Shown piece after piece: positions 1 through 64,000 of a stretch of DNA of 64,000 nucleotides (its first letter is position 1; each line of letters begins with the position of its first letter). The position numbers and the translations under genes are program-made. This DNA comes from an uncultured Planctomycetales bacterium. Its GTDB lineage: Bacteria; Planctomycetota; MHYJ01; JACPRB01. The notes under the pieces were generated by a model, which saw nothing but the letters and a program-made list of their open reading frames with translations, did not search any database and was not told where the DNA came from. The stretch is from assembly GCA_964526305.1 (NCBI GenBank), contig CAZGKV010000005.1, forward strand, positions 41,546 through 105,545. The letters are read 5' to 3'.

Positions 1-2
1 GG

Positions 3-626
3 TTCGACCCGAATCGTTTCCTGCATCGCGCGGCGTTCGAGGCGACGCAGGACCACCTCGCGGTCCTGGTGGAGAACTTCCACATCAAGAATCCGCTGCG
101 GGCGGGAATGGAACTCCTGCCGCTCAAGAACGCGGCCAAGCTGGAAGCCGCCCTCTTCGACCGGGCGCTGGCGGCGCTCGCGGAACGGGGGACGGTCGTC
201 GTCGAGAATCAGAAGGTGCGGCGCTCGACCTTCGCGATCCGCCTCTCCAAGGAGGATGCGGAGGCCGCCGCCGAGATCGAACGGCTTCTTCGCGAAACGC
301 GCTTCCAGACCCCCCGCCAGGACGAGCTTTATTCCCGCTTCAAGTACACGAAGGACCGCATCGATCGAGTGCTGGGATTGCTCGTGGACAACGGCTCGGT
401 CGCCTCGCTCAAGGACGGCGTCCTTCTCCACCGCGACACGGTGAAAGAGGCCATCGAGGTGGTGACGAAGGCGATCCGGGAACGGGGCGCGATCGAAGCC
501 GCCCAGTTCCGGGATCTGGTGGGTACGACGCGGAAATACGTCATCCCGCTCCTGGAGCATCTCGACGATCTCGGGGTGACTCAGCGGGTGGAAAACAAGC
601 GGGTTCTGCGCAAGAGTCCGAAGTGA
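3..626 (+). CDS. selB: Selenocysteine-specific elongation factor, C-terminal winged-helix (SECIS-binding) part; 5' truncated by window edge
   Basis: Frame is open from position 3. C-terminus FRDLVGTTRKYVIPLLEHLDDLGVTQRVENKRVL matches the SelB WH4 signature (SRKYAIPLLEYLD..G.T.R). Confidence 0.9.
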   Translation, partial: FDPNRFLHRAAFEATQDHLAVLVENFHIKNPLRAGMELLPLKNAAKLEAALFDRALAALAERGTVVVENQKVRRSTFAIRLSKEDAEAAAEIERLLRETRFQTPRQDELYSRFKYTKDRIDRVLGLLVDNGSVASLKDGVLLHRDTVKEAIEVVTKAIRERGAIEAAQFRDLVGTTRKYVIPLLEHLDDLGVTQRVENKRVLRKSPK

Positions 627-1192
627 CGGGGGAGCGATCGATCCAGGACGGGGACGTGGAACTGATGCTCCGTCTGCAGGGCGGAGACGAAGCCGCCTTC
701 GAGGACCTCGTTCGCCGTCATCAGCGCAACGTCCTGAACCTGGTGTATCGATATCTCGGCAACGCCGGCGATGCGGAGGACGTGGCTCAGGAGGTGTTTT
801 TCAAGGTCTACCGAGCGCGGCACCAGTACGAGCCGAAGGCCAAGTTCTCGACGTGGCTCTACCGCGTGACGGTCAACCATTGCCTCAACGAAATCCGCTC
901 GCGCAAGTCGCAGCCGGCGAGCTCGGAGCTCTCGGACGATCTCCTGAAAGACTCCGGAGTGATCAACCCGGACGCCAACCTCGACCGGGAAGATCTGCAG
1001 CACGCGGTCAAGGCCGCGGTCGACGCGCTTCCCGAGCATCAGCGGATGGCGGTGATCCTCGCCCGATACGAAGAGTTAAGCTACGAGGAGATCGCCGAGA
1101 CGATGGGGATCTCCCTCGAGGCCGTCAAGTCCGTCCTGCATCGTGCGAAGGAAACGCTGAAAGAGAAACTGCTTCACTTCGTCAAGCGCTGA
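623..1192 (+). CDS. ECF sigma-70 factor (SigW/RpoE-like)
   Basis: Region 2 (AEDVAQEVFFKVY, FSTWLYRVTVNHCLNEIR) and region 4 (YEEIAETMGISLEAVKSVLHRAK). GTGA overlap with the selB stop. Confidence 0.9.
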   Translation: MTGERSIQDGDVELMLRLQGGDEAAFEDLVRRHQRNVLNLVYRYLGNAGDAEDVAQEVFFKVYRARHQYEPKAKFSTWLYRVTVNHCLNEIRSRKSQPASSELSDDLLKDSGVINPDANLDREDLQHAVKAAVDALPEHQRMAVILARYEELSYEEIAETMGISLEAVKSVLHRAKETLKEKLLHFVKR

Positions 1193-1227
1193 TGTAATGC
1201 GCGGATGGTTCGCTCGTTAAACCTCCT

Positions 1228-1737
1228 GTGGAGCCGATGGCGCCCGTTCAAACGGATCTTCCCGCCGCCCTACGTCGCGTCGCTCCGGCTCTCTACGCCC
1301 TTGCCCGGGCGCGACTGGGGAATGAGCACGACGCGCAGGATGCGGTGCAGGAGGCCTCGCTTCGAGCGTTGCGGGCTCAGGAGACATATCGTCCGGGGGC
1401 GCCCCTCGAGCACTGGATCTTCCGGATCGCCGCGAACGTCGTGAAGGACATGGCGCGCCGGAATCGCGTCCGAAGGGAGGCGGCGTCGCACGGGCCGAAT
1501 GCGGACTTGTTCCTGGAGCCCGCGAAGGCAATGGAGCGGGAGGAAGACATCGGTCGAATCCACCGATGCCTTGGAGATTTGGATGCGGAGGAGCGCGCGC
1601 CTCTCCTTCTCCACCTCGTCCACGGCGTTCCCCAGGCCGAAGTTGCCGAGCTGATGGATCTCTCGGTGGAACATCTTCGAGTCCGTCTCTACCGCACCAT
1701 TCGCAAGGTGCGGCGAGCTCTCGGGATTGCGGAGTGA
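1228..1737 (+). CDS. ECF sigma-70 factor
   Basis: DAQDAVQEASLRA, WIFRIAANVVKD, VAELMDLSVEHLRVRLYR. Start could be ATG 1237. Confidence 0.85.
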   Translation: MEPMAPVQTDLPAALRRVAPALYALARARLGNEHDAQDAVQEASLRALRAQETYRPGAPLEHWIFRIAANVVKDMARRNRVRREAASHGPNADLFLEPAKAMEREEDIGRIHRCLGDLDAEERAPLLLHLVHGVPQAEVAELMDLSVEHLRVRLYRTIRKVRRALGIAE

Positions 1738-1740
1738 CTC

Positions 1741-2679
1741 ATGAGCTGTCCAAGGGGTGAAATCCAAGACGACGTCTACGGTTTTCTGGGACCGGACGAA
1801 TCGCGCCGGGTTCGCGAGCATCAAACTACGTGCGCATCCTGTCGCACCGCGACCGAACGCCTCGGACGGGAGCGTCAACTCCTCCTCCAAGCGGCCGAAC
1901 TGCTGATCCAGGAGAGCCCGAGGAACCGGCGCCGATTCCCCTGGATCTGGACCGGGGCGGCCGCCGCAGTGATGTGCGCGGGGACGCTCTGGATCGCCCT
2001 CGGAAACCTCCGATGGCCGCTCCCTCGCAATCCCGAGCGTTGGCTCGTTACTCCTCTGAACGACTCAGGGCAAGACCGGTCCGCCGGCGATGTGATCTCG
2101 CGGACCCGGGCGCATCGCGCATACCGGGGGAGTTTCGAGCTGGTGATTCGGGTCGGGAGGGCGCGGGAACCCGTTGTCTACCGAGGAGAATGGCTTTGGA
2201 TTCGGCCTGGGATCTTGTATCTGAACTTGTCGGGTTCGGATGGGACTCGTCGCCGCCTGATTCGGGTCGGAGACTCCGCCTGGTTGTATCACGAACTTGC
2301 GGGCGAGTGGCGGACGGCGGCAGATCTCGGCGTCTCGAAGGCCGGTCGGGGAGCGGAAAACCCCGATGATGTTCTTCGTCTACTGGCGCGCCATGTTCCC
2401 AACGCCCAGGGGGACATTCAACTCCGTCTTCCGGATCGGGAACTCCTGGGGCCGGAGTTCGACCACGTGCAAATCAGAGCGAGAGCGGTCGGAGGCCGGA
2501 TAGAGTCCTACGAGATCACCGCGGAGAACACGTCGGCCGGCGTCCAATGGACGTACGGAATCCGTTTCCTCGCCTTCGATGGCGACGAGAAATGGGAGTT
2601 TCGGAACAAGGGAGTCGTCCTTCCCATCCCGGAGCTAATCGAGAAGGAGATTCGTGATGCGCGGCGACGGTCTCAATAG
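1741..2679 (+). CDS. Zinc-binding anti-sigma factor with TM helix and extracytoplasmic LolA/LppX-like domain
   Basis: HQTTCASC (HxxxCxxC) near the N-terminus, hydrophobic WIWTGAAAAVMCAGTLWIAL, and position directly after an ECF gene. The fold of the C-terminal domain is inferred. Confidence 0.75.
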   Translation: MSCPRGEIQDDVYGFLGPDESRRVREHQTTCASCRTATERLGRERQLLLQAAELLIQESPRNRRRFPWIWTGAAAAVMCAGTLWIALGNLRWPLPRNPERWLVTPLNDSGQDRSAGDVISRTRAHRAYRGSFELVIRVGRAREPVVYRGEWLWIRPGILYLNLSGSDGTRRRLIRVGDSAWLYHELAGEWRTAADLGVSKAGRGAENPDDVLRLLARHVPNAQGDIQLRLPDRELLGPEFDHVQIRARAVGGRIESYEITAENTSAGVQWTYGIRFLAFDGDEKWEFRNKGVVLPIPELIEKEIRDARRRSQ

Positions 2680-2735
2680 ATCTCGCCACCGACGACCGAG
2701 CGGCGTTTAATAGCGGTGACAAAGCGGAGGAATCG

Positions 2736-3467
2736 ATGACCCACCTCTTGCTGGCGGCGGCGGTACTGGTTCAGGATCCGGCTTCCGACGCGGATAAGGC
2801 GATCAAGAAGCTTCGGGGCGAGAAAAGCTATCGCACGAAATTCAAGGCGACGATCGAAGCCCCTGGAAGCGACCCTCTCGTCGTGCAAGGGGAAAGCGTC
2901 TGGGTAAAGCCGGGTGTCCTCTACATTCAGTATTTGGGTTCCGGGGGAGACAACAAGCGGATCATTCGCGTGGGCGACAAAGTGTGGGTCTACCACGAAC
3001 TCCTGGCCGACTGGGTTTCCGGCGAGGAGATGGGAACCCCAGGCGCCGGGCGGGGGGTCCAAAACCCGGACGAGGTTCTCGCCGTGCTCCTTAAATATGC
3101 CCAGAAGGCGAAGACGGCGGACGGCGCACTGGAGATCGGATTCGCCGGAGGCGACATCGAGACCATCATGAAAGAACAAGCCAATTCGGGGAGCTTCGAT
3201 TGGAGGAAATCCAAAGCGGCGGCACGGCTCTTTCTCAAGGCGGGGGAAGTCCATCGGTTCACCAGCACCGCCGAACTGATCTCGGTCGAGGAGAGCCTCC
3301 GAGGAAAGATCGTGAAGTACTCCGCCGAAGTCGAGATCGTGAATACGAGTAGAGACACGAGTCTTAAGTTCACCATTGTGGATGAACGGACGAAACGGCC
3401 CGTAGAAGTACCCGTGCCCCCCTTCATCGAGAAGGAGATCTCGGGATACCTCGTCAAGAAACCGTAG
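2736..3467 (+). CDS. Exported protein paralogous to the C-terminal domain of the upstream anti-sigma factor
   Basis: Signal peptide MTHLLLAAAVLVQD and GGAGG RBS. WVKPGVLYIQ..IRVGDKVWVYHEL..GAGRGVQNPDEVL aligns with WIRPGILYLN..IRVGDSAWLYHEL..KAGRGAENPDDVL. Confidence 0.75.
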   Translation: MTHLLLAAAVLVQDPASDADKAIKKLRGEKSYRTKFKATIEAPGSDPLVVQGESVWVKPGVLYIQYLGSGGDNKRIIRVGDKVWVYHELLADWVSGEEMGTPGAGRGVQNPDEVLAVLLKYAQKAKTADGALEIGFAGGDIETIMKEQANSGSFDWRKSKAAARLFLKAGEVHRFTSTAELISVEESLRGKIVKYSAEVEIVNTSRDTSLKFTIVDERTKRPVEVPVPPFIEKEISGYLVKKP

Positions 3468-3512
3468 CGTCCGTCGAATACGGCGACGTCCGTCTCTCTC
3501 GCATGGCCTCCA

Positions 3513-3639
3513 CCCGGCTGGTGGTTCGACACCTCAGTTCGTGCGGGTTGCTTGGCCCTCGGGCCTCCGCAACCCCCAAGATCAAGCGCGACTCACCACG
3601 AGGGCAAGCAACTTATGGAATCGGTGCCCGGCAGTCGGG
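3513..3639 (+). ncRNA. Candidate structured RNA, rod-shaped with central bubble (6S RNA-like)
   Basis: Nested pairings by eye: 3513-3520 with 3632-3639 (one G-U, favouring the + strand), 3530-3533 with 3623-3626, and 3547-3561 with 3599-3612 (14 bp, one bulge). Central 13/10-nt bubble. Lies in a 220-nt gap between convergent genes. Confidence 0.35.
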
Positions 3640-3656
3640 CCTCCCGCAATAGCCTC

Positions 3657-3677
3657 AGTCCCGGCATCGCCGGGACT
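3657..3677. terminator. GC-rich hairpin between convergent genes, probable terminator
   Basis: agtcccggc-atc-gccgggact, a perfect 9-bp stem with only a weak U tract. Confidence 0.45.
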
Positions 3678-3689
3678 TCGTTCACGGTA

Positions 3690-4604
3690 CTACTCGATCA
3701 TGCTTTGACTCCACTCTTCGTCCAGGGACTGAAGATCTCCTAGGGATCCGCCGCGCAGTAGGGCTCCGATCGGATCTGCATGGACATCGCCTCGCTTGGA
3801 CAAGAGGACACGAATCAACGCCCAGGCCTCTGCGTAGGCGAGAAGAACGTTTCCGGAGTAGAATTCTTCTCTCGACATCGCGATCAGTCGGCGCAGAGGG
3901 ATCAGCGTGCCATCCTTCCGAGCGGCACGCAATCGTTCGCGATGGGCCGGAGAATCGGCACCCGGCACCAGCCTCCCTATGCCGACGGAATAGAACGTGA
4001 AGTACTCGGCCAGACCTTCCGTCAACCAGATCGGACGGGTCACTCCGAAAACCCGATGGAGATACTGGTGACAGAACTCATGCATCAGGGCGCAGACGAG
4101 GCCGTTCCGATTTCCTGAGTAGGGCACCACGACCTCGGCTCCACCCGGATCGTAGAAAGAGGCGGCTTCCGGCACTCCGCGACACTGGGCGTAGATCCGG
4201 AAGTCCTTCTCCTGGCGGAACACCCGGACGGAGAATCGAAGATCCGACGAATCCCCTCCCAGCATCTCCCGATGGAGCCGATGCGCCTCCTCCAAATAGA
4301 CTCCGGCCGCGCGCAACTCCGCGGGCGGGCCGTCGCTTCGAATGGCGAAGGAATCGGTCATCAGGAGAACCCACCCTGGGATTTCCAGTCGAAGCACCTC
4401 CCACTTTTCCGATCTTCGGCGAATCTCGCGCTCGGTGAAGGGGGAAGGCGCCCGCCGGCTTCCGTCGACGGGCGCCAGTGAGGAGGACCTGGAGCTTTTC
4501 GGCGCTTCCGGAGTCGGCATCCGAACGGGAATCTCCGGATGGGTCCGAAGAGCGAAAGGGGTCACAGGAAGGATCGGCACCAGCAGGATCAAGATCAGTT
4601 TCAT
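3690..4604 (-). CDS. Exported HExxH metallopeptidase-like protein (DUF1570-like)
   Basis: LMHEFCHQYLH followed by WLTEGLAEYF. Signal-like MKLILILLVPILP at ATG 4604. Confidence 0.7.
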   Translation of the reverse strand: MKLILILLVPILPVTPFALRTHPEIPVRMPTPEAPKSSRSSSLAPVDGSRRAPSPFTEREIRRRSEKWEVLRLEIPGWVLLMTDSFAIRSDGPPAELRAAGVYLEEAHRLHREMLGGDSSDLRFSVRVFRQEKDFRIYAQCRGVPEAASFYDPGGAEVVVPYSGNRNGLVCALMHEFCHQYLHRVFGVTRPIWLTEGLAEYFTFYSVGIGRLVPGADSPAHRERLRAARKDGTLIPLRRLIAMSREEFYSGNVLLAYAEAWALIRVLLSKRGDVHADPIGALLRGGSLGDLQSLDEEWSQSMIE

Positions 4605-4697
4605 CAGCGCCACCCATTTGTCCATCTGGATGGGCGAGGGATGCAAAGGGCATGCCGAGGAAAAGGGCACGGCGTTCCGCGGGAGTCGAGGAGGGAG

Positions 4698-4734
4698 GTT
4701 ACGATTCGTAACTGGAGAGGGGTAGAATCGTAAC
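4698..4734. promoter_or_regulatory. Palindromic operator-like site plus extra half-site in a divergent promoter region
   Basis: GTTACGA-T-TCGTAAC at 4698-4712 and a repeat half-site AATCGTAAC at 4726-4734. TACAAT -10-like hexamer at 4745-4750. Confidence 0.45.
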
Positions 4735-4756
4735 GCGGCCGCGGTACAATCGCGAA

Positions 4757-5929
4757 GTGAGACTCTCTCTGGTTCTCCTGGCGCTCGTCGGCTGCGCGAG
4801 CGGCCCCACGTTTCTCGCCGGAACGGCCGTCACGAATCTCACGCCGGATCATGCCGTGCCCTTGGGAGGCTATGGGGCCAGGAAGGGCAGACCCATGACG
4901 GGACTCCACGATCCCGTCCAGGCGAAAGCGCTCTGGCTCGAATTGGGGGAGCGGCGCATCTGCCTCGTCACCACCGATCTCATCGGGACCTCCGACGAAT
5001 TCCGGAGCGAGGTCGTGAAGCGGCTGCCTGCAGAATACCGCTGCGACCTGATCATCGCCGCCAGCCACAACCACTCAGGCCCTGGAGCCCTCACGCGCAA
5101 TCCGTGGCTTCAGATTGCAATGGGCAAGTTCGATCCCGAGCTCTACGAAACTTATGTTCGTAAGATCACCGATCTCATCGTCTCTTCCGCTCGAGCTCGA
5201 TCGCCGGCCCGCGTGGGGTTCGCAACCGGAAGCGCTCCCGACCTTCAGCGCAACCGGCGATCCAAGCACTATCCGGGCGCCGCGCCCCTCGACCCGGAAG
5301 TGCTGATCGCTCAAGTCGACGGCGGAGTCTTGGTCAACTATGCAGCGCACGGTACGGTGCTCGGGAGCGACAACTTTCTCCTTTCCGGGGATTGGCCGGG
5401 GGCGTTTCAGCGGGCCCTGGAGCGGAAGATCGCCAAGACGGTCCTCTATGCCAACGGAGCCGAAGGAGATCTGTCGCCGGTGCCCCCGGGTGGAACCGAC
5501 GACTTCGAGCGCTGCGAGCGGATGGGGGAGGCATTGGCCGCTCGCGTCGAATCTTGGATTCGGGAGGTCCGGCGAAAGCCCGCTCGACGACTGCTCTATA
5601 TAGAGGAAGCCGTTTCCCTTCCCAAGGCGACGCTTCCGCTCCTCCCCTCTCGAAGCGTGGTCGGCCTGCTCGTCGTCGACGAGACCGCCTTTCTCTGCGT
5701 CCCTGGGGAGATGTGCGCGGATCTTGGATTGGAACTCAAGCGCCGATTTCGCGAGCGGGGATTTCGGTTCGTGGCGATCTTGGGGTTGGCGAACGACCAT
5801 CTCGGGTACTTCCTGACCGAAGAACAGCATCGGAAAGGCGGTTACGAGCGCGACATGAGTCTCTATGGCTCGGGAATGGGGCCGTTTCTCCTCGAGGCCT
5901 TCGACCGGTTGGCGGCACGCGCGCGATAG
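4757..5929 (+). CDS. Neutral/alkaline ceramidase-family hydrolase, lipoprotein
   Basis: Lipobox LALVGC, ASHNHSGP, NYAAHGT, ANGAEGDLSP, LANDHLGY, GGYE. Confidence 0.75.
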   Translation: MRLSLVLLALVGCASGPTFLAGTAVTNLTPDHAVPLGGYGARKGRPMTGLHDPVQAKALWLELGERRICLVTTDLIGTSDEFRSEVVKRLPAEYRCDLIIAASHNHSGPGALTRNPWLQIAMGKFDPELYETYVRKITDLIVSSARARSPARVGFATGSAPDLQRNRRSKHYPGAAPLDPEVLIAQVDGGVLVNYAAHGTVLGSDNFLLSGDWPGAFQRALERKIAKTVLYANGAEGDLSPVPPGGTDDFERCERMGEALAARVESWIREVRRKPARRLLYIEEAVSLPKATLPLLPSRSVVGLLVVDETAFLCVPGEMCADLGLELKRRFRERGFRFVAILGLANDHLGYFLTEEQHRKGGYERDMSLYGSGMGPFLLEAFDRLAARAR

Positions 5930-5934
5930 CGCCT

Positions 5935-6471
5935 CTACTTTTTCGCTTCGAACTCGAGACAGACATGAGTCACCTTGCCGCTGGGCGAGGTGGTTTCCAT
6001 TCGTACGATCCAACCGGGAACGTCGCGGGAATACCAAGCCTGGGCGCGTCCGATTTCCTTTCCCTGGCAGTCGTAGACGACATCGGTGACGATGACGCAT
6101 CGAAGTTTTCGTCCCGCTACCTCTAGCTGCTCCGTCCCACGCTTCGGATTCGATCGGTGGAGATTCTTGCAGGTCGCGCAAGGCTCGGGGCGGGAGCTCG
6201 GCGGCTTGAGCTCGATCGGCGTCGGTTCGGTTTCAAACTCGCCGTCCCCGACTTTCACCTTCTGGACCGACTGGAGGAGGATGAGCTCTTCGTTCTTGGC
6301 CTGGAGGACGGTTCTCCCGGTGATGGTCGCGGAAGGGGACTCCACCCGATACCGGACCCAGGATCCTTTTTCGAATCGAACCCAGGCGTCCCAAGGGACG
6401 AAGACGATCGCGTCGTCGTCCGTTTTGGGGGAGTCTTGGAGGAAGAGGGAACAGACGAGCGTCAAGACCAT
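5935..6471 (-). CDS. Hypothetical exported protein
   Basis: Signal-like N-terminus, coherent 178-aa ORF, TATGAT 6 nt upstream of the ATG. Confidence 0.65.
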   Translation of the reverse strand: MVLTLVCSLFLQDSPKTDDDAIVFVPWDAWVRFEKGSWVRYRVESPSATITGRTVLQAKNEELILLQSVQKVKVGDGEFETEPTPIELKPPSSRPEPCATCKNLHRSNPKRGTEQLEVAGRKLRCVIVTDVVYDCQGKEIGRAQAWYSRDVPGWIVRMETTSPSGKVTHVCLEFEAKK

Positions 6472-6526
6472 AGCCAGATCATACCTCAGATGGAACTTCA
6501 GGGGGTAGCTCGCCGGCGCTCCCGGT

Positions 6527-7831
6527 CTACTGGAGCGCTCCCCGTCCCCGCTTCTGGGCCGCCTGGGTCCCGGAAGAGCTCAGCCAAATCGGTGTCGAGA
6601 GCCGGTCCTCCGTCCACGGCAGGACTTCGGCGGGAGTGACCTCGGCGAGGATCGGCACTACTCTCTGGAGCGCTTGCGTGAGACGCTCCTGGCGAGCCAA
6701 GTTGCCCTTTTCGGAAGGAACAACCGCCGATCCGTCCTGCGAAAAGAGATCCGCATCTTCTGCGGCAACCCGGTATGCGATCGCCGATTTCCAGAGATCC
6801 GATATGCGGTCGAGATGGGTGATCGCCAGACCGTCGACGGGACAGACAACGAGGGCGTATCGTGCGAGAACGAGGTCGGGCCAACCGACGCGAAAAGGTC
6901 GTGGCCACCCGCCTTCCTCCTGAAGATGCGGTTCGGGGAGACGCACGGCGAGTTCGGGCGACTCGGTCGGGAACGGCCCCTCGCCATGGCGCGTGAGATA
7001 CGTTCGCAGCACGCCGAGGCGGCGAACGGGCCCGTCGAATTTCGACAGAAGCGACTCCGTGCCTTCGCCGGTGCACGTGCTCCACGTGGTGTGCGGGTGG
7101 AAGCCTCTCCACTCGTCCAGGAGCACTCCCTGCGCACCCTCGAAGACGACCGTCCCTTCGATATCGTGCAGAGCCTCCTCGACGACCGCCGGCCCGACTG
7201 GCCGGATCGCCTCGAGCCACCGGTCTACGACATTGGGATCCTCAAGCATCGCCCGCTCGGTGCGCGCGAGAGTTCCGTCGGGGAATCCGCGGAACTCGGC
7301 ATGCAGCCGTTGCTGCGCCTGAGAGGTCTTGCGGCGCAGATCGGCGCCGCCAACGGCGAGATCCCGGGCGCGAATGGCATCCTCGGGATGATCGAGCGCG
7401 TCGCGGACCGCCTCGCCGATTCCCACCCCGCAGCTTCCGTGGCGCGCGGGGCCTCGCGCGAGCTCCCGAAGCCGGCCGGCGGCCTGATGGAACGGCGTGA
7501 CGATTCGAGCGCGGTCTGCTATCGAAAGGCGCTGTAGGGCGTCGGGAACGCCCACTTCCTGGAGTCGGCGGGCTTCGACCAGGAGCGCGGTGGGATGAAC
7601 CACGACATCCCGAGCCAGATAGGTGCGGACTCCAGGAACGAAACTTCCGGCGCCAAATTGGGCGAAGACGTGCCGGCGCCCGTCGGGAGCGACGACGGTG
7701 TGACCGGCCTGCGCGCCGCCGTTCCAACGCACGATGAGGCGAGCTCCTCGCGTGCGTGTCAGCCAGTCGACGACGGTTCCTTTGCCCGAATCGCCGAACG
7801 CGAGGTCGAGGACGATCCAGGCTTCGTTCAC
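6527..7831 (-). CDS. Adenylosuccinate synthetase (PurA)-like GTP-dependent ligase, divergent
   Basis: FGDSGKG P-loop, GGAQAGHTV, FEGAQGVLLD, TRHGEGPFPTE. GTG start at 7831 overlaps the vWA gene stop (GTGA). Confidence 0.85.
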   Translation of the reverse strand: MNEAWIVLDLAFGDSGKGTVVDWLTRTRGARLIVRWNGGAQAGHTVVAPDGRRHVFAQFGAGSFVPGVRTYLARDVVVHPTALLVEARRLQEVGVPDALQRLSIADRARIVTPFHQAAGRLRELARGPARHGSCGVGIGEAVRDALDHPEDAIRARDLAVGGADLRRKTSQAQQRLHAEFRGFPDGTLARTERAMLEDPNVVDRWLEAIRPVGPAVVEEALHDIEGTVVFEGAQGVLLDEWRGFHPHTTWSTCTGEGTESLLSKFDGPVRRLGVLRTYLTRHGEGPFPTESPELAVRLPEPHLQEEGGWPRPFRVGWPDLVLARYALVVCPVDGLAITHLDRISDLWKSAIAYRVAAEDADLFSQDGSAVVPSEKGNLARQERLTQALQRVVPILAEVTPAEVLPWTEDRLSTPIWLSSSGTQAAQKRGRGALQ

Positions 7832-8775
7832 GGAGCCGTCGAGGCGTCGGTATCCAGTCTTGGAAGAGGGACGCCGTCTTTCCCGAGAGTCGCCGCCCAC
7901 GGCGTCAGCGCTCGGACGACGGCCCCGATGCGATCGGGCGGATGTCCGCGGCGTTCCAATTCCTTCACGAGCGCCGCCACGTCCGCGAGAGCTCCCTCTC
8001 CGAGGGCGACGATTCCCGCCGCGACGGCGCAGGTGTCGGCCGGGCTTTCCATGGAAATGACTCGATCGCCCAAGACGTTACGCCAGGCGCGCTCGCACCG
8101 GACGCGGCGGTCGAGGTCGGGGATGAGGAAGAAGGGTTCGAGTGCGCGCTGCGCCTCGTCCACGACGACGGCGAGGGGGAGATCCTCCTCGAGTTCGTCG
8201 CCGAGGAGGCGTCGGACCGCCTCGCGCGAGAGCTGCGGGTAGGGTTTTTCGTCGCCGGTGAGGAAGAAGTAGCCTCGCTTGCCGCGAAGTCTCCGGCAGT
8301 CCATCTCGAGATGGCGCGCGGAGAAGTAGAGGGCGAGTTCGTACGACTCGTGGTCCCCCGGACCTCCGTGTCCCTCGAGCCAGCACCAGGTGAGCCACTG
8401 ATCCATGAGCTCGCCGGTCGACTCGAACTGTCCTACCTGGAGCGGCGCTTGATCGCTGAAGGCGTCTCCCACCGCCATGAAGAGCACTTGCGGGTCGGCG
8501 ATCCCAAGGTCGAGGAGCGTCCTGACGAAGCCCGGGAGCTCCTTCCGCGCGAGCCTCTCGGGGATTACTCCCATGGAGCCGGTCACGTCGAGGGCGAACG
8601 CGATCGCGAGGGATTGCGGATGTCCGACGCTGTCGCGACTTTCCCGAAGCTTTACCCCGAAGGGTTTCATCAGATCGTGGATGCGTTCCTGACGGAAGAC
8701 CTTCTGGATCGGCAGATCGGCGCGCTTTCGCGCGATCGCTTCGTGAGCCTCATAGCTGTATCCGCCGAATCCCAT
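7828..8775 (-). CDS. von Willebrand factor A (MIDAS) domain protein
   Basis: ALDVTGSM (DxTxS MIDAS), AVGDA, ESYELALY, FLTGDE. ATG at 8775. Confidence 0.8.
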   Translation of the reverse strand: MGFGGYSYEAHEAIARKRADLPIQKVFRQERIHDLMKPFGVKLRESRDSVGHPQSLAIAFALDVTGSMGVIPERLARKELPGFVRTLLDLGIADPQVLFMAVGDAFSDQAPLQVGQFESTGELMDQWLTWCWLEGHGGPGDHESYELALYFSARHLEMDCRRLRGKRGYFFLTGDEKPYPQLSREAVRRLLGDELEEDLPLAVVVDEAQRALEPFFLIPDLDRRVRCERAWRNVLGDRVISMESPADTCAVAAGIVALGEGALADVAALVKELERRGHPPDRIGAVVRALTPWAATLGKDGVPLPRLDTDASTAP

Positions 8776-8779
8776 CGTC

Positions 8780-9697
8780 TCACCGGGACAAGGAAAACGG
8801 GATGTACTTGGGGGGGCCGAACACGGTGCGGGCGACGGCATCGACTTGGTCCTTCAAGGCCCAGGCGTCGGTGGCCGAGCTCGGATCGGCGTTTCGTCGG
8901 AGAAGCTCCGCGAGCTCGGAGGGCACGACGGCCGGATCATCTCCGAGGGCGTAGAGGACGGCCCGAGCGCTCATCGCCACGTCGGCCGCTCCCTGCGCGG
9001 GTGCGGTCGCGCGAGACCAACCGACGAGGGCGACGCCGTGGTCGCGTGCGTGGACGAGAAGGTGCGGCGGGACGATCGCGCCGTGGGACCAACCCGCGCG
9101 GTGGAGCCACCCGAGGACCTCGAGCATCCGTTTCCAAAGCCAGATCGAGTGTTCCGGGGGGACTCCGCCGGGGTAGGCGGCCCGCACGTCCTCGAGGGTG
9201 TGGACGAAGCCGCTTCTCCAACGCAGCACCAAGACGGGGCGCTCCCCCTCCTGTCCGTTCATGCCGAGCCTCGCCGGGCCGCACGCCACCGGCTGAGGGA
9301 GGAGTCTCGAGAAGTGCGGAGTTCCCGGAGCCGAACTCTCCGGGATTTGTTCCAGCACCGCGAACTCGCGGGCCAGGACGCCCGGGTCCGCCGGCGCGCG
9401 AAGGACCTTGATCACGACCAACTCGGTCAGCCGCGAGTCGCGCCGGGCGAAGAAGACGTCCGAGCTCTCGCCGCGCGCGATTCGTCCGAGCACGCAGTAG
9501 CGGGCGGAGCCGACCCAAAGGCGCGGTCGAGCGGGATCGAGGAGAGCCTCCTCTTCCGGCGACGGCGCGGTGGCACGCCAAGTTCCCGAATGGACCGCGA
9601 GCGGCGACGCGCAGAACGAACAGCGGACGGTCCCGGACGGCGGAGGCGGCGGCAGAGGCGCGCCGCAGTTCGGGCAGCGGTGTTGCTGGTAGCTCAT
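8780..9697 (-). CDS. Zinc-ribbon plus degenerate Ser/Thr kinase-like (pseudokinase) protein
   Basis: CPNC...CSFC N-terminus. IARGESSDVF, VVIKVL, HGAIVPPHLLV (catalytic Asp absent), LVGWS in place of DFG. ATGA overlap with the upstream gene. Confidence 0.75.
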   Translation of the reverse strand: MSYQQHRCPNCGAPLPPPPPSGTVRCSFCASPLAVHSGTWRATAPSPEEEALLDPARPRLWVGSARYCVLGRIARGESSDVFFARRDSRLTELVVIKVLRAPADPGVLAREFAVLEQIPESSAPGTPHFSRLLPQPVACGPARLGMNGQEGERPVLVLRWRSGFVHTLEDVRAAYPGGVPPEHSIWLWKRMLEVLGWLHRAGWSHGAIVPPHLLVHARDHGVALVGWSRATAPAQGAADVAMSARAVLYALGDDPAVVPSELAELLRRNADPSSATDAWALKDQVDAVARTVFGPPKYIPFSLSR

Positions 9698-11223
9698 TGG
9701 GGACTGCGATATCCGCGACTCTCCAGCGTCGGAGGGACGAGGTGGTATGCCGGAATCCCGCCGCCGCCCAGGGCCTCGCGGCAGAGCCGCTCCCGATGGA
9801 TCGCACGAGAAAACGCTTGGCGCACCCGTTTGTCGTCGAACGGCTTCCCTCGAACGTTCAGCATCAGGAATGCGGTTCCAAACGTGACGGTCGAATGGAA
9901 GTCGGATCGGCCGCGAAGGCGCGCGAGCGATTCCGGCGAGACGGTCTCGAGATAGTCGCAGTCTCCCCGCTCGTACAGCTCGAGTGCCCGGTCGGGATCG
10001 TCGATCGGAAGCCAGCGCACCAGCTCCTGCTTCACGGACGCCGCGTTCCAGTAGCGGTCGTTCTTCGCGAGCAGGATGTGCTTGCTTGGGACATGCTCGA
10101 CAAGCCGGAACGGTCCGTTCGCGACGACCGTATCGCTCCAGACCGCGTCCGACCGGGCCGGGTGGAGCGGATACCGCGAGGCGAGTTCGAGGAAATAGGG
10201 AACGGGCGCTCGGAGGCGGACGACGAGCGTGCGGTCGTCTTGCACAGCGACTCCTACCGAAGAAGCGTCCCCCGTGCCCTTGTGGAATTCCTCGGCTCCG
10301 GCCAGCACGAAAAGCGCGGAGGCGCTCGGGGACTCCGTCGACGGATCGAGGATCCTCTTCCAGGCGTATTCGAAGTCTCTCGCGCGGACGGGCTCGCCGT
10401 CGCTCCACGCGGCCTCGCGGAGATGGAAGACGTACCGCAAGCCGTCTCCCGAGATCTCCCAGCGTTCGGCGATTCCCGGAACGGGCGCCAGGGTTCTGGG
10501 ATCCGGACGCACCAGGCCCTCGAAAAGGCAGACGACGATGCGCTCCTCGGAGACCTCCCGGACCTGCGCGGAATCGAAGACGTCGACCTCCCCACCGTTG
10601 TTGAGCACGAGCACTCCGGATCCGGATCCCTTGGCGACCTCGTTGAGCGGATGGAGGTCGTACCAGTTTTGGTAGATCCCCGTCACCTCGCGATCGCGGT
10701 AGAGGTTTTGACTCGCGAAGAAGTAAAGCGGGATCACGGGCAGCTCGTCGAGGAGGATCTCCTCCGCTCGCTGGAGCAGCCTCGTTCGCGCGGCGGCGTC
10801 CTGTTCGCGGGCGGCGCGGTCGAGGCAATCCTCGTACTCGGCGTTGGACCATCCGGTGGTATTGAACGGATTTCCCTTTCGCATCAAGTCGAGGAAGGCG
10901 ACGGGGTCCGGAACTTCGCCGACCCACGCTCGACGGAGGATCTCGTACTCGCCGCGATCCGCGGCGGCGAGCAGACCTTTCCAGTCCTGGATCGAGTGAT
11001 GGATCTCCACCCCGAGCCGCTCGTTCCATCGCTCGATGAGGCTCGTGCTCAGGCGGGTGGTCGTTCCGGTCGGATGGATCGTGAGGAGGACCTGCGGGAA
11101 ACCCTTTCCCTCGGGATAGCCGGCCTCGGATAGGAGGCGGCGGTCTTCGTCCGGAGCCTGAGACCTCGGCGACGACGAACAAGCAAGCATCGACAGGATC
11201 AGACCGGCCCGCAGTGTGCGCAT
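9694..11223 (-). CDS. Circularly permuted peptide ABC transporter substrate-binding lipoprotein (OppA/family 5)
   Basis: Lipobox MLAC. The normally C-terminal segment LLSEAGYPEGKGFP...PVIPLY...HPL comes first, then GSGSG, then the normally N-terminal segment VLNNGGE..LFEGLV..WSDG..GPF..PFDDKRVRQA..LVPP. Confidence 0.85.
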   Translation of the reverse strand: MRTLRAGLILSMLACSSSPRSQAPDEDRRLLSEAGYPEGKGFPQVLLTIHPTGTTTRLSTSLIERWNERLGVEIHHSIQDWKGLLAAADRGEYEILRRAWVGEVPDPVAFLDLMRKGNPFNTTGWSNAEYEDCLDRAAREQDAAARTRLLQRAEEILLDELPVIPLYFFASQNLYRDREVTGIYQNWYDLHPLNEVAKGSGSGVLVLNNGGEVDVFDSAQVREVSEERIVVCLFEGLVRPDPRTLAPVPGIAERWEISGDGLRYVFHLREAAWSDGEPVRARDFEYAWKRILDPSTESPSASALFVLAGAEEFHKGTGDASSVGVAVQDDRTLVVRLRAPVPYFLELASRYPLHPARSDAVWSDTVVANGPFRLVEHVPSKHILLAKNDRYWNAASVKQELVRWLPIDDPDRALELYERGDCDYLETVSPESLARLRGRSDFHSTVTFGTAFLMLNVRGKPFDDKRVRQAFSRAIHRERLCREALGGGGIPAYHLVPPTLESRGYRSPQ

Positions 11224-11224
11224 G

Positions 11225-12187
11225 CTATCGCCCCATCTCCCTTTCCCACGCGCCGACGGATCCTTCGGCGTCGTCCACGAGCGCCTTGAACGCATCGCGG
11301 TCGCGCGCGGCGTCCTTCAGCTCCTTCTCCAGCTTCTCGTTCGTCTTGTTCAGGTTCTTGATCTTCTCGTCCAGCACCCTGATTCCGGACTGCGCGGCTT
11401 TCCACTTCTTCTCCGCAGCCTCCATATCCTTCTTGAGTTTCTCTTTTTCCTTCTTGTCCTTCGCGCGGTCGTACTTGAAAGCGGCCTGTTTGAACGCCTC
11501 CTGGAGTTTCTTCTCCGCTTCGACGGCCGAGTTGTACTTCCGGAGGATGTCGTCCGAGTACTTCGGAAAGTCCTTGAGGGCCTTGTTGCATTTCTCCCAG
11601 CGGACGAGCGCGCTTTCATGTTTGGGCTTGCGAGTCTCGAGCTCTTTCTTCCAATGGGCCAGACGCTCCTTGCGATACTCGTCGATCGCGTCCAGGGCCT
11701 TGCCGATTTCGTCGAACTTGCCGATCCAGAGCTTGGCGATCGCGATCGCGCGATTGAAGAGGACCCCGCCGGTTTCGCGGTTCTTGTCGCCGGGCATCAC
11801 GCTCCGCGCGAAATAGTTCCGGATGCACTCCACGTCGTCGCTCGAGAACTTCTTGCGCACGGCGGAGGCCAGCTCGCCGGGCTCTTTGACCCGTTTCCGG
11901 TACTCGCCGAACTCGGTGCCTTGCTTTTCGTGGAAGTCGGTGGCCTCTTTGGCCAAGTTTCCAAGGCTCTGAATGAGGCTGGTCAGGGAGGAGCCGACCT
12001 GTTCCGCAAGCGTGCAGCAGGGGTCCGCGATCGACTTGTCGACCGTGTCGTCCTTCACCGGCTGCTCGCGCTTCGCGGCCACGGCCACGGCGGCCTTCCG
12101 CGCCTCGGAGAGGTGTTTCTTCGCTTCGGCGACGGAATCGGAGAAAAGGAGGGTACCGGCCAGGCCCAGCCACGCGTTCGCCATCAT
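11225..12187 (-). CDS. Exported Lys/Glu-rich coiled-coil protein
   Basis: Signal peptide MMANAWLGLAGTLLFS and heptad-like charged C-terminal half. ATGA overlap with the upstream gene. Confidence 0.75.
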   Translation of the reverse strand: MMANAWLGLAGTLLFSDSVAEAKKHLSEARKAAVAVAAKREQPVKDDTVDKSIADPCCTLAEQVGSSLTSLIQSLGNLAKEATDFHEKQGTEFGEYRKRVKEPGELASAVRKKFSSDDVECIRNYFARSVMPGDKNRETGGVLFNRAIAIAKLWIGKFDEIGKALDAIDEYRKERLAHWKKELETRKPKHESALVRWEKCNKALKDFPKYSDDILRKYNSAVEAEKKLQEAFKQAAFKYDRAKDKKEKEKLKKDMEAAEKKWKAAQSGIRVLDEKIKNLNKTNEKLEKELKDAARDRDAFKALVDDAEGSVGAWEREMGR

Positions 12188-14049
12188 TTGTGGACGTTCT
12201 CCTTCAGGATCTCGAAGCCTCCGCCGACGCCCCAACGCTGGAGTTCGCCCCATCCACCGGAGGTCTTCATTCGCCGGAAAGTAAGAACATAGACCCAGCA
12301 GCAGTCCCCGCGATCCACGGCCGCGTTGACTTGGATGAACTTGAAGTGCTCCCATACGTTGTTGTTCCCGTATCGAGCCCACAGGGCGCGCTCCGTCCAG
12401 TCGCTGTAGATTCCGACGCGCAGGATCGTGCGCTTGAGCTCTTTCCATTCGGTATTGAGAAGAGCCACGATCTCCGTTTCGATCTTGTCCCACTCGCCGC
12501 CGGTCATCGTCGGCTTGGCGAACCGCGCGTTGAGAATGCGCAGTTTCCTCGCGTCCTCTTCCTGTTTTAGAATCTTCGCCGCCCGCACGCGGACGGCGTC
12601 CAGTTCGGTCTGGGCTTCTCCGGCCCGCTTGGCCGCGCCCGTCATGCGATCGGTGAGCTCCCACTTGATCTGGCCTTCTTCCGTCTGGAGCGGGCACAGT
12701 ACCTGAATCAGGAAAATCATGTTCTGGGCGGAGACCGCGTCCGTGACGGCCTGCTCCGCATTGCTTTTCGCGTGCTCGCCCTTCTCCGCCCTCTCGACGG
12801 CCTCCCTTGCCACCTTCAGATTCAACTCCAGGCCGTGTTTCGCCTCTTCTGCCGCTGCAGTTTCGAGGATCGAGTAGACGGTCTTTCGCTCGCTTCCGAT
12901 TCTCGAAATCTTGAGAATGGCGTCACCCACGTCGAGCCCGAACTTCTTGCCGGTCTCTGCCGGATTCGGGTATTCCTTTTGAAACAGCTCGATCACTCCG
13001 GCCGCCCGATTCAGTTGCTCGAACACGTCGGGCAAGGTCGATCGAACCTTATCGAGATCGGGTTTTTCGCGCGCCTTGAGGGCCGCAGCAATGGCGTTCT
13101 CGAGGGCCCCCCTGGCCTTTTGGATGGGTTCGATTGCGGCCGCCAGTCCCTCGACAAGCTTCTGGAACTTGTCCTTTTCCGCTGACACGCCGCCTTCCAG
13201 GCCGGGGATGACCGAGTCATAGTACTTCGCTACGTCATCGAACTTCTCCATCGCCCACTTGAATCTCGGGTGTCCGGCGATCTCCGGCCGGTTCGAATAG
13301 TCCTTCAGGAACTGCTCGCGTTTCTTCTTGAGTTCGACGTACGCGTTCTTCACCCACCGGACCTTGCTGTCGACTTCCTCCCTCGCTTTGCCGGCTTCCT
13401 CTATCTTCTTGCGCAGAAACTCGATCTCGCCGCAGAAGTTTCCGAGCAGGCTCTTCTCGTTGCTGGGAATGCGTTTGATCGGCTCTCCCTCATGGACCCG
13501 GATTCCGGCTTCTTTCGCCTTGGCCTTCGCCGCGCTCAGGAGCTTCAATACGGAGACCACTTCGGAGTGATCGCTCGAAAATTCCTTTCCGTCTTTGTCC
13601 TTCGCTTCACCCCAGGTCTCGTCGGCGGACACAAGAGCCTCTTGCGTCGCGTCCAGGTCCTTCTTCTCCAGGGCTTTCAGCGCCTCGTCCACCAAGCGCC
13701 TGATCGCACTGAGGCCGGTCTTTACCCGGGCCGGAAGCTCCGGTCCCAGATTCACCCCGGCCTTTTGAGCCTTGTCGCGGAGATCGTCGAGCCGGTTCTT
13801 GGTCTTTACCACGGCCTCGAGGGCTTTCTGCTCGGCAGAAAGCCCCTTGTCCAGTTCCTCCCAGTATTTTAGGGCTTCGAGGAAATACTTGCGGACGAGA
13901 TCGGGCTTCTTCTTGGCCAACTGCGTCTCGGTCGAATCGAGGCTGCGCTTGATCTTTCCCAGGAGGTCTCTGGACTTCTGGTCCAGATCCTGCGCGTGGG
14001 TCGGTGCAGCGACGAGAGCGGCGGCCACCAGAAGCGAGGCGCAAGTCAT
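12184..14049 (-). CDS. Exported alpha-helical protein with C-terminal globular domain, function unknown
   Basis: Signal peptide ending APTHA, long amphipathic helical body, 621 aa with genome-typical codon use. Confidence 0.8.
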   Translation of the reverse strand: MTCASLLVAAALVAAPTHAQDLDQKSRDLLGKIKRSLDSTETQLAKKKPDLVRKYFLEALKYWEELDKGLSAEQKALEAVVKTKNRLDDLRDKAQKAGVNLGPELPARVKTGLSAIRRLVDEALKALEKKDLDATQEALVSADETWGEAKDKDGKEFSSDHSEVVSVLKLLSAAKAKAKEAGIRVHEGEPIKRIPSNEKSLLGNFCGEIEFLRKKIEEAGKAREEVDSKVRWVKNAYVELKKKREQFLKDYSNRPEIAGHPRFKWAMEKFDDVAKYYDSVIPGLEGGVSAEKDKFQKLVEGLAAAIEPIQKARGALENAIAAALKAREKPDLDKVRSTLPDVFEQLNRAAGVIELFQKEYPNPAETGKKFGLDVGDAILKISRIGSERKTVYSILETAAAEEAKHGLELNLKVAREAVERAEKGEHAKSNAEQAVTDAVSAQNMIFLIQVLCPLQTEEGQIKWELTDRMTGAAKRAGEAQTELDAVRVRAAKILKQEEDARKLRILNARFAKPTMTGGEWDKIETEIVALLNTEWKELKRTILRVGIYSDWTERALWARYGNNNVWEHFKFIQVNAAVDRGDCCWVYVLTFRRMKTSGGWGELQRWGVGGGFEILKENVHK

Positions 14050-14059
14050 TTCGATTCTC

Positions 14060-14941
14060 CTATGGGGTGATCGATTCCACGACCCATCTTCCGTCTTCGA
14101 GCGTCACCAGTACGGACGTGTCCTTGCCGACGCTCTTCCCTTCGTCGCTGACGCGCCGGAACATGATCTTCTTGCTCCAATGCGTGTCGGCCTTGTGGGG
14201 CGCCGACGTCTTGGTCTCCTCCCCCTTAAGGCTCCCCTCATGGATGTGCAGGAATTCGTATTTCTTCAAGGAGAGTTTCTCCGCCATCTTTCCGATGTTG
14301 TTCCAGGCGGTCTTGCAATCCATGTGCTTCTTCGCTTGCTGGCGGTCCACCCGGCTCCAGCAGGAGACGAATCCGTCCCAGTCGTTTTTGAAAACGGAGT
14401 CGTAACACTTCTCCGCGACCGTGAGCCAGGCCGTCAGGGATTTCGGGGAGACCAGATGAAAGGCTCCCTTTCCCGCTTTGAGCAGGGGCGGAAGAGTCGA
14501 AGTCTCCACGCCGTCCAGCGTGACGAGATCGTCCTTGGCATAGGCGGGATACCGGGGGTCGTAGCTGCGCAATTTCCATTCCCCTTCGCTCGCGCCGGAA
14601 GTCGTAAGCCAGGCCGCCTCCTGCTTGTCCAAAGTCAAAGGTCCGGAGACGGCACGGCGGACGTTCGCGGCCAGAAATTTGATCCGAAGTTCGAACGAGG
14701 GTTTTCCGACCTTGACCACGAGCTGCTTGTCGGGGGTGGCCTGCGCGATCTCCGCCTTTCCGTCCTTCACTTCCACCGCGGTGTCGCCCCAGAACACGGC
14801 GAGCTCCTCGGCGCCGAAGGGTTTGAGGGCGGAAAGATCGACCGTCACGGTCTCCCCCGCCGGGTCGATGCGCAGATGGGGGTCCCGTTCCTCCTCTTGA
14901 CCTGAAAACGCGGCGGACAGGAGAGCCCAAGCCATCAGCAT
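14060..14941 (-). CDS. Exported hypothetical protein
   Basis: Signal peptide MLMAWALLSAAFSGQ. First gene of a tightly packed minus-strand run. Confidence 0.75.
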   Translation of the reverse strand: MLMAWALLSAAFSGQEEERDPHLRIDPAGETVTVDLSALKPFGAEELAVFWGDTAVEVKDGKAEIAQATPDKQLVVKVGKPSFELRIKFLAANVRRAVSGPLTLDKQEAAWLTTSGASEGEWKLRSYDPRYPAYAKDDLVTLDGVETSTLPPLLKAGKGAFHLVSPKSLTAWLTVAEKCYDSVFKNDWDGFVSCWSRVDRQQAKKHMDCKTAWNNIGKMAEKLSLKKYEFLHIHEGSLKGEETKTSAPHKADTHWSKKIMFRRVSDEGKSVGKDTSVLVTLEDGRWVVESITP

Positions 14942-15098
14942 CGTTTTTCTCCCTGGGGCTCGAGAAGGCGTAGGCCGGAGGCTGGGGAAACGAAGACAAA
15001 GCAGTTGAGCTGGACTTCCCTCCCGACCCGCATTTCCCGTTGAATACTATCCCAGGGAATGAGATCGGGCAATGGAATCCGGGAACTTGCCGGGGTGA

Positions 15099-15150
15099 CG
15101 AGAAGGCGAAGAGGGGAGCCACGGAGCGCTCACGATGGAATCTGCGCCTC
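15099..15150 (+). repeat. Repeat B, copy 1
   Basis: 15116-15150 matches 16740-16774 at 31/35. CGAGAAGGCG precedes both copies, with an 8-nt insertion in this one. Confidence 0.7.
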
Positions 15151-15170
15151 CCAAAGTGGAGAATCCTCCG

Positions 15171-15230
15171 ACGCGTAGTCCCGCAGCCTTCGCTTCCGGG
15201 GAGGGTGATTCGCCCGGCGGACTCGCTCCC
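15171..15230 (+). repeat. Repeat A, copy 1 (60-bp direct repeat)
   Basis: 55/60 identical to 16621-16680. Confidence 0.85.
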
Positions 15231-15486
15231 GTGCCCCCGGACGCGCCGACATCTTCCCCTGGTGTGCCAAGGTCCCGAGCCCGTTGCCGCCTCCTCGTGG
15301 TTCTCCGGCAGATGGGGGACCGTTCCCACTGTGGAGTGCGCCCAGGCCTAGTTCGGGGGCAACGTGTACGCCGAGCGAGCGCCTTTTCCTTCGTGCCCTT
15401 GCGCGCGTAGGCGCGGGGAACAAGGCCTCGGCCGGCGGCGCTGTTCTTGGCAATATAACTGCCTTTTATGGTATAAAAACGGCAAT

Positions 15487-16617
15487 ATGATTTCCCGAAC
15501 CCTTCCCCCCCCGAAGGGGAGCTTCTTCCTGTTCGGGCCGAGGGGGACGGGCAAGTCCACCTGGGTCGGAGCGACGCTTCCCAAAGCGCTTCGAGTCGAT
15601 CTCCTCGATCAATCCACGTACCTCGATCTCCTTGGACACGCAGATCGTCTCGAAGCCCTGGCCGACGCGCGCGGCGTACGGGAGATCGTCGTGGACGAGG
15701 TGCAGAAACTGCCGGCGCTCCTGGACGAGGTCCACCGGCTGATCGAAACCCGCGGGTTTCGATTCGCGCTGACGGGATCGAGCGCGCGCAAACTCCGGAG
15801 GTCGGGTACGAATCTCCTGGCCGGCCGGGCCCGCACCTTGACGATGCATCCGTTCACGGCGAGCGAACTGGGGGACCGATTCAATCTGGCCCGAGCGCTT
15901 CGATACGGGATGCTTCCGGCGGCGTGGACCCAGGAAGACCCCGCCGGGTTCCTGCGGAGCTACGTCGGCACCTACCTCCGTGAAGAAGTGCTGCAGGAGG
16001 CGCTCGTCCGGAATCTCGCGCGCTTCAGCCGGTTCCTCGAAGCGGCGAGTTTCTCCCAGGCGGCGGTCCTGAACGTCCAGGCCGTGGCGGCCGGCTGCGG
16101 GATCAGCCGGAAGACGGTGGAGACCCACTTCGAATTGACCGAGGATCTTCTTCTGGCCGTGCGGCTGCCGATCTTCCAGCGCCGCGCCAAGCGGAAAGTC
16201 ACGGTCCATCCGAAGTTCTACTTCTTCGACGTGGGCGTCTATCGGGCGCTGCGGCCGCGCGGTCCGCTGGATCCGATGGAGGAACTCGATGGGGCCGCGA
16301 TCGAGACGCTTCTCTTTCAGTGCCTGCGCGCCGAGAACGCGAATCGCGAACTCGGATACGACCTGTATTACTGGCGGACCACCGACGGAACCGAGGTCGA
16401 CTTCGTGCTCTACGGCGAGCGCGGTCTCCGGGCCTTCGAGGTGAAGCGCTCGTCCCGATTCCAGGAGAGCGATCTCGCGCCGCTCCGAGTTTTCCTGGAA
16501 GACTATCCGATGGCGAAGGGCACCCTCCTCTACGGCGGAACGCGCCGCTACAGGTTCGGAGCGATCGCGGTGATCCCGTTCGGCGAGGCGCTCCTGGAGT
16601 TGGGAGAACTTCTCTAA
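15487..16617 (+). CDS. AAA+ ATPase with C-terminal DUF4143/PD-(D/E)xK-like domain (COG1373 type)
   Basis: GPRGTGKS Walker A, IVVDEVQK Walker B, LTGSSAR, HPKFYFFDVG, EVDFV...FEVK. Confidence 0.85.
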   Translation: MISRTLPPPKGSFFLFGPRGTGKSTWVGATLPKALRVDLLDQSTYLDLLGHADRLEALADARGVREIVVDEVQKLPALLDEVHRLIETRGFRFALTGSSARKLRRSGTNLLAGRARTLTMHPFTASELGDRFNLARALRYGMLPAAWTQEDPAGFLRSYVGTYLREEVLQEALVRNLARFSRFLEAASFSQAAVLNVQAVAAGCGISRKTVETHFELTEDLLLAVRLPIFQRRAKRKVTVHPKFYFFDVGVYRALRPRGPLDPMEELDGAAIETLLFQCLRAENANRELGYDLYYWRTTDGTEVDFVLYGERGLRAFEVKRSSRFQESDLAPLRVFLEDYPMAKGTLLYGGTRRYRFGAIAVIPFGEALLELGELL

Positions 16618-16620
16618 TCG

Positions 16621-16680
16621 ACGCAGGGTCCCGCAGCCTTTGCTTCCGGGGAGGGTGATTCCCCCGGCGGACTCGCTCCC
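16621..16680 (+). repeat. Repeat A, copy 2
   Basis: 55/60 identical to 15171-15230. Starts 3 nt after the AAA gene stop. Confidence 0.85.
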
Positions 16681-16730
16681 TAGACGCGCCGTCTGTACCA
16701 CGGTCTCAAATCCGGTTCCGGCGCCGTTGT

Positions 16731-16774
16731 CGAGAAGGCGAGCCACGAAGCGCTCACGATCGAAGCTGCGCTTC
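16731..16774 (+). repeat. Repeat B, copy 2
   Basis: See 15099-15150. Confidence 0.7.
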
Positions 16775-16783
16775 AAGCCGTAC

Positions 16784-18022
16784 CTATTTCCTGACGTGCA
16801 TCCGCAGGAGCAGTCCCTCCGCGCGCGCCCGAAGTTCCGAGTCCCGAGAGGTGCGAAGGACTTCCTGAAGCGTCGGCTCCGCGAATCGGCCGTAGCCGAG
16901 GATCTTCCGTTCCGCGTCATTTCGAACGTCGAGCGACTCGGAACCCAAATCCCGAATGTGCCGCCGGACGCGCTCCGTGTGCTCGGGCTCGAGAATCTCC
17001 ACGCGGCCCACCAGGACCCGCCGGAGCTCGACCGGCGCCGGAGAAACCGAGAGCGGCAGAAGGTCGTTCGTCATCGCCGGAGGAAGGACGTACAGAACTC
17101 GGGTTCCCTCCTGCTCGAAGTAACTGTCCGTCCATGTCTTGATCATCGCCTTCGCTTCCTTGCGGAAAAGACCTTCCGCCACGAGACACCCCTCCAGCTC
17201 TTCGCCGATCCGCCGGATCAGCTGATCTCGCGTCAGCCAGTTCTCGGAGAGGTCGAGAGCGACCTCGCGAGACTGACCGGATCGCACCGATTCGAGGAAG
17301 GCATACTTCCCCTTCCCGTCCTTCTTGACGGAGATCACGAAAACATGGGGCAGATCGGCCGCCGTAGGATTGGTGAGGACGAACTTCCCGTTTCCTTGAG
17401 CCTGGATGCCGAGGGGCAACTCGAAGTTCCCGACGCCGCGATAAAAGAGGAACTTCTCGTGCTCCGACTTTTCGTAGTCGTCTCCCCCGGGACAGACGCG
17501 GACAAAGGCAGAGTCCGTTTCGCGGGCAGGGTAGTAGTGGCTTTCGCCCTTCTCGCGAGGAAGATCGGGCTTGAGCTCTCCCTGGGGAATAATCCGGATC
17601 CGGCCCCACCGGAGATAGCCGTCGGCGATCGGGAGAGGGCGAGAACCGTCGCTCAACGGAGGGGCGTATTCCCGTACCCGGGGATACCATTCGGTGATGA
17701 GACCTTTGGGGAATCGGACCGACACATCGACCGTCATCTCGCGGTCGGAGTAGAAGTAGAGAACCGGAGTCTCCATCCGGGCCGTCGACTTGATCTTTCC
17801 CTCGTAGAGGCGGAACGACCCTCGGGTGCGATCGTAGACGAAGGAAGGGAGGTCGCTCGTCTCCAGAGGACGCCACTCGAGCATCGTGCCGTCGGATCCG
17901 TACACCGCGGTGAACGTCCCCCATTCGTGCACGATGAGGCGGTTCCGCTTGGCCTCGTCTTGACCGGCGACCTCGGTGGAAAGGGGCAACATCATCGCAA
18001 GGGCCACGACGCGTTTCATCAT
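16784..18022 (-). CDS. Exported conserved hypothetical protein (VHEWGTFT motif family)
   Basis: Signal peptide, LIVHEWGTFT, METPVLYFY, EWYP, FLFYRGVGNF, helical C-terminus. Confidence 0.75.
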   Translation of the reverse strand: MMKRVVALAMMLPLSTEVAGQDEAKRNRLIVHEWGTFTAVYGSDGTMLEWRPLETSDLPSFVYDRTRGSFRLYEGKIKSTARMETPVLYFYSDREMTVDVSVRFPKGLITEWYPRVREYAPPLSDGSRPLPIADGYLRWGRIRIIPQGELKPDLPREKGESHYYPARETDSAFVRVCPGGDDYEKSEHEKFLFYRGVGNFELPLGIQAQGNGKFVLTNPTAADLPHVFVISVKKDGKGKYAFLESVRSGQSREVALDLSENWLTRDQLIRRIGEELEGCLVAEGLFRKEAKAMIKTWTDSYFEQEGTRVLYVLPPAMTNDLLPLSVSPAPVELRRVLVGRVEILEPEHTERVRRHIRDLGSESLDVRNDAERKILGYGRFAEPTLQEVLRTSRDSELRARAEGLLLRMHVRK

Positions 18023-18093
18023 CGACCTCCGTTCTCCGTACCCGAAGTTGAGTAGAGTGAGAAGCCGCGACTACTACCGCTATAATCAGCCGC

Positions 18094-21000
18094 GTGTTCT
18101 TGGCCTTCGCGCGATGGTTCCTGCGGCTCCTGGGTCGGCTTGACCTCGTCTGGCTTGAGCTTTCGGGGGACGAGTCTCATGCGTGGGTGATCGCGAGAAC
18201 GGAAACCGGGCCGCTCCTCCCGGAGGGCCTCGCGCGAATTCGAGCCTCGCATCCCGCCTGTCCGTTCCTTCGCGGGCTGAAGGAGCATGAGGGAAACGGC
18301 CGCTACCGACTTGCCGGAGATCAAGTCTGGGCGTTCCTGGATGCGGTCGCCGGCACTCGAATGGCCCGGCTCGAAGCGGTCGCTCGCGTCCCCTGGAAAA
18401 AAGTCGCGTTCCGACCGCTCGAAGTCGAAGCGGCGATCGATTCGGCGGTGCCTTCCCTCGCGGTCCGCTACTCCGGTCAAGCCCGATGGGCGCGCGGGCG
18501 ATGGATGCGACTCGGGGACGAATGGTGGGACGCGAGGCTGACCGACGAGCACGCGGAGCTGGTTCTCAAAGGGAGCGTGACGTACGGCCCTGAGAGACTC
18601 CGTCACGTCCTGGCCGATTTCGCCCCTCTCTGGAACGTCCGGGGCACGATCTGGAAGTACGATCCGAATCGGTCGCTGACCCGCGCCTCCGCCGAGCCCG
18701 CCGAGGACGGTTCGATCGCGGTTCGCTGCGAGTACCTCGTCCGGCGCGAAGAGATTCGGCCGCTCCCCGGCGATGCGGGATGGGCCCTCGTGGGGGATTC
18801 GGTCGTACCTCTCCCCAAACTCACGCCGCTCTTGGATCGCGCGCTTCGCGAGGGACCCGTTCGACTGGATGCGGACGCGGCCGCCGCTTTCCTCGAGGGC
18901 GAGGGTGCGGCGCTCCTTCCGGGGGCCCGCGTTCTCACGAAGTGCCTCCCCGTCTTGACGGCGAGGATGGACGGGCAGGATCTCCTTCTCGAGATCGCGT
19001 TCGTCTGGGGAGAATCTTCCGTCGCTTCCGAGGGCGATCTCGCGGGGCGCCGGACCGTGCGGCGCGGGATGAACTGGTGTCGACTCGAGCCGGCGGCGCT
19101 CGAGGAGGCACGGTCCGCCCTTACCGCCGCGCTCCGGCGTGCCTTCGTGGACGCGCGAGTCGAGGGGACTCGGCTCCGCCTGCGAGAGGACGACGTCCCG
19201 GAGTTCCTCGCGCACGGGACCGGATGGCTTCCTTCGTGGAAGGTTCTCGTTCCCAAGGCGGCCCCCGCGGTAGTTCGGCCGCCGACCCGTCCGCAGTTCC
19301 GCGTAATTCCGATCCGGGAAGACGGGCTGGGAGGGATAGGACTCGAAGTCTCGTTCGATCTTGGCGGAGAAACGTTTTCCCTGGCGGAGTTGGCGATCGC
19401 GCGAAGAGAGGGAAGTCGGTGGGCGCGGAGGAACGACCGTTGGATCGAATTCGATCGCGGGATGGTGGCGCGGATTCTCGAACTGGCGCCACCCCGAGCG
19501 CCGATGGACCGCCCCCTCCCGGTAGACGCCCACACCCTTCGCACGCGAGTCGAAGGATGGAGGAGGATCGGCGCGGTCACCGTGGATCCCGAGGTTCTCC
19601 GCTTGCGAGCGGTGATGGACGCCGGCCGGCCGCCGCTCGCGTGGCCTCCGGCGCTCGCCGCCTCCTCGACCGGCGCCATGCGGATCCACGCCTGGATGGA
19701 GGCGTGTTCGGCTCTCGGGGTGAATCCGACGATGTATGCTCCTACGGATCGCGATACGTTCGCCGCGATGACGGGATTCCTCCTGGCGCGGAAGGAGCGT
19801 GGGGGACGGGGGCCCGTTCTCGTCGTCGCGGGAAACAAGCGACTTTCGGCCTGGACGTCGGGGCTCTCGACCCTTCTTCCGCTCCGGAGCCTCGTCCTGC
19901 GACGGAAGGCTCCGTCGCAGGAGGAAATCGCGGCGGCGGACGCCGTGTTGGTGGCGCCGAACTCCCTCGACACGGCGGTGTATCGCGCCGTCGAAACGCA
20001 TTGGGCCGCCGTCCTCTTCGATCAGATCGATCGGACGTTCGCCACCGACGAGTCCAAACCGTACCGAGCGGCCTCCCGGATTCGGGCGAGATTGCGCGTG
20101 GGTCTCGTGTCGGATCGCAAGGCCTTGGCGAAGGAGCCGAAGATGCGGGCCTTGCGCGGGCTGGTCTATCCCGGGATCGAGGACGAATCGCCGGCCATCT
20201 TCTCGCACGATCCGGAGCAAGGAGCGCATCTGATTCCCGTCTCTTCCCTCGCGACACCGGCGAGCCGGCCGGGGTCGGCGGCGCCCGGACCTGCGTATCT
20301 CGCTTGGCGCGATCAGTGGCGTCGCGGCGTGCCGACCCTCGCCCGGCCCGACTGGCTCCGCCGTCATGCCGGCGAGATCCTGAACCTCGAGGAGGATTCG
20401 GATTCGAAACGCGCCATCGGCAAGCTCCAGGCCCTGTGGCGCGCGTACCGCGCGACCCACGCGCGCATCGATGAGTTCATGATCGATTGGATCGCCGATC
20501 TCTACTATCTCCATGTGGGAGCCGAAGCGGGGTTGGCCTGGCAGTGGAAGCATGTCGATCTCGCGCCGAGTTTCCCCGAGATCGATCTCTTCGTGGAGTT
20601 CCAGCAGGGGCGCGCTCCTCTGGCGGCGTGGAGGAGATTGGCGGGGGTCCGTCCCGCCGGGAAGTTCTACGAGGAGCACCGAGAACTCGTGGATGCCGCC
20701 TGCGCCCGAGCCGTCGAATCCGCAGGGCTTCGACCGCCCGAGGGAAGTCGTCGCGTTCGACGAACGCTCTTCCAGGGAGCCGCGGTCCGAGCGGACTTCG
20801 CCCGGGAGATCGTTCTGGGACGCGCGCACCGGTGGAGTACGCTGGCGCCCGAAATCGCGGCGATCTTGAAACGCGCGGAATCGGAGCTTCGGTCCAAACC
20901 GGAAGCTCCCGTGCCGCCGCCCGTCCGGCTGGAACTCGACTTCGGTCGTGTCGAGAAGCTGAAGCAGGAGAGCGACGCGGTGCGGGAGATCCTCGCCGCG

Positions 21001-21630
21001 CCCGAGGACGAGCCCGTCGTCGAGGAGGAAGAGACGATCGGACCGGTGCGCACCGCCGACGGTCGCGTGCTCTACGCCAGTCTCGCCGCCACGCGCGCCG
21101 TGTGGAGGGACCTGGACTTCATTTCGCGTCAGGTGGTGACGGACGTCTACCGCGGTTCGGTGCGCAACGTGAGGGAACTCGAGATCCAGCTCCGGCCCAC
21201 CGGACGGATGCCTCTGGCGACGCTCGAAGAGATCAACGAGCGCGCGACCGAGCGTGTGGGAGATGCGCTCCTGGTGCTGGAAGGAGAGACCCTCGCGGCC
21301 AACGAGGAGTTCCACGACGAGCTCGAAGTCCTCATCGACGGCCGCGTCGTTTCGGCGGAGGAGTCGGACCCCTACCGCGCGCTGGTGGGTCGATTGACCG
21401 AGGCCGAGAAGACTCTGGTCGACGCCTTATGCCGGGAAGGATCTCTTCCCTCCTCGCGCGCGGACGGACTCTTGCGACCGATGGGGGCGATGGCGTCCCT
21501 GACGGCCGAATCGATCAACGAGAAGGCTCTCGAGACGGTGGGGGATATCGTACTCGCCGCGGACGGAGAGGCCTTCGCGGTCGAGGAGGACGATCTCGAG
21601 CCGTTGCGGAAGGCTACTTCCACTCGTTGA
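18094..21630 (+). CDS. TerB_N/TerB_C-domain protein fused to degenerate SNF2-like N-terminal region (Shango SngA-like)
   Basis: C-terminus LELDFGRVEKLKQESDAVREIL..EEINERATERVGDALL and ESINEKALETVGDIVL (two TerB_C-like units), central TerB_N-like segment, SNF2-like remnants lacking GKT/DEAx. Confidence 0.7.
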   Translation: MFLAFARWFLRLLGRLDLVWLELSGDESHAWVIARTETGPLLPEGLARIRASHPACPFLRGLKEHEGNGRYRLAGDQVWAFLDAVAGTRMARLEAVARVPWKKVAFRPLEVEAAIDSAVPSLAVRYSGQARWARGRWMRLGDEWWDARLTDEHAELVLKGSVTYGPERLRHVLADFAPLWNVRGTIWKYDPNRSLTRASAEPAEDGSIAVRCEYLVRREEIRPLPGDAGWALVGDSVVPLPKLTPLLDRALREGPVRLDADAAAAFLEGEGAALLPGARVLTKCLPVLTARMDGQDLLLEIAFVWGESSVASEGDLAGRRTVRRGMNWCRLEPAALEEARSALTAALRRAFVDARVEGTRLRLREDDVPEFLAHGTGWLPSWKVLVPKAAPAVVRPPTRPQFRVIPIREDGLGGIGLEVSFDLGGETFSLAELAIARREGSRWARRNDRWIEFDRGMVARILELAPPRAPMDRPLPVDAHTLRTRVEGWRRIGAVTVDPEVLRLRAVMDAGRPPLAWPPALAASSTGAMRIHAWMEACSALGVNPTMYAPTDRDTFAAMTGFLLARKERGGRGPVLVVAGNKRLSAWTSGLSTLLPLRSLVLRRKAPSQEEIAAADAVLVAPNSLDTAVYRAVETHWAAVLFDQIDRTFATDESKPYRAASRIRARLRVGLVSDRKALAKEPKMRALRGLVYPGIEDESPAIFSHDPEQGAHLIPVSSLATPASRPGSAAPGPAYLAWRDQWRRGVPTLARPDWLRRHAGEILNLEEDSDSKRAIGKLQALWRAYRATHARIDEFMIDWIADLYYLHVGAEAGLAWQWKHVDLAPSFPEIDLFVEFQQGRAPLAAWRRLAGVRPAGKFYEEHRELVDAACARAVESAGLRPPEGSRRVRRTLFQGAAVRADFAREIVLGRAHRWSTLAPEIAAILKRAESELRSKPEAPVPPPVRLELDFGRVEKLKQESDAVREILAAPEDEPVVEEEETIGPVRTADGRVLYASLAATRAVWRDLDFISRQVVTDVYRGSVRNVRELEIQLRPTGRMPLATLEEINERATERVGDALLVLEGETLAANEEFHDELEVLIDGRVVSAEESDPYRALVGRLTEAEKTLVDALCREGSLPSSRADGLLRPMGAMASLTAESINEKALETVGDIVLAADGEAFAVEEDDLEPLRKATSTR

Positions 21631-24600
21631 GGGAAAGCGCCTCGACCTCGTCTCGAGGTCCGAGCCCGTGTCCGGTGCGATGCCGGACCTCGGCCAAGAG
21701 GGCCCGGGGCTCGATCCTGTCGCCGAGAAAACCGATGTCCCAAAGCAGGAAGTTCTCGCGTCCTCTCGCCAGGAGTCGCGTTCCGCCCGCCCGAAAAGCC
21801 ACGCCGGCGATGTCCTCGCCCTGCCGGAGACTTCCCTCGACGGGTTCGCCCGTCTCGCACTCCCAGAAGCGGACGAACGGGTCGTCTCCGGTCGTGGCCA
21901 ACCATCGTCCGTCGGGGCTGAATTCGATTTCCATGCGAGAGCTACCGTGGCGGATCGTGCGACCCACGAGTCGGCCGGTTTCGGCGTCCCACATCCGGAC
22001 GAATCCGCTCGGAGTGCGGCCGGCCAGTCTGCGGCCGTCGGGGCTGAAACGCCAAACGCGGGGTTCCTCGTCCTTCGCGATGGCGTCGCCGATGGGCTCG
22101 CCGGTCTCCGCATTCCAAAGTCGAGCGGACCAATCCTTGCCCTCGCACAGAAGTCTTCGGCCGTCCGGACTGAACCAGACGAAATTCACCGGGATCGAAT
22201 GCTCCAGAATCTTGCCGGGGGGAGAGAGCGCCGGAGCGTCCCACAAACGGACGCTTCGATCCTCGCAGGCAGCGGCGATTCGGGTGCCGTCGGGACTCAC
22301 GGACCACTGGAGGATCTTGGCGGGGAGTTTGAGCGGAGTACCCCGTGGGCGTCCCTGAAGATCGAAGGCCGATAGGGTATCCCCCGAAGCCTCGAGGAAG
22401 AGGCGGCCGCCGTGGATGGCTCGCCAGTCTCCGAACTCCCCCGCTTGAGGGTTCGTCTTCACGCGGAGGCCCGACGCCAGGTCCCATAGAGATTCCACGC
22501 CCTCCGGAAGTCGGTGGGAGATTCGTCGTACGGCGAGCGTCACGAGGTGGGAGCCGTCGCCCGCGAAGCGAACCGAGGTGACGCCGCGGTCGTGTCCCAG
22601 TTCCGCCGAGAGAGCCTCCCCGGTCTCGACGCTCCAGACGCGTGCCGTCCGCCCGGTTCCGATGGCGAGTCGCTTTCCGTCCGGGCTGAAGGCGACGTCT
22701 CTGACTTCGTCGTCCAGAGGGAAGAGGCGGAGTCGAGAACCGTCGGAGGCGCGCCACAAGGCCGCGGACTTGTCCCAGCTTCCGGTGACGATGAGCGATT
22801 CGTCCGGACTGACGGCGATCTTGTCGATGTACGCCTCGTGTCGGAGGGGAGAACCGACGACCTCCCCGGTGGAAGCGTCGCGGAGTTCGAGGGTGGTGTT
22901 GTCGGTCTGCGCGACCAACCGCGTGCCGCGGAGAGCCGTCTCCCAACAGCCTTGTCCCCGAAAGGCGGAGCGCGGCGCGGGTTTTTCCACCGTCCAGACT
23001 CGGACCGGACCGCCGATTCCCCAGACGAAGAGGAGATCGGAGTCCGAACCGAATTCGATGCGGCCGACCGGCGAGTCCAGTCGCAGCGCCGATCCGAGCG
23101 CCTCGCCCGTGGTCCCGTCCCAGAGTCGAACCCGGCGATCCTGACTTCCCGTCGCGATAAGGCCTCCATCCGGGCTGATCGCGACGGCCGAGACTTCATA
23201 CCGGTGGCGCATCGCTGCGCCGATGGGCTTCCCTTGCCCCAAGTTCCACAGGCGCGCGGTTCCGTCCTTCGCGCCGGTGACGATCTTGGCGTCTCGAAGA
23301 GCCAGGCTGGTCAAGGGGGCGTCGGTGAGGAGAGGCTCCCCGACGGGCTTGCCGGTCGCCGCGTCCCATTTCCGGATCGATCCTCCCTTCCCCGCCCCGA
23401 GAAGCGTGGAGCCGTCGGAGGTGAACGCCACGGCGCACAGGTCGCTGTCGTTCACCTGTCCGCCGATCGAGCGATGCGACGCGAGATCCCAGAGTTCGAG
23501 ATAGCCGCTGGAATTGACCAGGGCTATGCGACGACTGTCCGGAGCAAACGCGACCAGGATCGGCCGGCTGATGAGATCGAGGTCCGGTTCCTCGCGCGCA
23601 CCGGTCTCCGCATCGCACATGCGCGCCGAGTAGGTCGGCATGCGGCGATCCAGCAGGAGATCGCCCGAGGAGGAGATCACGACGGCTTTCTTCCCGTCCG
23701 GAGTGAAGGCTGCCATGGCGGGATCGAGGCCGGGATGCCAAAGAGACAAGGTGGAAATTTTCTTGCCCGATTCCGTGTCCCAGAGTACGGCCCCCTCCCG
23801 TTCTACGGCGACGAGTCGTTTTCCGTCCTCTCGCAACGCCAGCGACTTGAGTCCCTTCGCGCGAACTTCGACGGAAAGTTTGGTCCCGGTTCGCGCGTCC
23901 CAGAGGGAGACCGAACCGTCGTCGCCGGCGATCGCCACTCTGCTCGACGCTCGCGCAATGGAGAGGAAGGGCGGGGTGCCGTGAGGTCCGAGGATGGCAC
24001 GCAGGGACGCCGTCGATCGGAGCATCATCGCGGCGCCCGCGCGGTAGCGTGGCAACGGGTCCGCCGCGAAGGCCTCGGCGAAATGCACCGCCGCGGCGGT
24101 GGCGTCGCCGCCCTCCGCCTCCTGATGGCCCATCAGGGCGAGGCTGTAGGCAAGCTTCTGTTTTGCGCGGCGTTCGCCCGATTCCGCCAACCGGCGCTGC
24201 TCCTCCGTCCGATCCCGTTCGGCGGTGACGTCTCGGACCCGTTGCTCCGCCTCGCGTTGCGCCCGGAGGGCCTCTCGCCGGGCGCGGAGGAGCTGACTGG
24301 TCCCGAACGCCGAACCGCCGAGGATCGCGAGGACCATCGCGGTCGTCGCGGCCCACAAGAGCGGCTGCTTTCGGATTTTCTTCGCGACGACGTAGGTCCA
24401 CGTCGGGCGCCGAGCGTACCGGAGAGGGTCATGTCGCCGGAACGCGGCGATGTCTTCCGCGAGCTGGTCCACGCTCGCATACCGCCTGCCCGGATCCTTC
24501 TCGATCGCCCTGAGGATGATGGCTTCGAGGTCGGGAGCGAGCCCCGGCGCGAGTCTTCGGGGCCACAGGGGCTCGGACGACAGCACTTGGGCGAGGATGT

Positions 24601-25411
24601 CCGCGGAAGTCTCTCCGACGAACGGAGGTCGCCCCGTCGTCATCTCGTAGAGGATCGCGCCGATCGAATAGACGTCGCTGGGCTTGTCCGCCCTCCCTCG
24701 CGCCTGCTCCGGCGCCATGTAGTTCGGCGTCCCCACCACGGCGTTGGTTTCCGTGAGTCCTGGGACGCTCGTTTCCTTGGCGAGCCCGAAGTCCATCACG
24801 TATACCTGCCCGTGCCGATCGATCATGACGTTCGACGGCTTGAGGTCGCGGTGGATGATTCCCTTGGAGTGCGCGTAGGACACCGCCTCGGCGATCTTCG
24901 CGACGGTCTCGAGCCGGTCGTGCTTCGGAGCGAGGGTCACGCCGTCCACGAGGTGCATCGCGATGAAGGGCGCGCCTTCGTGCTCTCCCACCTCGTAGAT
25001 TCTCGCGATGTTGGGATGGTCGAGGGAAGCCGCGAGCTGCGCCTCGCGGCGGAAGAAGGCCCGCGCCCGGTCGTCGCCGATCGATTTCAGGAACTTGAGC
25101 GCGACCCACCGGCGGAGGTCGGGATCCCATCCGCGATAGACGAGTCCCATGCCGCCGGACCCGATCTTGTCGACGCGCCAGAAGCGGCCGACCTTCGCGG
25201 CGGGGTCCTTCATCGCCTCGAGCGCTTCGGGCGGCACTCGAGTCTCGAGCGAGCGGATTTGCTCCGGGGTGAGAGGGAGATGCGCGAGGAGTCGCGTGCC
25301 GTGCGAGCGATCGTAGGATCGGATCGCGGACTCGACCTGTTCCCGCCGGATCCATCCGCGCTCGACGGCGAGCCGAGCGAGGTCGAAGTCGGCGTCGGAC
25401 GTGTCGGCCAT
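21614..25411 (-). CDS. Ser/Thr protein kinase with TM segment and WD40 repeats
   Basis: [23 protein letters not shown], then many AFSPDG/VRLWD repeats. Confidence 0.92.
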
Positions 25412-25414
25412 CCT

Positions 25415-25987
25415 CTACGATCCCAGTCCCTGCTCCGCGAGCATCGTGTCGAGCGTGGCGGACACCTCGAACTTTCCCGTCGCTTCCGCAATCCTCCGTG
25501 CCCAATCGCGGAGATAGGCCATATCGAGCTTGGTCCCTTGGCGGATGATGATGTCTTCGATATGGCCCAAGTCCTTGCGGCGATAGGCGGCGAGTTTGTA
25601 GAGGATGAGATCCTCGGCGGAGACGATGGGAACGGCGCGTTCGTACATCCGGATTCTGACGGAGCGCGCGAAGGCGCTCTCGTCGAACGGCGTAGTTCCC
25701 AACGCGAAATCAGCATCCCGTCCGCCCAGGGAGGCCACGAACCAGGTATCGATGAAGAACAGAGTCTCGGCTCTGGAGTTAACGTGAAACCCGTCCTGTC
25801 GCAGGACCCCGATGAGCCGACCCACCTCCTCTTCTCGGACCCGGAGGAGGAGATCGACGTCCTTCGTCGGGACAACCTGCCCCCAGGCGGGGAGGGCGAG
25901 CCCGCCGTAGACTACATAGGAAACTTTTTCCCGCTCGACAAGGTCGATCACGCGACGGAAGAGCTCGGCGAGCGCGATCTGGGTCAC
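25415..25987 (-). CDS. Nucleotidyltransferase-family protein (putative toxin/MNT-like)
   Basis: YGGLALPAWG...TKDVDL (G-G/DxD signature), DLILYKLAAYRRKDLGHI. Confidence 0.75.
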   Translation of the reverse strand: MTQIALAELFRRVIDLVEREKVSYVVYGGLALPAWGQVVPTKDVDLLLRVREEEVGRLIGVLRQDGFHVNSRAETLFFIDTWFVASLGGRDADFALGTTPFDESAFARSVRIRMYERAVPIVSAEDLILYKLAAYRRKDLGHIEDIIIRQGTKLDMAYLRDWARRIAEATGKFEVSATLDTMLAEQGLGS

Positions 25988-26187
25988 GACCGCTTCCAGA
26001 ACTTGGCGAGTCCGGGGGAAGGATCATGCCGCACGGGGACCTCGGGGAACCCACGATGGACCTCCTCGCAGAGCGCCTCGAATTCTCGGATGGACTCCTC
26101 CAGAGTGAGGCGACGAAGGCGCTCGCGATTTGCTGCGGCGTTCGCGGCCGCTAGGCGCTCCAGACTGCGGACCCATTTCTCGTCCAT
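25984..26187 (-). CDS. Small helical protein coupled to the nucleotidyltransferase (antitoxin-like)
   Basis: 67-aa ORF MDEKWVRSLERL... with GTGA overlap into the NTase start. Confidence 0.6.
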   Translation of the reverse strand: MDEKWVRSLERLAAANAAANRERLRRLTLEESIREFEALCEEVHRGFPEVPVRHDPSPGLAKFWKRS

Positions 26188-26223
26188 GGCGGCTATCATG
26201 ATACTTCCAGGGCGTTGGGGAAG

Positions 26224-28977
26224 CTACCGGCAGAGCTCTGCCAGCCTACGCTCCACGGAGGACCGCTCGCCCCATTCTCGGGGAGCGGAATCGAGGCAGA
26301 ATCGAAAATCCGCTGCGGCCGATTCGAGAAGGACGGGGGCCGCGGCCGGATCCATTTTGGAGAGATCGATGGAGAGGTTCGCTCGATCGAGTCTGGTCTC
26401 GAGAATCCGGGGGGCCAGCGCGATGGCCTGTCCATAGTTCTCCAGGGCCTGTCGCCAGGCGACCCGGGTCTGCTCGGGGTAGCCGTCTCGCGCAAGAAGG
26501 CTTCCGAACATTCGAAGGGTGTGGGCGCGGCCGATCCACGACAGTCGGTATCTCGGGTTGATGCGGATGGCCACCTCGTGGTCGCGCACCGCCGACGTCC
26601 ATTCTTCTGCGGACTCCTTGCGCCGTCCCGATGAGCCCAGACGGTCGGCCTTCGCGCGTCGGGCCCGGCCGCGCTGATTGTATCCGTCGGGATCTTGGGG
26701 ACGGAGGTGAACGACTCGATCCAGGTCGCGGATCGCCCCGTCGAAATCGCCGAGGGCAAGTCGAGCCTCCGCGCGCCACCGCCACGAGTCCGGAGCGTCG
26801 CTTTGGAGAGCGATGGCATGGGCGAAATCGCCCAGGGCGCCGAGCGCATCGCCGAGCGAGAGTCGAGCTTGCCCGCGGGTGAGACGGACCCCGGCTCCCA
26901 GAGGGCGGAATCGTTCCGTGGTGTCGATCAGGGAGAGCGCGTCCGCATGTCGGCCTTCGTATTGGAGAAGGGCCGCGCGGTTGCTCCAACTCTCGATGCG
27001 CGAGGGGTCGAGGGAGGAGGCCCGGGCGAAGTCGATCGCCGCCGCCGCCGCGGCCCCGTGCGAATAGAAGAGGGTCCCTCGATTGGTCCACGCCTCCGCG
27101 CGCCGAGGATCGAGCTCGATGGCACGGGAATAGTCACGGAAGGCTCCGGCCGCATCTCCATGCGCCTGCCGAACCGAGCCTCTATTCAAGTGAGCCCACA
27201 CATGACGAGGGTCATGATGGATGGCGTGCGACAGATGGCGGAGCGCCTGTTCGAAGTCGTAAAAGGCGCTTCCCTGGAGTCCGGTGACGTGTCCCCGAAG
27301 GAAATACAGTTCCGCTTGACGGGATCCCTCTCGCTCCGCTCGATCGCAAAGGCTCAAGACTCGCGCGAAGTTGCCTCGGATCCGCGCGACCTGCGCCTGG
27401 CCGAGGAGGGCGAAGGCGTGCAAGGAGTTGGACTCCTCCACCGCCTCGAACTCGCGCAGCGCGTCCGAGGGACGATGAAGGACCTCCAGAAGAATGCGGC
27501 CGCGAAGGTACCGGGCTTCGCCGAGCTTGCGGTCGAGACGAAGCGCCGCTTCATAGGCCGACAGGGCTTCTTCATATTCGCGGCGATTCTCGTGCAATCT
27601 GGCCTTGCGAAGCCAGGCATCCGAAGAGCCGGGATGGCGCCGGAGCCCTTCGTCCAGGAGTTCCAGAGCCTGCGCCCAATCGTTGGGCCGGTCCCGGAGC
27701 AATGCGAGTTTCGTTCGGATGGGACCGAAGACGGCCTCTTCCGCGGCCGTCGATTCTAGTCGGGTTCGATGAGCCGCAAGCTTGGACTCGCAGAGTTGGT
27801 ACAGGCGAGGATCGATGGAAATGCGCACGGCCGCGCGGTCCAGGAGCGTCTTGGCCTCCTCGTAGCGTCCCTCTTCTGCCCGGCGACGAGCTTCCGCCTC
27901 CCACGCCCGCGCTTCGCGGCGCTGGATCCCGTCATGAATGAGGAGAGCGCCCGAGGCGGCCAGGGCGGCAAGCGCGGCTCCCGCGAGGACTCCCCACCTG
28001 CGGACTACCGCTCGGCCGAGGCGCCGGACCGTCGAGGGCGGACTCGCCTGGATCGGTTCGCCGTCCAACCAGCGCGTCAGGTCTCCGGCCAGCGCGGCGG
28101 CGCCGGCGTATCGACTCGCGGGCCACTTCTCGAGACACTTCAGGATGATCGTTTCGAGATGGGCGTCCAGTCCGGGATTCCGTTTCCGAGGAGCGGGGGG
28201 CTCTTCCTGGACGATGCTGCGGAGCACCTCGAAGGCGTTCTCGGATCGGAAGGGAGGGCCTCCGCACAGGAGGTCGTAGAGGGTGGCTCCGAGGGCGTAG
28301 ACGTCGCTCCGAGGTCCGATGGCTCGAACCTGGCCGGTGGCTTGCTCCGGAGGCATGTACGAGGGAGTTCCGGCGACCAATCCCGTTCCCGTGACCGCAG
28401 GATCGAGAAGGGTGTGCTTCGCAAGCCCGAAGTCCATCACGAACACTCGAGGCCGGCCGTCCCGTTCCTCGACCATGATATTGTCCGGTTTGAGGTCGCG
28501 GTGAATCACGCCTTGTTCGTGAGCGTAGTGAACCGCCGACGCGGCTTCGCGTACCAGCGCGACGATCCGTCGAACGTCTCCCTTCGGGTGCCTCGCGAGC
28601 GTCTTCCCCTGGATGAGCTGCATCGCGATGAAGTGGCGGTCGTCGGTCTCTCCGACCTCGTACACCGCGGCGATGGCCGGATGGTTGAGGCGCGCCGCGG
28701 TCCGCGCCTCCCGGAGGAACCGCGCGAGCATGGCCGGGTCCTCGTTCCGCAGGAACTTGAGCGCCACCCATCGCCCTAGCGGCGTGTCCCACGCGCGCCA
28801 CACCTCTCCCATTCCCCCGCACCCGATCTTCGAGACCCGCACATATCCCCCGATCCGATTCGCGGGGATCTGCATCGCTTCGAGGACTTCCGATGGAACC
28901 GGCGGGGGGGAAGGCCGGGTGACCTCCCGTCCCAGGCGGAGCGCTTGTTCCGTGTTGGGTTGGAGTGCATCTTCCAT
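26224..28977 (-). CDS. Ser/Thr protein kinase with TM segment and TPR repeats
   Basis: GCGGMGEVW, HRDLKPDN, DFG, then multiple A..NRG TPR units. Confidence 0.92.
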   Translation of the reverse strand: MEDALQPNTEQALRLGREVTRPSPPPVPSEVLEAMQIPANRIGGYVRVSKIGCGGMGEVWRAWDTPLGRWVALKFLRNEDPAMLARFLREARTAARLNHPAIAAVYEVGETDDRHFIAMQLIQGKTLARHPKGDVRRIVALVREAASAVHYAHEQGVIHRDLKPDNIMVEERDGRPRVFVMDFGLAKHTLLDPAVTGTGLVAGTPSYMPPEQATGQVRAIGPRSDVYALGATLYDLLCGGPPFRSENAFEVLRSIVQEEPPAPRKRNPGLDAHLETIILKCLEKWPASRYAGAAALAGDLTRWLDGEPIQASPPSTVRRLGRAVVRRWGVLAGAALAALAASGALLIHDGIQRREARAWEAEARRRAEEGRYEEAKTLLDRAAVRISIDPRLYQLCESKLAAHRTRLESTAAEEAVFGPIRTKLALLRDRPNDWAQALELLDEGLRRHPGSSDAWLRKARLHENRREYEEALSAYEAALRLDRKLGEARYLRGRILLEVLHRPSDALREFEAVEESNSLHAFALLGQAQVARIRGNFARVLSLCDRAEREGSRQAELYFLRGHVTGLQGSAFYDFEQALRHLSHAIHHDPRHVWAHLNRGSVRQAHGDAAGAFRDYSRAIELDPRRAEAWTNRGTLFYSHGAAAAAAIDFARASSLDPSRIESWSNRAALLQYEGRHADALSLIDTTERFRPLGAGVRLTRGQARLSLGDALGALGDFAHAIALQSDAPDSWRWRAEARLALGDFDGAIRDLDRVVHLRPQDPDGYNQRGRARRAKADRLGSSGRRKESAEEWTSAVRDHEVAIRINPRYRLSWIGRAHTLRMFGSLLARDGYPEQTRVAWRQALENYGQAIALAPRILETRLDRANLSIDLSKMDPAAAPVLLESAAADFRFCLDSAPREWGERSSVERRLAELCR

Positions 28978-29033
28978 GCACTACCAGTATATACTCGCCG
29001 CGGGAGAATACTGCGGGTTCCTGCCGATAGAAC

Positions 29034-29240
29034 ATGAAGAAACCAGGAAGGGACGGAACGGAGCAAGGGCCTGGAGCGCGATGATCTGACGGGCAGAATC
29101 GTGGTCGAGCTCAGGACCGTGAAGGCACTCCACTTCGCCATCGGACGCCGGCATGGGCTTTGCCAAGCCGACGCTGGAGGGGAAGAGGGTTCTTGCCTCC
29201 GAGTGGCCGACACCGTGACGGCCGTTCCTGGTTTCCTCAT
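29034..29240 (+). pseudogene. Internally deleted GxxExxY-family gene remnant bounded by 16-bp inverted repeats
   Basis: ERDDLTGRIVVELRTVKAL and, in another frame, FAKPTLEGKRV resemble the start, VELK motif and end of GxxExxY proteins. ATGAAGAAACCAGGAA (29034-29049) versus TTCCTGGTTTCCTCAT (29225-29240) is 15/16 inverted. Confidence 0.55.
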
Positions 29241-29341
29241 AAGACCAGAGGTTGTTCCCCGTGCGTGGTATACCGCGAGGGTCGGCGAGGCCGGGTCGGA
29301 ATCCTGTTCCGCCCCGGCACGGTTTGGATTAGACTTCTCGC

Positions 29342-30679
29342 ATGCCCATCCCCAAACGCGAATCGACTCAGATCCTCTCCGCCCTCGCCGCGGGAGTCGT
29401 CCCGCGCGTAGGGCTCTCCCACGTCGCCGTCGGGCGCCTCCCCGAGATCGCGGCCCTGAAGCAGGACCTGGAGGCCGTCGGCGCAGGCGGCGCGGCGATG
29501 CGCTTCATCGTCGGGCGCTACGGGTGCGGGAAGAGCTTTCTGCTCCACCTCGTCCGCACCGTCGCCTTCGATCACAAGTTCGTGGTGGCCGACGCGGACT
29601 TCACGCCGGAGCGGAAGCTCTATGCGACCGACGGGCAAGCCGTCGGGATCTACCGCGAGCTCATGAAGAACCTCTCGACGAAGACGATGCCGACGGGAAA
29701 CGCGCTCCCGGCGATCCTCGAACGATGGATCTCGGACGTTCAGGCAACGCTCGCGACTACCGGACAGGCGCCGGAGCCCCAAGCCGTGGAGTCGAAGATC
29801 GTCGAGACCGCCAATGCCATGCACGAGCTGGTCCACGGGTACGACTTCGGCGTCGTCCTGCGGAGCTACTATCGCGGCTACCTCGAAGGCAAGGAGGAAC
29901 TTAAGCGGGAGGCCCTCCGGTGGCTGCGGGGGGAATTCTCGACCAAGACCGAGGCGCGCGAGAAGCTCGGCGTCCGCGTGATCGTGGACGACGACAACTA
30001 CTACGACTATCTCAAGGTGATGGGGCGCTTCGTCCACGACATCGGATACGCGGGGCTGCTCGTCAATCTCGACGAGGGCGTAAACCTCTACAAGATCACC
30101 CACGCGAACTCGCGGTCCCGGAACTACGAGAAAGTTCTCTCCATTCTCAATGACTGTCTCCAAGGCGGGGCGTCGCACCTCGGATTCCTGATGAGCGGAA
30201 CCCCGGAATTCCTCGAGGACACCCGCCGAGGGCTCTACAGCTACGAGGCGCTTCGGTCCCGCCTCTCGTCGAACCGGTTCGAGAAGGAGGGGATGCGCGA
30301 TCTCTCGGGCCCGGTGGTCCGGCTGACGACGCTGACGAACGAGGAGGTCTTCGTCCTCCTGACGAAGATCCGCGACGTCCACGTCCAGCACCACGGGACG
30401 CCGAAGCCGCTCGAGGATGCCGCGCTCCAGCGATTCATGGAGCTTTCCCTGCAGCGCCTGGGGGCGAAGGAATTCCAGACTCCGCGCGACGTGGTGCGCG
30501 ATTTCGTGAATCTCCTGAATCTGCTCCAGCAGTATCCGGACAAGAAGTGGGAGGATCTCCTGGGGCAGGTGCCGCCGGCCGCCCCTCCTACGTCGTCGGA
30601 AGCGAGCCCGGCACCGCCCGAAGAACCCGCGATTCCGGCCGCGGATCCGATGGAGCGCTTCAAGAACTTCCAAGTGTGA
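29342..30679 (+). CDS. DUF2791/BrxD-like P-loop ATPase (Shango SngB-like)
   Basis: LAAGVVPRVGL, GRYGCGKS Walker A, LLVNLDEG Walker B, GLYSYEALRSRL, TPRDVVRDF. Confidence 0.88.
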   Translation: MPIPKRESTQILSALAAGVVPRVGLSHVAVGRLPEIAALKQDLEAVGAGGAAMRFIVGRYGCGKSFLLHLVRTVAFDHKFVVADADFTPERKLYATDGQAVGIYRELMKNLSTKTMPTGNALPAILERWISDVQATLATTGQAPEPQAVESKIVETANAMHELVHGYDFGVVLRSYYRGYLEGKEELKREALRWLRGEFSTKTEAREKLGVRVIVDDDNYYDYLKVMGRFVHDIGYAGLLVNLDEGVNLYKITHANSRSRNYEKVLSILNDCLQGGASHLGFLMSGTPEFLEDTRRGLYSYEALRSRLSSNRFEKEGMRDLSGPVVRLTTLTNEEVFVLLTKIRDVHVQHHGTPKPLEDAALQRFMELSLQRLGAKEFQTPRDVVRDFVNLLNLLQQYPDKKWEDLLGQVPPAAPPTSSEASPAPPEEPAIPAADPMERFKNFQV

Positions 30680-30739
30680 TTTTGGGAATCTTCCGGCTTC
30701 TTCCGTCGTAGTATTAGACATCGATTTGGAGGGTGCGGA

Positions 30740-31228
30740 ATGCATGCGATGATGTTGGCGGCAGCGATGGCCGTCTCCGGGGCCCAGGCGCCCGCGGACG
30801 ACGAACCCACCTATACCGTCGTCGTTCAAGTCGACGGGATCTGAGGGCTTTCCTGAATCGAGGCCATTGCGAACGGCCTCGGATCCCTGGAAGGGGTCAA
30901 GGTGGACGCCGCGCACGACGGAAAGAAAAATCTGTTCAAGCTCTCGGTGAAGGAGAAGCAGGCGCTTACTCCGCTCAAGATTAAGGCCGCGGTGCCCGAG
31001 GGGTACGACTACAAGGGGGCCACGGTCACTATCACCGGAACAGTCTCGAAGGAAGGAGAGGAGTACTCCTTCAAGGCGCGGGGCTCCGGCCAAATCTTCA
31101 CGCTCAAGCCGAACGAGGCCGTGAAAAACGGCGCCGGCAAGGTATGGACGATCACGGGAAAGTGGTCGCAAGCCCAGGAGAAGAAGCCCGCGGTCATCGA
31201 GGTGACTTCGGCCAAAGAACCCAAGTAG
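30740..31228 (+). CDS. Exported HMA-like putative selenoprotein with two Sec (VDGI-U-GLS-U-IEAI), 162 aa
   Basis: GGAGG RBS, ATG 30740 and a signal peptide. In-frame TGA at 30842-30844 and 30854-30856 sit at the Cys positions of an HMA G-x-C-xxx-C loop. The frame continues into ORF-track 30902-31228. Confidence 0.75.
30857..30898 (+). promoter_or_regulatory. Candidate bacterial SECIS hairpin(s)
   Basis: cgaggcc/ggcctcg 7-bp stem (30859-30881) and a second gatccc/ggggtc stem (30882-30898) directly after the two UGAs. Confidence 0.55.
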
Positions 31229-31236
31229 TTCTTCGG

Positions 31237-31271
31237 AATCCTCCGAGGCGCGAGTCTCGGAGGATTTTTTT
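31237..31271 (+). terminator. Rho-independent terminator
   Basis: aatcctccgag/ctcggaggatt perfect 11-bp stem running into a T7 tract, 8 nt after the TAG. Confidence 0.85.
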
Positions 31272-31724
31272 CTAGACGGGGTGGACGGGATCTCCGGCGC
31301 GGATCCGGCCGGTAACCAATATCTCCGCGCGCAAACCGCCGCGATGGGTGAGGGCCTGCTGGACCCCGGGGACCGTCAACCGCTCCAGAGTGCCGCAGGG
31401 CTCGCAGAGCTTGATTCCCCGAAGGCGCGCTTCCCCGACCAAGAACTCGCGATCCACCAGATGGTTCAAGGGCACGCCTTCCGTGAGGATGTTTCGGCGG
31501 GATCGGAGCCCGGTAACCTCAATTCGATAGTCGCGGCGGATCGCCTCGAGCGCCTCCGATTCGATGAGCGTGACTTGCTTGGGGGGCGGCTTCTTCGGGA
31601 GGTGGAAGTAGCGATCCCCCTCGAGCCCTAATCCCTCCACGGCCACGACTTCCGAGACCGCCACGGGATCGGACCCCTTCGCGGGAGCGATGTGGATAGA
31701 GAGAACGCGACCGCTCCAAGTCAT
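31272..31724 (-). CDS. MOSC domain protein
   Basis: GLGLEGDRY, RQ-like VTLIESE, SRRNILTEG, LCEPC, RGGLRAEILVTGRIRAGD. Confidence 0.85.
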   Translation of the reverse strand: MTWSGRVLSIHIAPAKGSDPVAVSEVVAVEGLGLEGDRYFHLPKKPPPKQVTLIESEALEAIRRDYRIEVTGLRSRRNILTEGVPLNHLVDREFLVGEARLRGIKLCEPCGTLERLTVPGVQQALTHRGGLRAEILVTGRIRAGDPVHPV

Positions 31725-31753
31725 GGCGCGGCATGATACTCTTAGGGGAACGA

Positions 31754-33850
31754 ATGGTCGAACCCTTTGAGCGACTCGCCCCGTTTCTCCGCGAATTCGC
31801 GTGGACATCCGGATGGACCGCGCTTCGGCCGATGCAGGCCGCCGCGATCGAGGCGGTGCTCGACTCGGAGGACGACGTCCTCATCACCGCCGCGACCGCG
31901 GGAGGAAAGACGGAGGCGGCCTTTCTCCCGATCCTCTCGATCGTCCACGAGAGACCCGCTTCGTCGGTCCAGGCGCTCTATGTCGGTCCGCTCAAGGCGC
32001 TCATCAACAACCAATTCGAACGCCTCGAGGATCTGTGTCGGAAGGCGGAGATCCCCGTCACCAAGTGGCACGGGGACGCCGCGGACGGGGCGAAGGATCG
32101 ACTGGTGGAGGACCCGCGCGGGGTCCTCCAAATCACGCCCGAATCGATCGAGAGTCTATTGGTGAACCGGACACGATATCTCGAAAGTCTCTTCTCCGGC
32201 TTGGAGTTCGTCGTCCTCGACGAGCTCCACACGTTCCTCGGATCCGATCGCGGCGGTCAACTTCGTTGCCAGCTCGAGAGACTTCGGAAGTACACCCAGC
32301 GACGCCCTCGGCGCCTCGGACTCTCCGCCACGCTCGGCGATCCGGAGCAGGCCAAGCGGTGGATGAATCGGGATCCGGCGCGCGTCCGTCACGTCGGCGC
32401 TCCGCCGGGAGTCCAGGAGGTGCGGTTCGATCTCGATCACTTCGAGGATCGAGACGCGATGGCGCGGGATCTGTTCGCGCTGACCCGAAATCGCAAGAGC
32501 CTCATTTTCTGCAACTCGCGAGGCGAGGTCGAGGAACTCACCGTGAAGCTCAACGGTCTCGGTCGAGCCGAGGGAATCGAAGACCGATACCTTCCGCATC
32601 ACGGGTCGGTCTCGAGGGCCGTGCGCGAGGATGCGGAGGCGCGGATGAAGGATCGGGAGCGTCCTTCGAGCGTGGTATGCACGAGCACCCTTGAACTCGG
32701 GATCGATGTGGGCCGGATCGACCTCGTGGGGCAGATCGACGCCACCCATACGGTCGCCGCGATGGTGCAGCGTCTGGGAAGGAGCGGTAGGCGCGCCGGG
32801 CAAGCGCAGACGATGAAGGTCTACGCGACCGAGCGGGAGTCCTGGCAGAGCATTCCGTTTTCGCTCCTGCAGGCCGTGGCGGTCGCCGAGTTGTGGCGCG
32901 AGAAATGGTGCGAGCCTGTCCGGGAGCCTCGCAAGGCCTACCACGTTCTATTCCAGCAGCTTGTGTCGCTGGCGACGGAGCGGAACGGTCTGCCGCCGGC
33001 GGAGCTCGTCGGACACTTCTTCCGGAGCGGGGACTGGCAGGGAATCGAGGCCGAAGACTACGAGCTTCTCCTCCGTCACCTCGTGAAGGAGGACCTCCTG
33101 CAGCAGATGTCCGACGGTACTCTCCTACCCGGTCTGGCGGGAGAGCGGGTCGTCCGAGCGTACGATTTCTATGCGATGTTTCAGACGCCCCCGGAGCTCG
33201 AGGTGCGGGCGGGCGACCGCACGATCGGCCGATTGGCGGCCTCGCTCAAGCCGGGAGCCTGCTTCATGCTGGCCGGGGGCGTGTGGCGCGTGGAGAGCAT
33301 GACGCGCGACGAACTTCGTGTCGTGCCCGCGTCCGAGGGGGAGCGTCCTGCGTTCCGCGGGGTCGGAGGCCCGTCGGTTCATCCGCGCGTTGCGGCCCGG
33401 GCGAGAGAAATCCTCTGCGGGACCTCGGAGGTTCCGTATCTCTCGGCCGGAGCGCAGCGGAGACTGACGGCCGCGAGGGCGACGGGGCGCGAATTGGGAA
33501 TGGACCGTCGGGTACTCTTCGAAGGCGGGATCCTCGTGCCCTGGCTCGGCTCCGACGCGATGGAGACTCTGGCGGAGCTCTTCGCCTGGGCCGGGCTCGG
33601 CGCGGATTCCTCCCGACCGCCATGGATTCTGGATCTTCGGGGAGACGTGGCGGAGGCCGCGAGGCGGATCGTCCGCGCGCCTCCGGCGGCCTCGGAATTG
33701 GCCGAACGAAGGGAACGCGAGACGCTGACTTCGAAGAAGTTCGACGAGTACCTTCCTACCGAGCTCCTGCGGAAGAGACATGCCGAGGACGAGCTCGACC
33801 TCGCGCCGGCTCTCGAGTTTCTCCGCTTGCTACTTTCGGATATCCGCTAG
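31754..33850 (+). CDS. Lhr-like DEAD/DEAH helicase (Shango SngC/BrxHI-like)
   Basis: AATAGGKTEAA, LDELH, LSAT, HHGS, TSTLELGIDVG, QRLGRSGRR. Confidence 0.9.
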   Translation: MVEPFERLAPFLREFAWTSGWTALRPMQAAAIEAVLDSEDDVLITAATAGGKTEAAFLPILSIVHERPASSVQALYVGPLKALINNQFERLEDLCRKAEIPVTKWHGDAADGAKDRLVEDPRGVLQITPESIESLLVNRTRYLESLFSGLEFVVLDELHTFLGSDRGGQLRCQLERLRKYTQRRPRRLGLSATLGDPEQAKRWMNRDPARVRHVGAPPGVQEVRFDLDHFEDRDAMARDLFALTRNRKSLIFCNSRGEVEELTVKLNGLGRAEGIEDRYLPHHGSVSRAVREDAEARMKDRERPSSVVCTSTLELGIDVGRIDLVGQIDATHTVAAMVQRLGRSGRRAGQAQTMKVYATERESWQSIPFSLLQAVAVAELWREKWCEPVREPRKAYHVLFQQLVSLATERNGLPPAELVGHFFRSGDWQGIEAEDYELLLRHLVKEDLLQQMSDGTLLPGLAGERVVRAYDFYAMFQTPPELEVRAGDRTIGRLAASLKPGACFMLAGGVWRVESMTRDELRVVPASEGERPAFRGVGGPSVHPRVAARAREILCGTSEVPYLSAGAQRRLTAARATGRELGMDRRVLFEGGILVPWLGSDAMETLAELFAWAGLGADSSRPPWILDLRGDVAEAARRIVRAPPAASELAERRERETLTSKKFDEYLPTELLRKRHAEDELDLAPALEFLRLLLSDIR

Positions 33851-35170
33851 CCACCTCTCGACTTGGGCTCGATGGGGCCAGCCGGGAGGGGCGACCTCCA
33901 AGGCCCGCTCGAAGTCGGCCGCTGCGCCCTGCTTGTCGCCGAGCTTCAGGCGCACTCCGGCCCGGTTGGCCAAGGTGTCCGGAGAGGAAGGGTCGAGATC
34001 GAGGGCGGCCGTGAAGTCGCGGATGGCTCCCTCCAGATCCCCGAGTTTAGACTTGGCGATGCCGCGGTAGAGGAGCGCTCCGAAATTTCTCGGCTGGATC
34101 GCGAGAGCTCGATCGAAGTCTGCGATCGCTTCCTGCACTCGGGCCAGTTGGAGAAGGGCCGAACCGCGTTCGACGAACACCTCGGCATCTCTCGGATGGA
34201 GTGCGATGGCTTGCGTAAAGTCTCTGATCGCCTCCTCGGTCCTTCCCAGGGCCTGGTAGACTCGAGCCCGAAGACGTAACGCCCGCGGCAGTTTCGGTTG
34301 AAGGCGGATAGCTTCTTCGGCGTCTCGAAGGGCGTGGTTCCACGCTTCCTTCGCGTCCAGTCTCCGGCTCTCTTGAAGTCGGGCCACCGCGATCCACGCC
34401 TTGCCGAGGCCCAGCCAGGCCTCGACTGAGCCTGGCTCTTTGGCGATGGCCGCGTCGAAGTCCGTCGTTGCCTTGGCCAGCGCGCTGGTCGGATCCGCGT
34501 CGAATCGGGCGGCGGCCAATCGGACATGCCCGCGCTCGACGAGCGAGGCGGCCGAGCCGTCCAGCTCCACGGCGCGACTCGCATCTTCGATCGCCCGCTC
34601 CAAGGCCTGCTTGGATTCCGCTCCGGAATCGCGCGCCAAGCGAGTCCAGTACCGGGCTCGCAGTCGGAAGGCGTTCGCCGATCTTGGGTTCAGGCGGATC
34701 GCGCCATCCAGATCGGGTCGGGCATCCTGACCCAGTTCGAATTTCAGTTCGGCGCGGAGTTCCCTGTGGGCCGACTCGTTGGGGGCGAGTTCGATGGCGC
34801 GGTCGGCGTCCGCCAGGGCTTTCTCCCCTTCCCCCAGCCCGGCGTACGCGCGGGCGCGCCCCGTGTAGGCTTGGGCTCGGTGGGGGTTCTCCGAGAGGCG
34901 TTTCGTGAAGTGCTCGAGGGCTCCGCGGAAATCGCCCGCCTGGAGCAACTCGAAGCCGCGGGCCAAGTCGTCGTTGGTTGCGAGGGATTCTCCGCACTGG
35001 GCGCAGAAACGGTCCTTCGGTTCCGCCGCAGTTCGGCACTTGGGACAGGAAGGCGGGGTGGACTTCTGCCCGCACTGGGTGCAGAACTTGGACCCCTCGC
35101 GCAGAGGGGAGCCGCAGCGGGTGCAGTCGTCCGCGAGGACCAGGAGGAGCGACACGAGGAGAGCGATCAC
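33830..35170 (-). CDS. Exported double zinc-ribbon plus TPR protein
   Basis: Signal peptide, CTRC..CTQC..CPKC..CAQC, then TPR repeats. Confidence 0.8.
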   Translation of the reverse strand: MIALLVSLLLVLADDCTRCGSPLREGSKFCTQCGQKSTPPSCPKCRTAAEPKDRFCAQCGESLATNDDLARGFELLQAGDFRGALEHFTKRLSENPHRAQAYTGRARAYAGLGEGEKALADADRAIELAPNESAHRELRAELKFELGQDARPDLDGAIRLNPRSANAFRLRARYWTRLARDSGAESKQALERAIEDASRAVELDGSAASLVERGHVRLAAARFDADPTSALAKATTDFDAAIAKEPGSVEAWLGLGKAWIAVARLQESRRLDAKEAWNHALRDAEEAIRLQPKLPRALRLRARVYQALGRTEEAIRDFTQAIALHPRDAEVFVERGSALLQLARVQEAIADFDRALAIQPRNFGALLYRGIAKSKLGDLEGAIRDFTAALDLDPSSPDTLANRAGVRLKLGDKQGAAADFERALEVAPPGWPHRAQVERWLADIRK

Positions 35171-36231
35171 GGTTCACCTCTCTTTCGTCGGGCTTCATCG
35201 CGGAGGGGGGCCAGCCGGGCTCGCAGTGGAGGGCGGAGTTCGATAGCCCGTGTCCAGTCGGCGATGGCCGGATCGTACCGCCGGAGGGCGAAGTAGGCGG
35301 CGCCGCGCGCCTCGAGGGCGTCGCCGTCGTTCGGGCGGAGCTCCAGGGCGCGACTCAGATCGTCGATCGCGAGGAGGGGCTCGGCGCCGGCGAGCCGCGC
35401 TCGTCCCCGTCCCACGAGGGCATCGGCGTGGTCGCGTCGGCGGTGAAGGACCTCGGAGTACTCGGCGACCGCGTCGGAGAAGCGGCCGAGCGAAATCAGG
35501 AGACGACCCCGTGCGAGGCGCGCCTCGGCGGATTCCGGCGCCAAACGCACGGCCTCGTTCGCGTCCTCTAAGGCTTCGGCGAAACGGCGCTGGGCGGCTC
35601 GGGCGCGAGCGCGAACCAGATGGGCGGGGGCGGTCTTGCGGATCGCGAGGGCGCGCCGAGCGGCCTCGGTCGCTTCCGCGAATTCACCTCGGAGAATACG
35701 GAGATCCGCAAGGCGAAGCCACAGCCCGACGTCCGCCGGGTCCAAGTCGAGCGCCTCCTGAAGGAAGAGGAGAGCGGCGTTCCGTTGAGGCACACCGTTC
35801 TCGCCTCGAAGGTCGGCCAGCCGAATGAGGGCGTCGGCGCGGGAGGCGCGCGCTCTCGTGCTCTTCGGATCCAGCCGAAGCGCCTGGGCGAAGTCCTCGA
35901 TGGCGGCGCGGAGATCGACTTCCTCCTGGGCGGCGAGAAGGTGGATCCGTCCCCGGTCGAGCCAGAAGGAGGCGCGGAAGCCATCGAGTTCGAGGGCGCG
36001 ATCCGCATCCAGGCGCGCTGCGGCGAGATCGCCCCGGGCGGCCCGGGCGCGCGCCCGCTTGGCCCACGCCTCGGCGTTCCGGGGGTCCCGCTCAATCGCC
36101 GCGCCGGCGTCCCGCTCCGCCTCCTCCGCGTCCCGGATGGGGGTACCGCACGAGGCGCAATACCGCGCCCCTTCTCGTGCCGATTCGCCGCACAAGGCGC
36201 ACTCCGACACGAGGAAGAATAGGAGAATCAC
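35167..36231 (-). CDS. Zinc-ribbon plus TPR protein
   Basis: Hydrophobic start, CALC..CASC, TPR repeats. GTGA overlap with the next gene. Confidence 0.8.
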   Translation of the reverse strand: MILLFFLVSECALCGESAREGARYCASCGTPIRDAEEAERDAGAAIERDPRNAEAWAKRARARAARGDLAAARLDADRALELDGFRASFWLDRGRIHLLAAQEEVDLRAAIEDFAQALRLDPKSTRARASRADALIRLADLRGENGVPQRNAALLFLQEALDLDPADVGLWLRLADLRILRGEFAEATEAARRALAIRKTAPAHLVRARARAAQRRFAEALEDANEAVRLAPESAEARLARGRLLISLGRFSDAVAEYSEVLHRRRDHADALVGRGRARLAGAEPLLAIDDLSRALELRPNDGDALEARGAAYFALRRYDPAIADWTRAIELRPPLRARLAPLRDEARRKRGEP

Positions 36232-36275
36232 GATTCCCGAATCATAGGGTACGGGGATCCTTGGATCAAGGAGAC

Positions 36276-36349
36276 CCGATGATATAGAAATAGCCAGGCT
36301 TCTTTTATATCATGATATAAAAGAAGCCTGGCTATTTCTATATCATCGG
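36276..36349. repeat. Perfect 74-bp spacerless palindrome, AT-rich
   Basis: 36276-36312 is the exact reverse complement of 36313-36349. Arms are 13/37 GC. Confidence 0.95.
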
Positions 36350-39300
36350 ACGGAAAGGCGGCTGGGACGAGAGGAGCCGCGCTGCTCCGGCGTGTAGTAC
36401 TCGTAGACGCTGGAAACGGGCACGGTCGCACGAAGGGGGAAGCGGGGACGGAGCGTGTATTCGAATTCGAACTGTCGGCCCTTGGCCACGCGGCCGAAGT
36501 AGAGCGCGATCTGGCGGCCGGCCAGGGTGTACTTGTCGATGGTCTTCTCGCGGACCATCTCCTCGAACGGCTCACGGTCGACGTCGAATCCCGGCGGGAT
36601 GCCGAGATCCACGATCACCATGAAGGTCCCCTCGCCATGGTAGGCCATCCGGGCTCGTGCCTTCAGCGGCTCGTTCCGTGCCATTTCGGTACGATCGTAT
36701 CGAACCTCAATTTCCAGGGGAGGTTGCGTCTCCGGCGGCACCCGGTCCCAGGGCAGATAGTACCGCCCCGTCACCTGTACGCTCGCCCGCAAGTCTCCGT
36801 CCGCGTCGATCTCGACTTGGTTTACGCCTGGGCCCGTAAGCGCCGTTACATCCACGGCTTGGGCGACATCGAAGTTCGTTCCGTCGATCGGCCGGAATCC
36901 CTCGCCGACCTCACGTCCGTTGACACGCAGGCGAAGAGCGACCCCCTTCGCGGGCGGTTTCGACTTGCCCGCCTCCAGGAGAGCCTTGAGCGCGAGAATG
37001 GTGGCCTGTGTCGACCCCCAGGCGCCGGTCGCGTCCTTGTCCCGGGCGATTGCGGACAAGCCTCCGTCCGCCACGGGAGAATCGCGGAGCGCCATCGTTG
37101 CCAAGGCCGTCGTCTCGACCCCGCCGGACTTTCCCCAGGAATAGAAAAGTCCTTGCCCGGGCATCGTCCACCGGGCCGCACCCTGCTCCCGCGTAGCCAT
37201 TCCCTCGAGCCGAGCCAGGATTCGCGGGTCGGGGTGGGCGTTGGCGATGAGAGCGAGCGCATATGGATCTTCCAGCTTTTCCCATCGCGATTGCAGGTAC
37301 GCGACCGCTCGGGCGTTCGGACGACCCGCCGCGCGGAGCGCCCAGGCCACGTACGCGGTTGTCGCGACCGGGTCCGACCCACTCCATCGTTTTTCGCCCG
37401 ACCAGGATCCGTCGGAATTCTGTCGCGACAGGAGAAGTCGTACCGCCCGATCGATGACGGCCGAATCCACGGGGTGGACCTTCGCCATATCGACGAACTC
37501 GAGAACACCGTACGCCGTGAGAACGGTGTTCGCCGGCGCCTTTCCGTACCAGTCGAACCCGCCCCCCGACACCTCGAAAGTAAGAAGCCGCTGGTATCCC
37601 TGGCTCAGCGCCTGCTCCAACTTCATCTGCCACTCGGGCGTCAACTGACGCGTCTCCTTGAGATAACCCATCACGAGTACGTTCGGATAGGTCACGCTCG
37701 TGGTTTGTTCGAATCAGCCGTAGGGCATCCGCACGAGCGCTTCGAGCCCGGTGACGATCTCCGAGAAGCTCGACGGATAGAGGCGCACCCAGGTGCGGTG
37801 CGCGCCTTCGATCGACTCGCGGGGAATCTCGACCTGGAGCCGCGAAGAGGTGCGAAGTCGATCTCCCGCGGCGAAGGGGAAGGCCTTGCCGTCGGGCATG
37901 ACCTCGAGGGTGCGCGCGACGCGATCCGCGAAGCTTGCCGCGGTGGCCAGGACCTCGAGCCGATGCGTCCCGAACTTCGCCGCGCGGATCCGATAGAGGA
38001 TCGAAGTCACGCGCTGCGGCTCGACTTCGACGGACTTCTCGGCCGGATCCAGAAGATCGATCCCCGCCTCCGCGGTAAAGCGAAGCGTCACGGTGTCGCG
38101 CTTGTCCGTAAAGTTGTACACCGCGACGGGAACCCAAAGCTCGTCCCCTTGCGTCAGCGAAACGGGCAGATCGAGATCTACGAAGAAGGGCTGGAAGACT
38201 TTGATGCCGTCCACCCCGCTCCCCAGCCGACCGTCGCGGGAAACCGCGCTCATCGTCATTCGCCAGGTGGTGATCGAGTCGGCGCCTCGGAACCGCACGC
38301 GAGCCCGGCCGTGTTCGTCCGTGAGGATTTCCGAGTTCCAATAGAGCGTTTCCGGGAACCACTCGCGCAGGCGCGGGGGATCGGACTTGGCGGGATCCGA
38401 CTTGGATCCCGTCGCGCCGCCTCCCCCCGTCGTTTCCGATCGCAAGGCCATGCCTTTGGGGTGTTGCGAGAACAAGGCGAAGAATCCTCCGCACAACAGA
38501 ATCCCGCACACGACTGCCTCGGCGACGATGCAACCGACCCGGCCACGGACGGCCTCGCGCACTGCGTACACGAACGTCCCGATCACGAGGACGAGGAAGA
38601 ACGCGATGCCGGCGATCGCTCCGGCGATTCGCGCCCGCTCGTTGTGTCGATTGATCCACCGGTTGATGGTGTCTTGCTTGTCCCCATGTCGGCAGCGCGC
38701 GACCGCACGGTTCTCCTCGGATTCCTGCGCCGCCGCGGCCCGGACTCGATCCGTCATCGGCGCTTTGAGCTGGTACCGCGGCTTCAGGAGGTCTTCGACG
38801 ATTCGGAAATAATCCCGCTCCAGCCCGGGCCGCGCCTCCGCAAGGGCGTAGACCGCCTCGTCCACGACTCCCAAGGTGATCGCCGAAACGACCGGCCGAC
38901 CCGTGGAGTCCAGGACTTCGAACTCGATGGAGATTTCCTCTCCGGGCCGGTACTCGCTCTTCGATAGCTTCGGCCGGATCTGAAGCTCCGTCGGAAGATC
39001 GACGATGACCACTCTCGAGTCGCGGACGATGTCGCCGTCCTCACGGATACGGTAGGCCGAAAGTCGCACGGTGCCGGTGAGTTCCGTCGGAAGATCGAGA
39101 GGAAGCACGCCCCGGCCGGCCCTGACCTCAAGCGTGCGGGTCAGGATCGTCTGGTCGTTTTTCACCAGGTCGACGAAAAGCGTGAGATCGCGCGCGGCAT
39201 ACGCCGTGACGGAGAGCGTCTCGCCGGCCCGGGCGGTGGGCTCAACCTGGAGAGCGAAATCCTTCGCCCCGAGTCGGCTGGAAGGGTGATACGTGAGAGA

Positions 39301-40698
39301 GGCACGCCGTCCGGCTCCGTCTTTCGCGTCGATCCGAACCGGATCGAGCCGTCGTCCGATCGCGACGACTCCGACTCCCGCGGAATCGGTCGCGACCGAC
39401 CCCCCCGGAGTGGTCAGCTCGCATCGGGCGGGCCGTCCGTCCGGATACGTCGTGATCACGAAGAGCGAATTGTCGATTCCGGCGACCACTTCTCCGAACA
39501 CCGGCACGACCTCGATTACGATCGGGTCCCGAGAGACGGGGATGCGGATCTTCTTCCGCTCGGTCTGCCCCGCTCCGTCCACCACCGTCGCTTCGAGCGG
39601 GACGTCCCCCTCGTGGGGCGTCAGACGCATCTCGAAAGTCCACCGCCCGTTCGAGTCGAGCCGTCCCGACAGCCGCTCCGGGCCGGAAAGCTCGACGCGG
39701 CCGTCGGCCACCGGCCGGGGAAAAAAGTACCGCGCCTCGACCGTCCCCCGAATCGTGTCGCCGGGCGCGTAGAAGGAAGAATCCGTCGTTACCGTCACGC
39801 CGAATTTCGGAAGGACATATCGACTCACCTCGACGGTGCGTTCGCTCTCGACGGCGGCGACGCGCGCCCGGATGCGCCATCGTCCGAGGATTACCTCGTC
39901 GGCCAGGCGGAAATCGACCGCGAAGATCCCGAAGTCGGAGGTCGTCCCTTCCTTCTTGTAGACCTTCGTTCCGTTCGGGTCCTCGATTTCGATGACGGCC
40001 GACGTCCGCGCGTACGGCTTCATCCGGAAATTGTCCATCGTGAGGGAGCGGATGTGGATCTCTTGCGTCGGCTGATACACGGGCTTGTCGGTGGTGAGGA
40101 GGATGCGGGCGGGTCGTTCGATGCGGATCGATCCGGTGAGCGTATCCGATGCCAGGGCGGAAGAGACTTCCACCGTGAGCGTCGCGGCGCCTTCCAGGTC
40201 GCTCGGAAGATCGAAAGCGAGCTCCGCGGAGCCGTTCGACGCGGTCTGGGCCGCCGGCGATTCCAGAACGCGCTCGCCGATTCGGACGCGCCCGCGAACG
40301 CTCGCGCCGGCGACGGGCCTCCCGCCGCGGTGATCCGAGACGAGGACGCGCGCCACGGTGCGCGTGCCCGAATGCCAGAGCGTCCCCGCGACGACGTGGA
40401 CCTCCTGCGGATCCGCCTCTTGGACATTGACCCAGACGAGGCCCGCCGTCATGGCGACGAGGACGAGCGCGGCCGCCACCGCCGGAATTCGCCACCACCG
40501 GCGGCGCCGAACGAGCACCGGCTTGGCGCCGGGGGGGGCGAATCGTCCCGCCGCCCGTTCCAGCTCCGCGTCGGCTCCTCGGAACTGTTCGAGACGGCTC
40601 CGGCACTTCGCGCACTCGGAGAGATGGCGCTCCATCTCCTCGCGGTCGGCGAGCTCGCCGTCCAGGTATAGGCTGAGCTTGAGGTCGTCGCAATCCAT
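36343..40698 (-). CDS. zf-HC2 anti-sigma/alpha-2-macroglobulin fusion with in-frame UGA at the thioester Cys (putative selenoprotein, 1451 aa)
   Basis: N-terminal HLSECAKC and TM helix, MG-domain motifs (TDKPVYQP, YVLPKF), FPETLYW, FQPFFVDLDLP. RMPYG-TGA(37716-37714)-FEQTTSVTYPN continues in frame into TED and receptor-domain sequence. Confidence 0.8.
37672..37702 (-). promoter_or_regulatory. Candidate bacterial SECIS hairpin for the macroglobulin UGA
   Basis: Starts 11 nt after the UGA: cacgag/ctcgtg (6 bp) plus cgt/acg (3 bp), with an 11-nt loop beginning with G 20 nt after the UGA. Confidence 0.55.
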
Positions 40699-40700
40699 CT

Positions 40701-41162
40701 TCACACCTTTCCCGAGATCATCGCGCGAACTCGGTGGAGTTTTTCGCCGACGGCGGTCACCGTCATTCCGAGAACTTCCGCAATCTGGGCGTACGGCATC
40801 CCGTCGACATATCGAAGAAGGAGAATCCGGCGGTAATCCTCCCGAAGACCGTCGACGAGCCGCATCACATGGGCGATGCGGTCGTCCGGTTCCTCGGGGC
40901 GGGGCGCGGCCAGGTCCATCGCGTGCTCCTCGATCGACACGGTAGCGCGGCGGGACCGGAGGACGTCGATCGCCGCGTTCCTCGTCAGCGTGTACAGCCA
41001 GGTTTTCCGATGGAGGACGCCGTCGACGGATTTCCACGCGCGGAGGAAAACCTCCTGCGTTAGGTCGTCGGCGGCGCTTTCGTCGCGGAGGTACGCCCGC
41101 GCGAGAGCGCGAACCATGCGTTCATGCTCGCGCACGAAGGCGTCGAAGTCCGCGCCGGTCAT
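40701..41162 (-). CDS. ECF sigma-70 factor, cognate of the macroglobulin-fused anti-sigma
   Basis: ADDLTQEVFLRAW, KTWLYTLTRNAAID, YAQIAEVLGMTVTAVGEKLHR. Stop lies 2 nt before the anti-sigma ATG. Confidence 0.88.
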   Translation of the reverse strand: MTGADFDAFVREHERMVRALARAYLRDESAADDLTQEVFLRAWKSVDGVLHRKTWLYTLTRNAAIDVLRSRRATVSIEEHAMDLAAPRPEEPDDRIAHVMRLVDGLREDYRRILLLRYVDGMPYAQIAEVLGMTVTAVGEKLHRVRAMISGKV

Positions 41163-41232
41163 CGGATTCTCCCGGCTCCGAAAGTGGGACGAAACGGGGC
41201 GGGGGGATCTTAGAACAAAAGTCCCGCGAGAA

Positions 41233-43872
41233 TCAATCCGTCGGAAGGTCCGCCGCCAGACGTACTCCGATGTGCATGCTGGCGGTCCGGGGCGGGAAGG
41301 TGGCGCGGGAGGCCGATCTGCAGTAGCGGGAAGAGCTGCTCCACCCTCCGCCTTTCACCGCCCATACGGAGAAATCCTCCGAGCGGGTGTTGAGCCAATT
41401 GGCGATCACTCCCGCCATGTCCCGCACTCCGAACGGAGACTCGTCCGCGGGAAAGAGCCCGATGCGTTCCTGGACGCTCTTGCGCTCCAGGTATTCCATC
41501 GGGCGGGATCGTTCGGAGGCGGCGAACGCGAAATCGAACCGGTCCCCCCAGGGAAAACACCGCCCGTCCGCGCCACGGGCCGCCTTTTCCCATTCCTCCT
41601 CCGTCGGGAGTCGAAAGCGCCACCGGTTGTTCCGCTTTTGGGAATACCAGCGCGCATACGCAATCGCATCCTCGAGCGAGATCCCGACGAGCGGTTCATC
41701 GGGATTCCAGTAGAGAAGCGTGAACTTCTCCCCCTCCGTATTCCAAAACGTGCCTCCGTTGTCGAGTCGCGGCTGGCGCTTTCGCGCCTGCGCCGCCGTG
41801 TGCGCGGAGCGATCGTTGAGAAAGTCCAGATACTCGCCGGCCGTTACGGAGAATCGAGCGAGGAAGAAGGAGCCGACAGTCCGGGGGCGGCGCTCGCCCG
41901 GACCTTCGAGTCCTTCTGCCTCCGGATCGCTCCCCGCGATCGTCGCTCCTTCCGGGACGTAGACGAATCCCGCCGGGATGGCGTCCCCCGGGAGGAGCGC
42001 GATCTCGGCGCGGACCGGTCGATCGGGTTCCAGGAGGACGGGGAAACGAGCCTGGGCGAACCCCGCCTTCTCGAAGAGGACCAGATACGAACCCGGCGGG
42101 AGCGACAAGGGGAAGGAGACCTCGTTTTGTTCTCCGGTGTGGAGCCGGTAGGCGCTCCCGTCACGCGCGCTCTTCTTGGCCTCCTCGGGCGAGTCGAAGG
42201 GGAGCGCATCGACTCGAGGGAGGTCGACCTCGCGGGTTCTTCCCTTGGAGTCGCAGGGCAGCGGATGGAGTCGGACGTTTCTCTCTTCGTACCGGAAAAG
42301 CCATGCGCGGGCCCCGGCGGGACGCGTGAGGAGAGTGAGGGACACTCGAACCTCGAACCGAGCCCGATGTTCGGGACCGCCATAGTGCAAAACCTTCTTC
42401 TGCCACCACTCGGCTTCGGCGCGATTCCGGCCCGCGACCGCGCGCTCGTAGCGGGAGAGATAGAGATCCGCCAGAAGGGTGCGGGCCTCGAGGATTCCCG
42501 GATCGAAGGCGAGCGCCGTGAGGGCGGAGAGTTCGGACTCCTGCTCTCGGGCCGCGGCTTCGCGCCGAAGGACGTCGATCCGCGCCTCCAGCTTCCACAC
42601 CTGTTCCTTTTCCGAAGCGGGGGTGGAAGAGGTCAGCGAAGGTTTCCGGATGGACGAAAGCTCGGCGAGGAGTCGGTCTCGGGAGACCAAGGCTTCTCGC
42701 GCCCGGATCATCTCCTGGGCGATTCGGGCGCCCCGTTCGGCCGCCGTCCGATCGGGATCCAATCGTCGGGTCTCGGTGTAGCACTCCAGCGCGCGACTCC
42801 AGCGCCCGTCTCGGGCGGCACGGTCTCCCTCGGCGAGCCAACGGCGGGCGGCCGCCTCACGCCCGGCGGAACGGTAGGAGGAAACACCGCCCGTGCCTGC
42901 GGCGAAAACCGTCGCGGCCAGGAGAAGCGTGGTCCAGACCTTGTGCCGGCGCACGAAGCGCCCGAGTCGGCGAAGCACCCCGATGGGTCGCGCGAGAATG
43001 GAGGCGCCGTCGAGGAACCGGCGCAGGTCGTCGGCGAACGCCTTGGCCGTCGAATAACGGTTCGTGGGCCTCTTCTCCAGCGCCTTGAGGACGACGTTCT
43101 GGAGATCTCTCGGAACCGCGGGATTGAAGCGGCGGAGGGGCGCGACTTCTCGCGCCCGAACCCGGTCGAGAATGACGACGGGATTCGGTCCTTCGAAGGG
43201 GGCCTGCCCGGTGAGGAGTTGGTAGAGCGTCGCGCCGAGGGAGTAGACGTCGCTCCGGGCGTCGCAGTGTTCCCCGCTCGCCTGCTCCGGAGACATGTAG
43301 GCGGGAGTCCCAATGATCACGCCCTGGCTCGTGATCGTGGTTCCCCTCTCCGCCACGCGGGCGAGACCGAAGTCCATGACCCACACGTGGCCGTTGCGGT
43401 CGAGCATCAAGTTGAGCGGAGTCAGGTCGCGGTGGACGATTCCCTTATCGTGCGCGTAGTGAACGGCGTCCGCGGCGTCCCGGACCACCTCGACGGCCCT
43501 CCGGAGCGGCAATCGCAGCTCGTGCAGCGATTTCCCGTCGACGAACTCCATCGCGATGAAGGGCTTCCCCTCGATCTCGCCGACTTCGTGGATGGGGACG
43601 AGGTGCGGATGGCTGAGCTGCGCCGCGAGTTGTGCCTCGCGCATGAAACGCTTGGCGTCCTCCGGATGGGGAGAGTTCAGGAATTTCAGCGCGACGATGC
43701 GGTTGAGCTTGAGATCGCGCGCCCGATAGACGATCCCCATCCCGCCCCGCCCGAGGAGTTCGAGGTCTCCGTACCGCGCGGGCGAGGGAACGGAGGCGGA
43801 TCGCTCGCGCTCGTGCTCGAGGAGGCCCTCGACCACTCGGTCGAGCGAGGGTTCAAGCTTCGAATAGCTCAT
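41233..43872 (-). CDS. Ser/Thr kinase - TM - TPR-like - FGE/SUMF1 (C-type lectin fold) domain protein
   Basis: GRGGMGIVY, HRDLTPLN, DFG. C-terminal RLPTEEEWEKAARGADGRCFPWG, SPFGVRDMAG. Confidence 0.9.
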   Translation of the reverse strand: MSYSKLEPSLDRVVEGLLEHERERSASVPSPARYGDLELLGRGGMGIVYRARDLKLNRIVALKFLNSPHPEDAKRFMREAQLAAQLSHPHLVPIHEVGEIEGKPFIAMEFVDGKSLHELRLPLRRAVEVVRDAADAVHYAHDKGIVHRDLTPLNLMLDRNGHVWVMDFGLARVAERGTTITSQGVIIGTPAYMSPEQASGEHCDARSDVYSLGATLYQLLTGQAPFEGPNPVVILDRVRAREVAPLRRFNPAVPRDLQNVVLKALEKRPTNRYSTAKAFADDLRRFLDGASILARPIGVLRRLGRFVRRHKVWTTLLLAATVFAAGTGGVSSYRSAGREAAARRWLAEGDRAARDGRWSRALECYTETRRLDPDRTAAERGARIAQEMIRAREALVSRDRLLAELSSIRKPSLTSSTPASEKEQVWKLEARIDVLRREAAAREQESELSALTALAFDPGILEARTLLADLYLSRYERAVAGRNRAEAEWWQKKVLHYGGPEHRARFEVRVSLTLLTRPAGARAWLFRYEERNVRLHPLPCDSKGRTREVDLPRVDALPFDSPEEAKKSARDGSAYRLHTGEQNEVSFPLSLPPGSYLVLFEKAGFAQARFPVLLEPDRPVRAEIALLPGDAIPAGFVYVPEGATIAGSDPEAEGLEGPGERRPRTVGSFFLARFSVTAGEYLDFLNDRSAHTAAQARKRQPRLDNGGTFWNTEGEKFTLLYWNPDEPLVGISLEDAIAYARWYSQKRNNRWRFRLPTEEEWEKAARGADGRCFPWGDRFDFAFAASERSRPMEYLERKSVQERIGLFPADESPFGVRDMAGVIANWLNTRSEDFSVWAVKGGGWSSSSRYCRSASRATFPPRTASMHIGVRLAADLPTD

Positions 43873-44587
43873 TCCACTCTTCCCGGAGAGTGGCTTCGTC
43901 GGTCACCGTATCCGTGAGCTCGGCACGGATCTCCGCCCGAATCATCTCCCGGACTTCGAAGAGGTAGTTTCGAACGTCGCTCTCCTTCACTCCGATCTTC
44001 TCGGCGACTTCGGCATAGGTCGGACGAAGCCCGGAAGAGGCCAGCTCGTACTCCTCGTACGCGCGGTAGAGGACTTCTCGTCCCCGCGATAGCAGCCGCT
44101 CGCGCACGCGTCCGAGGGCGAGCCTCACGACCTCGGCGGTCCAAGTGCGATCGAAGATCTTCTGGGGATCCGTCGTTCCGTCGGGAATCTGGTCTTGAAG
44201 CACGAGGTTGGGATCGTCCAGCGGGAGGATCTTCTTCCCGCCTCCCCGCTTGAGCCGTTGCAGGGCTTCGTGCTCGTGCCCCAGGAATCCGCCCAGGAGG
44301 ATACGCAGGTATCTTCGGAAACTGCCCCGCTCCGGGGAGTACTTGGTCAAGGCCTCTCCCTCGAAAAGCCAGAGGAAGAAGGCCTGCGTCAGATCCTTGG
44401 TATCCTCGTTGGTCTTGGCCCAGCTCAAGCGGATGAAACGGTATACCGGCTTCCAATACCGCAGGCAGAGCTTCTCGAACGCGACGCGGTTTTGGTTCAG
44501 CGGCTGATGGATCTTCGAAATCAGGCTCCACGTCGTCACCGGGAAGGTGGAGTCGCGGCCGCCGATCGAAGTGTCGTCGAATTCCAT
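43853..44587 (-). CDS. ECF sigma factor, kinase-associated planctomycete type
   Basis: FPVTTWSLI N-terminal motif, YWKPVYRFI, DLTQAFF, KRGGG, YAEVAEKIG. 20-nt overlap with the kinase start. Confidence 0.85.
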   Translation of the reverse strand: MEFDDTSIGGRDSTFPVTTWSLISKIHQPLNQNRVAFEKLCLRYWKPVYRFIRLSWAKTNEDTKDLTQAFFLWLFEGEALTKYSPERGSFRRYLRILLGGFLGHEHEALQRLKRGGGKKILPLDDPNLVLQDQIPDGTTDPQKIFDRTWTAEVVRLALGRVRERLLSRGREVLYRAYEEYELASSGLRPTYAEVAEKIGVKESDVRNYLFEVREMIRAEIRAELTDTVTDEATLREEWNELFEA

Positions 44588-44781
44588 CTGCGCTCGAGTG
44601 TACGACAGGAACGCGCGGTTTGGTTACCCATTCGAAGAGGACGCGAAGCCCTCCAGCAGCTCCCGCGCGCGCGCGAAGGTCTCTTCCGCCCCGTTCCGAG
44701 CCTCCTCGGGCAGCTCGCCGAAGTCGGCCAGGGCCTCGTCGACCCCCGGCGGATGTGGGGCAGGATGAAATCGAGGCGGAG

Positions 44782-47361
44782 CTATTCCGGCGGCAGCGAG
44801 GCTGCGAGGCGAATGCCGATCGATCCGAGATTGGTCTTCTTGTTGTAGTAGTTCCGAAGGGTCGCTCGGGCATAGTGCGGGGAAAGGCTCCAAACTCCCC
44901 CGCGAGCCATCCCTAGCGACCGTACGTTTTCCACGGGAGAGCACCAATTGGCCATGACGCCGGCCATGTCTCGAACCCGGAAGGGAGATTCGTCCGCGGG
45001 AAATAGCCCGCCCGAGTCCGCGAAGCGCTTCGCTCCCCCCTCGGGCCGCGAGTGTTCGGTGGAGGATAAGGCTGGATCGTAGCGGTTTCCCCAGGGGTAA
45101 AACCTTCCGTCGGCTCCCCGCGCGGCCTTTTCCCATTCATCCTCGGTCGGAAGTCGAAAAACCCAGCGACCCCCGCCCCGAGTCTTCGTGTACCACTTCG
45201 CATACGCCTCGGCGTCTTCGTACGTGACCCACGATACGGCGGCGTCCGGTCGGAAAAGTCGGGAGTACTCGAAGCGACCGTTCAGTTCGATCCAGGTGGG
45301 TTTCTCATCCGAGAACCGTGGGACGTGCCGCCGGGCTTCCTCGAGTCCTAGATCCTGAAGAAAGAGCGCGTAGTCCGCGCAGGTGACCGAATACTGATCG
45401 AGGATGAATCCCGGAACCCACGTGCGCATCTCGTCGCGCCCGCGAGGCATGGCGTCCTTCATCGGATCCCCACCGAGGATGCACGGCCCCTCGGGTATGT
45501 AGAGGAAGCCCCGGGGCATCTCGGATGCGGGCAGGAGCCGGACCTCCATTTCGATCGGACTCGCGACTCCGACCCAAAGCGGAATCCGCATGTCCGCGAA
45601 GCCCTCGCGTCGCAAGAGGACCAAATAGGAACCGGGCATGAGGCGGACCGGGAATAGGATCTCGTTGAATGCGTCCGTCGCAAGAGGATAGGCGCTTCGA
45701 GTCCGGTGGGCGAGTCTCTCCTCCTCCGAAGCCGTCAGAGCCAGGGCATCGACGGAGGGAAGGTGACCTCGCCGAGTACGGCCATCCTCCGCGCACGGCT
45801 CCGGGATCATCCGAAGATGGTGGAGCACGTACCGGTAGAGAAACGCCCGTGTCCCTTCGGAGCGGGTGCGGAGCTCGACCTTGGAGACGGCACGATTCCG
45901 AAACTCCCCTTTCCCGTCTTCGAGGCCTCGTCGAAGCCAGTCGTCCAGTCCTTGGGTGTCGCGAGTCTCCCACGCTTCGACGGATCGGGCCAGATCGGCT
46001 TGGATGAGGATGTCGCGGGCCGCGCGCGAATTGGGATCGAAGGCCAAAGCCTCCCGTGCTGCGTGCATGGCCTCGTCCTCCTCTTCGCGTGCCCGGCGCT
46101 TCAAGTCGTGGAGTTCCTGCTCCCGGCCCCATCGAGCTTCCTTGGCGGAAGCCAGGGCGGAGAGTTCTACGGCGATCGGAGCGAGGGAGGCCGCTCGACG
46201 GCGGGCCTGTTGTGCGCGATCGAGAGCCTTGGCGGCGCGTCCAAGCGCCTCCGAGGTTTTTCGGCGGGCCAGGATCGAAGAGTCCTCGGGCGCGAGCCGC
46301 TCGGCCTGAGTGAAAAACTGGGCGGCTCGATCCCATTCGCCTCGCCGAATCTCGGCTTCCCCCGATTCCACCAGAGCCTTCCGTCGCGCGTGCTGGAGGA
46401 ACGATCGCACCGTGAGGGTGCCGGCCACCGCGGTCGCAGCAGCCAGCGCCACCCCGATGCCGACGGCGGACGCCCGGTGGTGCCGGATCCATCGAGCCAT
46501 CCTACGCGCGGGTCCCGGAGGCCGTGCCGTAATGCTCTGATCCTGAAGGTAGCGGGTCAGATCGTCGGCGAACTCCTGGGCCGTCGGATAGCGGCGGGCG
46601 GGCTCCTTCTCGAGCGCCTTGAGGCAGATCGTCTCGAGATCCGGCGAGATCGTAGCGTCCAGGAGCCGGGGAGCCCTGGGATCCGATTCCGTGATCTTCG
46701 CGAACACCTCCATCGGGGTCTTTCCGAGGTGCGGAGCTCGCCCCGTGATCATCTCGTAGAGAATGGCTCCGAGCGCATATACGTCGGTCCGAGGAGTGAT
46801 TTCATGAGCCCGGCCATGGATCTGCTCGGGCGCCATATAGAGGGGCGTACCGAGGGTCGATCCCGACCGCGTCAGGGCGACATCGGTATCGACGAGGTGC
46901 GCCAGTCCGAAGTCGGCGATCTTCGGATCGCCGTCGGCGGTCACCAAGATGTTCTGCGGTTTGAGATCCCGATGGACGATCCCGTGCTGGTGCGCGTAGG
47001 CGACGCCTCGGGCGATTCGTTCCAGCATCCAAAGGCGGCGTTCGAGAGAGGGCCTCCGGAGTTCGAGGTGGCGATCCAGGGGTTCTCCCTCGACCAGCTC
47101 CATCACGATGTAGGGACGGCCCCCGGATTCGCCCACGTCGTACACCGGAACCAGGGCGGGATGGGTCAGCTTCGCGGCGACCTCCGCCTCGCGGCGAAAC
47201 CTCTGGACGGAGGAGATATGGGGATCGAAGTCGTCCCGAAGGACCTTGAGCGCGACCGTGCGATTGAGCTCTCGATCGAAAGCGCGGTAGACTACGGCCA
47301 TCCCACCGCGGCCGAGTTCTTCGGCGCGCTCGTATCGACCTTGTCCGGGATGGTCGGTCAT
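44782..47361 (-). CDS. Ser/Thr kinase - TM - FGE/SUMF1 domain protein
   Basis: GRGGMAVVY, HRDLKPQN, DFG, RLPTEDEWEKAARGADGRFYPWG. Confidence 0.9.
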   Translation of the reverse strand: MTDHPGQGRYERAEELGRGGMAVVYRAFDRELNRTVALKVLRDDFDPHISSVQRFRREAEVAAKLTHPALVPVYDVGESGGRPYIVMELVEGEPLDRHLELRRPSLERRLWMLERIARGVAYAHQHGIVHRDLKPQNILVTADGDPKIADFGLAHLVDTDVALTRSGSTLGTPLYMAPEQIHGRAHEITPRTDVYALGAILYEMITGRAPHLGKTPMEVFAKITESDPRAPRLLDATISPDLETICLKALEKEPARRYPTAQEFADDLTRYLQDQSITARPPGPARRMARWIRHHRASAVGIGVALAAATAVAGTLTVRSFLQHARRKALVESGEAEIRRGEWDRAAQFFTQAERLAPEDSSILARRKTSEALGRAAKALDRAQQARRRAASLAPIAVELSALASAKEARWGREQELHDLKRRAREEEDEAMHAAREALAFDPNSRAARDILIQADLARSVEAWETRDTQGLDDWLRRGLEDGKGEFRNRAVSKVELRTRSEGTRAFLYRYVLHHLRMIPEPCAEDGRTRRGHLPSVDALALTASEEERLAHRTRSAYPLATDAFNEILFPVRLMPGSYLVLLRREGFADMRIPLWVGVASPIEMEVRLLPASEMPRGFLYIPEGPCILGGDPMKDAMPRGRDEMRTWVPGFILDQYSVTCADYALFLQDLGLEEARRHVPRFSDEKPTWIELNGRFEYSRLFRPDAAVSWVTYEDAEAYAKWYTKTRGGGRWVFRLPTEDEWEKAARGADGRFYPWGNRYDPALSSTEHSRPEGGAKRFADSGGLFPADESPFRVRDMAGVMANWCSPVENVRSLGMARGGVWSLSPHYARATLRNYYNKKTNLGSIGIRLAASLPPE

Positions 47362-47469
47362 CGCGGATTGGATTCCCGGAATTGCATGATTCCTGCAAAC
47401 TCTCCGCGGGTCAGTCCGTTACTAGAACATGGAGATTCGAAATCGAGTATATCACGCTTCGGTAAGGAG

Positions 47470-47703
47470 ATGACCGTGCCGTCCGATTCGAGGGTGGTGG
47501 AGATTCGAGCGATTCTCGTCGCCTGTCTTCGCATGGCGCTGCTTCGCCGGCGTGCCCGATTCCTGGAGGAATCCGGCCATCATGCCATGGCGACTCTGGC
47601 TTGGCTTGCGGCGGGGCATGTCGAGACTCACGTGCGTCAGGAAACGCGGCGGATCTTTTCGGGACTCTCGAGGGCCGCCCCCGAAACCGCTGGAAGGCCC
47701 TGA
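47470..47703 (+). CDS. Small helical protein (77 aa), paralog of 51341-51526
   Basis: AAGGAG upstream (GTG 47476 is an alternative start). LRRRA..L...G..A.A..A..AA...E and P.TA.RP motifs are shared with 51341-51526. Confidence 0.55.
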   Translation: MTVPSDSRVVEIRAILVACLRMALLRRRARFLEESGHHAMATLAWLAAGHVETHVRQETRRIFSGLSRAAPETAGRP

Positions 47704-47890
47704 CCGAGAATAACCGAAGCCTTCTTCCGGAAGACCGGATGTACCGCCATATCGCCAAGACGATCGGGTTACTGTTCGGGGCTCCGGAGGCGACGAAGAT
47801 AGCCGCGGATTCCGCCGATTTTTGGGGCATCCGATCGCCACTTCTCATCGACGGTCCTTGACTCTACCGCTCCTGAACGCTTGCGTCGAA

Positions 47891-50545
47891 CTAATCGCGA
47901 GGGAGCGAAGCGACGAGTCGGAAACCGTCGGAGAGGGTGGCGCTCGACGCTAGGGCTTGGCATGCGTAGGTAGCTCGGGCGGCATTCGGGAGCGAATTGA
48001 AGCTGCCCCCCAGAAGAATCGGCTGCGTTCGGCCCTCCTCTATCCAGGCTCCCCAATTGCCGACGACGCCCGCCATATCGCGGACGCCGAAAGGGGATTC
48101 GTCGGCGGGAAAGAGGCCGATCGGTTCCGCGAACTCTGCATCGTCGGTTTTCGGCCGCGAGTTCTGGGTGCGGGATAGGATGGAATCATAGCGATTCCCC
48201 CAAGGGAAAACCCTCCCGTCCGCGCCGCGGGCGGTCCTTTCCCACTCATTTCGGGTGGGCAAGCGGAAGGTCCAAGATCCGGGGTGGGTCTTCGTATACC
48301 ACCGGGCATACTCCCGAGCGTCCTCAAAGCTGATCCCTCCCACGGCATCGTCGGGACGAGACATGCGGAAAACCTTGTCCCGTTCCCAGTGGCCCTTGGG
48401 CGCGAGCCATAAGGGTCGCCCGATGGCCGTTCTGGGACCGCGACGGAATGCCTCCTCGAAGGTGTGATGCGCGCGGTCCTCGAGGAAATCGAAGTACTCG
48501 GCGCAGGTCACGGAGAAGCGGCCGACGATAAACCCGCCGACCGTGGCCCGCGACTCCTCGCGATAGTTGAGAACGGCGTCGCCGATAGGATCTCCTCCCA
48601 GGATACAGGGACCCTCCGAAACGTAGACGAAACCTGAAGGCAGAGCCGCCTGCTCCGGGAGACGTACGTCGAGGACGATGCTTCCTCCGGTTCCGATCCA
48701 GAGGGGAAGTCGTGTTTCAACAAGACCCTTTTTCTGGAAGACGAGCAGGTATGACCCCGGCAAGAGGGAGAGGGGGAATCGGACCTCATTGAACGAAGTC
48801 GATGGAAGCGGATACGCTTTTCCGGCGCGGCACGCGGCTTTGGCGGCTTCGTCCGCGTTCACGGGTAAGGGATCGATCTCCGGGAAAACCGCCTCGAGCG
48901 TGGAGCCATTGGAATCGCAGGGAAGCGGAAGCAGTCGGAACTGTCGCTCGAGATATCGGAACAGGAAGGCTTGGGCGCCTTCCGGCCGGGTTCGGATGTC
49001 CACTTCGGTGCGGACCCGTCTTCCGAACTCGTCCGAACCCACCGCCAGGCCTCGGCGGAGATTGTCCTCCATGCCCGGGTGATCCCGAACATGGAAGGCG
49101 TCCGCGCACCGGTCGGCAAGGATGTTCACCAAGATCTCTCGGGCCGGGCGGAGAGAGGATTCCAAGGCCAGCGCTTCTTGTGCATTCTGCATCGCGGTTT
49201 CCTCGTGCTCGCGCGCTTCTCGCCGCGCTTCCTCGATCTGCGCGCGGGCCGACCACCTCTCCCGTTTCGTGGCGGCGGATTCGCCCTGGATTTCGCGAGT
49301 CACCGTCGTCGAGGCCGCTCGATTCCGCGCTTGGGAACGGCGATTCATCGAGGGGGTCGCGCGCGCCATGGCTTCCGATGCTCGCTTTCGTGTCCGAGTC
49401 TCCGGAGCCAAGCGCTCGACTTGGGAATAGAGCTCGGCGGCTCGGGACCACCGCTCCTCGTGCATGGCTTGGTCCGCCAGGGCGCGAAGACCGAGTATTC
49501 TCTTCGACCTCACGTGGGATTGAATGGCCAGAGTCGTCCCCAATGCGGCGCATCCCACGATGGCGACGGCGAGACCGGCCGCGAGCGCCTTGTGCCGGCG
49601 GATCCATTGCCCCATTCTCCGGAGGGGCCCTGGACGGCGGGCGAAAATGGGGCGGTCCTCCAGAAACCGGCGCAGGTCGTCGGCGAACTCGCGGGCCGTC
49701 GGATACCGGCGTGCCGGGCTCCTCTCCAGGGCTTTCAAACAAATAGTCTCGAGGTCGACCGGAATGGAGGACGAGACCTTGCGCGGCGCCATGGGGTCCG
49801 AATCGGTGATTCGAGCGAAGATCGCGGCGGGCGTGTCGCCGCGATGCGGGGGAGAGCCCGTGAGCATCTCGTAGAGAATCGCGCCGAGCGCATAAACGTC
49901 CGTCCGCGGCGAAATGTCGGTCGGCTTCCCGCGCACCTGCTCCGGGGCCATGTAGAGCGGTGTTCCCACCGCCGTGCCGGTGCGAGTGAGGGTCACGTCG
50001 GTGTCCGTGAGATGCGCCAACCCGAAATCGGTAACCTTGGGTTCCCCGCCGGGCGTCACCAGGATGTTCTGAGGCTTGAGATCGCGATGGATGACGCCGT
50101 GGTCGTGGGCGAAGGCGACTCCCCGCGCGACCCGCTCTAGGAGGATCACCAAGGCCGTCCGGCTCGGCTTCCCCTCCTTTTGATGTCGATCGAGAGAGAC
50201 CCCTTCCACGAGTTCCATCACGATGAAGGGGCGAGCGTCTTCGTCGCCGATGTCGTACACCCCCACCAACGACGGATGTGTGAGTTTCGCGGCCACCTCC
50301 GCCTCGCGGCGGAACCGTTGGAGAGTGGAGGCGGAGAGCTCCGTATCCTCCCGCAAGACCTTCAAGGCCACGGGCCGATTCAGCTCCCGATCATGGCCCC
50401 GATACACCACCGCCATCCCCCCTCGGCCGATTTCTTGGAGGCGTTCATATCGGCCGGGTTGAGCTTCCGAGTGTCGGTCCCTCTCGTGCGCCCGAAGGCC
50501 GTCGAAGAATCGCCCGACCCCGGACTCACTCTCGGAGGAGTTCAT
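47891..50545 (-). CDS. Ser/Thr kinase - TM - FGE/SUMF1 domain protein
   Basis: GRGGMAVVY, HRDLKPQN, DFG, RLPTRNEWERTARGADGRVFPWG. Confidence 0.9.
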   Translation of the reverse strand: MNSSESESGVGRFFDGLRAHERDRHSEAQPGRYERLQEIGRGGMAVVYRGHDRELNRPVALKVLREDTELSASTLQRFRREAEVAAKLTHPSLVGVYDIGDEDARPFIVMELVEGVSLDRHQKEGKPSRTALVILLERVARGVAFAHDHGVIHRDLKPQNILVTPGGEPKVTDFGLAHLTDTDVTLTRTGTAVGTPLYMAPEQVRGKPTDISPRTDVYALGAILYEMLTGSPPHRGDTPAAIFARITDSDPMAPRKVSSSIPVDLETICLKALERSPARRYPTAREFADDLRRFLEDRPIFARRPGPLRRMGQWIRRHKALAAGLAVAIVGCAALGTTLAIQSHVRSKRILGLRALADQAMHEERWSRAAELYSQVERLAPETRTRKRASEAMARATPSMNRRSQARNRAASTTVTREIQGESAATKRERWSARAQIEEARREAREHEETAMQNAQEALALESSLRPAREILVNILADRCADAFHVRDHPGMEDNLRRGLAVGSDEFGRRVRTEVDIRTRPEGAQAFLFRYLERQFRLLPLPCDSNGSTLEAVFPEIDPLPVNADEAAKAACRAGKAYPLPSTSFNEVRFPLSLLPGSYLLVFQKKGLVETRLPLWIGTGGSIVLDVRLPEQAALPSGFVYVSEGPCILGGDPIGDAVLNYREESRATVGGFIVGRFSVTCAEYFDFLEDRAHHTFEEAFRRGPRTAIGRPLWLAPKGHWERDKVFRMSRPDDAVGGISFEDAREYARWYTKTHPGSWTFRLPTRNEWERTARGADGRVFPWGNRYDSILSRTQNSRPKTDDAEFAEPIGLFPADESPFGVRDMAGVVGNWGAWIEEGRTQPILLGGSFNSLPNAARATYACQALASSATLSDGFRLVASLPRD

Positions 50546-51242
50546 TCCACTCGGACTCGAGGTCCTTCAGGGTGCGTACCGTCTCGGCGAGTTGAGCTCG
50601 TAGCTCCGTTCGGATGGCGTCGCGGACGACGAAGAGCATCTTGCGGATTTCGCTCTCGGTCAGGCCCAGGCGGGTCGCCAGCTCCGCGTAGGAAGGCGGT
50701 TGGGGGCCGCCGGCGTTCTCGTACTCGTCGTAGACCTCGAGGGCTTGGCGCTTTCCCGCGGATTCGAAGCGCTGCCGGACCTCGCGAGTGGCGTTTCGGG
50801 CGAGTTCGGAGAGCCACGCGCGGTCGAATTCCGCTTCGGGATCGTCGCTCTTGGGATCGGCGACGGCCAGGGTGTTGGGATCGTCGATGCTGAAGACGCG
50901 GACGCCGCCGCCGCGTTTCAGCCGGTGGAGGGCTTCGTCTTGGTGCCAAACGAACCGGTTGAGCAGGACCTTGAGGTAGTTGCGGAAGCTCCCGAAGTCC
51001 GGGAGGTAGCGCTGAAGCGCGTCCCCTTCCAGGAGCCAGATGAAGAAAGCCTGCGCGAGATCCTTGGCGTCTTCGTTGGAACGGATCCGGGCCACCCGCA
51101 GGTAGTGGTAGACGGGCTTCCAGTATTTTCGGCAGAGTTGCTCGAGTTTCTCGCGACCGCCTCCGGACGCCCCGACCCCCGACCATGTCGTTTCGGGAAA
51201 GCCGACGTCCTGCCCTCCCCAGCTCGTATCGACCGGTTGCAT
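50526..51242 (-). CDS. ECF sigma factor, kinase-associated planctomycete type
   Basis: FPETTWSGV, YWKPVYHYL, DLAQAFF, KRGGG. 20-nt overlap with the kinase start. Start taken at ATG 51242. Confidence 0.85.
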   Translation of the reverse strand: MQPVDTSWGGQDVGFPETTWSGVGASGGGREKLEQLCRKYWKPVYHYLRVARIRSNEDAKDLAQAFFIWLLEGDALQRYLPDFGSFRNYLKVLLNRFVWHQDEALHRLKRGGGVRVFSIDDPNTLAVADPKSDDPEAEFDRAWLSELARNATREVRQRFESAGKRQALEVYDEYENAGGPQPPSYAELATRLGLTESEIRKMLFVVRDAIRTELRAQLAETVRTLKDLESEWNELLRE

Positions 51243-51340
51243 TTTTTTCTGCGGAACGGGCGGCCTCGAACACGGAATCAAGAGGAGCGCCGTTCAGGCC
51301 TTAGTATAGCACGGACGGAAGCCGTCGATGGGAGGCCGCC

Positions 51341-51526
51341 ATGAAAGAGGTATTGGCGAAACCGCAGTCCGATCGGGCGAGTGAGCTCCGCAGGCGCGCG
51401 GAGCAACTTCGAAGCGCAGGACGTCCTGCGTTGGCGGAGATGGCCTTGGCGGCGGCCATGGAACTCGAGGACCAAGCTCCTCCGAAAACCGCCGATCGAC
51501 CCGAGACGTACGGTTTCAAGTCGTAG
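51341..51526 (+). CDS. Small helical protein (61 aa), paralog of 47470-47703
   Basis: GGGAGG RBS at normal spacing, divergent from the ECF gene, shared motif with 47470-47703. Confidence 0.6.
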   Translation: MKEVLAKPQSDRASELRRRAEQLRSAGRPALAEMALAAAMELEDQAPPKTADRPETYGFKS

Positions 51527-51571
51527 CGCACCCCTGGTCTAGCGTCGCCGCGCGTGCTACCATGCCGCGCC

Positions 51572-53080
51572 ATGAAGGTCGCGCGCTCGCGATCGGGCAT
51601 GGTCGTCGCCGCCCATCCCCTCGCGGCCGAAGCGGGCCGCGAAATCCTCGCGGAGAGCGGTAACGCGGTCGAGGCCGCGGTCGCGGTCGCCCTTACGCTC
51701 GGCGTGGTCGAGCCGCAGGCGTCCGGCCTCGGCGGCGGGGCGATGATGATGATCGCTCCTCAGGGCGATCCCAAGGCCACCGTGTTCCTCGACGGCCGCG
51801 GACGAACTTCCTCTCTTCATGCTGAGGATTACGTCTACCCCAAGCGCGTGATGCTCCCGTGGGTGCCGAAGACAGGACCGATGTCGGCGACGATCCCCGG
51901 ACTCGGTCGTCTCCTGGGGACCGCCCTCCAGCGCTATGGAGGAAAGACGCCGCTTCCGCGCCTCGTGCGCCGCGCGATGCAAGCGGCGGCGGACGGATTC
52001 CCCGTCGGCGAAGTCCTCATCTATTGTTCTTCGCTCTTCGAGGGAACGATCCGCCACTATCCCGAAGCCGCGAAGATCTTTTACAACACCGGACGGCGCT
52101 TCGAGCCGGGCGAACGATTGGTGCAAAAGGATTTGGCGCGTACGCTCCGCCTCATCGCGGAGCGTGGCTTCGAAGTCCTCTACACGGGCGAAGTCGGAAT
52201 CTACATGACTCAGGCGGTCAACGCGACCGGTCCCGTGTGGGGAAAAGAGGATCTCGCGAAGTATGAGGTCAAGATCCGCGAGCCGCTCTGGGGAGAGGTG
52301 GCGGGCCACCGCATCGCGACGGCGCCGCCGCCGAGCCGCGGAGGGGCGGGGATTCTTCGCGCGCTCGAATCTCTGAATTCCGCGCCTTCGGATCCCGCCG
52401 AGCGGATCGCCTTTTTCCTCCGCGAGATCGAGCGCATCTTCCGCGCCCTCGATCCGATCATCGGCGATCCGGACGTCATGACCGTGGACCTCGCGCGCGT
52501 CGCGAGCGGAGAACCCCACGCTCCGGGTGCCGGGACGAGCCACTTCACGATCGTCGACCGCGAGGGGACGGTGGTGACGATGAGCCAAACGATCGGGCAC
52601 TTCTTCGGAAGCGGCCTCGTCGTCCCCGGATACGGGATCCTCCTCAACGACGACATTTCGGACATGGAGCGGAAGCCCGGCCATCCGAACAGCGTCGGGC
52701 CTTCGAAGCGGCCGGTGGCGAACATGTCGCCGACGATCGTCTTCAAGGGGCGGCCGCGGATCGCGCTCGGTACGCCCGGCACCGTCCGAATCTTTCCCGC
52801 GATGACGTGCGTGCTCTCGAACATGCTCCATCTCGGGATGGATCTCGAGTCCGCGGTCGCGGGGGGACGCGTCCACTGGGAAGACGGCCGGGCGTTTCTC
52901 GAGGGGGATATCCCCGCCGAGGTGCGCTCCCGGGTCCGTGTCCTGTACGGCGGTGCGCTCGACGAGCGCCGCGCGCGGGATCTCTTCTTCGGCGGCGTGC
53001 ACGCGGTCGAGATCACCGAGGACGGCACGATCGTGGGCGTGGCGGACCCGCGGCGCGATGGCGTGGCGCTCGGGTCCTAG
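51572..53080 (+). CDS. Gamma-glutamyltransferase-family (Ntn hydrolase) protein without signal peptide
   Basis: GGNAVEAAVA-like, EPQASGLGGG, nucleophile TSHFTIVDREG, FGSG, MSPTIV, GVADPRRDG. Confidence 0.85.
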   Translation: MKVARSRSGMVVAAHPLAAEAGREILAESGNAVEAAVAVALTLGVVEPQASGLGGGAMMMIAPQGDPKATVFLDGRGRTSSLHAEDYVYPKRVMLPWVPKTGPMSATIPGLGRLLGTALQRYGGKTPLPRLVRRAMQAAADGFPVGEVLIYCSSLFEGTIRHYPEAAKIFYNTGRRFEPGERLVQKDLARTLRLIAERGFEVLYTGEVGIYMTQAVNATGPVWGKEDLAKYEVKIREPLWGEVAGHRIATAPPPSRGGAGILRALESLNSAPSDPAERIAFFLREIERIFRALDPIIGDPDVMTVDLARVASGEPHAPGAGTSHFTIVDREGTVVTMSQTIGHFFGSGLVVPGYGILLNDDISDMERKPGHPNSVGPSKRPVANMSPTIVFKGRPRIALGTPGTVRIFPAMTCVLSNMLHLGMDLESAVAGGRVHWEDGRAFLEGDIPAEVRSRVRVLYGGALDERRARDLFFGGVHAVEITEDGTIVGVADPRRDGVALGS

Positions 53081-53511
53081 CGAAGGACCGCGACGATTCC
53101 GAAGAGCTGCGCGACTCCTTGCGCGAGAGAAGCGGAGGATCCGGCGAGTCGCTCGGCGGCGAACCGAACCCGCTCCAATTCCCCTTCGTCCAGCCAAGTT
53201 CCGTGCCTTTCGCATCGGTGGATCGTGATCGTCGTTCTCGGATAGTGGAATTGGTCCATCGACCCGGAGCACGCGGGACACGCCAGGGCGCCGCCGCCGG
53301 TTGCAAGGACGGCCCGCCCTCGGATGACGCCGATGGTTCGGAGTTCCTCCTCCGTAAAAGCGGTTCGATCTTTGAGTACGGTTTTCAGTTCGCTGGAATC
53401 GAGCCAGACTCCGCGACAGCCGTCGCAGCAGCCGGCGGGGACCTCGAGAAAGGCCCCTTTCGTCAGGGCTTTTCCGCAGCGGGGGCAGGGGGCGGACGTT
53501 TTCTCAGCCAT
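53077..53511 (-). CDS. Tandem zf-TFIIB zinc-ribbon protein
   Basis: CPRC..CDGCRGVWLDSSEL and CPAC..CERHGTWLDEGEL. TATACT upstream supports the start. Confidence 0.75.
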   Translation of the reverse strand: MAEKTSAPCPRCGKALTKGAFLEVPAGCCDGCRGVWLDSSELKTVLKDRTAFTEEELRTIGVIRGRAVLATGGGALACPACSGSMDQFHYPRTTITIHRCERHGTWLDEGELERVRFAAERLAGSSASLAQGVAQLFGIVAVLR

Positions 53512-54278
53512 CCTCCGATCCAGAAGTATACCGCGCGGAGGAGCCATCGCGGCGAAACTCGACCGAGCGCGATGAGAAACCAAGCCCGGAAGCTGGGAAT
53601 GACCATGGCTCTTCCCCGTTCGAATCCTCGGAACGCCGCCCGGGCGCATCGCTCGGGCGAGAGAAGAAAGATCTTCGGAATGTCATGGCCCGTCGGATTC
53701 CCCGCGACCTCGACGAACTCCGTCGCAACGGGTCCCGGGCAGACTTGCGTCACGACCACCCCGGTGCCGTGGAGTTCGAGCCGAAGGCATTCGGTGAAGG
53801 CGGTGACGAAGTGTTTCGCTCCGGAATAGAGCCCCATGCCGGGAATAAAGGTCAGTCCCCATCCGCTCGAGATGTTGAGGATGCCGCCGCTCCTCCGCCG
53901 GAGCATCCCCGGAAGGAGCCGGTGGATGAGCTGCGCGACGGCGGTGATGTTGATCCGAAGGAGGAAATCGATGCGCTCCCAGGAGACGTTCTCGAAGAGT
54001 CCCACGTCGCCGATGCCGGCGTTGTTGACGAGGACGTCCACCTCTCCGATCTCCGCGAGCAGCCGGTCCACGGCCGCTGAGTCGGTGAGATCGCAGGGGT
54101 GGACCGCGATGTCGAGCCCCGGCCGACCGAGCTCACCGGCCAGCGCGTGGAGCCGCTCCTCGCGTCGCGCGACGAGGATGAGCCGCTTTGCGCGCGGGGC
54201 GAAGAGCCGGGCCAACTCGCGGCCAATGCCGGAGGAGGCGCCGGTGACGAGGACGGTCCCGTCGAGGGGGGGCTTCAT
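53463..54278 (-). CDS. Short-chain dehydrogenase/reductase (SDR)
   Basis: TGASSGIG, NNAG, NISS, YSGAK. Confidence 0.9.
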   Translation of the reverse strand: MKPPLDGTVLVTGASSGIGRELARLFAPRAKRLILVARREERLHALAGELGRPGLDIAVHPCDLTDSAAVDRLLAEIGEVDVLVNNAGIGDVGLFENVSWERIDFLLRINITAVAQLIHRLLPGMLRRRSGGILNISSGWGLTFIPGMGLYSGAKHFVTAFTECLRLELHGTGVVVTQVCPGPVATEFVEVAGNPTGHDIPKIFLLSPERCARAAFRGFERGRAMVIPSFRAWFLIALGRVSPRWLLRAVYFWIGGWLRKRPPPAPAAEKP

Positions 54279-54418
54279 CGGCGGGGGAGTTCGGGGGACT
54301 TTCTCGGGGAGGGTCGGGCCTTGCGAAGGTCGACGACCGCCGCGGTGATGGCGGCGAAGAGGGCGGCGCCGAGGGCGGCGGCGACCCAGACGGTCCAGCG
54401 CGCGCGGTGCGAGGACAT
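54275..54418 (-). CDS. Small single-TM protein (47 aa), not in ORF track
   Basis: MSSHRARWTVWVAAALGAALFAAITAAVVDLRK...; its stop overlaps the SDR start (ATGA). Confidence 0.5.
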   Translation of the reverse strand: MSSHRARWTVWVAAALGAALFAAITAAVVDLRKARPSPRKSPELPRR

Positions 54419-54516
54419 GATTAGGCGGAGGCTTTACCAGAAAGAGAGTGCGGAGTCCAGATTCCCTCACTGCCGGCTTGAGGTTGTCGTAGAATCCGGG
54501 GCGAGGGCCCGAATCG

Positions 54517-56316
54517 ATGGCACGCACGTTTCTCCTCTCCGGCGCGGCCGTTCTCTTTCTCACCTCGGGGGGCGCTCCGGCCCAGGATGCCAAGACGAAG
54601 GAGTACGACCTCGCGTGGAAGCTCCCCCACGACCGCGCGGCCGTCTACGAGGTGTGGGACGTCCCCACGCGGACGCGCAAGGGCGAGTTTTGGCTGTTGG
54701 GGTGTGAGTGGGAGCGACGCGTAGGGGCGACGGATCTGCGCGACATTGGATATCGATTCCTTTTTCGCAAGCCCAAGGAGACGGCCCGAGTCGGCGGCGA
54801 TTGGGACTTCAAAGAGCTCGGTTTCGGAATTGTCCCCGTTGCCGTTCCGGGAGCTCCTCCTTACGAAGCCGTCGGAAGATACCGTCTTCGGCAAGTGAAG
54901 ATCGCTTCATTGGAAGAAGCGATCAAGGCGGCCAAGGTCTCGAAGGCTGCTCCGAAGGGTTCGATGGAGCTCGGTTGGGTAGACGGGCAAGTCTTCCTTA
55001 CGCGACAAAGCTGGGTAGGCGGGAAGCTGAAGTCATCGGAGAAGACTCCCTCCATCGTGATCACGACGCTCGCCATCATCCGAATGAGCGACGGGGCGGT
55101 GGTCGGAGGGCGTGTACACATCGTGGGGAAGGGACCGGTCTACGCCAGCATGGGCGATCCGGGCATCTCTAAGCTTGACGGGGAGCTTGAGATCCTCCTG
55201 CAACAGCCGCTGGTCGAGTTGAGCCGCATAGGGTTGAAAGATCGAGTCGACCGCGCCGTGGAGCGGGGCGTCAGGTGGTTGAAGTCCAAACAGAATGCCG
55301 ACGGAAGGATTTCGGATCCTGTGGACGGGGGACCGGGCGCCACGGCACTGGCGGTTCAGGCTCTCGTGCACTCCGGCGTTCCGCTCGAGGAAGATTCGAT
55401 CAGGAGAGGGTATTCCTACATTTCGAAACGTGTCGGACGAACCTATGATATTGGCCTTCAACTCATGGCGATCGAGGCGAAGTACATGCCACAAGGAACC
55501 CTCGAGAGCATCGACACGTATTCCGAAGAGAAGTTTCGTGCCGAGGTCACGAAGCGAATTTCACCTGCGGACAAATACATTGTCGAAGGCGCCGCGAAGA
55601 CGCTTATTGATGGCCAGGACAATGAAGGCGGCTGGAGCTACGCGGCCGGGGGGTGTGCGGATCTCTCGAATACGCAATACGCGATTCTGGGGCTTAAGTC
55701 GGCGTCCCGGTTGGGGGTCGCGGTGCCTGCAATTACTTGGAGAAAGTCACTGGGATTCGCTCTGCAGAAGATGAAACTTACAGGAGAGGACGCAGTGCTT
55801 GAGTGCATATTCAAGAGCGGAAAAACAGAGGGACGAAAAGCTCAATTGTGTGGGTGGGTGTACTCTACCAAGTACGATGATATCACTGGATCAATGACAA
55901 CGGCTGGGCTCACGATCCTTGCAGTCTGTCGCAGTGAGTTACTTCGGTCGAAAGAGTGGACGAGCGAGACACTGCAAAAGAGTACACAAGACGCGGAATG
56001 GGGGGGGCTAGCCTGGCTCGAGAAGTACCTCACCTTTAGAGGCACCCCGCCCGAGGGGCTTTGGTACCACGCCGCCTTTCTCTACTACTATATCTATGGA
56101 GTCGAACGCGTAGGACTCCTCCTCGACCTCCAGAGGATCGGGCAGCACGATTGGTATGGCGAAGGAGCCGCCATCCTTCTTTCCTGGCAGCGAGAGGATG
56201 GACGGTGGGAAGGCCCCCAACGGGTCCCCGTGCTCGAATCTTCGTTCGCCCTACTCTTCCTCAAGCGGACGACGTTACCGGTACCCATACCGACGGGCAA
56301 CGGCAAGAACCCATAG
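54517..56316 (+). CDS. Exported prenyltransferase/squalene-cyclase-repeat (alpha-alpha barrel) protein
   Basis: Signal peptide, WLKSKQNADG, GGWSY, DLSNTQYAILGL, YYIYGVERVG, WQREDGRW, FALLFL. Confidence 0.8.
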   Translation: MARTFLLSGAAVLFLTSGGAPAQDAKTKEYDLAWKLPHDRAAVYEVWDVPTRTRKGEFWLLGCEWERRVGATDLRDIGYRFLFRKPKETARVGGDWDFKELGFGIVPVAVPGAPPYEAVGRYRLRQVKIASLEEAIKAAKVSKAAPKGSMELGWVDGQVFLTRQSWVGGKLKSSEKTPSIVITTLAIIRMSDGAVVGGRVHIVGKGPVYASMGDPGISKLDGELEILLQQPLVELSRIGLKDRVDRAVERGVRWLKSKQNADGRISDPVDGGPGATALAVQALVHSGVPLEEDSIRRGYSYISKRVGRTYDIGLQLMAIEAKYMPQGTLESIDTYSEEKFRAEVTKRISPADKYIVEGAAKTLIDGQDNEGGWSYAAGGCADLSNTQYAILGLKSASRLGVAVPAITWRKSLGFALQKMKLTGEDAVLECIFKSGKTEGRKAQLCGWVYSTKYDDITGSMTTAGLTILAVCRSELLRSKEWTSETLQKSTQDAEWGGLAWLEKYLTFRGTPPEGLWYHAAFLYYYIYGVERVGLLLDLQRIGQHDWYGEGAAILLSWQREDGRWEGPQRVPVLESSFALLFLKRTTLPVPIPTGNGKNP

Positions 56317-56318
56317 GA

Positions 56319-57332
56319 CTACCACTGAAGTTGAAGCTCGAGCCCCGCGCCCCCCGTCCATCCTTGGACGTCTCCAAACAACCGCACGAATTGCCCCGCG
56401 ATTCCGATACGAAACGACGGGGCGAGTCGGATCGATCCTCGCACCATCGGACCCGCGAGGAAGCCGAACAGAGTTCGATCCTCGACGGATTCGGTCTCCT
56501 CGATCGATCCGCTCCGCGTGACGGTCATCTCGGTCAGCCGACCCACATAGACTCCCCCCAGGATTCCCACCTCCGCGGTGAGAAGTCCGTCGGGGGTGGC
56601 GAAGCGCTTGAGGATCGGCGCCGCGCCCATCTCGATAAGCCATAGCCGCCCGCTCAGGTCGAATCGATCCGTCACGGTCCTCGGGGGGTCGGCCGGTGGG
56701 GGTTCCTCCTCCTCTTCGCGCCCCTCGGGGGGACGTTCCGGGGGAGTGGAGGCCACCAATCGGGTCACCTCCAACGGGTCGCTTTCGAAACTCCCCGAAA
56801 GATACCGGCCGAAGACGTCGAACTCGAATTCCCCGAACGCCAAACGAGTCGAGAGCATTCCGCCCGGCATCCCCTCGAGCTGGATCGAGTCGAAGTCGAC
56901 CGCGCTCAGATCGGAAGGGAACGTCGTCGATAGCCTGGGAACCTCCACTCCCGTAGGAATCTGAAAGAACCCCCCAGTCGAAATCGATCGGAAGGGGGCG
57001 ATCGACATCGGAATCGGCTCCGGGATCGGGCGCTTCTCTTCGTCCTCTTGGTCCTCTCCGGGCGCGGGAGAGGTGAAAAGCGACGCGGGACGGTTGCGCT
57101 CGCGCTTACGCCAGTGGCAACGGGTGTTGAAGGAGAAGCCGCCGTTGGGGTGACGGAGCTCGAGCGTGTCGGGGTGACCGGCGTCCGTCACCCCATCCTC
57201 GCGCTCTTCGTCGAAGTACTCGTCGAGCCGGAAGTTGACGTGACTCTGTGAGCCCCGGATCGAGTTGCGATCCTCGGAGATGGGGCGCTCTTGAGCGATT
57301 CCCATCATGAGAGCCGTAAGCAATGGAGTCAT
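56319..57332 (-). CDS. Exported protein, possible outer-membrane beta-barrel
   Basis: Signal peptide, amphipathic beta strands in the C-terminal half, terminal aromatic (LELQLQW). Confidence 0.6.
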   Translation of the reverse strand: MTPLLTALMMGIAQERPISEDRNSIRGSQSHVNFRLDEYFDEEREDGVTDAGHPDTLELRHPNGGFSFNTRCHWRKRERNRPASLFTSPAPGEDQEDEEKRPIPEPIPMSIAPFRSISTGGFFQIPTGVEVPRLSTTFPSDLSAVDFDSIQLEGMPGGMLSTRLAFGEFEFDVFGRYLSGSFESDPLEVTRLVASTPPERPPEGREEEEEPPPADPPRTVTDRFDLSGRLWLIEMGAAPILKRFATPDGLLTAEVGILGGVYVGRLTEMTVTRSGSIEETESVEDRTLFGFLAGPMVRGSIRLAPSFRIGIAGQFVRLFGDVQGWTGGAGLELQLQW

Positions 57333-59290
57333 GGCGAATGCCTCCGCTTCCGGAAGGTCAGAATAGGAGTGCCTGTTGAATCAAACTGCATCTCACCCCT
57401 TTCCCAAGAGGACATGTCAATCTCCTTCGCCTCCCCCGTCTTGGGATCGTACGTCGCACCGCCGCGGTCCATCGGCTTTCTCCCCCCCGGCGTCCAAGTA
57501 CCCACCTTCTGGCCGGTGTAGTAGTCGGTGTACCCCGAGCCCTGGAGCGGCCAGCGGCCGCGCGGGTACTGGGTTCCGGACGGCTGGGTGCCCCCCACGA
57601 GATCGCCGACCGCCGGCGTGGAGGTGTGCGGCGGGATCGTGATGTAGACGTTTGTCACGCTTTGCGCATTTGCATCGGAGCCTCCGCGCTCGTGCGTCGT
57701 GGGCCGCTCTCCGCCGTCGCGCGGCACCAGATTGGATAGCGTCGAGAGGGATTGGAACGCCGTCCCCGCCTCGCGCGCCAGGGCGTCGCTCATGAGCGCG
57801 TTCGACATTCCGCCCACGACTGGACTGTCGAGGAGCGACTCGGACGATCCTCCGCGCGGGTCGGGCCCGACGAAGAGAATCGGCGTCACGTGCGGGAGAC
57901 GGCCCGTGTTCGTAATCACCTTCGTCGGCGCGCCGCCGCCCCCGCGCGGCAGGACCGACGGCGCGGGCTCGCCCAGGAATCCGCCGTCGCGCCAGAGGTA
58001 CGAACGCCGATACGTAAACCACGCCACCGCCGGGAAGCGCTCGGCCGGGAGCGAGGAGAGATCGATGCGCACCGTCTCGTCGCTCTTTTCGGGCGTGAGC
58101 GGCCGCGACGTCACCGTCGCCCCGGACGTCGGACGACCCGTGCCGTGTGCGACGAGGAGACGCTCCGAGACCGCCTTCGAGGTTTCGAAGCACGAGAGAT
58201 GGACGTCCGCCCGCGTCGCCGGCGCACGCGCGGGAAGCATCACGGCCGCCCGCGGCGGAACCGGGACCGAGGTCACGACATGGCCGTCGCGCCCGGACAA
58301 CACGGAGATCGGCTCCGGAGCGGGGCCGTCGGCGCTGAGACCCTCGGGCATCGGGAGCACGAAGACGCGGCCGACCATGACTCCGTCCGCCGCCACGACG
58401 TCCACGAGAAGATCCGGCGCGAGCACCGCGTCGCCGTACGCGGCGTAGGCCTCCTCAAGCACCTTGCCGTGCTTTTTCCTGGGATCCGCGAGGAAGAGAA
58501 GGAACTGCCGATCGCTCCGCGGAAGCGCGAACGCCCAGAGGGAGCCGAGCCTCGTCTCTCGCGGCCGGCCCGCGAAGGGCTGGGCCGCGAGCGTCGAATC
58601 CGCGGCACCGAGGTCGCGCACCCGAGCCACCAGCGCGTCCGGGAGCGCATAACTCGATCGCGGCGATCCGTCCGCCGCCTTCATCTCCTGCGCGGGCGAG
58701 ACGAACGCCACCGTCTGCGGCGCGTCGGCTCGGACATCGAGGACGAGCCCCGGTCGATCGACGGGCTTTCGCACGAGGTCGCCCGGAAAGAGATGCGCAT
58801 GGTATCCCCATTTGCGCGTATCGTTGAGTCGAATCTTCCCGCCCGCGTCGGCGAAGAGCGTGACCTCCGGCGTCTCCTCGAGCGCCTTGGCGAGATCTCC
58901 GAGACAGCTTCCTTCGCCGCCGAGCGGATGGGGTTCGAAGAACGTAACCTCCACTTGGAGGATAGGATCCCGCGAATGTCGGCGCGGATACCACGTCGAA
59001 GGCGGGATCGAGGTCCGCACCGTCTCCGTCGGAGAGACGGCGACCTCGGTCCGCGAGGAGGAGACTTCCGCGACATCGCGCTTCGGGAAGACGCGAACGC
59101 GGCCGTTCGACTCGATCGAGAGATCGTGGGCGTCGACGGAAACGATCCGCCCCGAGATCGACTCGCCCGATTTCAAGCGAACCACGTCGCCCGTCTCCTG
59201 ACGAGTCGAAGCGGTCGGGGTCTCGGAACGCGGGGAGCCCGCGCACGCCACCAGCGCGGCGACGGCCAGGGAAGCGAAAAGAGCGCGCAT
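57329..59290 (-). CDS. Lipoprotein, hypothetical
   Basis: Lipobox ALVAC at ATG 59290, VRLKSGESISGRI small beta domain. ATGA overlap with the next gene. Confidence 0.7.
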   Translation of the reverse strand: MRALFASLAVAALVACAGSPRSETPTASTRQETGDVVRLKSGESISGRIVSVDAHDLSIESNGRVRVFPKRDVAEVSSSRTEVAVSPTETVRTSIPPSTWYPRRHSRDPILQVEVTFFEPHPLGGEGSCLGDLAKALEETPEVTLFADAGGKIRLNDTRKWGYHAHLFPGDLVRKPVDRPGLVLDVRADAPQTVAFVSPAQEMKAADGSPRSSYALPDALVARVRDLGAADSTLAAQPFAGRPRETRLGSLWAFALPRSDRQFLLFLADPRKKHGKVLEEAYAAYGDAVLAPDLLVDVVAADGVMVGRVFVLPMPEGLSADGPAPEPISVLSGRDGHVVTSVPVPPRAAVMLPARAPATRADVHLSCFETSKAVSERLLVAHGTGRPTSGATVTSRPLTPEKSDETVRIDLSSLPAERFPAVAWFTYRRSYLWRDGGFLGEPAPSVLPRGGGGAPTKVITNTGRLPHVTPILFVGPDPRGGSSESLLDSPVVGGMSNALMSDALAREAGTAFQSLSTLSNLVPRDGGERPTTHERGGSDANAQSVTNVYITIPPHTSTPAVGDLVGGTQPSGTQYPRGRWPLQGSGYTDYYTGQKVGTWTPGGRKPMDRGGATYDPKTGEAKEIDMSSWERGEMQFDSTGTPILTFRKRRHSP

Positions 59291-59298
59291 CGAACCTC

Positions 59299-61143
59299 CT
59301 ATGGATGTTTCATCCGAATGCTTCTGAGCGCGACGGACCCGCCGCCGGCGCCGAGCTTGAGCCCAGAATCCAAGACACCGTCGAGCGACCACACGAGGCG
59401 CCCGTCCGCGAAAACCGACACGCCATTCCCGTGCGGAAGAACGGCGACCTCCGCGACGGGAGGGATCTTCGTACGCCGCTCGACTCGAGGCCTCCCCTCC
59501 TCCATCCGGAACAGCGTGATCGAATCGCGTGAGACATCGAACCACCGAGTGGGCGAGAGCGCGACTCCGAGAGCGGCCTCGCTGTGAAATCGGATTCGGT
59601 ATCCCGAGCTTGCCGCCGAGGTCTTGCGGAGAACCCAGGAACCGTCCGACAGGAGAATCTCGCCGCCCTCGAACCGCACCTTGCCTTCGCGATCCCACCC
59701 GAGGAACTCGACTTCTCCGACGAGCTCGTGCGAAAAGCCCGCGAGGGTCTCCTCCGCGCGGAGCTCTGCCTCGAGAGCGTCCACGGGTTCGAAGGCAAAT
59801 CGCAGATTCTTGGGGACATGGGAACACGCCTCTCTGAGCTCGGCCAAAGTGGCGCGGCGTTCCGAACAGATCGTGCCGACGATGCCGGGCAAGTACGACC
59901 AATACGCGGGGTCCGTGAGGAGCGCCGGATCCGCGGCGGGTCTTCCGGTCCGGCGGCGCTCCTTTTCGGCGTCGAGGAAGAGTCGCGCGTAGGAAGTCGG
60001 AGGAGGCTGAAGATCCGAAGACCAGATGCTCCGGATGGCGGCGAGCTCCTCGGCGGTCGGGATATGAGAGGGGAGCCAGGATTCGAAGGTCTCTTCGCGG
60101 CCCGGCCCCCATCGGCCGAACGGGCGAAGAGCGACATCGGGCTCCGAGAGAAGCTCGGTTGCGGCCGGTCCCGGTTCGTGCTTCGAGGGAGTCGCGAACA
60201 CGCCGAGAGATACCACCGGAGGGGCAGTCCGCTCCGGACGGAATACGGCCACCGCCGTCACGCCCACGCCCGCGGCGATCCAGAGAAGCGGCCGCGTTGC
60301 TCGGCGTCGCGGGGCCATGGCGCGATCGAGATCCGCAATGAGATCCGCGTAGCTCGCGTACCGACGGCTCGGCACCTTCTCGAGGCACTTGAGGATGACC
60401 GCCTCGAGCGCCTTGCTCAGCGCCGGATTCAGCCGGCGCGGCGGCTCGATGGGTTCGTTGCAATGCTTATAGAGGAGGTCGAGAGGCGACCCGCTCTGGA
60501 ACGGCGGTCGCTCGGTCACCATCTCGTAGATCACGCATCCGAGGGAATAGAGATCGGAGCGGAAGTCGATCTCGTCGCCCCGGGCGAACTCGGGGGCGAC
60601 ATAGGCGGGCGTGCAGGTCACGGACTGGCTGTCGGTAACCTTGGCGCGGCCGAGCTCCGCGGGCTTGGCCAGCCCGAAATCCGCGAGCTTCACCGACCCG
60701 TCGTCGCAGACGAAGATGTTTCCGGGCTTCACGTCGCGGTGGAGGATTTCGGCGCGTTGGGCCGCCTCGAGGGCTCGGGCGACTTCTTTCGCGATGCGGG
60801 CCGCCTCGCCGTCCGACAGTCGGCCTCCGGAAAGGAGCTGCTCGACCGTCTTGCCCTGGATCCGTTCCATCGCGATCCACCCGCGGCCGTCGGTCCGACC
60901 TGCCTGGTAGACGGCGACGATTCGGGAATCCTGGAGTCGGCCGAGGGCAAGCGCCTCGCCGTGGATTCTCCGAAGAAACTCCTCGAGGGCTTCGGGGCTC
61001 TCGGCCCGCGAGGCATCCATCACCTTGACCGCGACGATTCGGTTGAGGGAGATCTGGAGGGCTTCGTAGACGATACCCATTCCCCCCCGGCCGAGCTCGC
61101 GATCGAAGTGGACCTCGAAATCCCCCCAGACGGCGGCGTTCAC
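59299..61143 (-). CDS. Ser/Thr protein kinase with TM segment and extracytoplasmic domain
   Basis: GRGGMGIVY, HRDVKPGN, DFG, APE, SDLYSLG. Confidence 0.9.
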   Translation of the reverse strand: MNAAVWGDFEVHFDRELGRGGMGIVYEALQISLNRIVAVKVMDASRAESPEALEEFLRRIHGEALALGRLQDSRIVAVYQAGRTDGRGWIAMERIQGKTVEQLLSGGRLSDGEAARIAKEVARALEAAQRAEILHRDVKPGNIFVCDDGSVKLADFGLAKPAELGRAKVTDSQSVTCTPAYVAPEFARGDEIDFRSDLYSLGCVIYEMVTERPPFQSGSPLDLLYKHCNEPIEPPRRLNPALSKALEAVILKCLEKVPSRRYASYADLIADLDRAMAPRRRATRPLLWIAAGVGVTAVAVFRPERTAPPVVSLGVFATPSKHEPGPAATELLSEPDVALRPFGRWGPGREETFESWLPSHIPTAEELAAIRSIWSSDLQPPPTSYARLFLDAEKERRRTGRPAADPALLTDPAYWSYLPGIVGTICSERRATLAELREACSHVPKNLRFAFEPVDALEAELRAEETLAGFSHELVGEVEFLGWDREGKVRFEGGEILLSDGSWVLRKTSAASSGYRIRFHSEAALGVALSPTRWFDVSRDSITLFRMEEGRPRVERRTKIPPVAEVAVLPHGNGVSVFADGRLVWSLDGVLDSGLKLGAGGGSVALRSIRMKHP

Positions 61144-61605
61144 TAAACCTTAACCCTCCCCGGAAGGCGGATTTCCTACCAGAAGGCCTCCGGGCAATCA
61201 AGCTCAACCTTCCGTGCGTCCAGGGAGGGAAGAATCGACGCGGAAAATCGGTTCCTAAGAGCTTAGGGATGGGAGGGCCAGAAGGCGGCGAAGAGAACCG
61301 CGGATGATTCTCGTCGGGGAGCTGGGCTAACGCGGAAGTGACTCCTCCCGTCGGATCCTCCTTGACCGAATTCCGGGGGATCGGCGGTTTCTCCCGGTCC
61401 CTCCCGAAGCGGCCCAGTAATCGCTCACGTGTTTCTTCAACGGGGAGTCCACGAAGCACACCAAGAAAGAACGGAAATCCCCTCGGATGGAGCCGGCCGA
61501 TTCTCTGCGGAGACCCCGATGAGGCAGAATGGAAGCCAGGGCGAGTCCGTGATCTTGGTGCGAGGTGGCAAAGAAGCCCGCGAACGCTTCCATCGCTCCT
61601 TCTCG

Positions 61606-62967
61606 CTATTTCGCCCGCTTTTCGATCCGCCATTCCAAATTCTGAGTCCCCCACACGCCCCATTCCAGGGCCGGAATCAGGGTCCCTTCTCCTCCGAAGG
61701 CACGCTCACAACCCACGAGATAGAGGAACTCTCCCTGCAGAGCGGTCGCCATCACGGAGCTTGGACCGGGGGTATCGCTGCGTACGACCCCCTCATTTCC
61801 GAAATTTGAGACCAGAGCTCCGGTACCCAGGAGGCGCTTCTCGATTCGCCACTTCTGATCGTTCGCGCCGGAAAGGCTGTCCCACCCGGCGAGGTAGAGA
61901 TGCTCTCCGTCGATGGCCAGGCTGATCAATTCGGCGTCGCCGCCCGATAGAGGTTCCGTGACGACTCCCTGATTCCCGAATTCCCTCAGGAGAGACCCGT
62001 CGACCGGGCTTCGCTTCTCGATGCGCCACTCGGCACGACCATCCGGTGTATTGCGGTCCATGCCGGCGATGTAGAGCCCCGTGGAATCGAGCAACAAGCC
62101 GTTGATGTACTCGCTGGACGGGCCTACGTCTTCCACAACTACCCCCTCGATTCCGAATTCTCGAACCGGGGAACCGTCGATCTTATTTCGCTTCTCGATT
62201 CTCCATCTCGCCCCCCACCAACTACCGCCTGTGCCGCCAGAGTCGTATCCGGCAACGTACAGGGCCGAACCATCGGCGACGACGCGGTAATAGTCGTCGT
62301 CGTCCCCTGTCCATTCGCCGATGAGCACCCCGTTCTCGCCGAATCCCGGAATCAGCGAGCCGGTGTTCTTGTCGCGCTTTTCGAGTCTGGCGCGAGCGGT
62401 GCCCCAGTCCGATTCGCGATCGTACCCGGCAAGATAGAGGTGGTCGCCGTCGACGACGATGCAATGGAGTCCCTCGGTGCCTCCGCTGGGGTTCTCTGTC
62501 ACTTCGCCCACAAGGGAACCGTCCATGAGTCGCCGCTTTTCCATGCGCCATTGGGCGTCGCCCCACTCGGTCTTGCTGTCGATCCCGGCCACGTACATGA
62601 ATTCACTGTCGATCGCGATCGCCGTGGCTTGATCGGTGTAGGGGCTAGGATTGTTCACGACGACGCCTCCTGTGCCGAATTCGGATACGAGCTCGCCGTC
62701 CCTCAGCCGCCGCTTTTCGATGCGCCACTGCGCGTTGCCCGGATCCGAGTCGAAACCCGCCACGTACATGAATCGCGAGTCGGTGGCGACCGCGATGGGG
62801 AAATCGGTCGAGAAACTGGGCCCGTGAGTCACCACTCCCTCCCGACCGAATCCTTGGATGAGGTCGCCGCTTCGGAAGGAAGGTGGGGTGGCCGCCTCCG
62901 GCGGATGATCGACGCTCTCACAAGCGGCCAGCAAGAGGAGTCCAAGCCATGAGGACGGTCGAAACAT
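61606..62967 (-). CDS. Lipoprotein with seven WRIEKR beta-propeller repeats
   Basis: Lipobox LLAAC at ATG 62967. Seven copies of hYhAG.D...WRIEKR...G.L...FG..GVV, with the last blade completed by the N-terminal FGREGVV. Confidence 0.8.
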   Translation of the reverse strand: MFRPSSWLGLLLLAACESVDHPPEAATPPSFRSGDLIQGFGREGVVTHGPSFSTDFPIAVATDSRFMYVAGFDSDPGNAQWRIEKRRLRDGELVSEFGTGGVVVNNPSPYTDQATAIAIDSEFMYVAGIDSKTEWGDAQWRMEKRRLMDGSLVGEVTENPSGGTEGLHCIVVDGDHLYLAGYDRESDWGTARARLEKRDKNTGSLIPGFGENGVLIGEWTGDDDDYYRVVADGSALYVAGYDSGGTGGSWWGARWRIEKRNKIDGSPVREFGIEGVVVEDVGPSSEYINGLLLDSTGLYIAGMDRNTPDGRAEWRIEKRSPVDGSLLREFGNQGVVTEPLSGGDAELISLAIDGEHLYLAGWDSLSGANDQKWRIEKRLLGTGALVSNFGNEGVVRSDTPGPSSVMATALQGEFLYLVGCERAFGGEGTLIPALEWGVWGTQNLEWRIEKRAK

Positions 62968-63079
62968 CGTAGGCCTCCTTCCCGACTCACCGCTTCCTTT
63001 GAGACGCGCCCCGTATTTTCGCCGGGAGATTCTCCGGAGTCGTGCGCAGTACATGTCGGAACGGAACGAGGAGGACCTC

Positions 63080-63277
63080 ATGCGCGTGGGACCGGCGCTT
63101 ATCGCGGTAACGCCGGCGGGATGCCCCGGAGGGGGCGGGGGACTCGACGACGACGCGCGCTATCCCGCGTTCGCCGGGCGGGGCGACGGCCTCGTCCACG
63201 CGGTCTACTCGCACGGGGCCTCCGAGGAGACGGAGCCGTATTCGGTGTACGGCACGCGCCGCGCGTCGGCTCCATAG
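63080..63277 (+). CDS. Short hypothetical ORF, possibly a lipoprotein gene remnant
   Basis: Strong GAGGAGG RBS and a degenerate signal ending AGC. Only 65 aa. Confidence 0.3.
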   Translation: MRVGPALIAVTPAGCPGGGGGLDDDARYPAFAGRGDGLVHAVYSHGASEETEPYSVYGTRRASAP

Positions 63278-63341
63278 ACTACGGCGCGCTTGATTTTTCC
63301 TTGGAGGGATCTAACTTACAGCGGAACGAGAGGGGGACAGG

Positions 63342-63848
63342 ATGCGGATTCGCGAGGACGTCTATCGACTCTGCGGTTGCGGAAGCGTCCGGAAGTACCA
63401 GTTCTGCTGTCTGGACCTTCACCGGGAACACCCCATCGCATCGACTCGGACCGGCGCCATCGGCGCAGGCCCCAATGGAGCACCGCTCGTCCTCCTCGAC
63501 TTGGCGAAAGGGCTGGGGCCCTCTTCCATCTCGGCGCGCGACAAGGAGTCGTTGATCGCCCGAATTGCGCGTCGAATCTCGGTCCCGGACGTCGTGCGGA
63601 CTCTGTCCGGAACTCTCTCGCCGGAATCTTCCTCGGCCCTTCGTGACGTGGCCGGATCCGGAGGCCGCATGGCGTACGAAGAATTCACGCGCCGGCACGG
63701 ATCCGATGACAAGGACTCCGATCTGTGGAGTCGGTTCCCACCCGCGTCGACACTGGGACGCCTGAAATCGATCGCCCTCCTGGCGGAAGGCACCATCGGT
63801 GCTCGGGAGCTCGTCGTCATTCCAGCGGAAGTCCGCGGGGCGTTATGA
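63342..63848 (+). CDS. SEC-C-like metal-binding motif protein
   Basis: [13 protein letters not shown] resembles CxCGSGKKYKxCC. ATGA overlap with the next gene. Confidence 0.6.
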
Positions 63849-64000
63849 GCCATTTCATCATGCAGATCGAGGGTCTGCGGAAGGTCTACGATCGTCGCGC
63901 GGTGATCGAGGACATCAGCCTCTCCTTCTACCACGGAGCCAAGATCGGCGTCCTCGGCGCGAACGGCGCGGGAAAGTCCACCTTGCTTCGGGTCATGGCC
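63845..64000 (+). CDS. ettA: ABC-F energy-dependent translational throttle protein, 5' part only
   Basis: [30 protein letters not shown] matches the EttA/ChvD N-terminus. Confidence 0.85.

What the first reader, a model, noticed from the sequence alone, without database searches (positions are those of the whole stretch)
36343..41162. ECF sigma factor paired with an anti-sigma domain fused directly to a full alpha-2-macroglobulin
Seen in sequence: the ECF gene ends 2 nt before an ORF starting with a zf-HC2-type motif (YLDGEL...HLSECAKC), then a TM helix, then macroglobulin domains. Established: zinc anti-sigma domains hold ECFs inactive until an extracytoplasmic signal arrives, and A2Ms change shape after protease cleavage of the bait region. 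Inference: a one-protein protease alarm in which capture of an attacking protease both traps it and releases the sigma factor.
Basis: partly seen in the sequence, partly recalled or inferred. Interest (0 to 1): 0.65.

Follow-up and report, generated by a model that had tools for sequence, protein, structure and literature searches.

The report
Selenocysteine macroglobulin fused to anti-sigma factor
A hot-spring bacterium encodes a sigma factor next to a membrane protein that joins an anti-sigma domain to a protease-trapping macroglobulin, and the trap's reactive cysteine is encoded by a UGA codon that is very probably read as selenocysteine, which I did not find described in any paper I searched.

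Summary
An ECF sigma gene (41162-40701, minus strand) ends 2 nt before an ORF that opens with a zinc anti-sigma domain, followed by a TM helix and macroglobulin domains.

An in-frame TGA (37716-37714) sits exactly where the thioester cysteine of the CxEQ motif belongs: ...MPYG-TGA-FEQ.... Reading continues in the same frame for 456 codons through the thioester and receptor-binding domains.

The TGA is very probably selenocysteine:
- 24 of 24 related stop-containing loci have TGA there, while 63 other loci have Cys codons.
- F-E-Q after the TGA is invariant, with synonymous variation.
- A downstream hairpin shows compensatory changes in TGA forms only.
- A complete selB gene lies on the same contig.

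The ECF and anti-sigma adjacency is conserved in 10 of 11 loci of the window's clade. The bait-region position holds two TM helices flanked by disordered linkers.

No paper I searched mentions selenocysteine in a macroglobulin. Public annotations split these genes in two.

The parts
41188..41213 (-). Possible ECF-type promoter: CTAAGA, 16 nt, CGTC, upstream of the sigma gene.
   Evidence: Similar motifs sit at the same place upstream of the ECF gene in L082, L083, L086 and L088. There is one match in the window against 0.53 expected by chance, so the motif is weak on its own.
40701..41162 (-). ECF sigma factor gene, 153 aa, with regions 2 and 4 only.
   Evidence: Pfam Sigma70_r2 4.8e-17 and Sigma70_r4_2 4.7e-16. 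NCBIfam TIGR02937 sigma70-ECF scores 92.6 bits against a cut-off of 42.9.
37717..40698 (-). First 994 codons of the anti-sigma::A2M gene, from ATG 40698 up to the UGA.
   Evidence: The AlphaFold2 model has mean pLDDT 80.4. Foldseek matches C4b, CD109, C3, A2ML1 and A2M at E 1e-45 to 1e-34.
40543..40698 (-). Zinc anti-sigma (ZAS) domain, aa 1-52. Candidate ligands are C3, H25, C29 and C32.
   Evidence: Pfam zf-HC2 scores 25.0 bits, above its cut-off. H25, C29 and C32 are invariant in 19 homologues. The profile hits RslA, DdvA, RsiW and ChrR. Three helices are predicted.
40423..40491 (-). TM helix 1, aa 70-92.
   Evidence: Hydropathy scan and predicted helix 70-91.
38860..40407 (-). Macroglobulin domains MG1 to MG6, aa 98-613.
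   Evidence: Pfam MG2, MG3 and A2M_BRD. Beta-sandwich domains are modelled at pLDDT about 85-95.
38359..38841 (-). Insertion at the bait-region position, aa 620-780. It consists of a disordered linker, TM2 (aa 695-713, 38560-38616), a short loop, TM3 (aa 724-742, 38473-38529) and a second disordered linker.
   Evidence: Hydropathy scan; insertions of 2, 4 or 6 helices at this position are common across the family. pLDDT is 32-50 for aa 635-663 and 733-773, and helices are predicted at 671-717 and 724-734.
37714..37716 (-). In-frame UGA, codon 995, at the thioester Cys position. Proposed to be selenocysteine (U-F-E-Q).
   Evidence: TGA is found in 24 of 24 stop-containing loci, against TGC/TGT in 63 loci. 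Two sequencing runs confirm the base calls.
37660..37699 (-). SECIS-like hairpin of 16 base pairs with a bulged U and a 6-nt loop. It starts 14 nt after the UGA.
   Evidence: MFE structure. In the 8 sequences of alignment A2 (window, L082, L083, L001, L085-L088; all TGA loci of the window's clade), 89.8% of cells pair, 5 pairs carry compensatory changes, and 0 of 500 shuffles reach the observed score. With partners slid by 1-3 columns, pairing is 34-53%. The same structure on 15 Cys-form Planctomycete genes pairs 49.6% of cells, which is shuffle level.
36343..37713 (-). Codons 996-1451 in the same frame: thioester domain (TED) and receptor-binding domain, plus the stop codon.
   Evidence: TED_complement 7.7e-34 spans aa 982-1241, across the UGA. 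A2M_recep 1.1e-10. Human A2M is the best solved relative at 1e-36.
36290..36335 (.). Perfect 20-bp inverted repeat followed by a T-run, terminator-like, 8 nt after the gene's stop.
   Evidence: The scan listed 11 terminator-like sites between 36000 and 41400, none of them at the internal UGA.
3..626 (+). 3' end of selB, the selenocysteine-specific elongation factor, cut by the window edge.
   Evidence: SelB-wing_3 4.5e-19 and SelB-wing_2 2.7e-9. The full 642-aa gene lies on L091, which is identical to window 1-12679. It scores 328 bits on TIGR00475 selB against a cut-off of 242.

Best explanation
The locus is a two-gene operon. It runs from a possible ECF-type promoter, through the ECF sigma gene and the anti-sigma::A2M gene, to a strong terminator hairpin.

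The second gene encodes one polypeptide of 1451 residues, in this order:
- a cytoplasmic zinc anti-sigma domain
- TM1
- six macroglobulin domains outside the membrane
- a TM hairpin flanked by two disordered linkers, at the bait-region position
- MG7/CUB, the thioester domain and the receptor-binding domain, outside again.

The residue that forms the internal ester with Gln998 is encoded by UGA (codon 995). It is read as selenocysteine with the help of a hairpin starting 14 nt downstream and of SelB, whose gene is on the same contig.

Shown here: the anatomy, the conservation, the recoding signals and the presence of selB.

Inferred:
(a) Sec995 and Gln998 form a selenoester that acts as the covalent capture group.
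(b) Proteolytic attack on the exposed linkers triggers the usual A2M rearrangement.
(c) This change is passed to the anti-sigma domain, either through packing of TM1 with the TM hairpin or through follow-up proteolysis, and frees the sigma factor, which then raises expression of its own operon.

My confidence is about 0.9 for selenocysteine decoding, about 0.85 for a genuine sigma/anti-sigma pair, and about 0.35 for steps (b) and (c).
For: Recoding:
- TGA sits at the Cys position in 24 of 24 loci that carry a stop there, spread over at least 3 clades. TGC or TGT occupies it in 63 other loci.
- The true terminal stops of the same genes vary (TAG 10, TGA 7, TAA 2).
- F, E and Q directly after the TGA are invariant but use both synonymous codons: TTC 16 / TTT 8, GAG 18 / GAA 6, CAG 15 / CAA 9.
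- Read-through ORFs of 1550-1880 aa contain no other stop.
- The hairpin shows 5 compensatory pairs in TGA forms and sits at shuffle level in Cys forms.
- A different 6-7 bp hairpin starts 10 nt after the UGA in all 11 Chloroflexota and Bacillota TGA loci: 93.5% paired, against 38.6% in Cys forms.
- A full selB lies on the same contig.

Anti-sigma pair. ECF adjacency.

A2M fold.

One transcription unit: the only strong terminator follows the second piece.

Bait-like linkers.
Against: - No selA, selD or tRNA-Sec was seen in the DNA available.
- No Rfam SECIS family matches.
- The window hairpin alone is not exceptional against shuffles (z = -1.5).
- The covariation rests on 8 related coding sequences, and the structure was derived from one of them.
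- There is no protein or selenium evidence.
- A selenoester has never been shown in a natural protein, to my knowledge.
- For signalling, the canonical bait is absent, and a cut at the linkers leaves a large ectodomain on TM1.
- Many Sec-form and TM-insertion relatives have no anti-sigma domain at all. Sensing by a sigma factor is therefore an add-on in one branch and not the family's core function.
Confidence: 0.7

Rival explanations
1. Split gene. The UGA is a true stop. The cell makes a 994-residue anti-sigma::MG protein without a thioester domain, plus a separate TED/receptor-domain protein started at the GTG or ATG a few codons downstream. The hairpin would serve translational coupling.
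For: Gene callers annotate the locus exactly this way in every source. GTG at codon 7 and ATG at codon 15 after the stop could act as starts. From general knowledge, bacterial Sec insertion is inefficient, so a truncated product is probably made as well.
Against: The six codons between the stop and the first possible restart (F-E-Q-T/S-T/S/I-S; F, E, Q and the last S invariant) are conserved at the protein level with synonymous changes in 24 loci. That requires them to be translated. The frame is never shifted, and the stop is never TAA or TAG although the real terminal stops vary. The stop replaces exactly the one catalytic residue. Cys-form homologues are single chains.
Confidence: 0.07
2. 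Pseudogene or sequencing error. A Cys codon (TGY) mutated to TGA by a single change, and the gene is dead.
For: A single substitution turns TGC or TGT into TGA, so 'always TGA' is what a nonsense mutation would also give.
Against: The same stop is present in 24 loci that have diverged to 35-60% identity, and both halves keep intact Pfam domains and open frames. In addition, 66 of 144 cluster representatives end at exactly this point. Two sequencing runs agree with the window.
Confidence: 0.01
3. Selenoprotein, but not a protease alarm. The A2M part is a membrane-tethered covalent trap or shield. The anti-sigma domain responds to something else, such as cytoplasmic thiol or zinc stress as in RsrA-type ZAS domains, or general envelope stress. 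Alternatively it is simply destroyed when the whole protein is turned over, so the sigma factor reports consumption of the trap and not capture itself.
For: Many relatives, both Sec and Cys forms, carry only an N-terminal TM anchor with no anti-sigma domain and no ECF gene. The complete HxxxCxxC plus upstream Cys motif is the redox-sensitive ZAS signature. The geometry after linker cleavage does not fit classical site-1/site-2 proteolysis (plus general knowledge).
Against: The fusion with A2M has been kept across at least two different anti-sigma N-terminal types, each with its own ECF partner. That argues for a functional link between the ectodomain and sigma control.
Confidence: 0.25

Closest known systems
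Eukaryote-type thioester proteins: human alpha-2-macroglobulin, A2ML1, CD109, insect TEP1, complement C3/C4
   Same: The domain order is the same: MG domains, A2M domain, TED with the x-E-Q motif, and receptor-binding domain. These are the best sequence relatives among solved structures (A2M 1e-36, CD109 4e-35, TEP1 1e-28). They are also the best fold matches (E 1e-45 to 1e-34, TM 0.5-0.6).
   Different: The reactive Cys codon is UGA. The bait region is replaced by a TM hairpin with disordered linkers. The protein is anchored in the membrane by three helices and carries a cytoplasmic anti-sigma domain.
Bacterial A2Ms: E. coli ECAM/YfhM and Salmonella A2M, which are thioester-bearing (CLEQ, from my own knowledge) inner-membrane lipoproteins
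   Same: These are bacterial, envelope-located, monomeric A2M-type proteins thought to trap attacking proteases.
   Different: They are only distant relatives (1e-8 to 1e-10). They are anchored by a lipid and have no TM helices. They have Cys, no sigma-factor link, and a different gene partner (pbpC, from my own knowledge).
ZAS-family membrane anti-sigma factors with their ECF partners: RsiW/SigW, RslA/SigL, ChrR/RpoE, DdvA/DdvS
   Same: They share the N-terminal helical domain with HxxxCxxC, a following TM helix, and a gene directly after the ECF sigma gene. Profile matches range from 5.8e-9 to 6e-4.
   Different: The extracytoplasmic part here is a complete 1350-residue A2M. No paper I searched describes that combination.
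Bacterial selenoproteins with Cys homologues and a SECIS hairpin inside the coding region, such as formate dehydrogenase FdhF
   Same: An in-frame UGA aligns with Cys in homologues. A hairpin sits within about 10-40 nt downstream inside the ORF. SelB is present.
   Different: Known selenoproteins use Sec as a redox or metal-ligand residue (general knowledge). Here Sec occupies a site whose Cys is consumed in an acyl (thio)ester, which implies a selenoester. No NCBIfam model covers the protein.

Membership tests
A2M / thioester-containing protein superfamily | A series of macroglobulin (MG) beta-sandwich domains plus the A2M domain. | tested here: met
   Pfam MG2 4.3e-20, MG3, A2M_BRD 3.7e-10 and A2M 6.4e-20. 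Foldseek matches C4b, CD109 and A2M at 1e-45 to 1e-34.
A2M / thioester-containing protein superfamily | Thioester domain with a Cys-x-Glu-Gln motif. | tested here: inconclusive
   TED_complement scores 7.7e-34 and F-E-Q is present, but the Cys codon is UGA. The feature is met only if UGA is read as Sec, and the ester would then be a selenoester. The chemistry was not tested.
A2M / thioester-containing protein superfamily | An exposed, protease-sensitive bait region between the two halves of MG6. | tested here: inconclusive
   The position holds two TM helices flanked by low-confidence, probably disordered linkers at aa 635-663 and 733-773. Protease sensitivity is unknown.
A2M / thioester-containing protein superfamily | C-terminal receptor-binding (MG8) domain. 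| tested here: met
   A2M_recep 1.1e-10 at aa 1359-1441.
ZAS (zinc-binding) anti-sigma factors | HxxxCxxC motif, with an upstream Cys or His, in an N-terminal helical domain. | tested here: met
   C3, H25, C29 and C32 are present. H25, C29 and C32 are invariant in 19 homologues. zf-HC2 scores above its gathering score. Three helices are predicted. The profile hits RslA, DdvA, RsiW and ChrR.
ZAS (zinc-binding) anti-sigma factors | Gene adjacent to and co-oriented with an ECF sigma gene. | tested here: met
   The gap is 2 nt in the window. The arrangement is conserved in L001, L041, L054, L082, L083 and L085-L088.
ZAS (zinc-binding) anti-sigma factors | Binds and inhibits its sigma factor, and binds zinc. 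| not testable with these tools
   This needs two-hybrid, pull-down or metal analysis.
ECF (group 4) sigma factors | Only regions sigma-2 and sigma-4, about 150-200 aa. | tested here: met
   The protein is 153 aa with Sigma70_r2 and Sigma70_r4_2. TIGR02937 scores above its cut-off.
Bacterial selenoproteins | In-frame UGA aligned with Cys in homologues, with conservation on both sides. | tested here: met
Bacterial selenoproteins | SECIS stem-loop just downstream of the UGA. | tested here: met
   The hairpin lies 14-54 nt after the UGA and has compensatory changes specific to TGA forms. A second hairpin type occurs in Chloroflexota forms. There is no match to curated Rfam SECIS models, and SelB binding was not tested.
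Bacterial selenoproteins | Sec machinery (selA, selB, selC, selD) in the same genome. | tested here: inconclusive
   selB is present on the same contig, at 328 bits on TIGR00475 against a cut-off of 242. selA, selD and tRNA-Sec were not found in the roughly 66 kb available.
Bacterial selenoproteins | Selenium is incorporated into the protein. | not testable with these tools
   This needs 75Se labelling or mass spectrometry.

The most novel reading that the evidence does not exclude
The A2M-type trap uses a selenocysteine-glutamine selenoester as its covalent warhead. That would be the first natural protein selenoester and a non-redox, acyl-transfer use of selenocysteine. It has been kept for a long time in several phyla (Planctomycetota, Chloroflexota, Bacillota). 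In this Planctomycete branch the trap is wired through a membrane-embedded bait and a zinc anti-sigma domain to an ECF sigma factor, so a single protein both captures an attacking protease and reports the attack.
Probability: 0.45. Interest if true: 0.95.

Novelty: new variant of a known kind. Interest (0 to 1): 0.85.

Why it matters
1. This would add a large and widespread selenoprotein family. Of 144 newly retrieved cluster representatives (50% identity) among the best 150 hits of a profile built from TGA forms, 66 end exactly at this codon. All known selenoproteins I am aware of use Sec for redox or metal chemistry. Here it replaces a Cys that is consumed in an internal thioester.

2. A selenoester is a much better acyl donor than a thioester (general chemistry). 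The finding therefore makes a concrete question testable: why would evolution tune the reactivity of the A2M/complement warhead?

3. Public annotation splits these genes into two 'hypothetical proteins', so the family is invisible in current databases.

4. An anti-sigma factor whose sensor is a whole protease trap, with a bait position buried in the membrane, is an undescribed input module for ECF signalling.

Tried and rejected
- Rfam at gathering level on the whole window, and at E up to 10 around the UGA, gave no SECIS or other relevant family.
- ARAGORN on the window, on the 88 loci held at that point and on L091-L093 found no tRNA-Sec.
- E. coli SelA, SelB and SelD were searched against all ORFs of all loci. 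Only the weak SelB hit that led to the selB fragment at the window edge appeared. No selA or selD was found.
- A scan of the window for other in-frame TGA junctions with coding-like GC3 on both sides gave no second convincing selenoprotein gene.
- NCBIfam has no model for the A2M protein.
- The single-sequence fold of the hairpin is not significant against shuffles (z = -1.5). The argument therefore rests on comparison between loci.
- 'Always TGA' was rejected as evidence against a simple nonsense mutation, because TGY to TGA is a single step. It was used only against a freely drifting stop codon.
- The promoter-like motif CTAAGA-N16-CGTC is shared by some relatives but is not significant within the window.
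- The AlphaFold output gives no contacts, so packing of TM1 against the TM hairpin could not be examined.
- Seven literature searches for selenocysteine or anti-sigma combined with macroglobulin or thioester terms found nothing relevant. The one apparent hit, the CAGE complex preprint, concerns a different protein.
- The 244-aa gene at 43853-44587 has no Pfam hit.

Full report
**1. What is at the coordinates**

All features are on the minus strand.
- A 153-aa ECF sigma gene runs 41162-40701, with Sigma70_r2 at 4.8e-17 and Sigma70_r4_2 at 4.7e-16. TIGR02937 scores 92.6 bits against a cut-off of 42.9.
- It ends with TGA at 40703-40701. Two bases later, ATG at 40698 opens a protein that starts MDCDDLKLSLYLDGEL...HLSECAKC.
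- Pfam finds zf-HC2 at aa 7-33 (25.0 bits, cut-off 22.2). It then finds MG2, MG3, A2M_BRD, A2M, TED_complement at aa 982-1241 (7.7e-34) and A2M_recep.
- A hydrophobic helix follows the zinc motif at aa 70-92.

**2.

The reading frame is interrupted.
- Codon 995 is TGA (37716-37714). The local sequence reads ...LVRMPYG-TGA-FEQTTSVTYPNVL....
- In every full-length homologue the same place reads P-x-G-C-F-E-Q, the thioester motif. The stop therefore replaces exactly the thioester cysteine.
- The frame stays open for 456 more codons, covering the TED and the receptor-binding domain, up to the stop at 36343.
- Gene callers split the gene into 994 aa and 442 aa.
- The TGA is not an assembly error. 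Contigs from two hot-spring metagenome runs agree with window 37500-37900 without any difference.

**3. Is the TGA a stop, a lesion or a recoded codon?**

*Homologues ending at the same residue.* A search of 5.8 billion proteins returned 120 homologues. About 27 of them (31-60% identical, with varied N-termini) end at exactly ...R[ML]P[YFH]G.

*Codon counts.*
- I fetched DNA for 80 species-representative genomes using a profile of the 230 residues before the stop.
- At the Cys position, 63 loci have TGC or TGT, 17 have TGA, and none has TAA or TAG.
- Adding six metagenomic relatives and the window gives 24 TGA loci.
- All 24 continue in frame, and read-through ORFs are 1550-1880 aa with no other stop.

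*Translation through the stop.*
- The three codons after the TGA encode invariant F-E-Q but use both synonymous codons: TTC 16 / TTT 8, GAG 18 / GAA 6, CAG 15 / CAA 9.
- These codons lie upstream of any possible restart codon, so they must be translated through the stop.

*Drift of the stop codon.*
- 'Always TGA' alone does not exclude an old nonsense mutation, because TGY to TGA is one step.
- However, the real terminal stops of the same 19 complete genes are TAG 10, TGA 7 and TAA 2. A plain stop would have drifted.

*Phylogeny and spread.*
- A rough neighbour-joining tree places TGA forms in at least three deep clades, each next to Cys forms.
- One clade is Chloroflexota, one is the window's Planctomycete clade, and the third is L012/L073.
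- In a scan of 1.84 billion cluster representatives, 66 of the 144 new sequences among the best 150 end at ...P-x-G and 78 have C-x-E-Q. The profile was built from TGA forms, so this fraction is biased upward.

**4. SECIS-like structure**

*The window's clade.*
- A 16-bp hairpin with a bulged U and a 6-nt loop starts 14 nt after the UGA (37699-37660).
- Alone it is unremarkable (z = -1.5).
- Across the 8 sequences of alignment A2 (window, L082, L083, L001, L085-L088; all TGA loci of that clade), 89.8% of cells pair and 5 pairs carry compensatory changes. No shuffle out of 500 reaches the observed covariation score. With partners slid by 1-3 columns, pairing falls to 34-53%.
- One example is C-G changing to U-A through a synonymous Thr change paired with a Gly-to-Ser change. 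Another is G-C changing to C-G through synonymous Pro and Leu changes.
- The same structure on 15 Cys-form genes from Planctomycetes pairs only 49.6% of cells, no better than shuffles.

*Other lineages.*
- Three other Planctomycete TGA loci (L041, L054, L074) form a shorter stem in the same region, again with a synonymous G-C to C-G swap.
- All 11 Chloroflexota and Bacillota TGA loci have a different hairpin, (G)UACGUC-loop-GACGUA(C), starting 10 nt after the UGA. It has 6-7 of 7 pairs, against at most 5 in all 56 Cys loci scored. Pairing is 93.5% against 38.6% in formal counts.

*Caveats.* The samples are small, the sequences are coding and related, and the structure was derived from one of them. 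No curated Rfam SECIS model matches.

**5. Selenocysteine machinery**

- A local search with E. coli SelA, SelB and SelD against all ORFs in hand gave a weak SelB hit at the very start of the window.
- That ORF (window 3-626, plus strand) carries SelB-wing_3 (4.5e-19) and SelB-wing_2 (2.7e-9), both above Pfam cut-offs.
- Two public contigs are identical to window 1-12679 with 0 mismatches and extend upstream.
- They hold the complete 642-aa gene, which scores 328 bits on the NCBIfam selB equivalog against a cut-off of 242.
- The Sec-specific elongation factor is therefore encoded on the same DNA molecule, 37 kb from the UGA.
- selA, selD and tRNA-Sec were not found in the available DNA.
- Some Planctomycetes are known to have complete Sec machinery (PMC4807772). 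That paper's selenoprotein lists contain no macroglobulin.
- TGA is an ordinary stop elsewhere in the window, for example at the end of the ECF gene, so a global code change is excluded.

Together these results meet the usual criteria for a new selenoprotein: a Cys/Sec pair, conservation on both sides of the UGA, a downstream hairpin and the machinery. I put the probability at about 0.9.

**6. The sigma / anti-sigma part**

- The N-terminal 52 residues have C3, H25, C29 and C32. H25, C29 and C32 are invariant in 19 homologous N-termini.
- A profile of these N-termini matches solved anti-sigma domains: RslA (3HUG) at 5.8e-9, DdvA at 8.8e-7, RsiW at 1.7e-6 and ChrR at 6e-4.
- AlphaFold2 predicts three helices, a disordered linker at aa 53-68, and the TM helix at aa 70-91.
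- An ECF gene lies directly upstream, overlapping or within a few bases in most cases. This holds in L082, L083, L085, L086, L087 and L088 and in L001, L041 and L054. That is 10 of 11 loci in the clade; L074 lacks both the anti-sigma domain and the ECF gene.
- Cys-form Planctomycete A2Ms with a different N-terminal type ('DDYLH...C..C') also have their own ECF gene upstream (L014, L026, L032, L052). The pairing of A2M with sigma control therefore occurs in at least two anti-sigma/ECF lineages.
- Most Chloroflexota Sec forms have only a TM anchor and no ECF gene. Selenocysteine and the anti-sigma fusion are independent features.

**7. The bait position**

- Between A2M_BRD (ending near aa 619) and the A2M domain (FPETLYW at aa 781), the window protein has two strongly hydrophobic helices at aa 695-713 and 724-742.
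- Insertions at this position are widespread in the family. There are two helices in the anti-sigma forms, about six in the Chloroflexota forms, four in L001 and none in many others.
- The commonest numbers are two and about six. An even number would keep both halves of the A2M on the same, outer side of the membrane. That is my reading; the simple hydropathy scan also returns odd counts for a number of relatives.
- In the model, aa 635-663 and 733-773 have pLDDT of 32-50. That is consistent with flexible, exposed linkers that could act as bait. Protease sensitivity was not tested.
- The rest of the model is confident (mean pLDDT 80.4). It matches C4b, CD109, C3, A2ML1 and A2M at E 1e-45 to 1e-34.
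- By sequence the C-terminal half is closest to human A2M (1e-36), CD109 and TEP1. It is far from E. coli ECAM and Salmonella A2M (1e-8 to 1e-10).

**8. Transcription unit**

- The only strong terminator-like element is a perfect 20-bp inverted repeat with a T-run at 36290-36335, 8 nt after the final stop.
- The scan listed no terminator-like site at the internal UGA.
- A CTAAGA-N16-CGTC motif lies upstream of the ECF gene (41213-41188) and recurs in several relatives, but it is not significant on its own.

**9. How it most likely works**

*Shown:* one operon; one recoded polypeptide of 1451 residues with an N-in topology; a ZAS domain inside; an A2M outside, interrupted by a TM hairpin; and U-F-E-Q in the TED.

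*Inferred, chemistry:*
- Sec995 attacks Gln998 to form a buried selenoester, by analogy with the Cys-Gln thioester of A2M and C3.
- On general chemical grounds a selenoester is a stronger acyl donor, which would speed covalent capture.

*Inferred, signalling:*
- A protease cutting the exposed linkers triggers the A2M rearrangement.
- The signal reaches the anti-sigma domain through the membrane helices or through further proteolysis.
- The freed ECF factor then induces its own operon.

The simple version, in which bait cleavage acts as site-1 cleavage, is doubtful. It would leave about 500 residues on TM1. I rate the signalling steps at about 0.35. The main rival, at about 0.25, is a trap whose anti-sigma domain responds to another cue or to turnover.

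**10. Novelty**

- Seven full-text searches of about 8.3 million papers and preprints found nothing relevant. Five combined selenocysteine or selenoprotein terms with macroglobulin or thioester terms. One paired anti-sigma and ECF with macroglobulin. One paired bacterial A2M with transmembrane and bait-region terms.
- NCBIfam has no model for the protein, and every source annotates two genes.
- I therefore rate this as a new variant of known kinds (an A2M/TEP protein, an ECF anti-sigma factor and a selenoprotein), with high interest.
- The absence of literature is limited to the library I could search.

Noticed in passing
window 3-626 (+); L091 614-2542: The window begins inside selB, the selenocysteine-specific elongation factor. 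The complete 642-aa gene lies on public contigs that are identical to the window.
   Followed up: yes
window 623-1192 (+), 1228-1737 (+), 1741-2679 (+): Directly after selB come two tandem ECF sigma genes and then a 312-aa protein whose N-terminus has an HxxxCxxC motif (HQTTCASC). This looks like another sigma/anti-sigma set. The 312-aa protein has no Pfam hit on record.
   Followed up: partly
window 41233-43872 (-), 43853-44587 (-), 44782-47361 (-): Two Ser/Thr kinase::FGE-sulfatase-domain fusion genes lie just upstream of the ECF gene. The first is overlapped by a 244-aa gene with no Pfam hit. In relative L086 a similarly placed 238-aa gene has a weak Sigma70_r2 hit. Kinase genes also lie near the A2M operon in L086, L087 and L088.
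   Followed up: partly
window 36290-36335: A perfect 20-bp inverted repeat with an AT-rich centre and flanking T-runs on both strands. It looks like a bidirectional terminator between the A2M gene and the downstream TPR genes.
   Followed up: partly
relatives P0004-P0115 and L001-L080; window 38359-38841: Across this A2M family the bait-region position often holds TM helices: two, four or about six. This occurs with or without selenocysteine and with or without an anti-sigma domain. I found no description of membrane-embedded A2Ms in the papers searched.
   Followed up: partly
window 37701-37736 (runs X1, X2): In both hot-spring runs a second short contig matches only the 36 nt around the thioester site, with 3 differences, and diverges on both sides. 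This points to another A2M homologue in the same community. Whether it keeps the TGA was not checked.
   Followed up: no
P0097, P0098, P0101 (about 2200 aa): Very large relatives that also end exactly before the thioester Cys. They have a signal-peptide-like N-terminus and no TM insertion, so the putative Sec form exists in secreted giants as well.
   Followed up: no
window 33830-35170 (-), 35167-36231 (-): Two overlapping genes for zinc-ribbon plus TPR-repeat proteins lie downstream of the A2M gene. TPR genes also lie downstream in L083, L085 and L088.
   Followed up: no
L014, L026, L032, L052, L060 and many P-series proteins: Cys-form Planctomycete A2Ms carry a different anti-sigma-like N-terminus (H-V-x-D-x-V-D-D-Y-L-H ... 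C-x-x-C) that Pfam zf-HC2 mostly misses. In L014, L026, L032 and L052 their own ECF gene lies upstream; none was detected in L060. This is a second lineage of the same fusion.
   Followed up: partly

Follow-up and report, generated by a model that had tools for sequence, protein, structure and literature searches.

The locus described here raises a simple question: does a TGA codon that interrupts the thioester motif of an alpha-2-macroglobulin (A2M)-like gene end translation, or is it read as selenocysteine (Sec)? The window, by which we mean the whole 64-kb stretch of DNA that was analysed, carries on its minus strand the codons atg ccc tac ggc TGA ttc gaa caa acc acg agc gtg. The ORFs on either side, 37714-41037 and 36343-37695, have one frame in common, and the TGA at 37716-37714 is the sole stop between them. 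Re-reading of the minus strand thus agrees with the initial annotation, which had described a single gene split by an in-frame TGA. From the comparisons presented below we consider it probable that this gene (36343-40698, minus strand) encodes one 1451-residue selenoprotein of the A2M family, with U995 at the position of the thioester Cys and with a selenoester and a trapping mechanism as the inferred consequence.

Gene structure and domain architecture

The gene, its upstream neighbor and the parts of the encoded protein that are relevant for the discussion are the following.

40701-41162, minus strand: ECF sigma factor gene (Sigma70_r2, Sigma70_r4_2, TIGR02937)
36343-40698, minus strand: whole gene, a zf-HC2 anti-sigma/alpha-2-macroglobulin fusion of 1451 codons including one in-frame UGA
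40600-40680, minus strand: N-terminal zf-HC2 (ZAS-type anti-sigma) motif, residues 7-33 (PF13490, 25 bits; cut-off 22.2)
40426-40494, minus strand: predicted transmembrane helix 1, residues 69-91, from a hydropathy scan
38470-38628, minus strand: two predicted transmembrane helices at the bait position, residues 691-713 and 722-743, from a hydropathy scan
36976-37755, minus strand: thioester domain (TED), residues 982-1241, spanning the UGA (PF07678, E=7.7e-34)
37714-37716, minus strand: UGA codon, residue 995, predicted selenocysteine at the thioester-Cys position (MPYG-U-FEQ)
37705-37707, minus strand: Gln998 (CAA), acyl partner in the U-x-E-Q motif, from the translation
36376-36624, minus strand: receptor-binding (MG8) domain, residues 1359-1441, downstream of the UGA (PF07677, E=1.1e-10)

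The likely true start is the ATG at 40698 (MDCDD...); orthologues have the N-terminus MNCDD, and an AAAGG sequence is located 8 nt upstream of this ATG. The read-through product from this start has 1451 amino acids with U at residue 995, and the truncated product computed from it has the length of about 994 amino acids mentioned in the initial annotation. The terminal stop of the gene, at 36343-36345, is also a TGA.

The read-through protein matches the Pfam models zf-HC2, MG2, MG3, A2M_BRD, A2M, TED_complement and A2M_recep. The MG, bait-region and A2M domains stand in the canonical order (PF01835, E=4.3e-20; PF17791; PF07703, E=3.7e-10; PF00207, E=6.4e-20), and all four matches exceed the curated cut-offs. 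No NCBIfam model matches the A2M-like protein. In the alignment with human A2M (7von) the UGA falls on the Cys of MPYGCGEQ. The G-C-x-E-Q motif retains its G, E and Q at aligned positions (MPYG-U-FEQ versus MPYGCGEQ), and its Cys codon is the UGA, so that the motif is complete only if the UGA is read as Sec, the analogue of Cys.

A signal peptide was not detected at the N-terminus, where the zf-HC2 domain is found instead. The alignment with human A2M covers residues 705-1431, and the restart at residue 705 (VRKYFPETWIW) presumably marks the C-terminal end of the A2M bait region. The segment between the bait-region domain and the FPETW motif contains two predicted transmembrane helices and flexible linkers, with a Gly/Ser/Pro linker (744-777) following the second helix. 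The region of the C3-type catalytic His falls in a gap of the alignment with human A2M; this His corresponds to Asn in A2M.

The sigma factor gene is co-oriented with the A2M gene and its stop is located 2 nt before the A2M start. A sigma gene was called directly upstream in loci L001, L002, L004 and L204-L207, and a tblastn search gave an upstream sigma match in 12 of 24 TGA loci. The zf-HC2 motif is also present in orthologues, some of which were named 'anti-sigma factor RsiW' by JGI. Judged by its sequence, the A2M-like protein is also a zf-HC2 anti-sigma factor encoded beside an ECF sigma gene, the product of which it is predicted to bind. No paper linking anti-sigma factors with A2M was found in the sources searched.

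Conservation of the UGA codon and the downstream hairpins

The most conservative explanation for the in-frame TGA would be a nonsense mutation, a sequencing error or a pseudogene, in which case the TGA ends translation and the 3' part of the gene is decaying. In one sequence a single TGY-to-TGA change would look identical, and gene callers split the TGA-type genes in two everywhere. The relatives of the gene, however, point in another direction. As the initial annotation had proposed, TGA was tabulated against TGC and TGT in homologues. In 80 GTDB species loci collected with no requirement for TGA, the codon at this site is TGC in 43, TGT in 21 (64 with Cys) and TGA in 16, and TAA and TAG do not occur. 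Two further protein sets, also obtained without requiring TGA, gave a similar picture: 23 of the 120 best protein matches end at [LM]P[YFH]G and most others have GC[FGAM]EQ, while 144 new representatives of 50%-identity clusters comprise 65 that end at PxG and 79 with Cys, with no other residue found. At least 119 further metagenome contigs match a DNA pattern that itself contained the TGA; all 101 unique matches are in an A2M context with the frame open on both sides. In each of the 24 TGA loci that were retrieved with no pattern demanding F-E-Q, these residues follow directly after the TGA. The occurrence of TGA in many independent sequences, and never of TAA or TAG, is more than can be expected by chance.

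The distribution of the TGA forms is also difficult to reconcile with error or decay. Those of the Planctomycetota type form a monophyletic all-TGA clade that spans about 40-60% amino acid identity, with members down to about 40%. TGA further occurs in several Chloroflexota groups and in one Bacillota MAG, and Cys-containing orthologues are interleaved with the TGA forms in the tree. L002 and L003, two assemblies made independently from different runs, have the same TGA. The TGA forms have exactly one in-frame stop per 1389-1493 codons, so the 3' half is free of further stops, and its amino acid identity and dN are equal to or better than those of the 5' half. The initial annotation had reasoned that a TGA unique to this assembly, or relaxed selection on the 3' half, would speak against Sec; neither is what we found. 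An error or pseudogene can be regarded as already refuted by these sequence comparisons, and the probability left to it is negligible.

If the UGA is decoded as Sec, a hairpin just downstream may be expected. Two overlapping candidates are present in the window.

37663-37695, minus strand: conserved 13-bp hairpin, candidate SECIS of the window clade (MFE -20.2 kcal/mol, z = -2.16)
37672-37702, minus strand: hairpin of the initial annotation, starting 11 nt after the TGA; its stem has 9 bp and its loop opens with G

The hairpin to which the initial annotation had drawn attention, with its G first in the loop, is indeed present, but it is neither favored nor conserved. Its energy is -9.4 kcal/mol, against -15.3 for the core of the overlapping competitor and -20.2 kcal/mol for the whole MFE structure, and pair probabilities are close to 0 for this hairpin and 0.96-1.0 for the competitor. 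With 70% of the cells paired, no better than in shuffled sequences, it was rejected as a functional element. In the overlapping 13-bp hairpin, positions 37695-37683 pair with 37676-37674 and 37672-37663, leaving a bulged U at 37673 and a loop ACGUAC at 37682-37677. Among 12 members of the window clade 96.8% of the cells are paired and there are two compensatory pairs; RNAalifold recovers the same 13-bp structure in this clade. The spacing between UGA and loop is 31 nt.

Elsewhere in the family the main hairpin type is different. A proximal stem of 6-7 bp with a GGY loop, 17 nt downstream, was found in 89 of 117 TGA sequences and in none of 64 Cys homologues of equal GC content. The mean downstream MFE is -12.6 kcal/mol for TGA and -8.6 kcal/mol for Cys sequences (P ~1e-10). 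Fixation is also seen at synonymous sites: Thr at +24 is encoded by ACG in 100 of the 117 TGA sequences, against 17 of the 64 Cys sequences. Covariation from U-A to G-U occurs at columns 14 and 28, and L205 and L206 possess a 7-bp stem at the same place despite differing amino acids. A longer pairing considered for the Chloroflexota type, of positions 12-21 with 30-40, was discarded, with only 27% and 54% of the free synonymous sites paired. In total at least three non-homologous hairpin types exist within the TGA family, and for this reason no single SECIS model fits the family. It also explains why RNAalifold gave no useful consensus for all TGA sequences together or for two crude groups, whereas analysis clade by clade was successful.

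The bSECIS consensus prescribes a loop of 3-9 nt on a stem of 4-16 bp, an MFE of at most -7.5 kcal/mol, a G in the first two loop positions and a distance of 16-37 nt from the UGA (PMC13188914). The main hairpin type, in its AGU form, agrees with it on all four points (7 bp, GGU loop, 17 nt, -8.3 kcal/mol). The window-clade hairpin agrees on three, i.e. the 6-nt loop with 13-bp stem, the 31-nt spacing and the MFE, and deviates on the fourth because the G is the third loop base instead of the first or second.

Decoding of the UGA and the predicted selenoester

The window contains one recognizable component of the Sec machinery.

3-626, plus strand: 3' end of selB, encoding the SECIS-binding winged-helix domains (last 207 codons); the gene runs past the left edge of the window

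The matches for this gene end are SelB-wing_3 (E=3.7e-19), SelB-wing_2 (E=3.8e-9) and TIGR00475 (positions 529-580 of 581). The statement in the initial annotation that selB is in the window is accordingly correct for these codons, the remainder of the gene being located beyond the left edge. A regular expression for the SelB GTPase motif gave no match over the window, as this includes no more of selB than its C-terminal winged-helix part. Neither selA, selD nor tRNA-Sec (selC) was found in the 64-kb window, in which tRNA and Rfam scans gave no matches. The flanks of 60 related loci were likewise negative for tRNA-Sec, selA and selD; for selC this carries no information, because the gene need not be linked. 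TGA is a normal stop in 7 of the 17 confident genes of the window, including selB and the A2M gene itself, and the other in-frame TGA candidates in the window are not convincing, all being antisense to confident genes. The AhpC/Prx gene that adjoins the L206 orthologue has a TGA at the codon of the peroxidatic Cys.

A split system can also be considered, in which translation of the N-half (anti-sigma, MG1-7, CUB) would stop at Gly994 and an internal start would supply the C-half (TED, MG8), without Sec and without thioester. A GTG or ATG start 18 nt downstream of the TGA is called in many loci, and in the window the internal GTG at 37695 is a possible start of the C-half. Thioester-less A2M homologues exist (MagD/YfaS type), which also counts in favor of such an arrangement. 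Yet a split system offers no reason why the stop should hit the Cys codon each time, why only TGA should be used, or why F-E-Q should be kept in frame. It would also cut the first TED helix, and it leaves unexplained both the hairpin at the place expected for a SECIS, which is absent from the Cys forms, and the presence of SelB. We consider it extremely improbable.

A further possibility is that the UGA is recoded, but not as Sec. Read-through with Trp or Cys, or the use of a Cys-tRNA(Sec), would leave the protein with an ordinary thioester or with no thioester at all. It is generally possible for a downstream hairpin to stimulate read-through, and the Sec machinery is seen in part, as the 3' end of selB. 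However, a catalytic site at which Sec and Cys frequently alternate is what classically marks a selenoprotein family, the spacing of 17 nt, the GGY loop and the energy of -8.3 kcal/mol of the main hairpin type all agree with the bSECIS consensus, and a known type of selenoprotein, the Prx with U at the peroxidatic Cys, adjoins one orthologue. Trp would moreover be unable to form the bond that is implied by the conserved E-Q context. Recoding to another amino acid is therefore quite unlikely, and insertion of selenium at the UGA is probable. The proposal of the initial annotation that the thioester Cys codon of an A2M is a Sec-UGA gains support from the conserved TGA, from Cys as the sole alternative and from the TGA-specific hairpins, as well as from the TED and receptor domains that continue in frame under constraint and from the encoded SelB.

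Insertion of Sec does not by itself imply a lasting selenoester. The selenol could act as a redox or metal-binding switch, or a short-lived selenoester could hydrolyse to Glu. Nearly all known selenoproteins are redox proteins (PMC13188914), and selenoesters are more labile than thioesters. No residues were found that separate the Sec from the Cys forms beyond the codons inside the hairpin; the pocket residues do not differ and the pocket shows no visible adaptation to selenium. On the other side, the U-F-E-Q motif is invariant, TED and MG8 are complete and Sec interchanges freely with Cys in the same clades, which suggests that Sec and Cys do the same job. Furthermore, a redox partner of the CxxU/UxxC type does not adjoin residue 995. 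Sec that forms no lasting acyl bond is in our view unlikely. The preferred reading is a selenoester, predicted from a U-F-E-Q motif that is invariant and a TED fold that is intact.

In the mechanism that we propose, SelB and Sec-tRNA(Sec) would read the UGA, guided by the hairpin at 37663-37695. In the folded TED the selenolate would attack the side-chain amide of Gln998, giving an internal Sec-Gln selenoester in the way that Cys does in A2M and C3. Such a selenoester should donate its acyl group to amines more readily than a thioester does; in ligation chemistry selenoesters accelerate acyl transfer by orders of magnitude (PMC8883728). The protein would reside in the cytoplasmic membrane, with the zf-HC2 domain in the cytoplasm, where it could hold the co-encoded ECF sigma factor, and with the MG domains, TED and MG8 outside; a two-helix membrane hairpin and flexible linkers would occupy the bait position. 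Once an extracytoplasmic protease had cut a linker, the selenoester would be exposed and would trap the protease covalently. More speculatively, and on the basis of domain architecture and gene order, the same cut could start degradation of the anti-sigma domain and release the sigma factor. That the protein combines the first natural stored protein selenoester, a faster trap with Sec as leaving group, with a protease-sensing ECF anti-sigma factor that switches on a regulon is quite possible, although we would stop short of calling it probable.

The protein seems to belong to a selenoprotein family that has not yet been described and whose predicted "warhead" is a selenoester. A 2026 table of 119 prokaryotic selenoprotein families contains no A2M or thioester selenoprotein, and no relevant paper on selenocysteine with macroglobulin, thioester or selenoester was found in the sources searched. 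The initial annotation was likewise aware of no described selenoester-type thioester protein. Almost all known selenoproteins use Sec for redox reactions, while the Sec predicted here is at a site known only for an internal acyl bond. If the proposal is true, the selenoester, which chemists use for far faster acyl transfer, would be a new chemical role for Sec. The list of prokaryotic selenoproteins would also be extended by a family that is both large and widespread: it comprises at least 65 clusters at the 50% identity level and occurs in Chloroflexota, Planctomycetota and a Bacillota MAG, and its members are now split into two "hypothetical" genes. The natural Sec/Cys pairs provide a means to test how bond reactivity tunes trapping. 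The ECF anti-sigma fusion and the transmembrane helices that replace the bait suggest an unrecognized form of bacterial sensing of extracellular proteases.

Comparison with known systems

The best matches among solved structures are the eukaryote-type proteins human A2M (E=2.4e-38), CD109 (E=1.6e-36) and TEP1 (E=7e-29). They have the same order of MG2, MG3, bait-region domain, A2M, TED and receptor domain, and the motif MPYG-x-(G/F)EQ. In contrast to these proteins, the one described here has UGA (Sec) for Cys and is predicted to be embedded in the membrane by a helix that follows its N-terminal anti-sigma domain and by two more at the bait position.

The ECAM/YfhM proteins of E. coli and Salmonella are likewise bacterial A2M homologues; they are located in the envelope, bear a thioester and are thought to trap proteases. 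ECAM is a lipoprotein with a CLEQ thioester. The ECAM and Salmonella A2M matches (E ~1e-8 to 1e-10) are far weaker than that of human A2M (~1e-38), and the present protein differs by its anti-sigma N-terminus, internal transmembrane helices, adjacent ECF sigma gene and predicted Sec, and by giving no lipoprotein signal.

The ZAS-type (zf-HC2) anti-sigma factors RsiW and RslA also combine an N-terminal zf-HC2 domain, one transmembrane helix and an extracytoplasmic sensor part, and are paired with a co-oriented ECF sigma gene immediately upstream. The sensor part here, however, is a complete A2M of about 1350 residues that includes the reactive-bond domain.

With bacterial selenoproteins such as Prx and formate dehydrogenase the gene shares a single in-frame UGA at a catalytic Cys, interleaved Cys orthologues, a hairpin shortly after the UGA and a genome that encodes SelB. 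The difference is in the chemistry: instead of a redox function, Sec would be the partner in an acyl bond and the leaving group.

Biological selenoesters have been proposed in one other case in the literature searched, the SELENOK-assisted palmitoylation by DHHC6, where acyl transfer onto Sec is discussed as a possibility (PMC5789314). That selenoester would be eukaryotic, intermolecular and transient, and is unproven, whereas the one predicted here would be a stable intramolecular Sec-Gln warhead.

Reading frame and codon at the thioester position

The window features on which the analysis draws are the following.

Window features (position, strand, description)
3-626 (+): 3′ end of selB, with SelB-wing_2 (E=3.8e-9), SelB-wing_3 (E=3.7e-19) and the TIGR00475 C-terminus
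37695-37663 (-): window-clade hairpin, candidate SECIS, from folding and clade alignment
37716-37714 (-): in-frame TGA, read directly from the sequence
38470-38628 (-): two predicted transmembrane helices (residues 691-713 and 722-743), from hydrophobic segments
40701-41162 (-): ECF sigma factor gene, upstream of the A2M gene
41233-43872, 44782-47361 and 47891-50545 (all -): paralogous fusions of a Ser/Thr protein kinase with a C-terminal FGE-sulfatase (formylglycine-generating-enzyme-like) domain

On the minus strand the sequence at 37731-37696 is atg ccc tac ggc TGA ttc gaa caa acc acg agc gtg. As the initial annotation had proposed, this TGA separates two open reading frames that share one frame, and it is the only stop between them. 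The true start of the A2M gene is likely the ATG at 40698 (MDCDD...); its MDCDD resembles the MNCDD of orthologue N-termini, AAAGG precedes the ATG and the stop of the upstream gene lies 2 nt before it. The read-through product has 1451 residues, with the TGA as residue 995. The genetic code is standard, since TGA terminates seven of the window's 17 confident genes, among them selB and the A2M gene itself, and no further credible in-frame TGA was found within the window.

Elsewhere in the window there are additional kinase genes at 26224-28977 and 59299-61143. A 491-residue ORF at 61606-63081 (-) has a weak, partial match to PF00161 (ribosome-inactivating protein; E=1.8e-5, 25 residues, barely over the curated cut-off), which may be spurious. 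No Pfam match at E<=1e-4 was obtained for the long ORFs at 12184-14049 (-), 29237-31171 (-), 54517-56316 (+) and 60467-61663 (-). The coding status of 12184-14103 is backed by GC3, and the highest GC3 of the window (0.86) belongs to ORF 29333-30679 (+), on the strand opposite 29237-31171.

Three tabulations of the site were made without requiring a TGA. The gene call stops exactly at [LM]P[YFH]G in 23 of the 120 best protein matches, and most others read GC[FGAM]EQ. A GTDB scan with one genome per species and a profile of the 220 residues preceding the site gave the comparison with TGC and TGT that the initial annotation had suggested: the 80 best loci have TGC (43), TGT (21) or TGA (16) and never TAA or TAG, and every TGA locus continues in frame with F-E-Q-[ST]. 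Taxonomically, these TGA loci belong to Planctomycetota, Brocadiia, Anaerolineae and other Chloroflexota, and to one Bacillota MAG. When 1.84 billion cluster representatives were searched exhaustively with HMMER, 1575 matched at E<=1e-30; among the best 150 were 144 new sequences, of which 65 stop at PxG and 79 carry Cys, with no other residue at the site, the share of Sec forms being enriched because the profile was built from Sec forms. A DNA pattern that includes the TGA matches at least 119 metagenome contigs, and all 101 unique matches among those listed lie in an A2M TED context with frames open on both sides. TGA followed by FEQ was also read in the DNA of seven orthologue loci derived from protein matches; two of them, L002 and L003, stem from independent assemblies and different sequencing runs. 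The TGA is thus not unique to this assembly, a possibility that had been raised against a selenoprotein.

In five orthologues the full read-through ORF, of 1389-1493 codons, has a single in-frame stop, and the part after the TGA is conserved at least as well as the part before it. In L002 amino-acid identity is 64% after versus 57% before the TGA and dN is 0.29 versus 0.37, with dS saturated and dN/dS ratios therefore rough; relaxed selection on the 3′ half, also considered at the outset, does not agree with these values. An accidental TGA, arising by error or chance, is ruled out by the conserved codon, the open 3′ frame and the conserved 3′ half. The Planctomycetota-type forms, that of the window among them, group in a neighbour-joining tree as a single clade in which all have TGA, and the TGA forms of Chloroflexota are interleaved with Cys forms. 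Such interleaving is the usual pattern of Sec/Cys exchange within selenoprotein families. Two TGA-type A2M genes occur on one contig in L133 (matches at 3003 and 7810) and on contig ORJL010229494.1 (L109 and L131), so some genomes carry paralogous copies.

Selenocysteine machinery and hairpins after the UGA

Bacterial Sec insertion depends on SelB and on a hairpin directly 3′ of the UGA (PMC13188914). The window begins inside selB, and of the gene reported there initially it holds the 3′ end, the last 207 codons (3-626, +), the rest lying outside. The SelB-wing domains encoded by this segment are the ones that bind the SECIS. No selA, selD or tRNA-Sec was found within the 64-kb window. Adjoining the orthologue in L206, an AhpC/Prx gene (2976-3428, -) is interrupted at the peroxidatic Cys by a TGA (FYPKDDTGG*TRQ). 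Prx with Sec at this position is a known selenoprotein type (PMC13188914 Table 1), and the split gene indicates that the L206 organism uses Sec.

Hairpin positions are counted from the U of UGA, taken as 0. The main type, found in 89 of 117 unique TGA sequences and in none of 64 Cys homologues of equal GC content, pairs 14-19 with 23-28, often with an additional 13-29 pair, and has the loop G20-G21-Y22, 17 nt from the codon. Synonymous sites within it are near-fixed among TGA forms and free among Cys forms: ACG encodes the Thr at +24 in 100/117 TGA versus 17/64 Cys sequences, and TCG encodes the Ser at +18 in 101/117 versus 35/64. Columns 14 and 28 covary: 79 sequences have U-A there and 11 have G-U, which occurs wherever Phe takes the place of Tyr. 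The AGU form (-8.3 kcal/mol) agrees with the bSECIS consensus in all four of its features (PMC13188914).

The window clade is without the main-type stem. Its own hairpin pairs 21-33 with 40-42 and 44-53, leaving U43 bulged and a loop ACGUNC; in the window its MFE is -20.2 kcal/mol (z=-2.16). Across 12 clade members 96.8% of cells are paired, compensatory double changes occur at two pairs (C-G to U-A and G-C to C-G), none of 500 shuffles equalled the real alignment in pairing or in covariation score, and RNAalifold gives the same structure. L205 and L206 retain a 7-bp stem at this place despite different amino acids (VAWPNVAIHAY versus VTYPNVLVMGY). The match to the bSECIS consensus is incomplete: loop size, stem, spacing (31 nt) and energy fit, and the G (then U) is the third loop base. 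The hairpin originally noted after the TGA does exist (-9.4 kcal/mol), but its pair probability is negligible and it is not conserved. A third type, CACGU/ACGUG within GAGCU/CGCUC (-18 to -22 kcal/mol), occurs in the FEQTSS[FIC]TYPNVLALDYLRR subgroup (L085, L113, L143, L169, L191, L197 and others). Within this single family the SECIS structure appears to have been replaced several times.

Domain architecture and sigma factor context

Pfam detects zf-HC2 (residues 7-33), MG2, MG3, the bait-region domain, A2M, TED_complement (982-1241, E=7.7e-34) and the A2M receptor domain. The best match among solved structures is human A2M (E=2.4e-38), where LVRMPYG[U]FEQTT aligns opposite LLQMPYGCGEQNM, which identifies the TGA as the thioester Cys codon. 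The N-terminal zf-HC2 anti-sigma motif is followed by a transmembrane helix at residues 69-91. Two further hydrophobic helices (691-713 and 722-743), with a short Arg-rich loop between them and a Gly/Ser/Pro linker after, immediately precede the point where the human alignment resumes at A2M residue 705 (FPETWIW), which we take to be the C-terminal end of the bait region. Throughout the A2M subfamily (homologues P0004-P0120), Cys and Sec forms alike have 2 or 6-8 hydrophobic, transmembrane-like segments at the human bait position, just before FPETxxW. To our knowledge a membrane-embedded bait is absent from the textbook picture of A2M. The predicted topology places the anti-sigma domain on the cytoplasmic side and MG1-6 outside, followed by a membrane hairpin, with the linker, MG7, CUB, TED and MG8 again outside.

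A sigma gene is called directly upstream of the A2M gene in loci L001, L002, L004 and L204-L207, and tblastn finds an upstream sigma match in 12 of 24 TGA loci. This suggests that the product may be an anti-sigma factor with the entire A2M as its sensor. The immediately upstream position of the ECF sigma gene is conserved in the listed loci L001, L002, L004, L005, L019, L048, L069 and L204-L207. No paper linking anti-sigma factors and A2M was found in the open-access collection searched.

Possible mechanism and relation to known proteins

Comparison across relatives shows that the UGA at the position of the thioester Cys is kept as a sense codon, together with TGA-linked hairpins and SelB. The conserved TGA, these hairpins and the selB 3′ end support the central proposal of the initial annotation, an A2M with a predicted Sec-UGA at this codon, and Sec is very probably inserted there. 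The anti-sigma and membrane architecture adds to that proposal. The internal thioester of A2M and C3 links the Cys and Gln of CxEQ; it stays protected until the bait is cut, after which it acylates protease nucleophiles. Sec995 and Gln998 would correspondingly form a selenoester and make a faster trap; a stored selenoester is somewhat more likely than not. Selenoesters speed up acyl transfer in peptide ligation by orders of magnitude (PMC8883728). The reaction is more likely direct aminolysis as in A2M, since a gap in the human alignment covers the region of the catalytic His of C3, which is Asn in A2M. Cleavage of a linker next to the membrane hairpin could be the trigger, and the same cut might initiate regulated proteolysis of the anti-sigma region, with release of the sigma factor; such protease-to-sigma signalling is a tentative idea that we consider somewhat less likely than not.

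A 2026 review tabulates 119 prokaryotic selenoprotein families; A2M, MG2, TED and thioester entries are missing from its table, as are all the relevant Pfam accessions, and no A2M/thioester selenoprotein appears in the deep-Sep paper with its supplements, in the BSepDB paper or in Haft's 2022 preprint. Full-text search of an open-access literature collection for selenocysteine together with macroglobulin, thioester-containing protein or selenoester gave nothing relevant, in line with the initial annotation, which knew of no described selenoester-type thioester protein; the sole biological selenoester idea found there is a speculative SELENOK intermediate. No NCBIfam model exists for the A2M protein, and public annotation splits the gene (for example HYY18_01465, 'hypothetical protein'). 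The decoding at the UGA would be ordinary bacterial Sec recoding, and the novelty is its combination with the A2M/thioester fold. Fold and motif are those of A2M, CD109 and TEP proteins, to which the E. coli ECAM type is distantly related.
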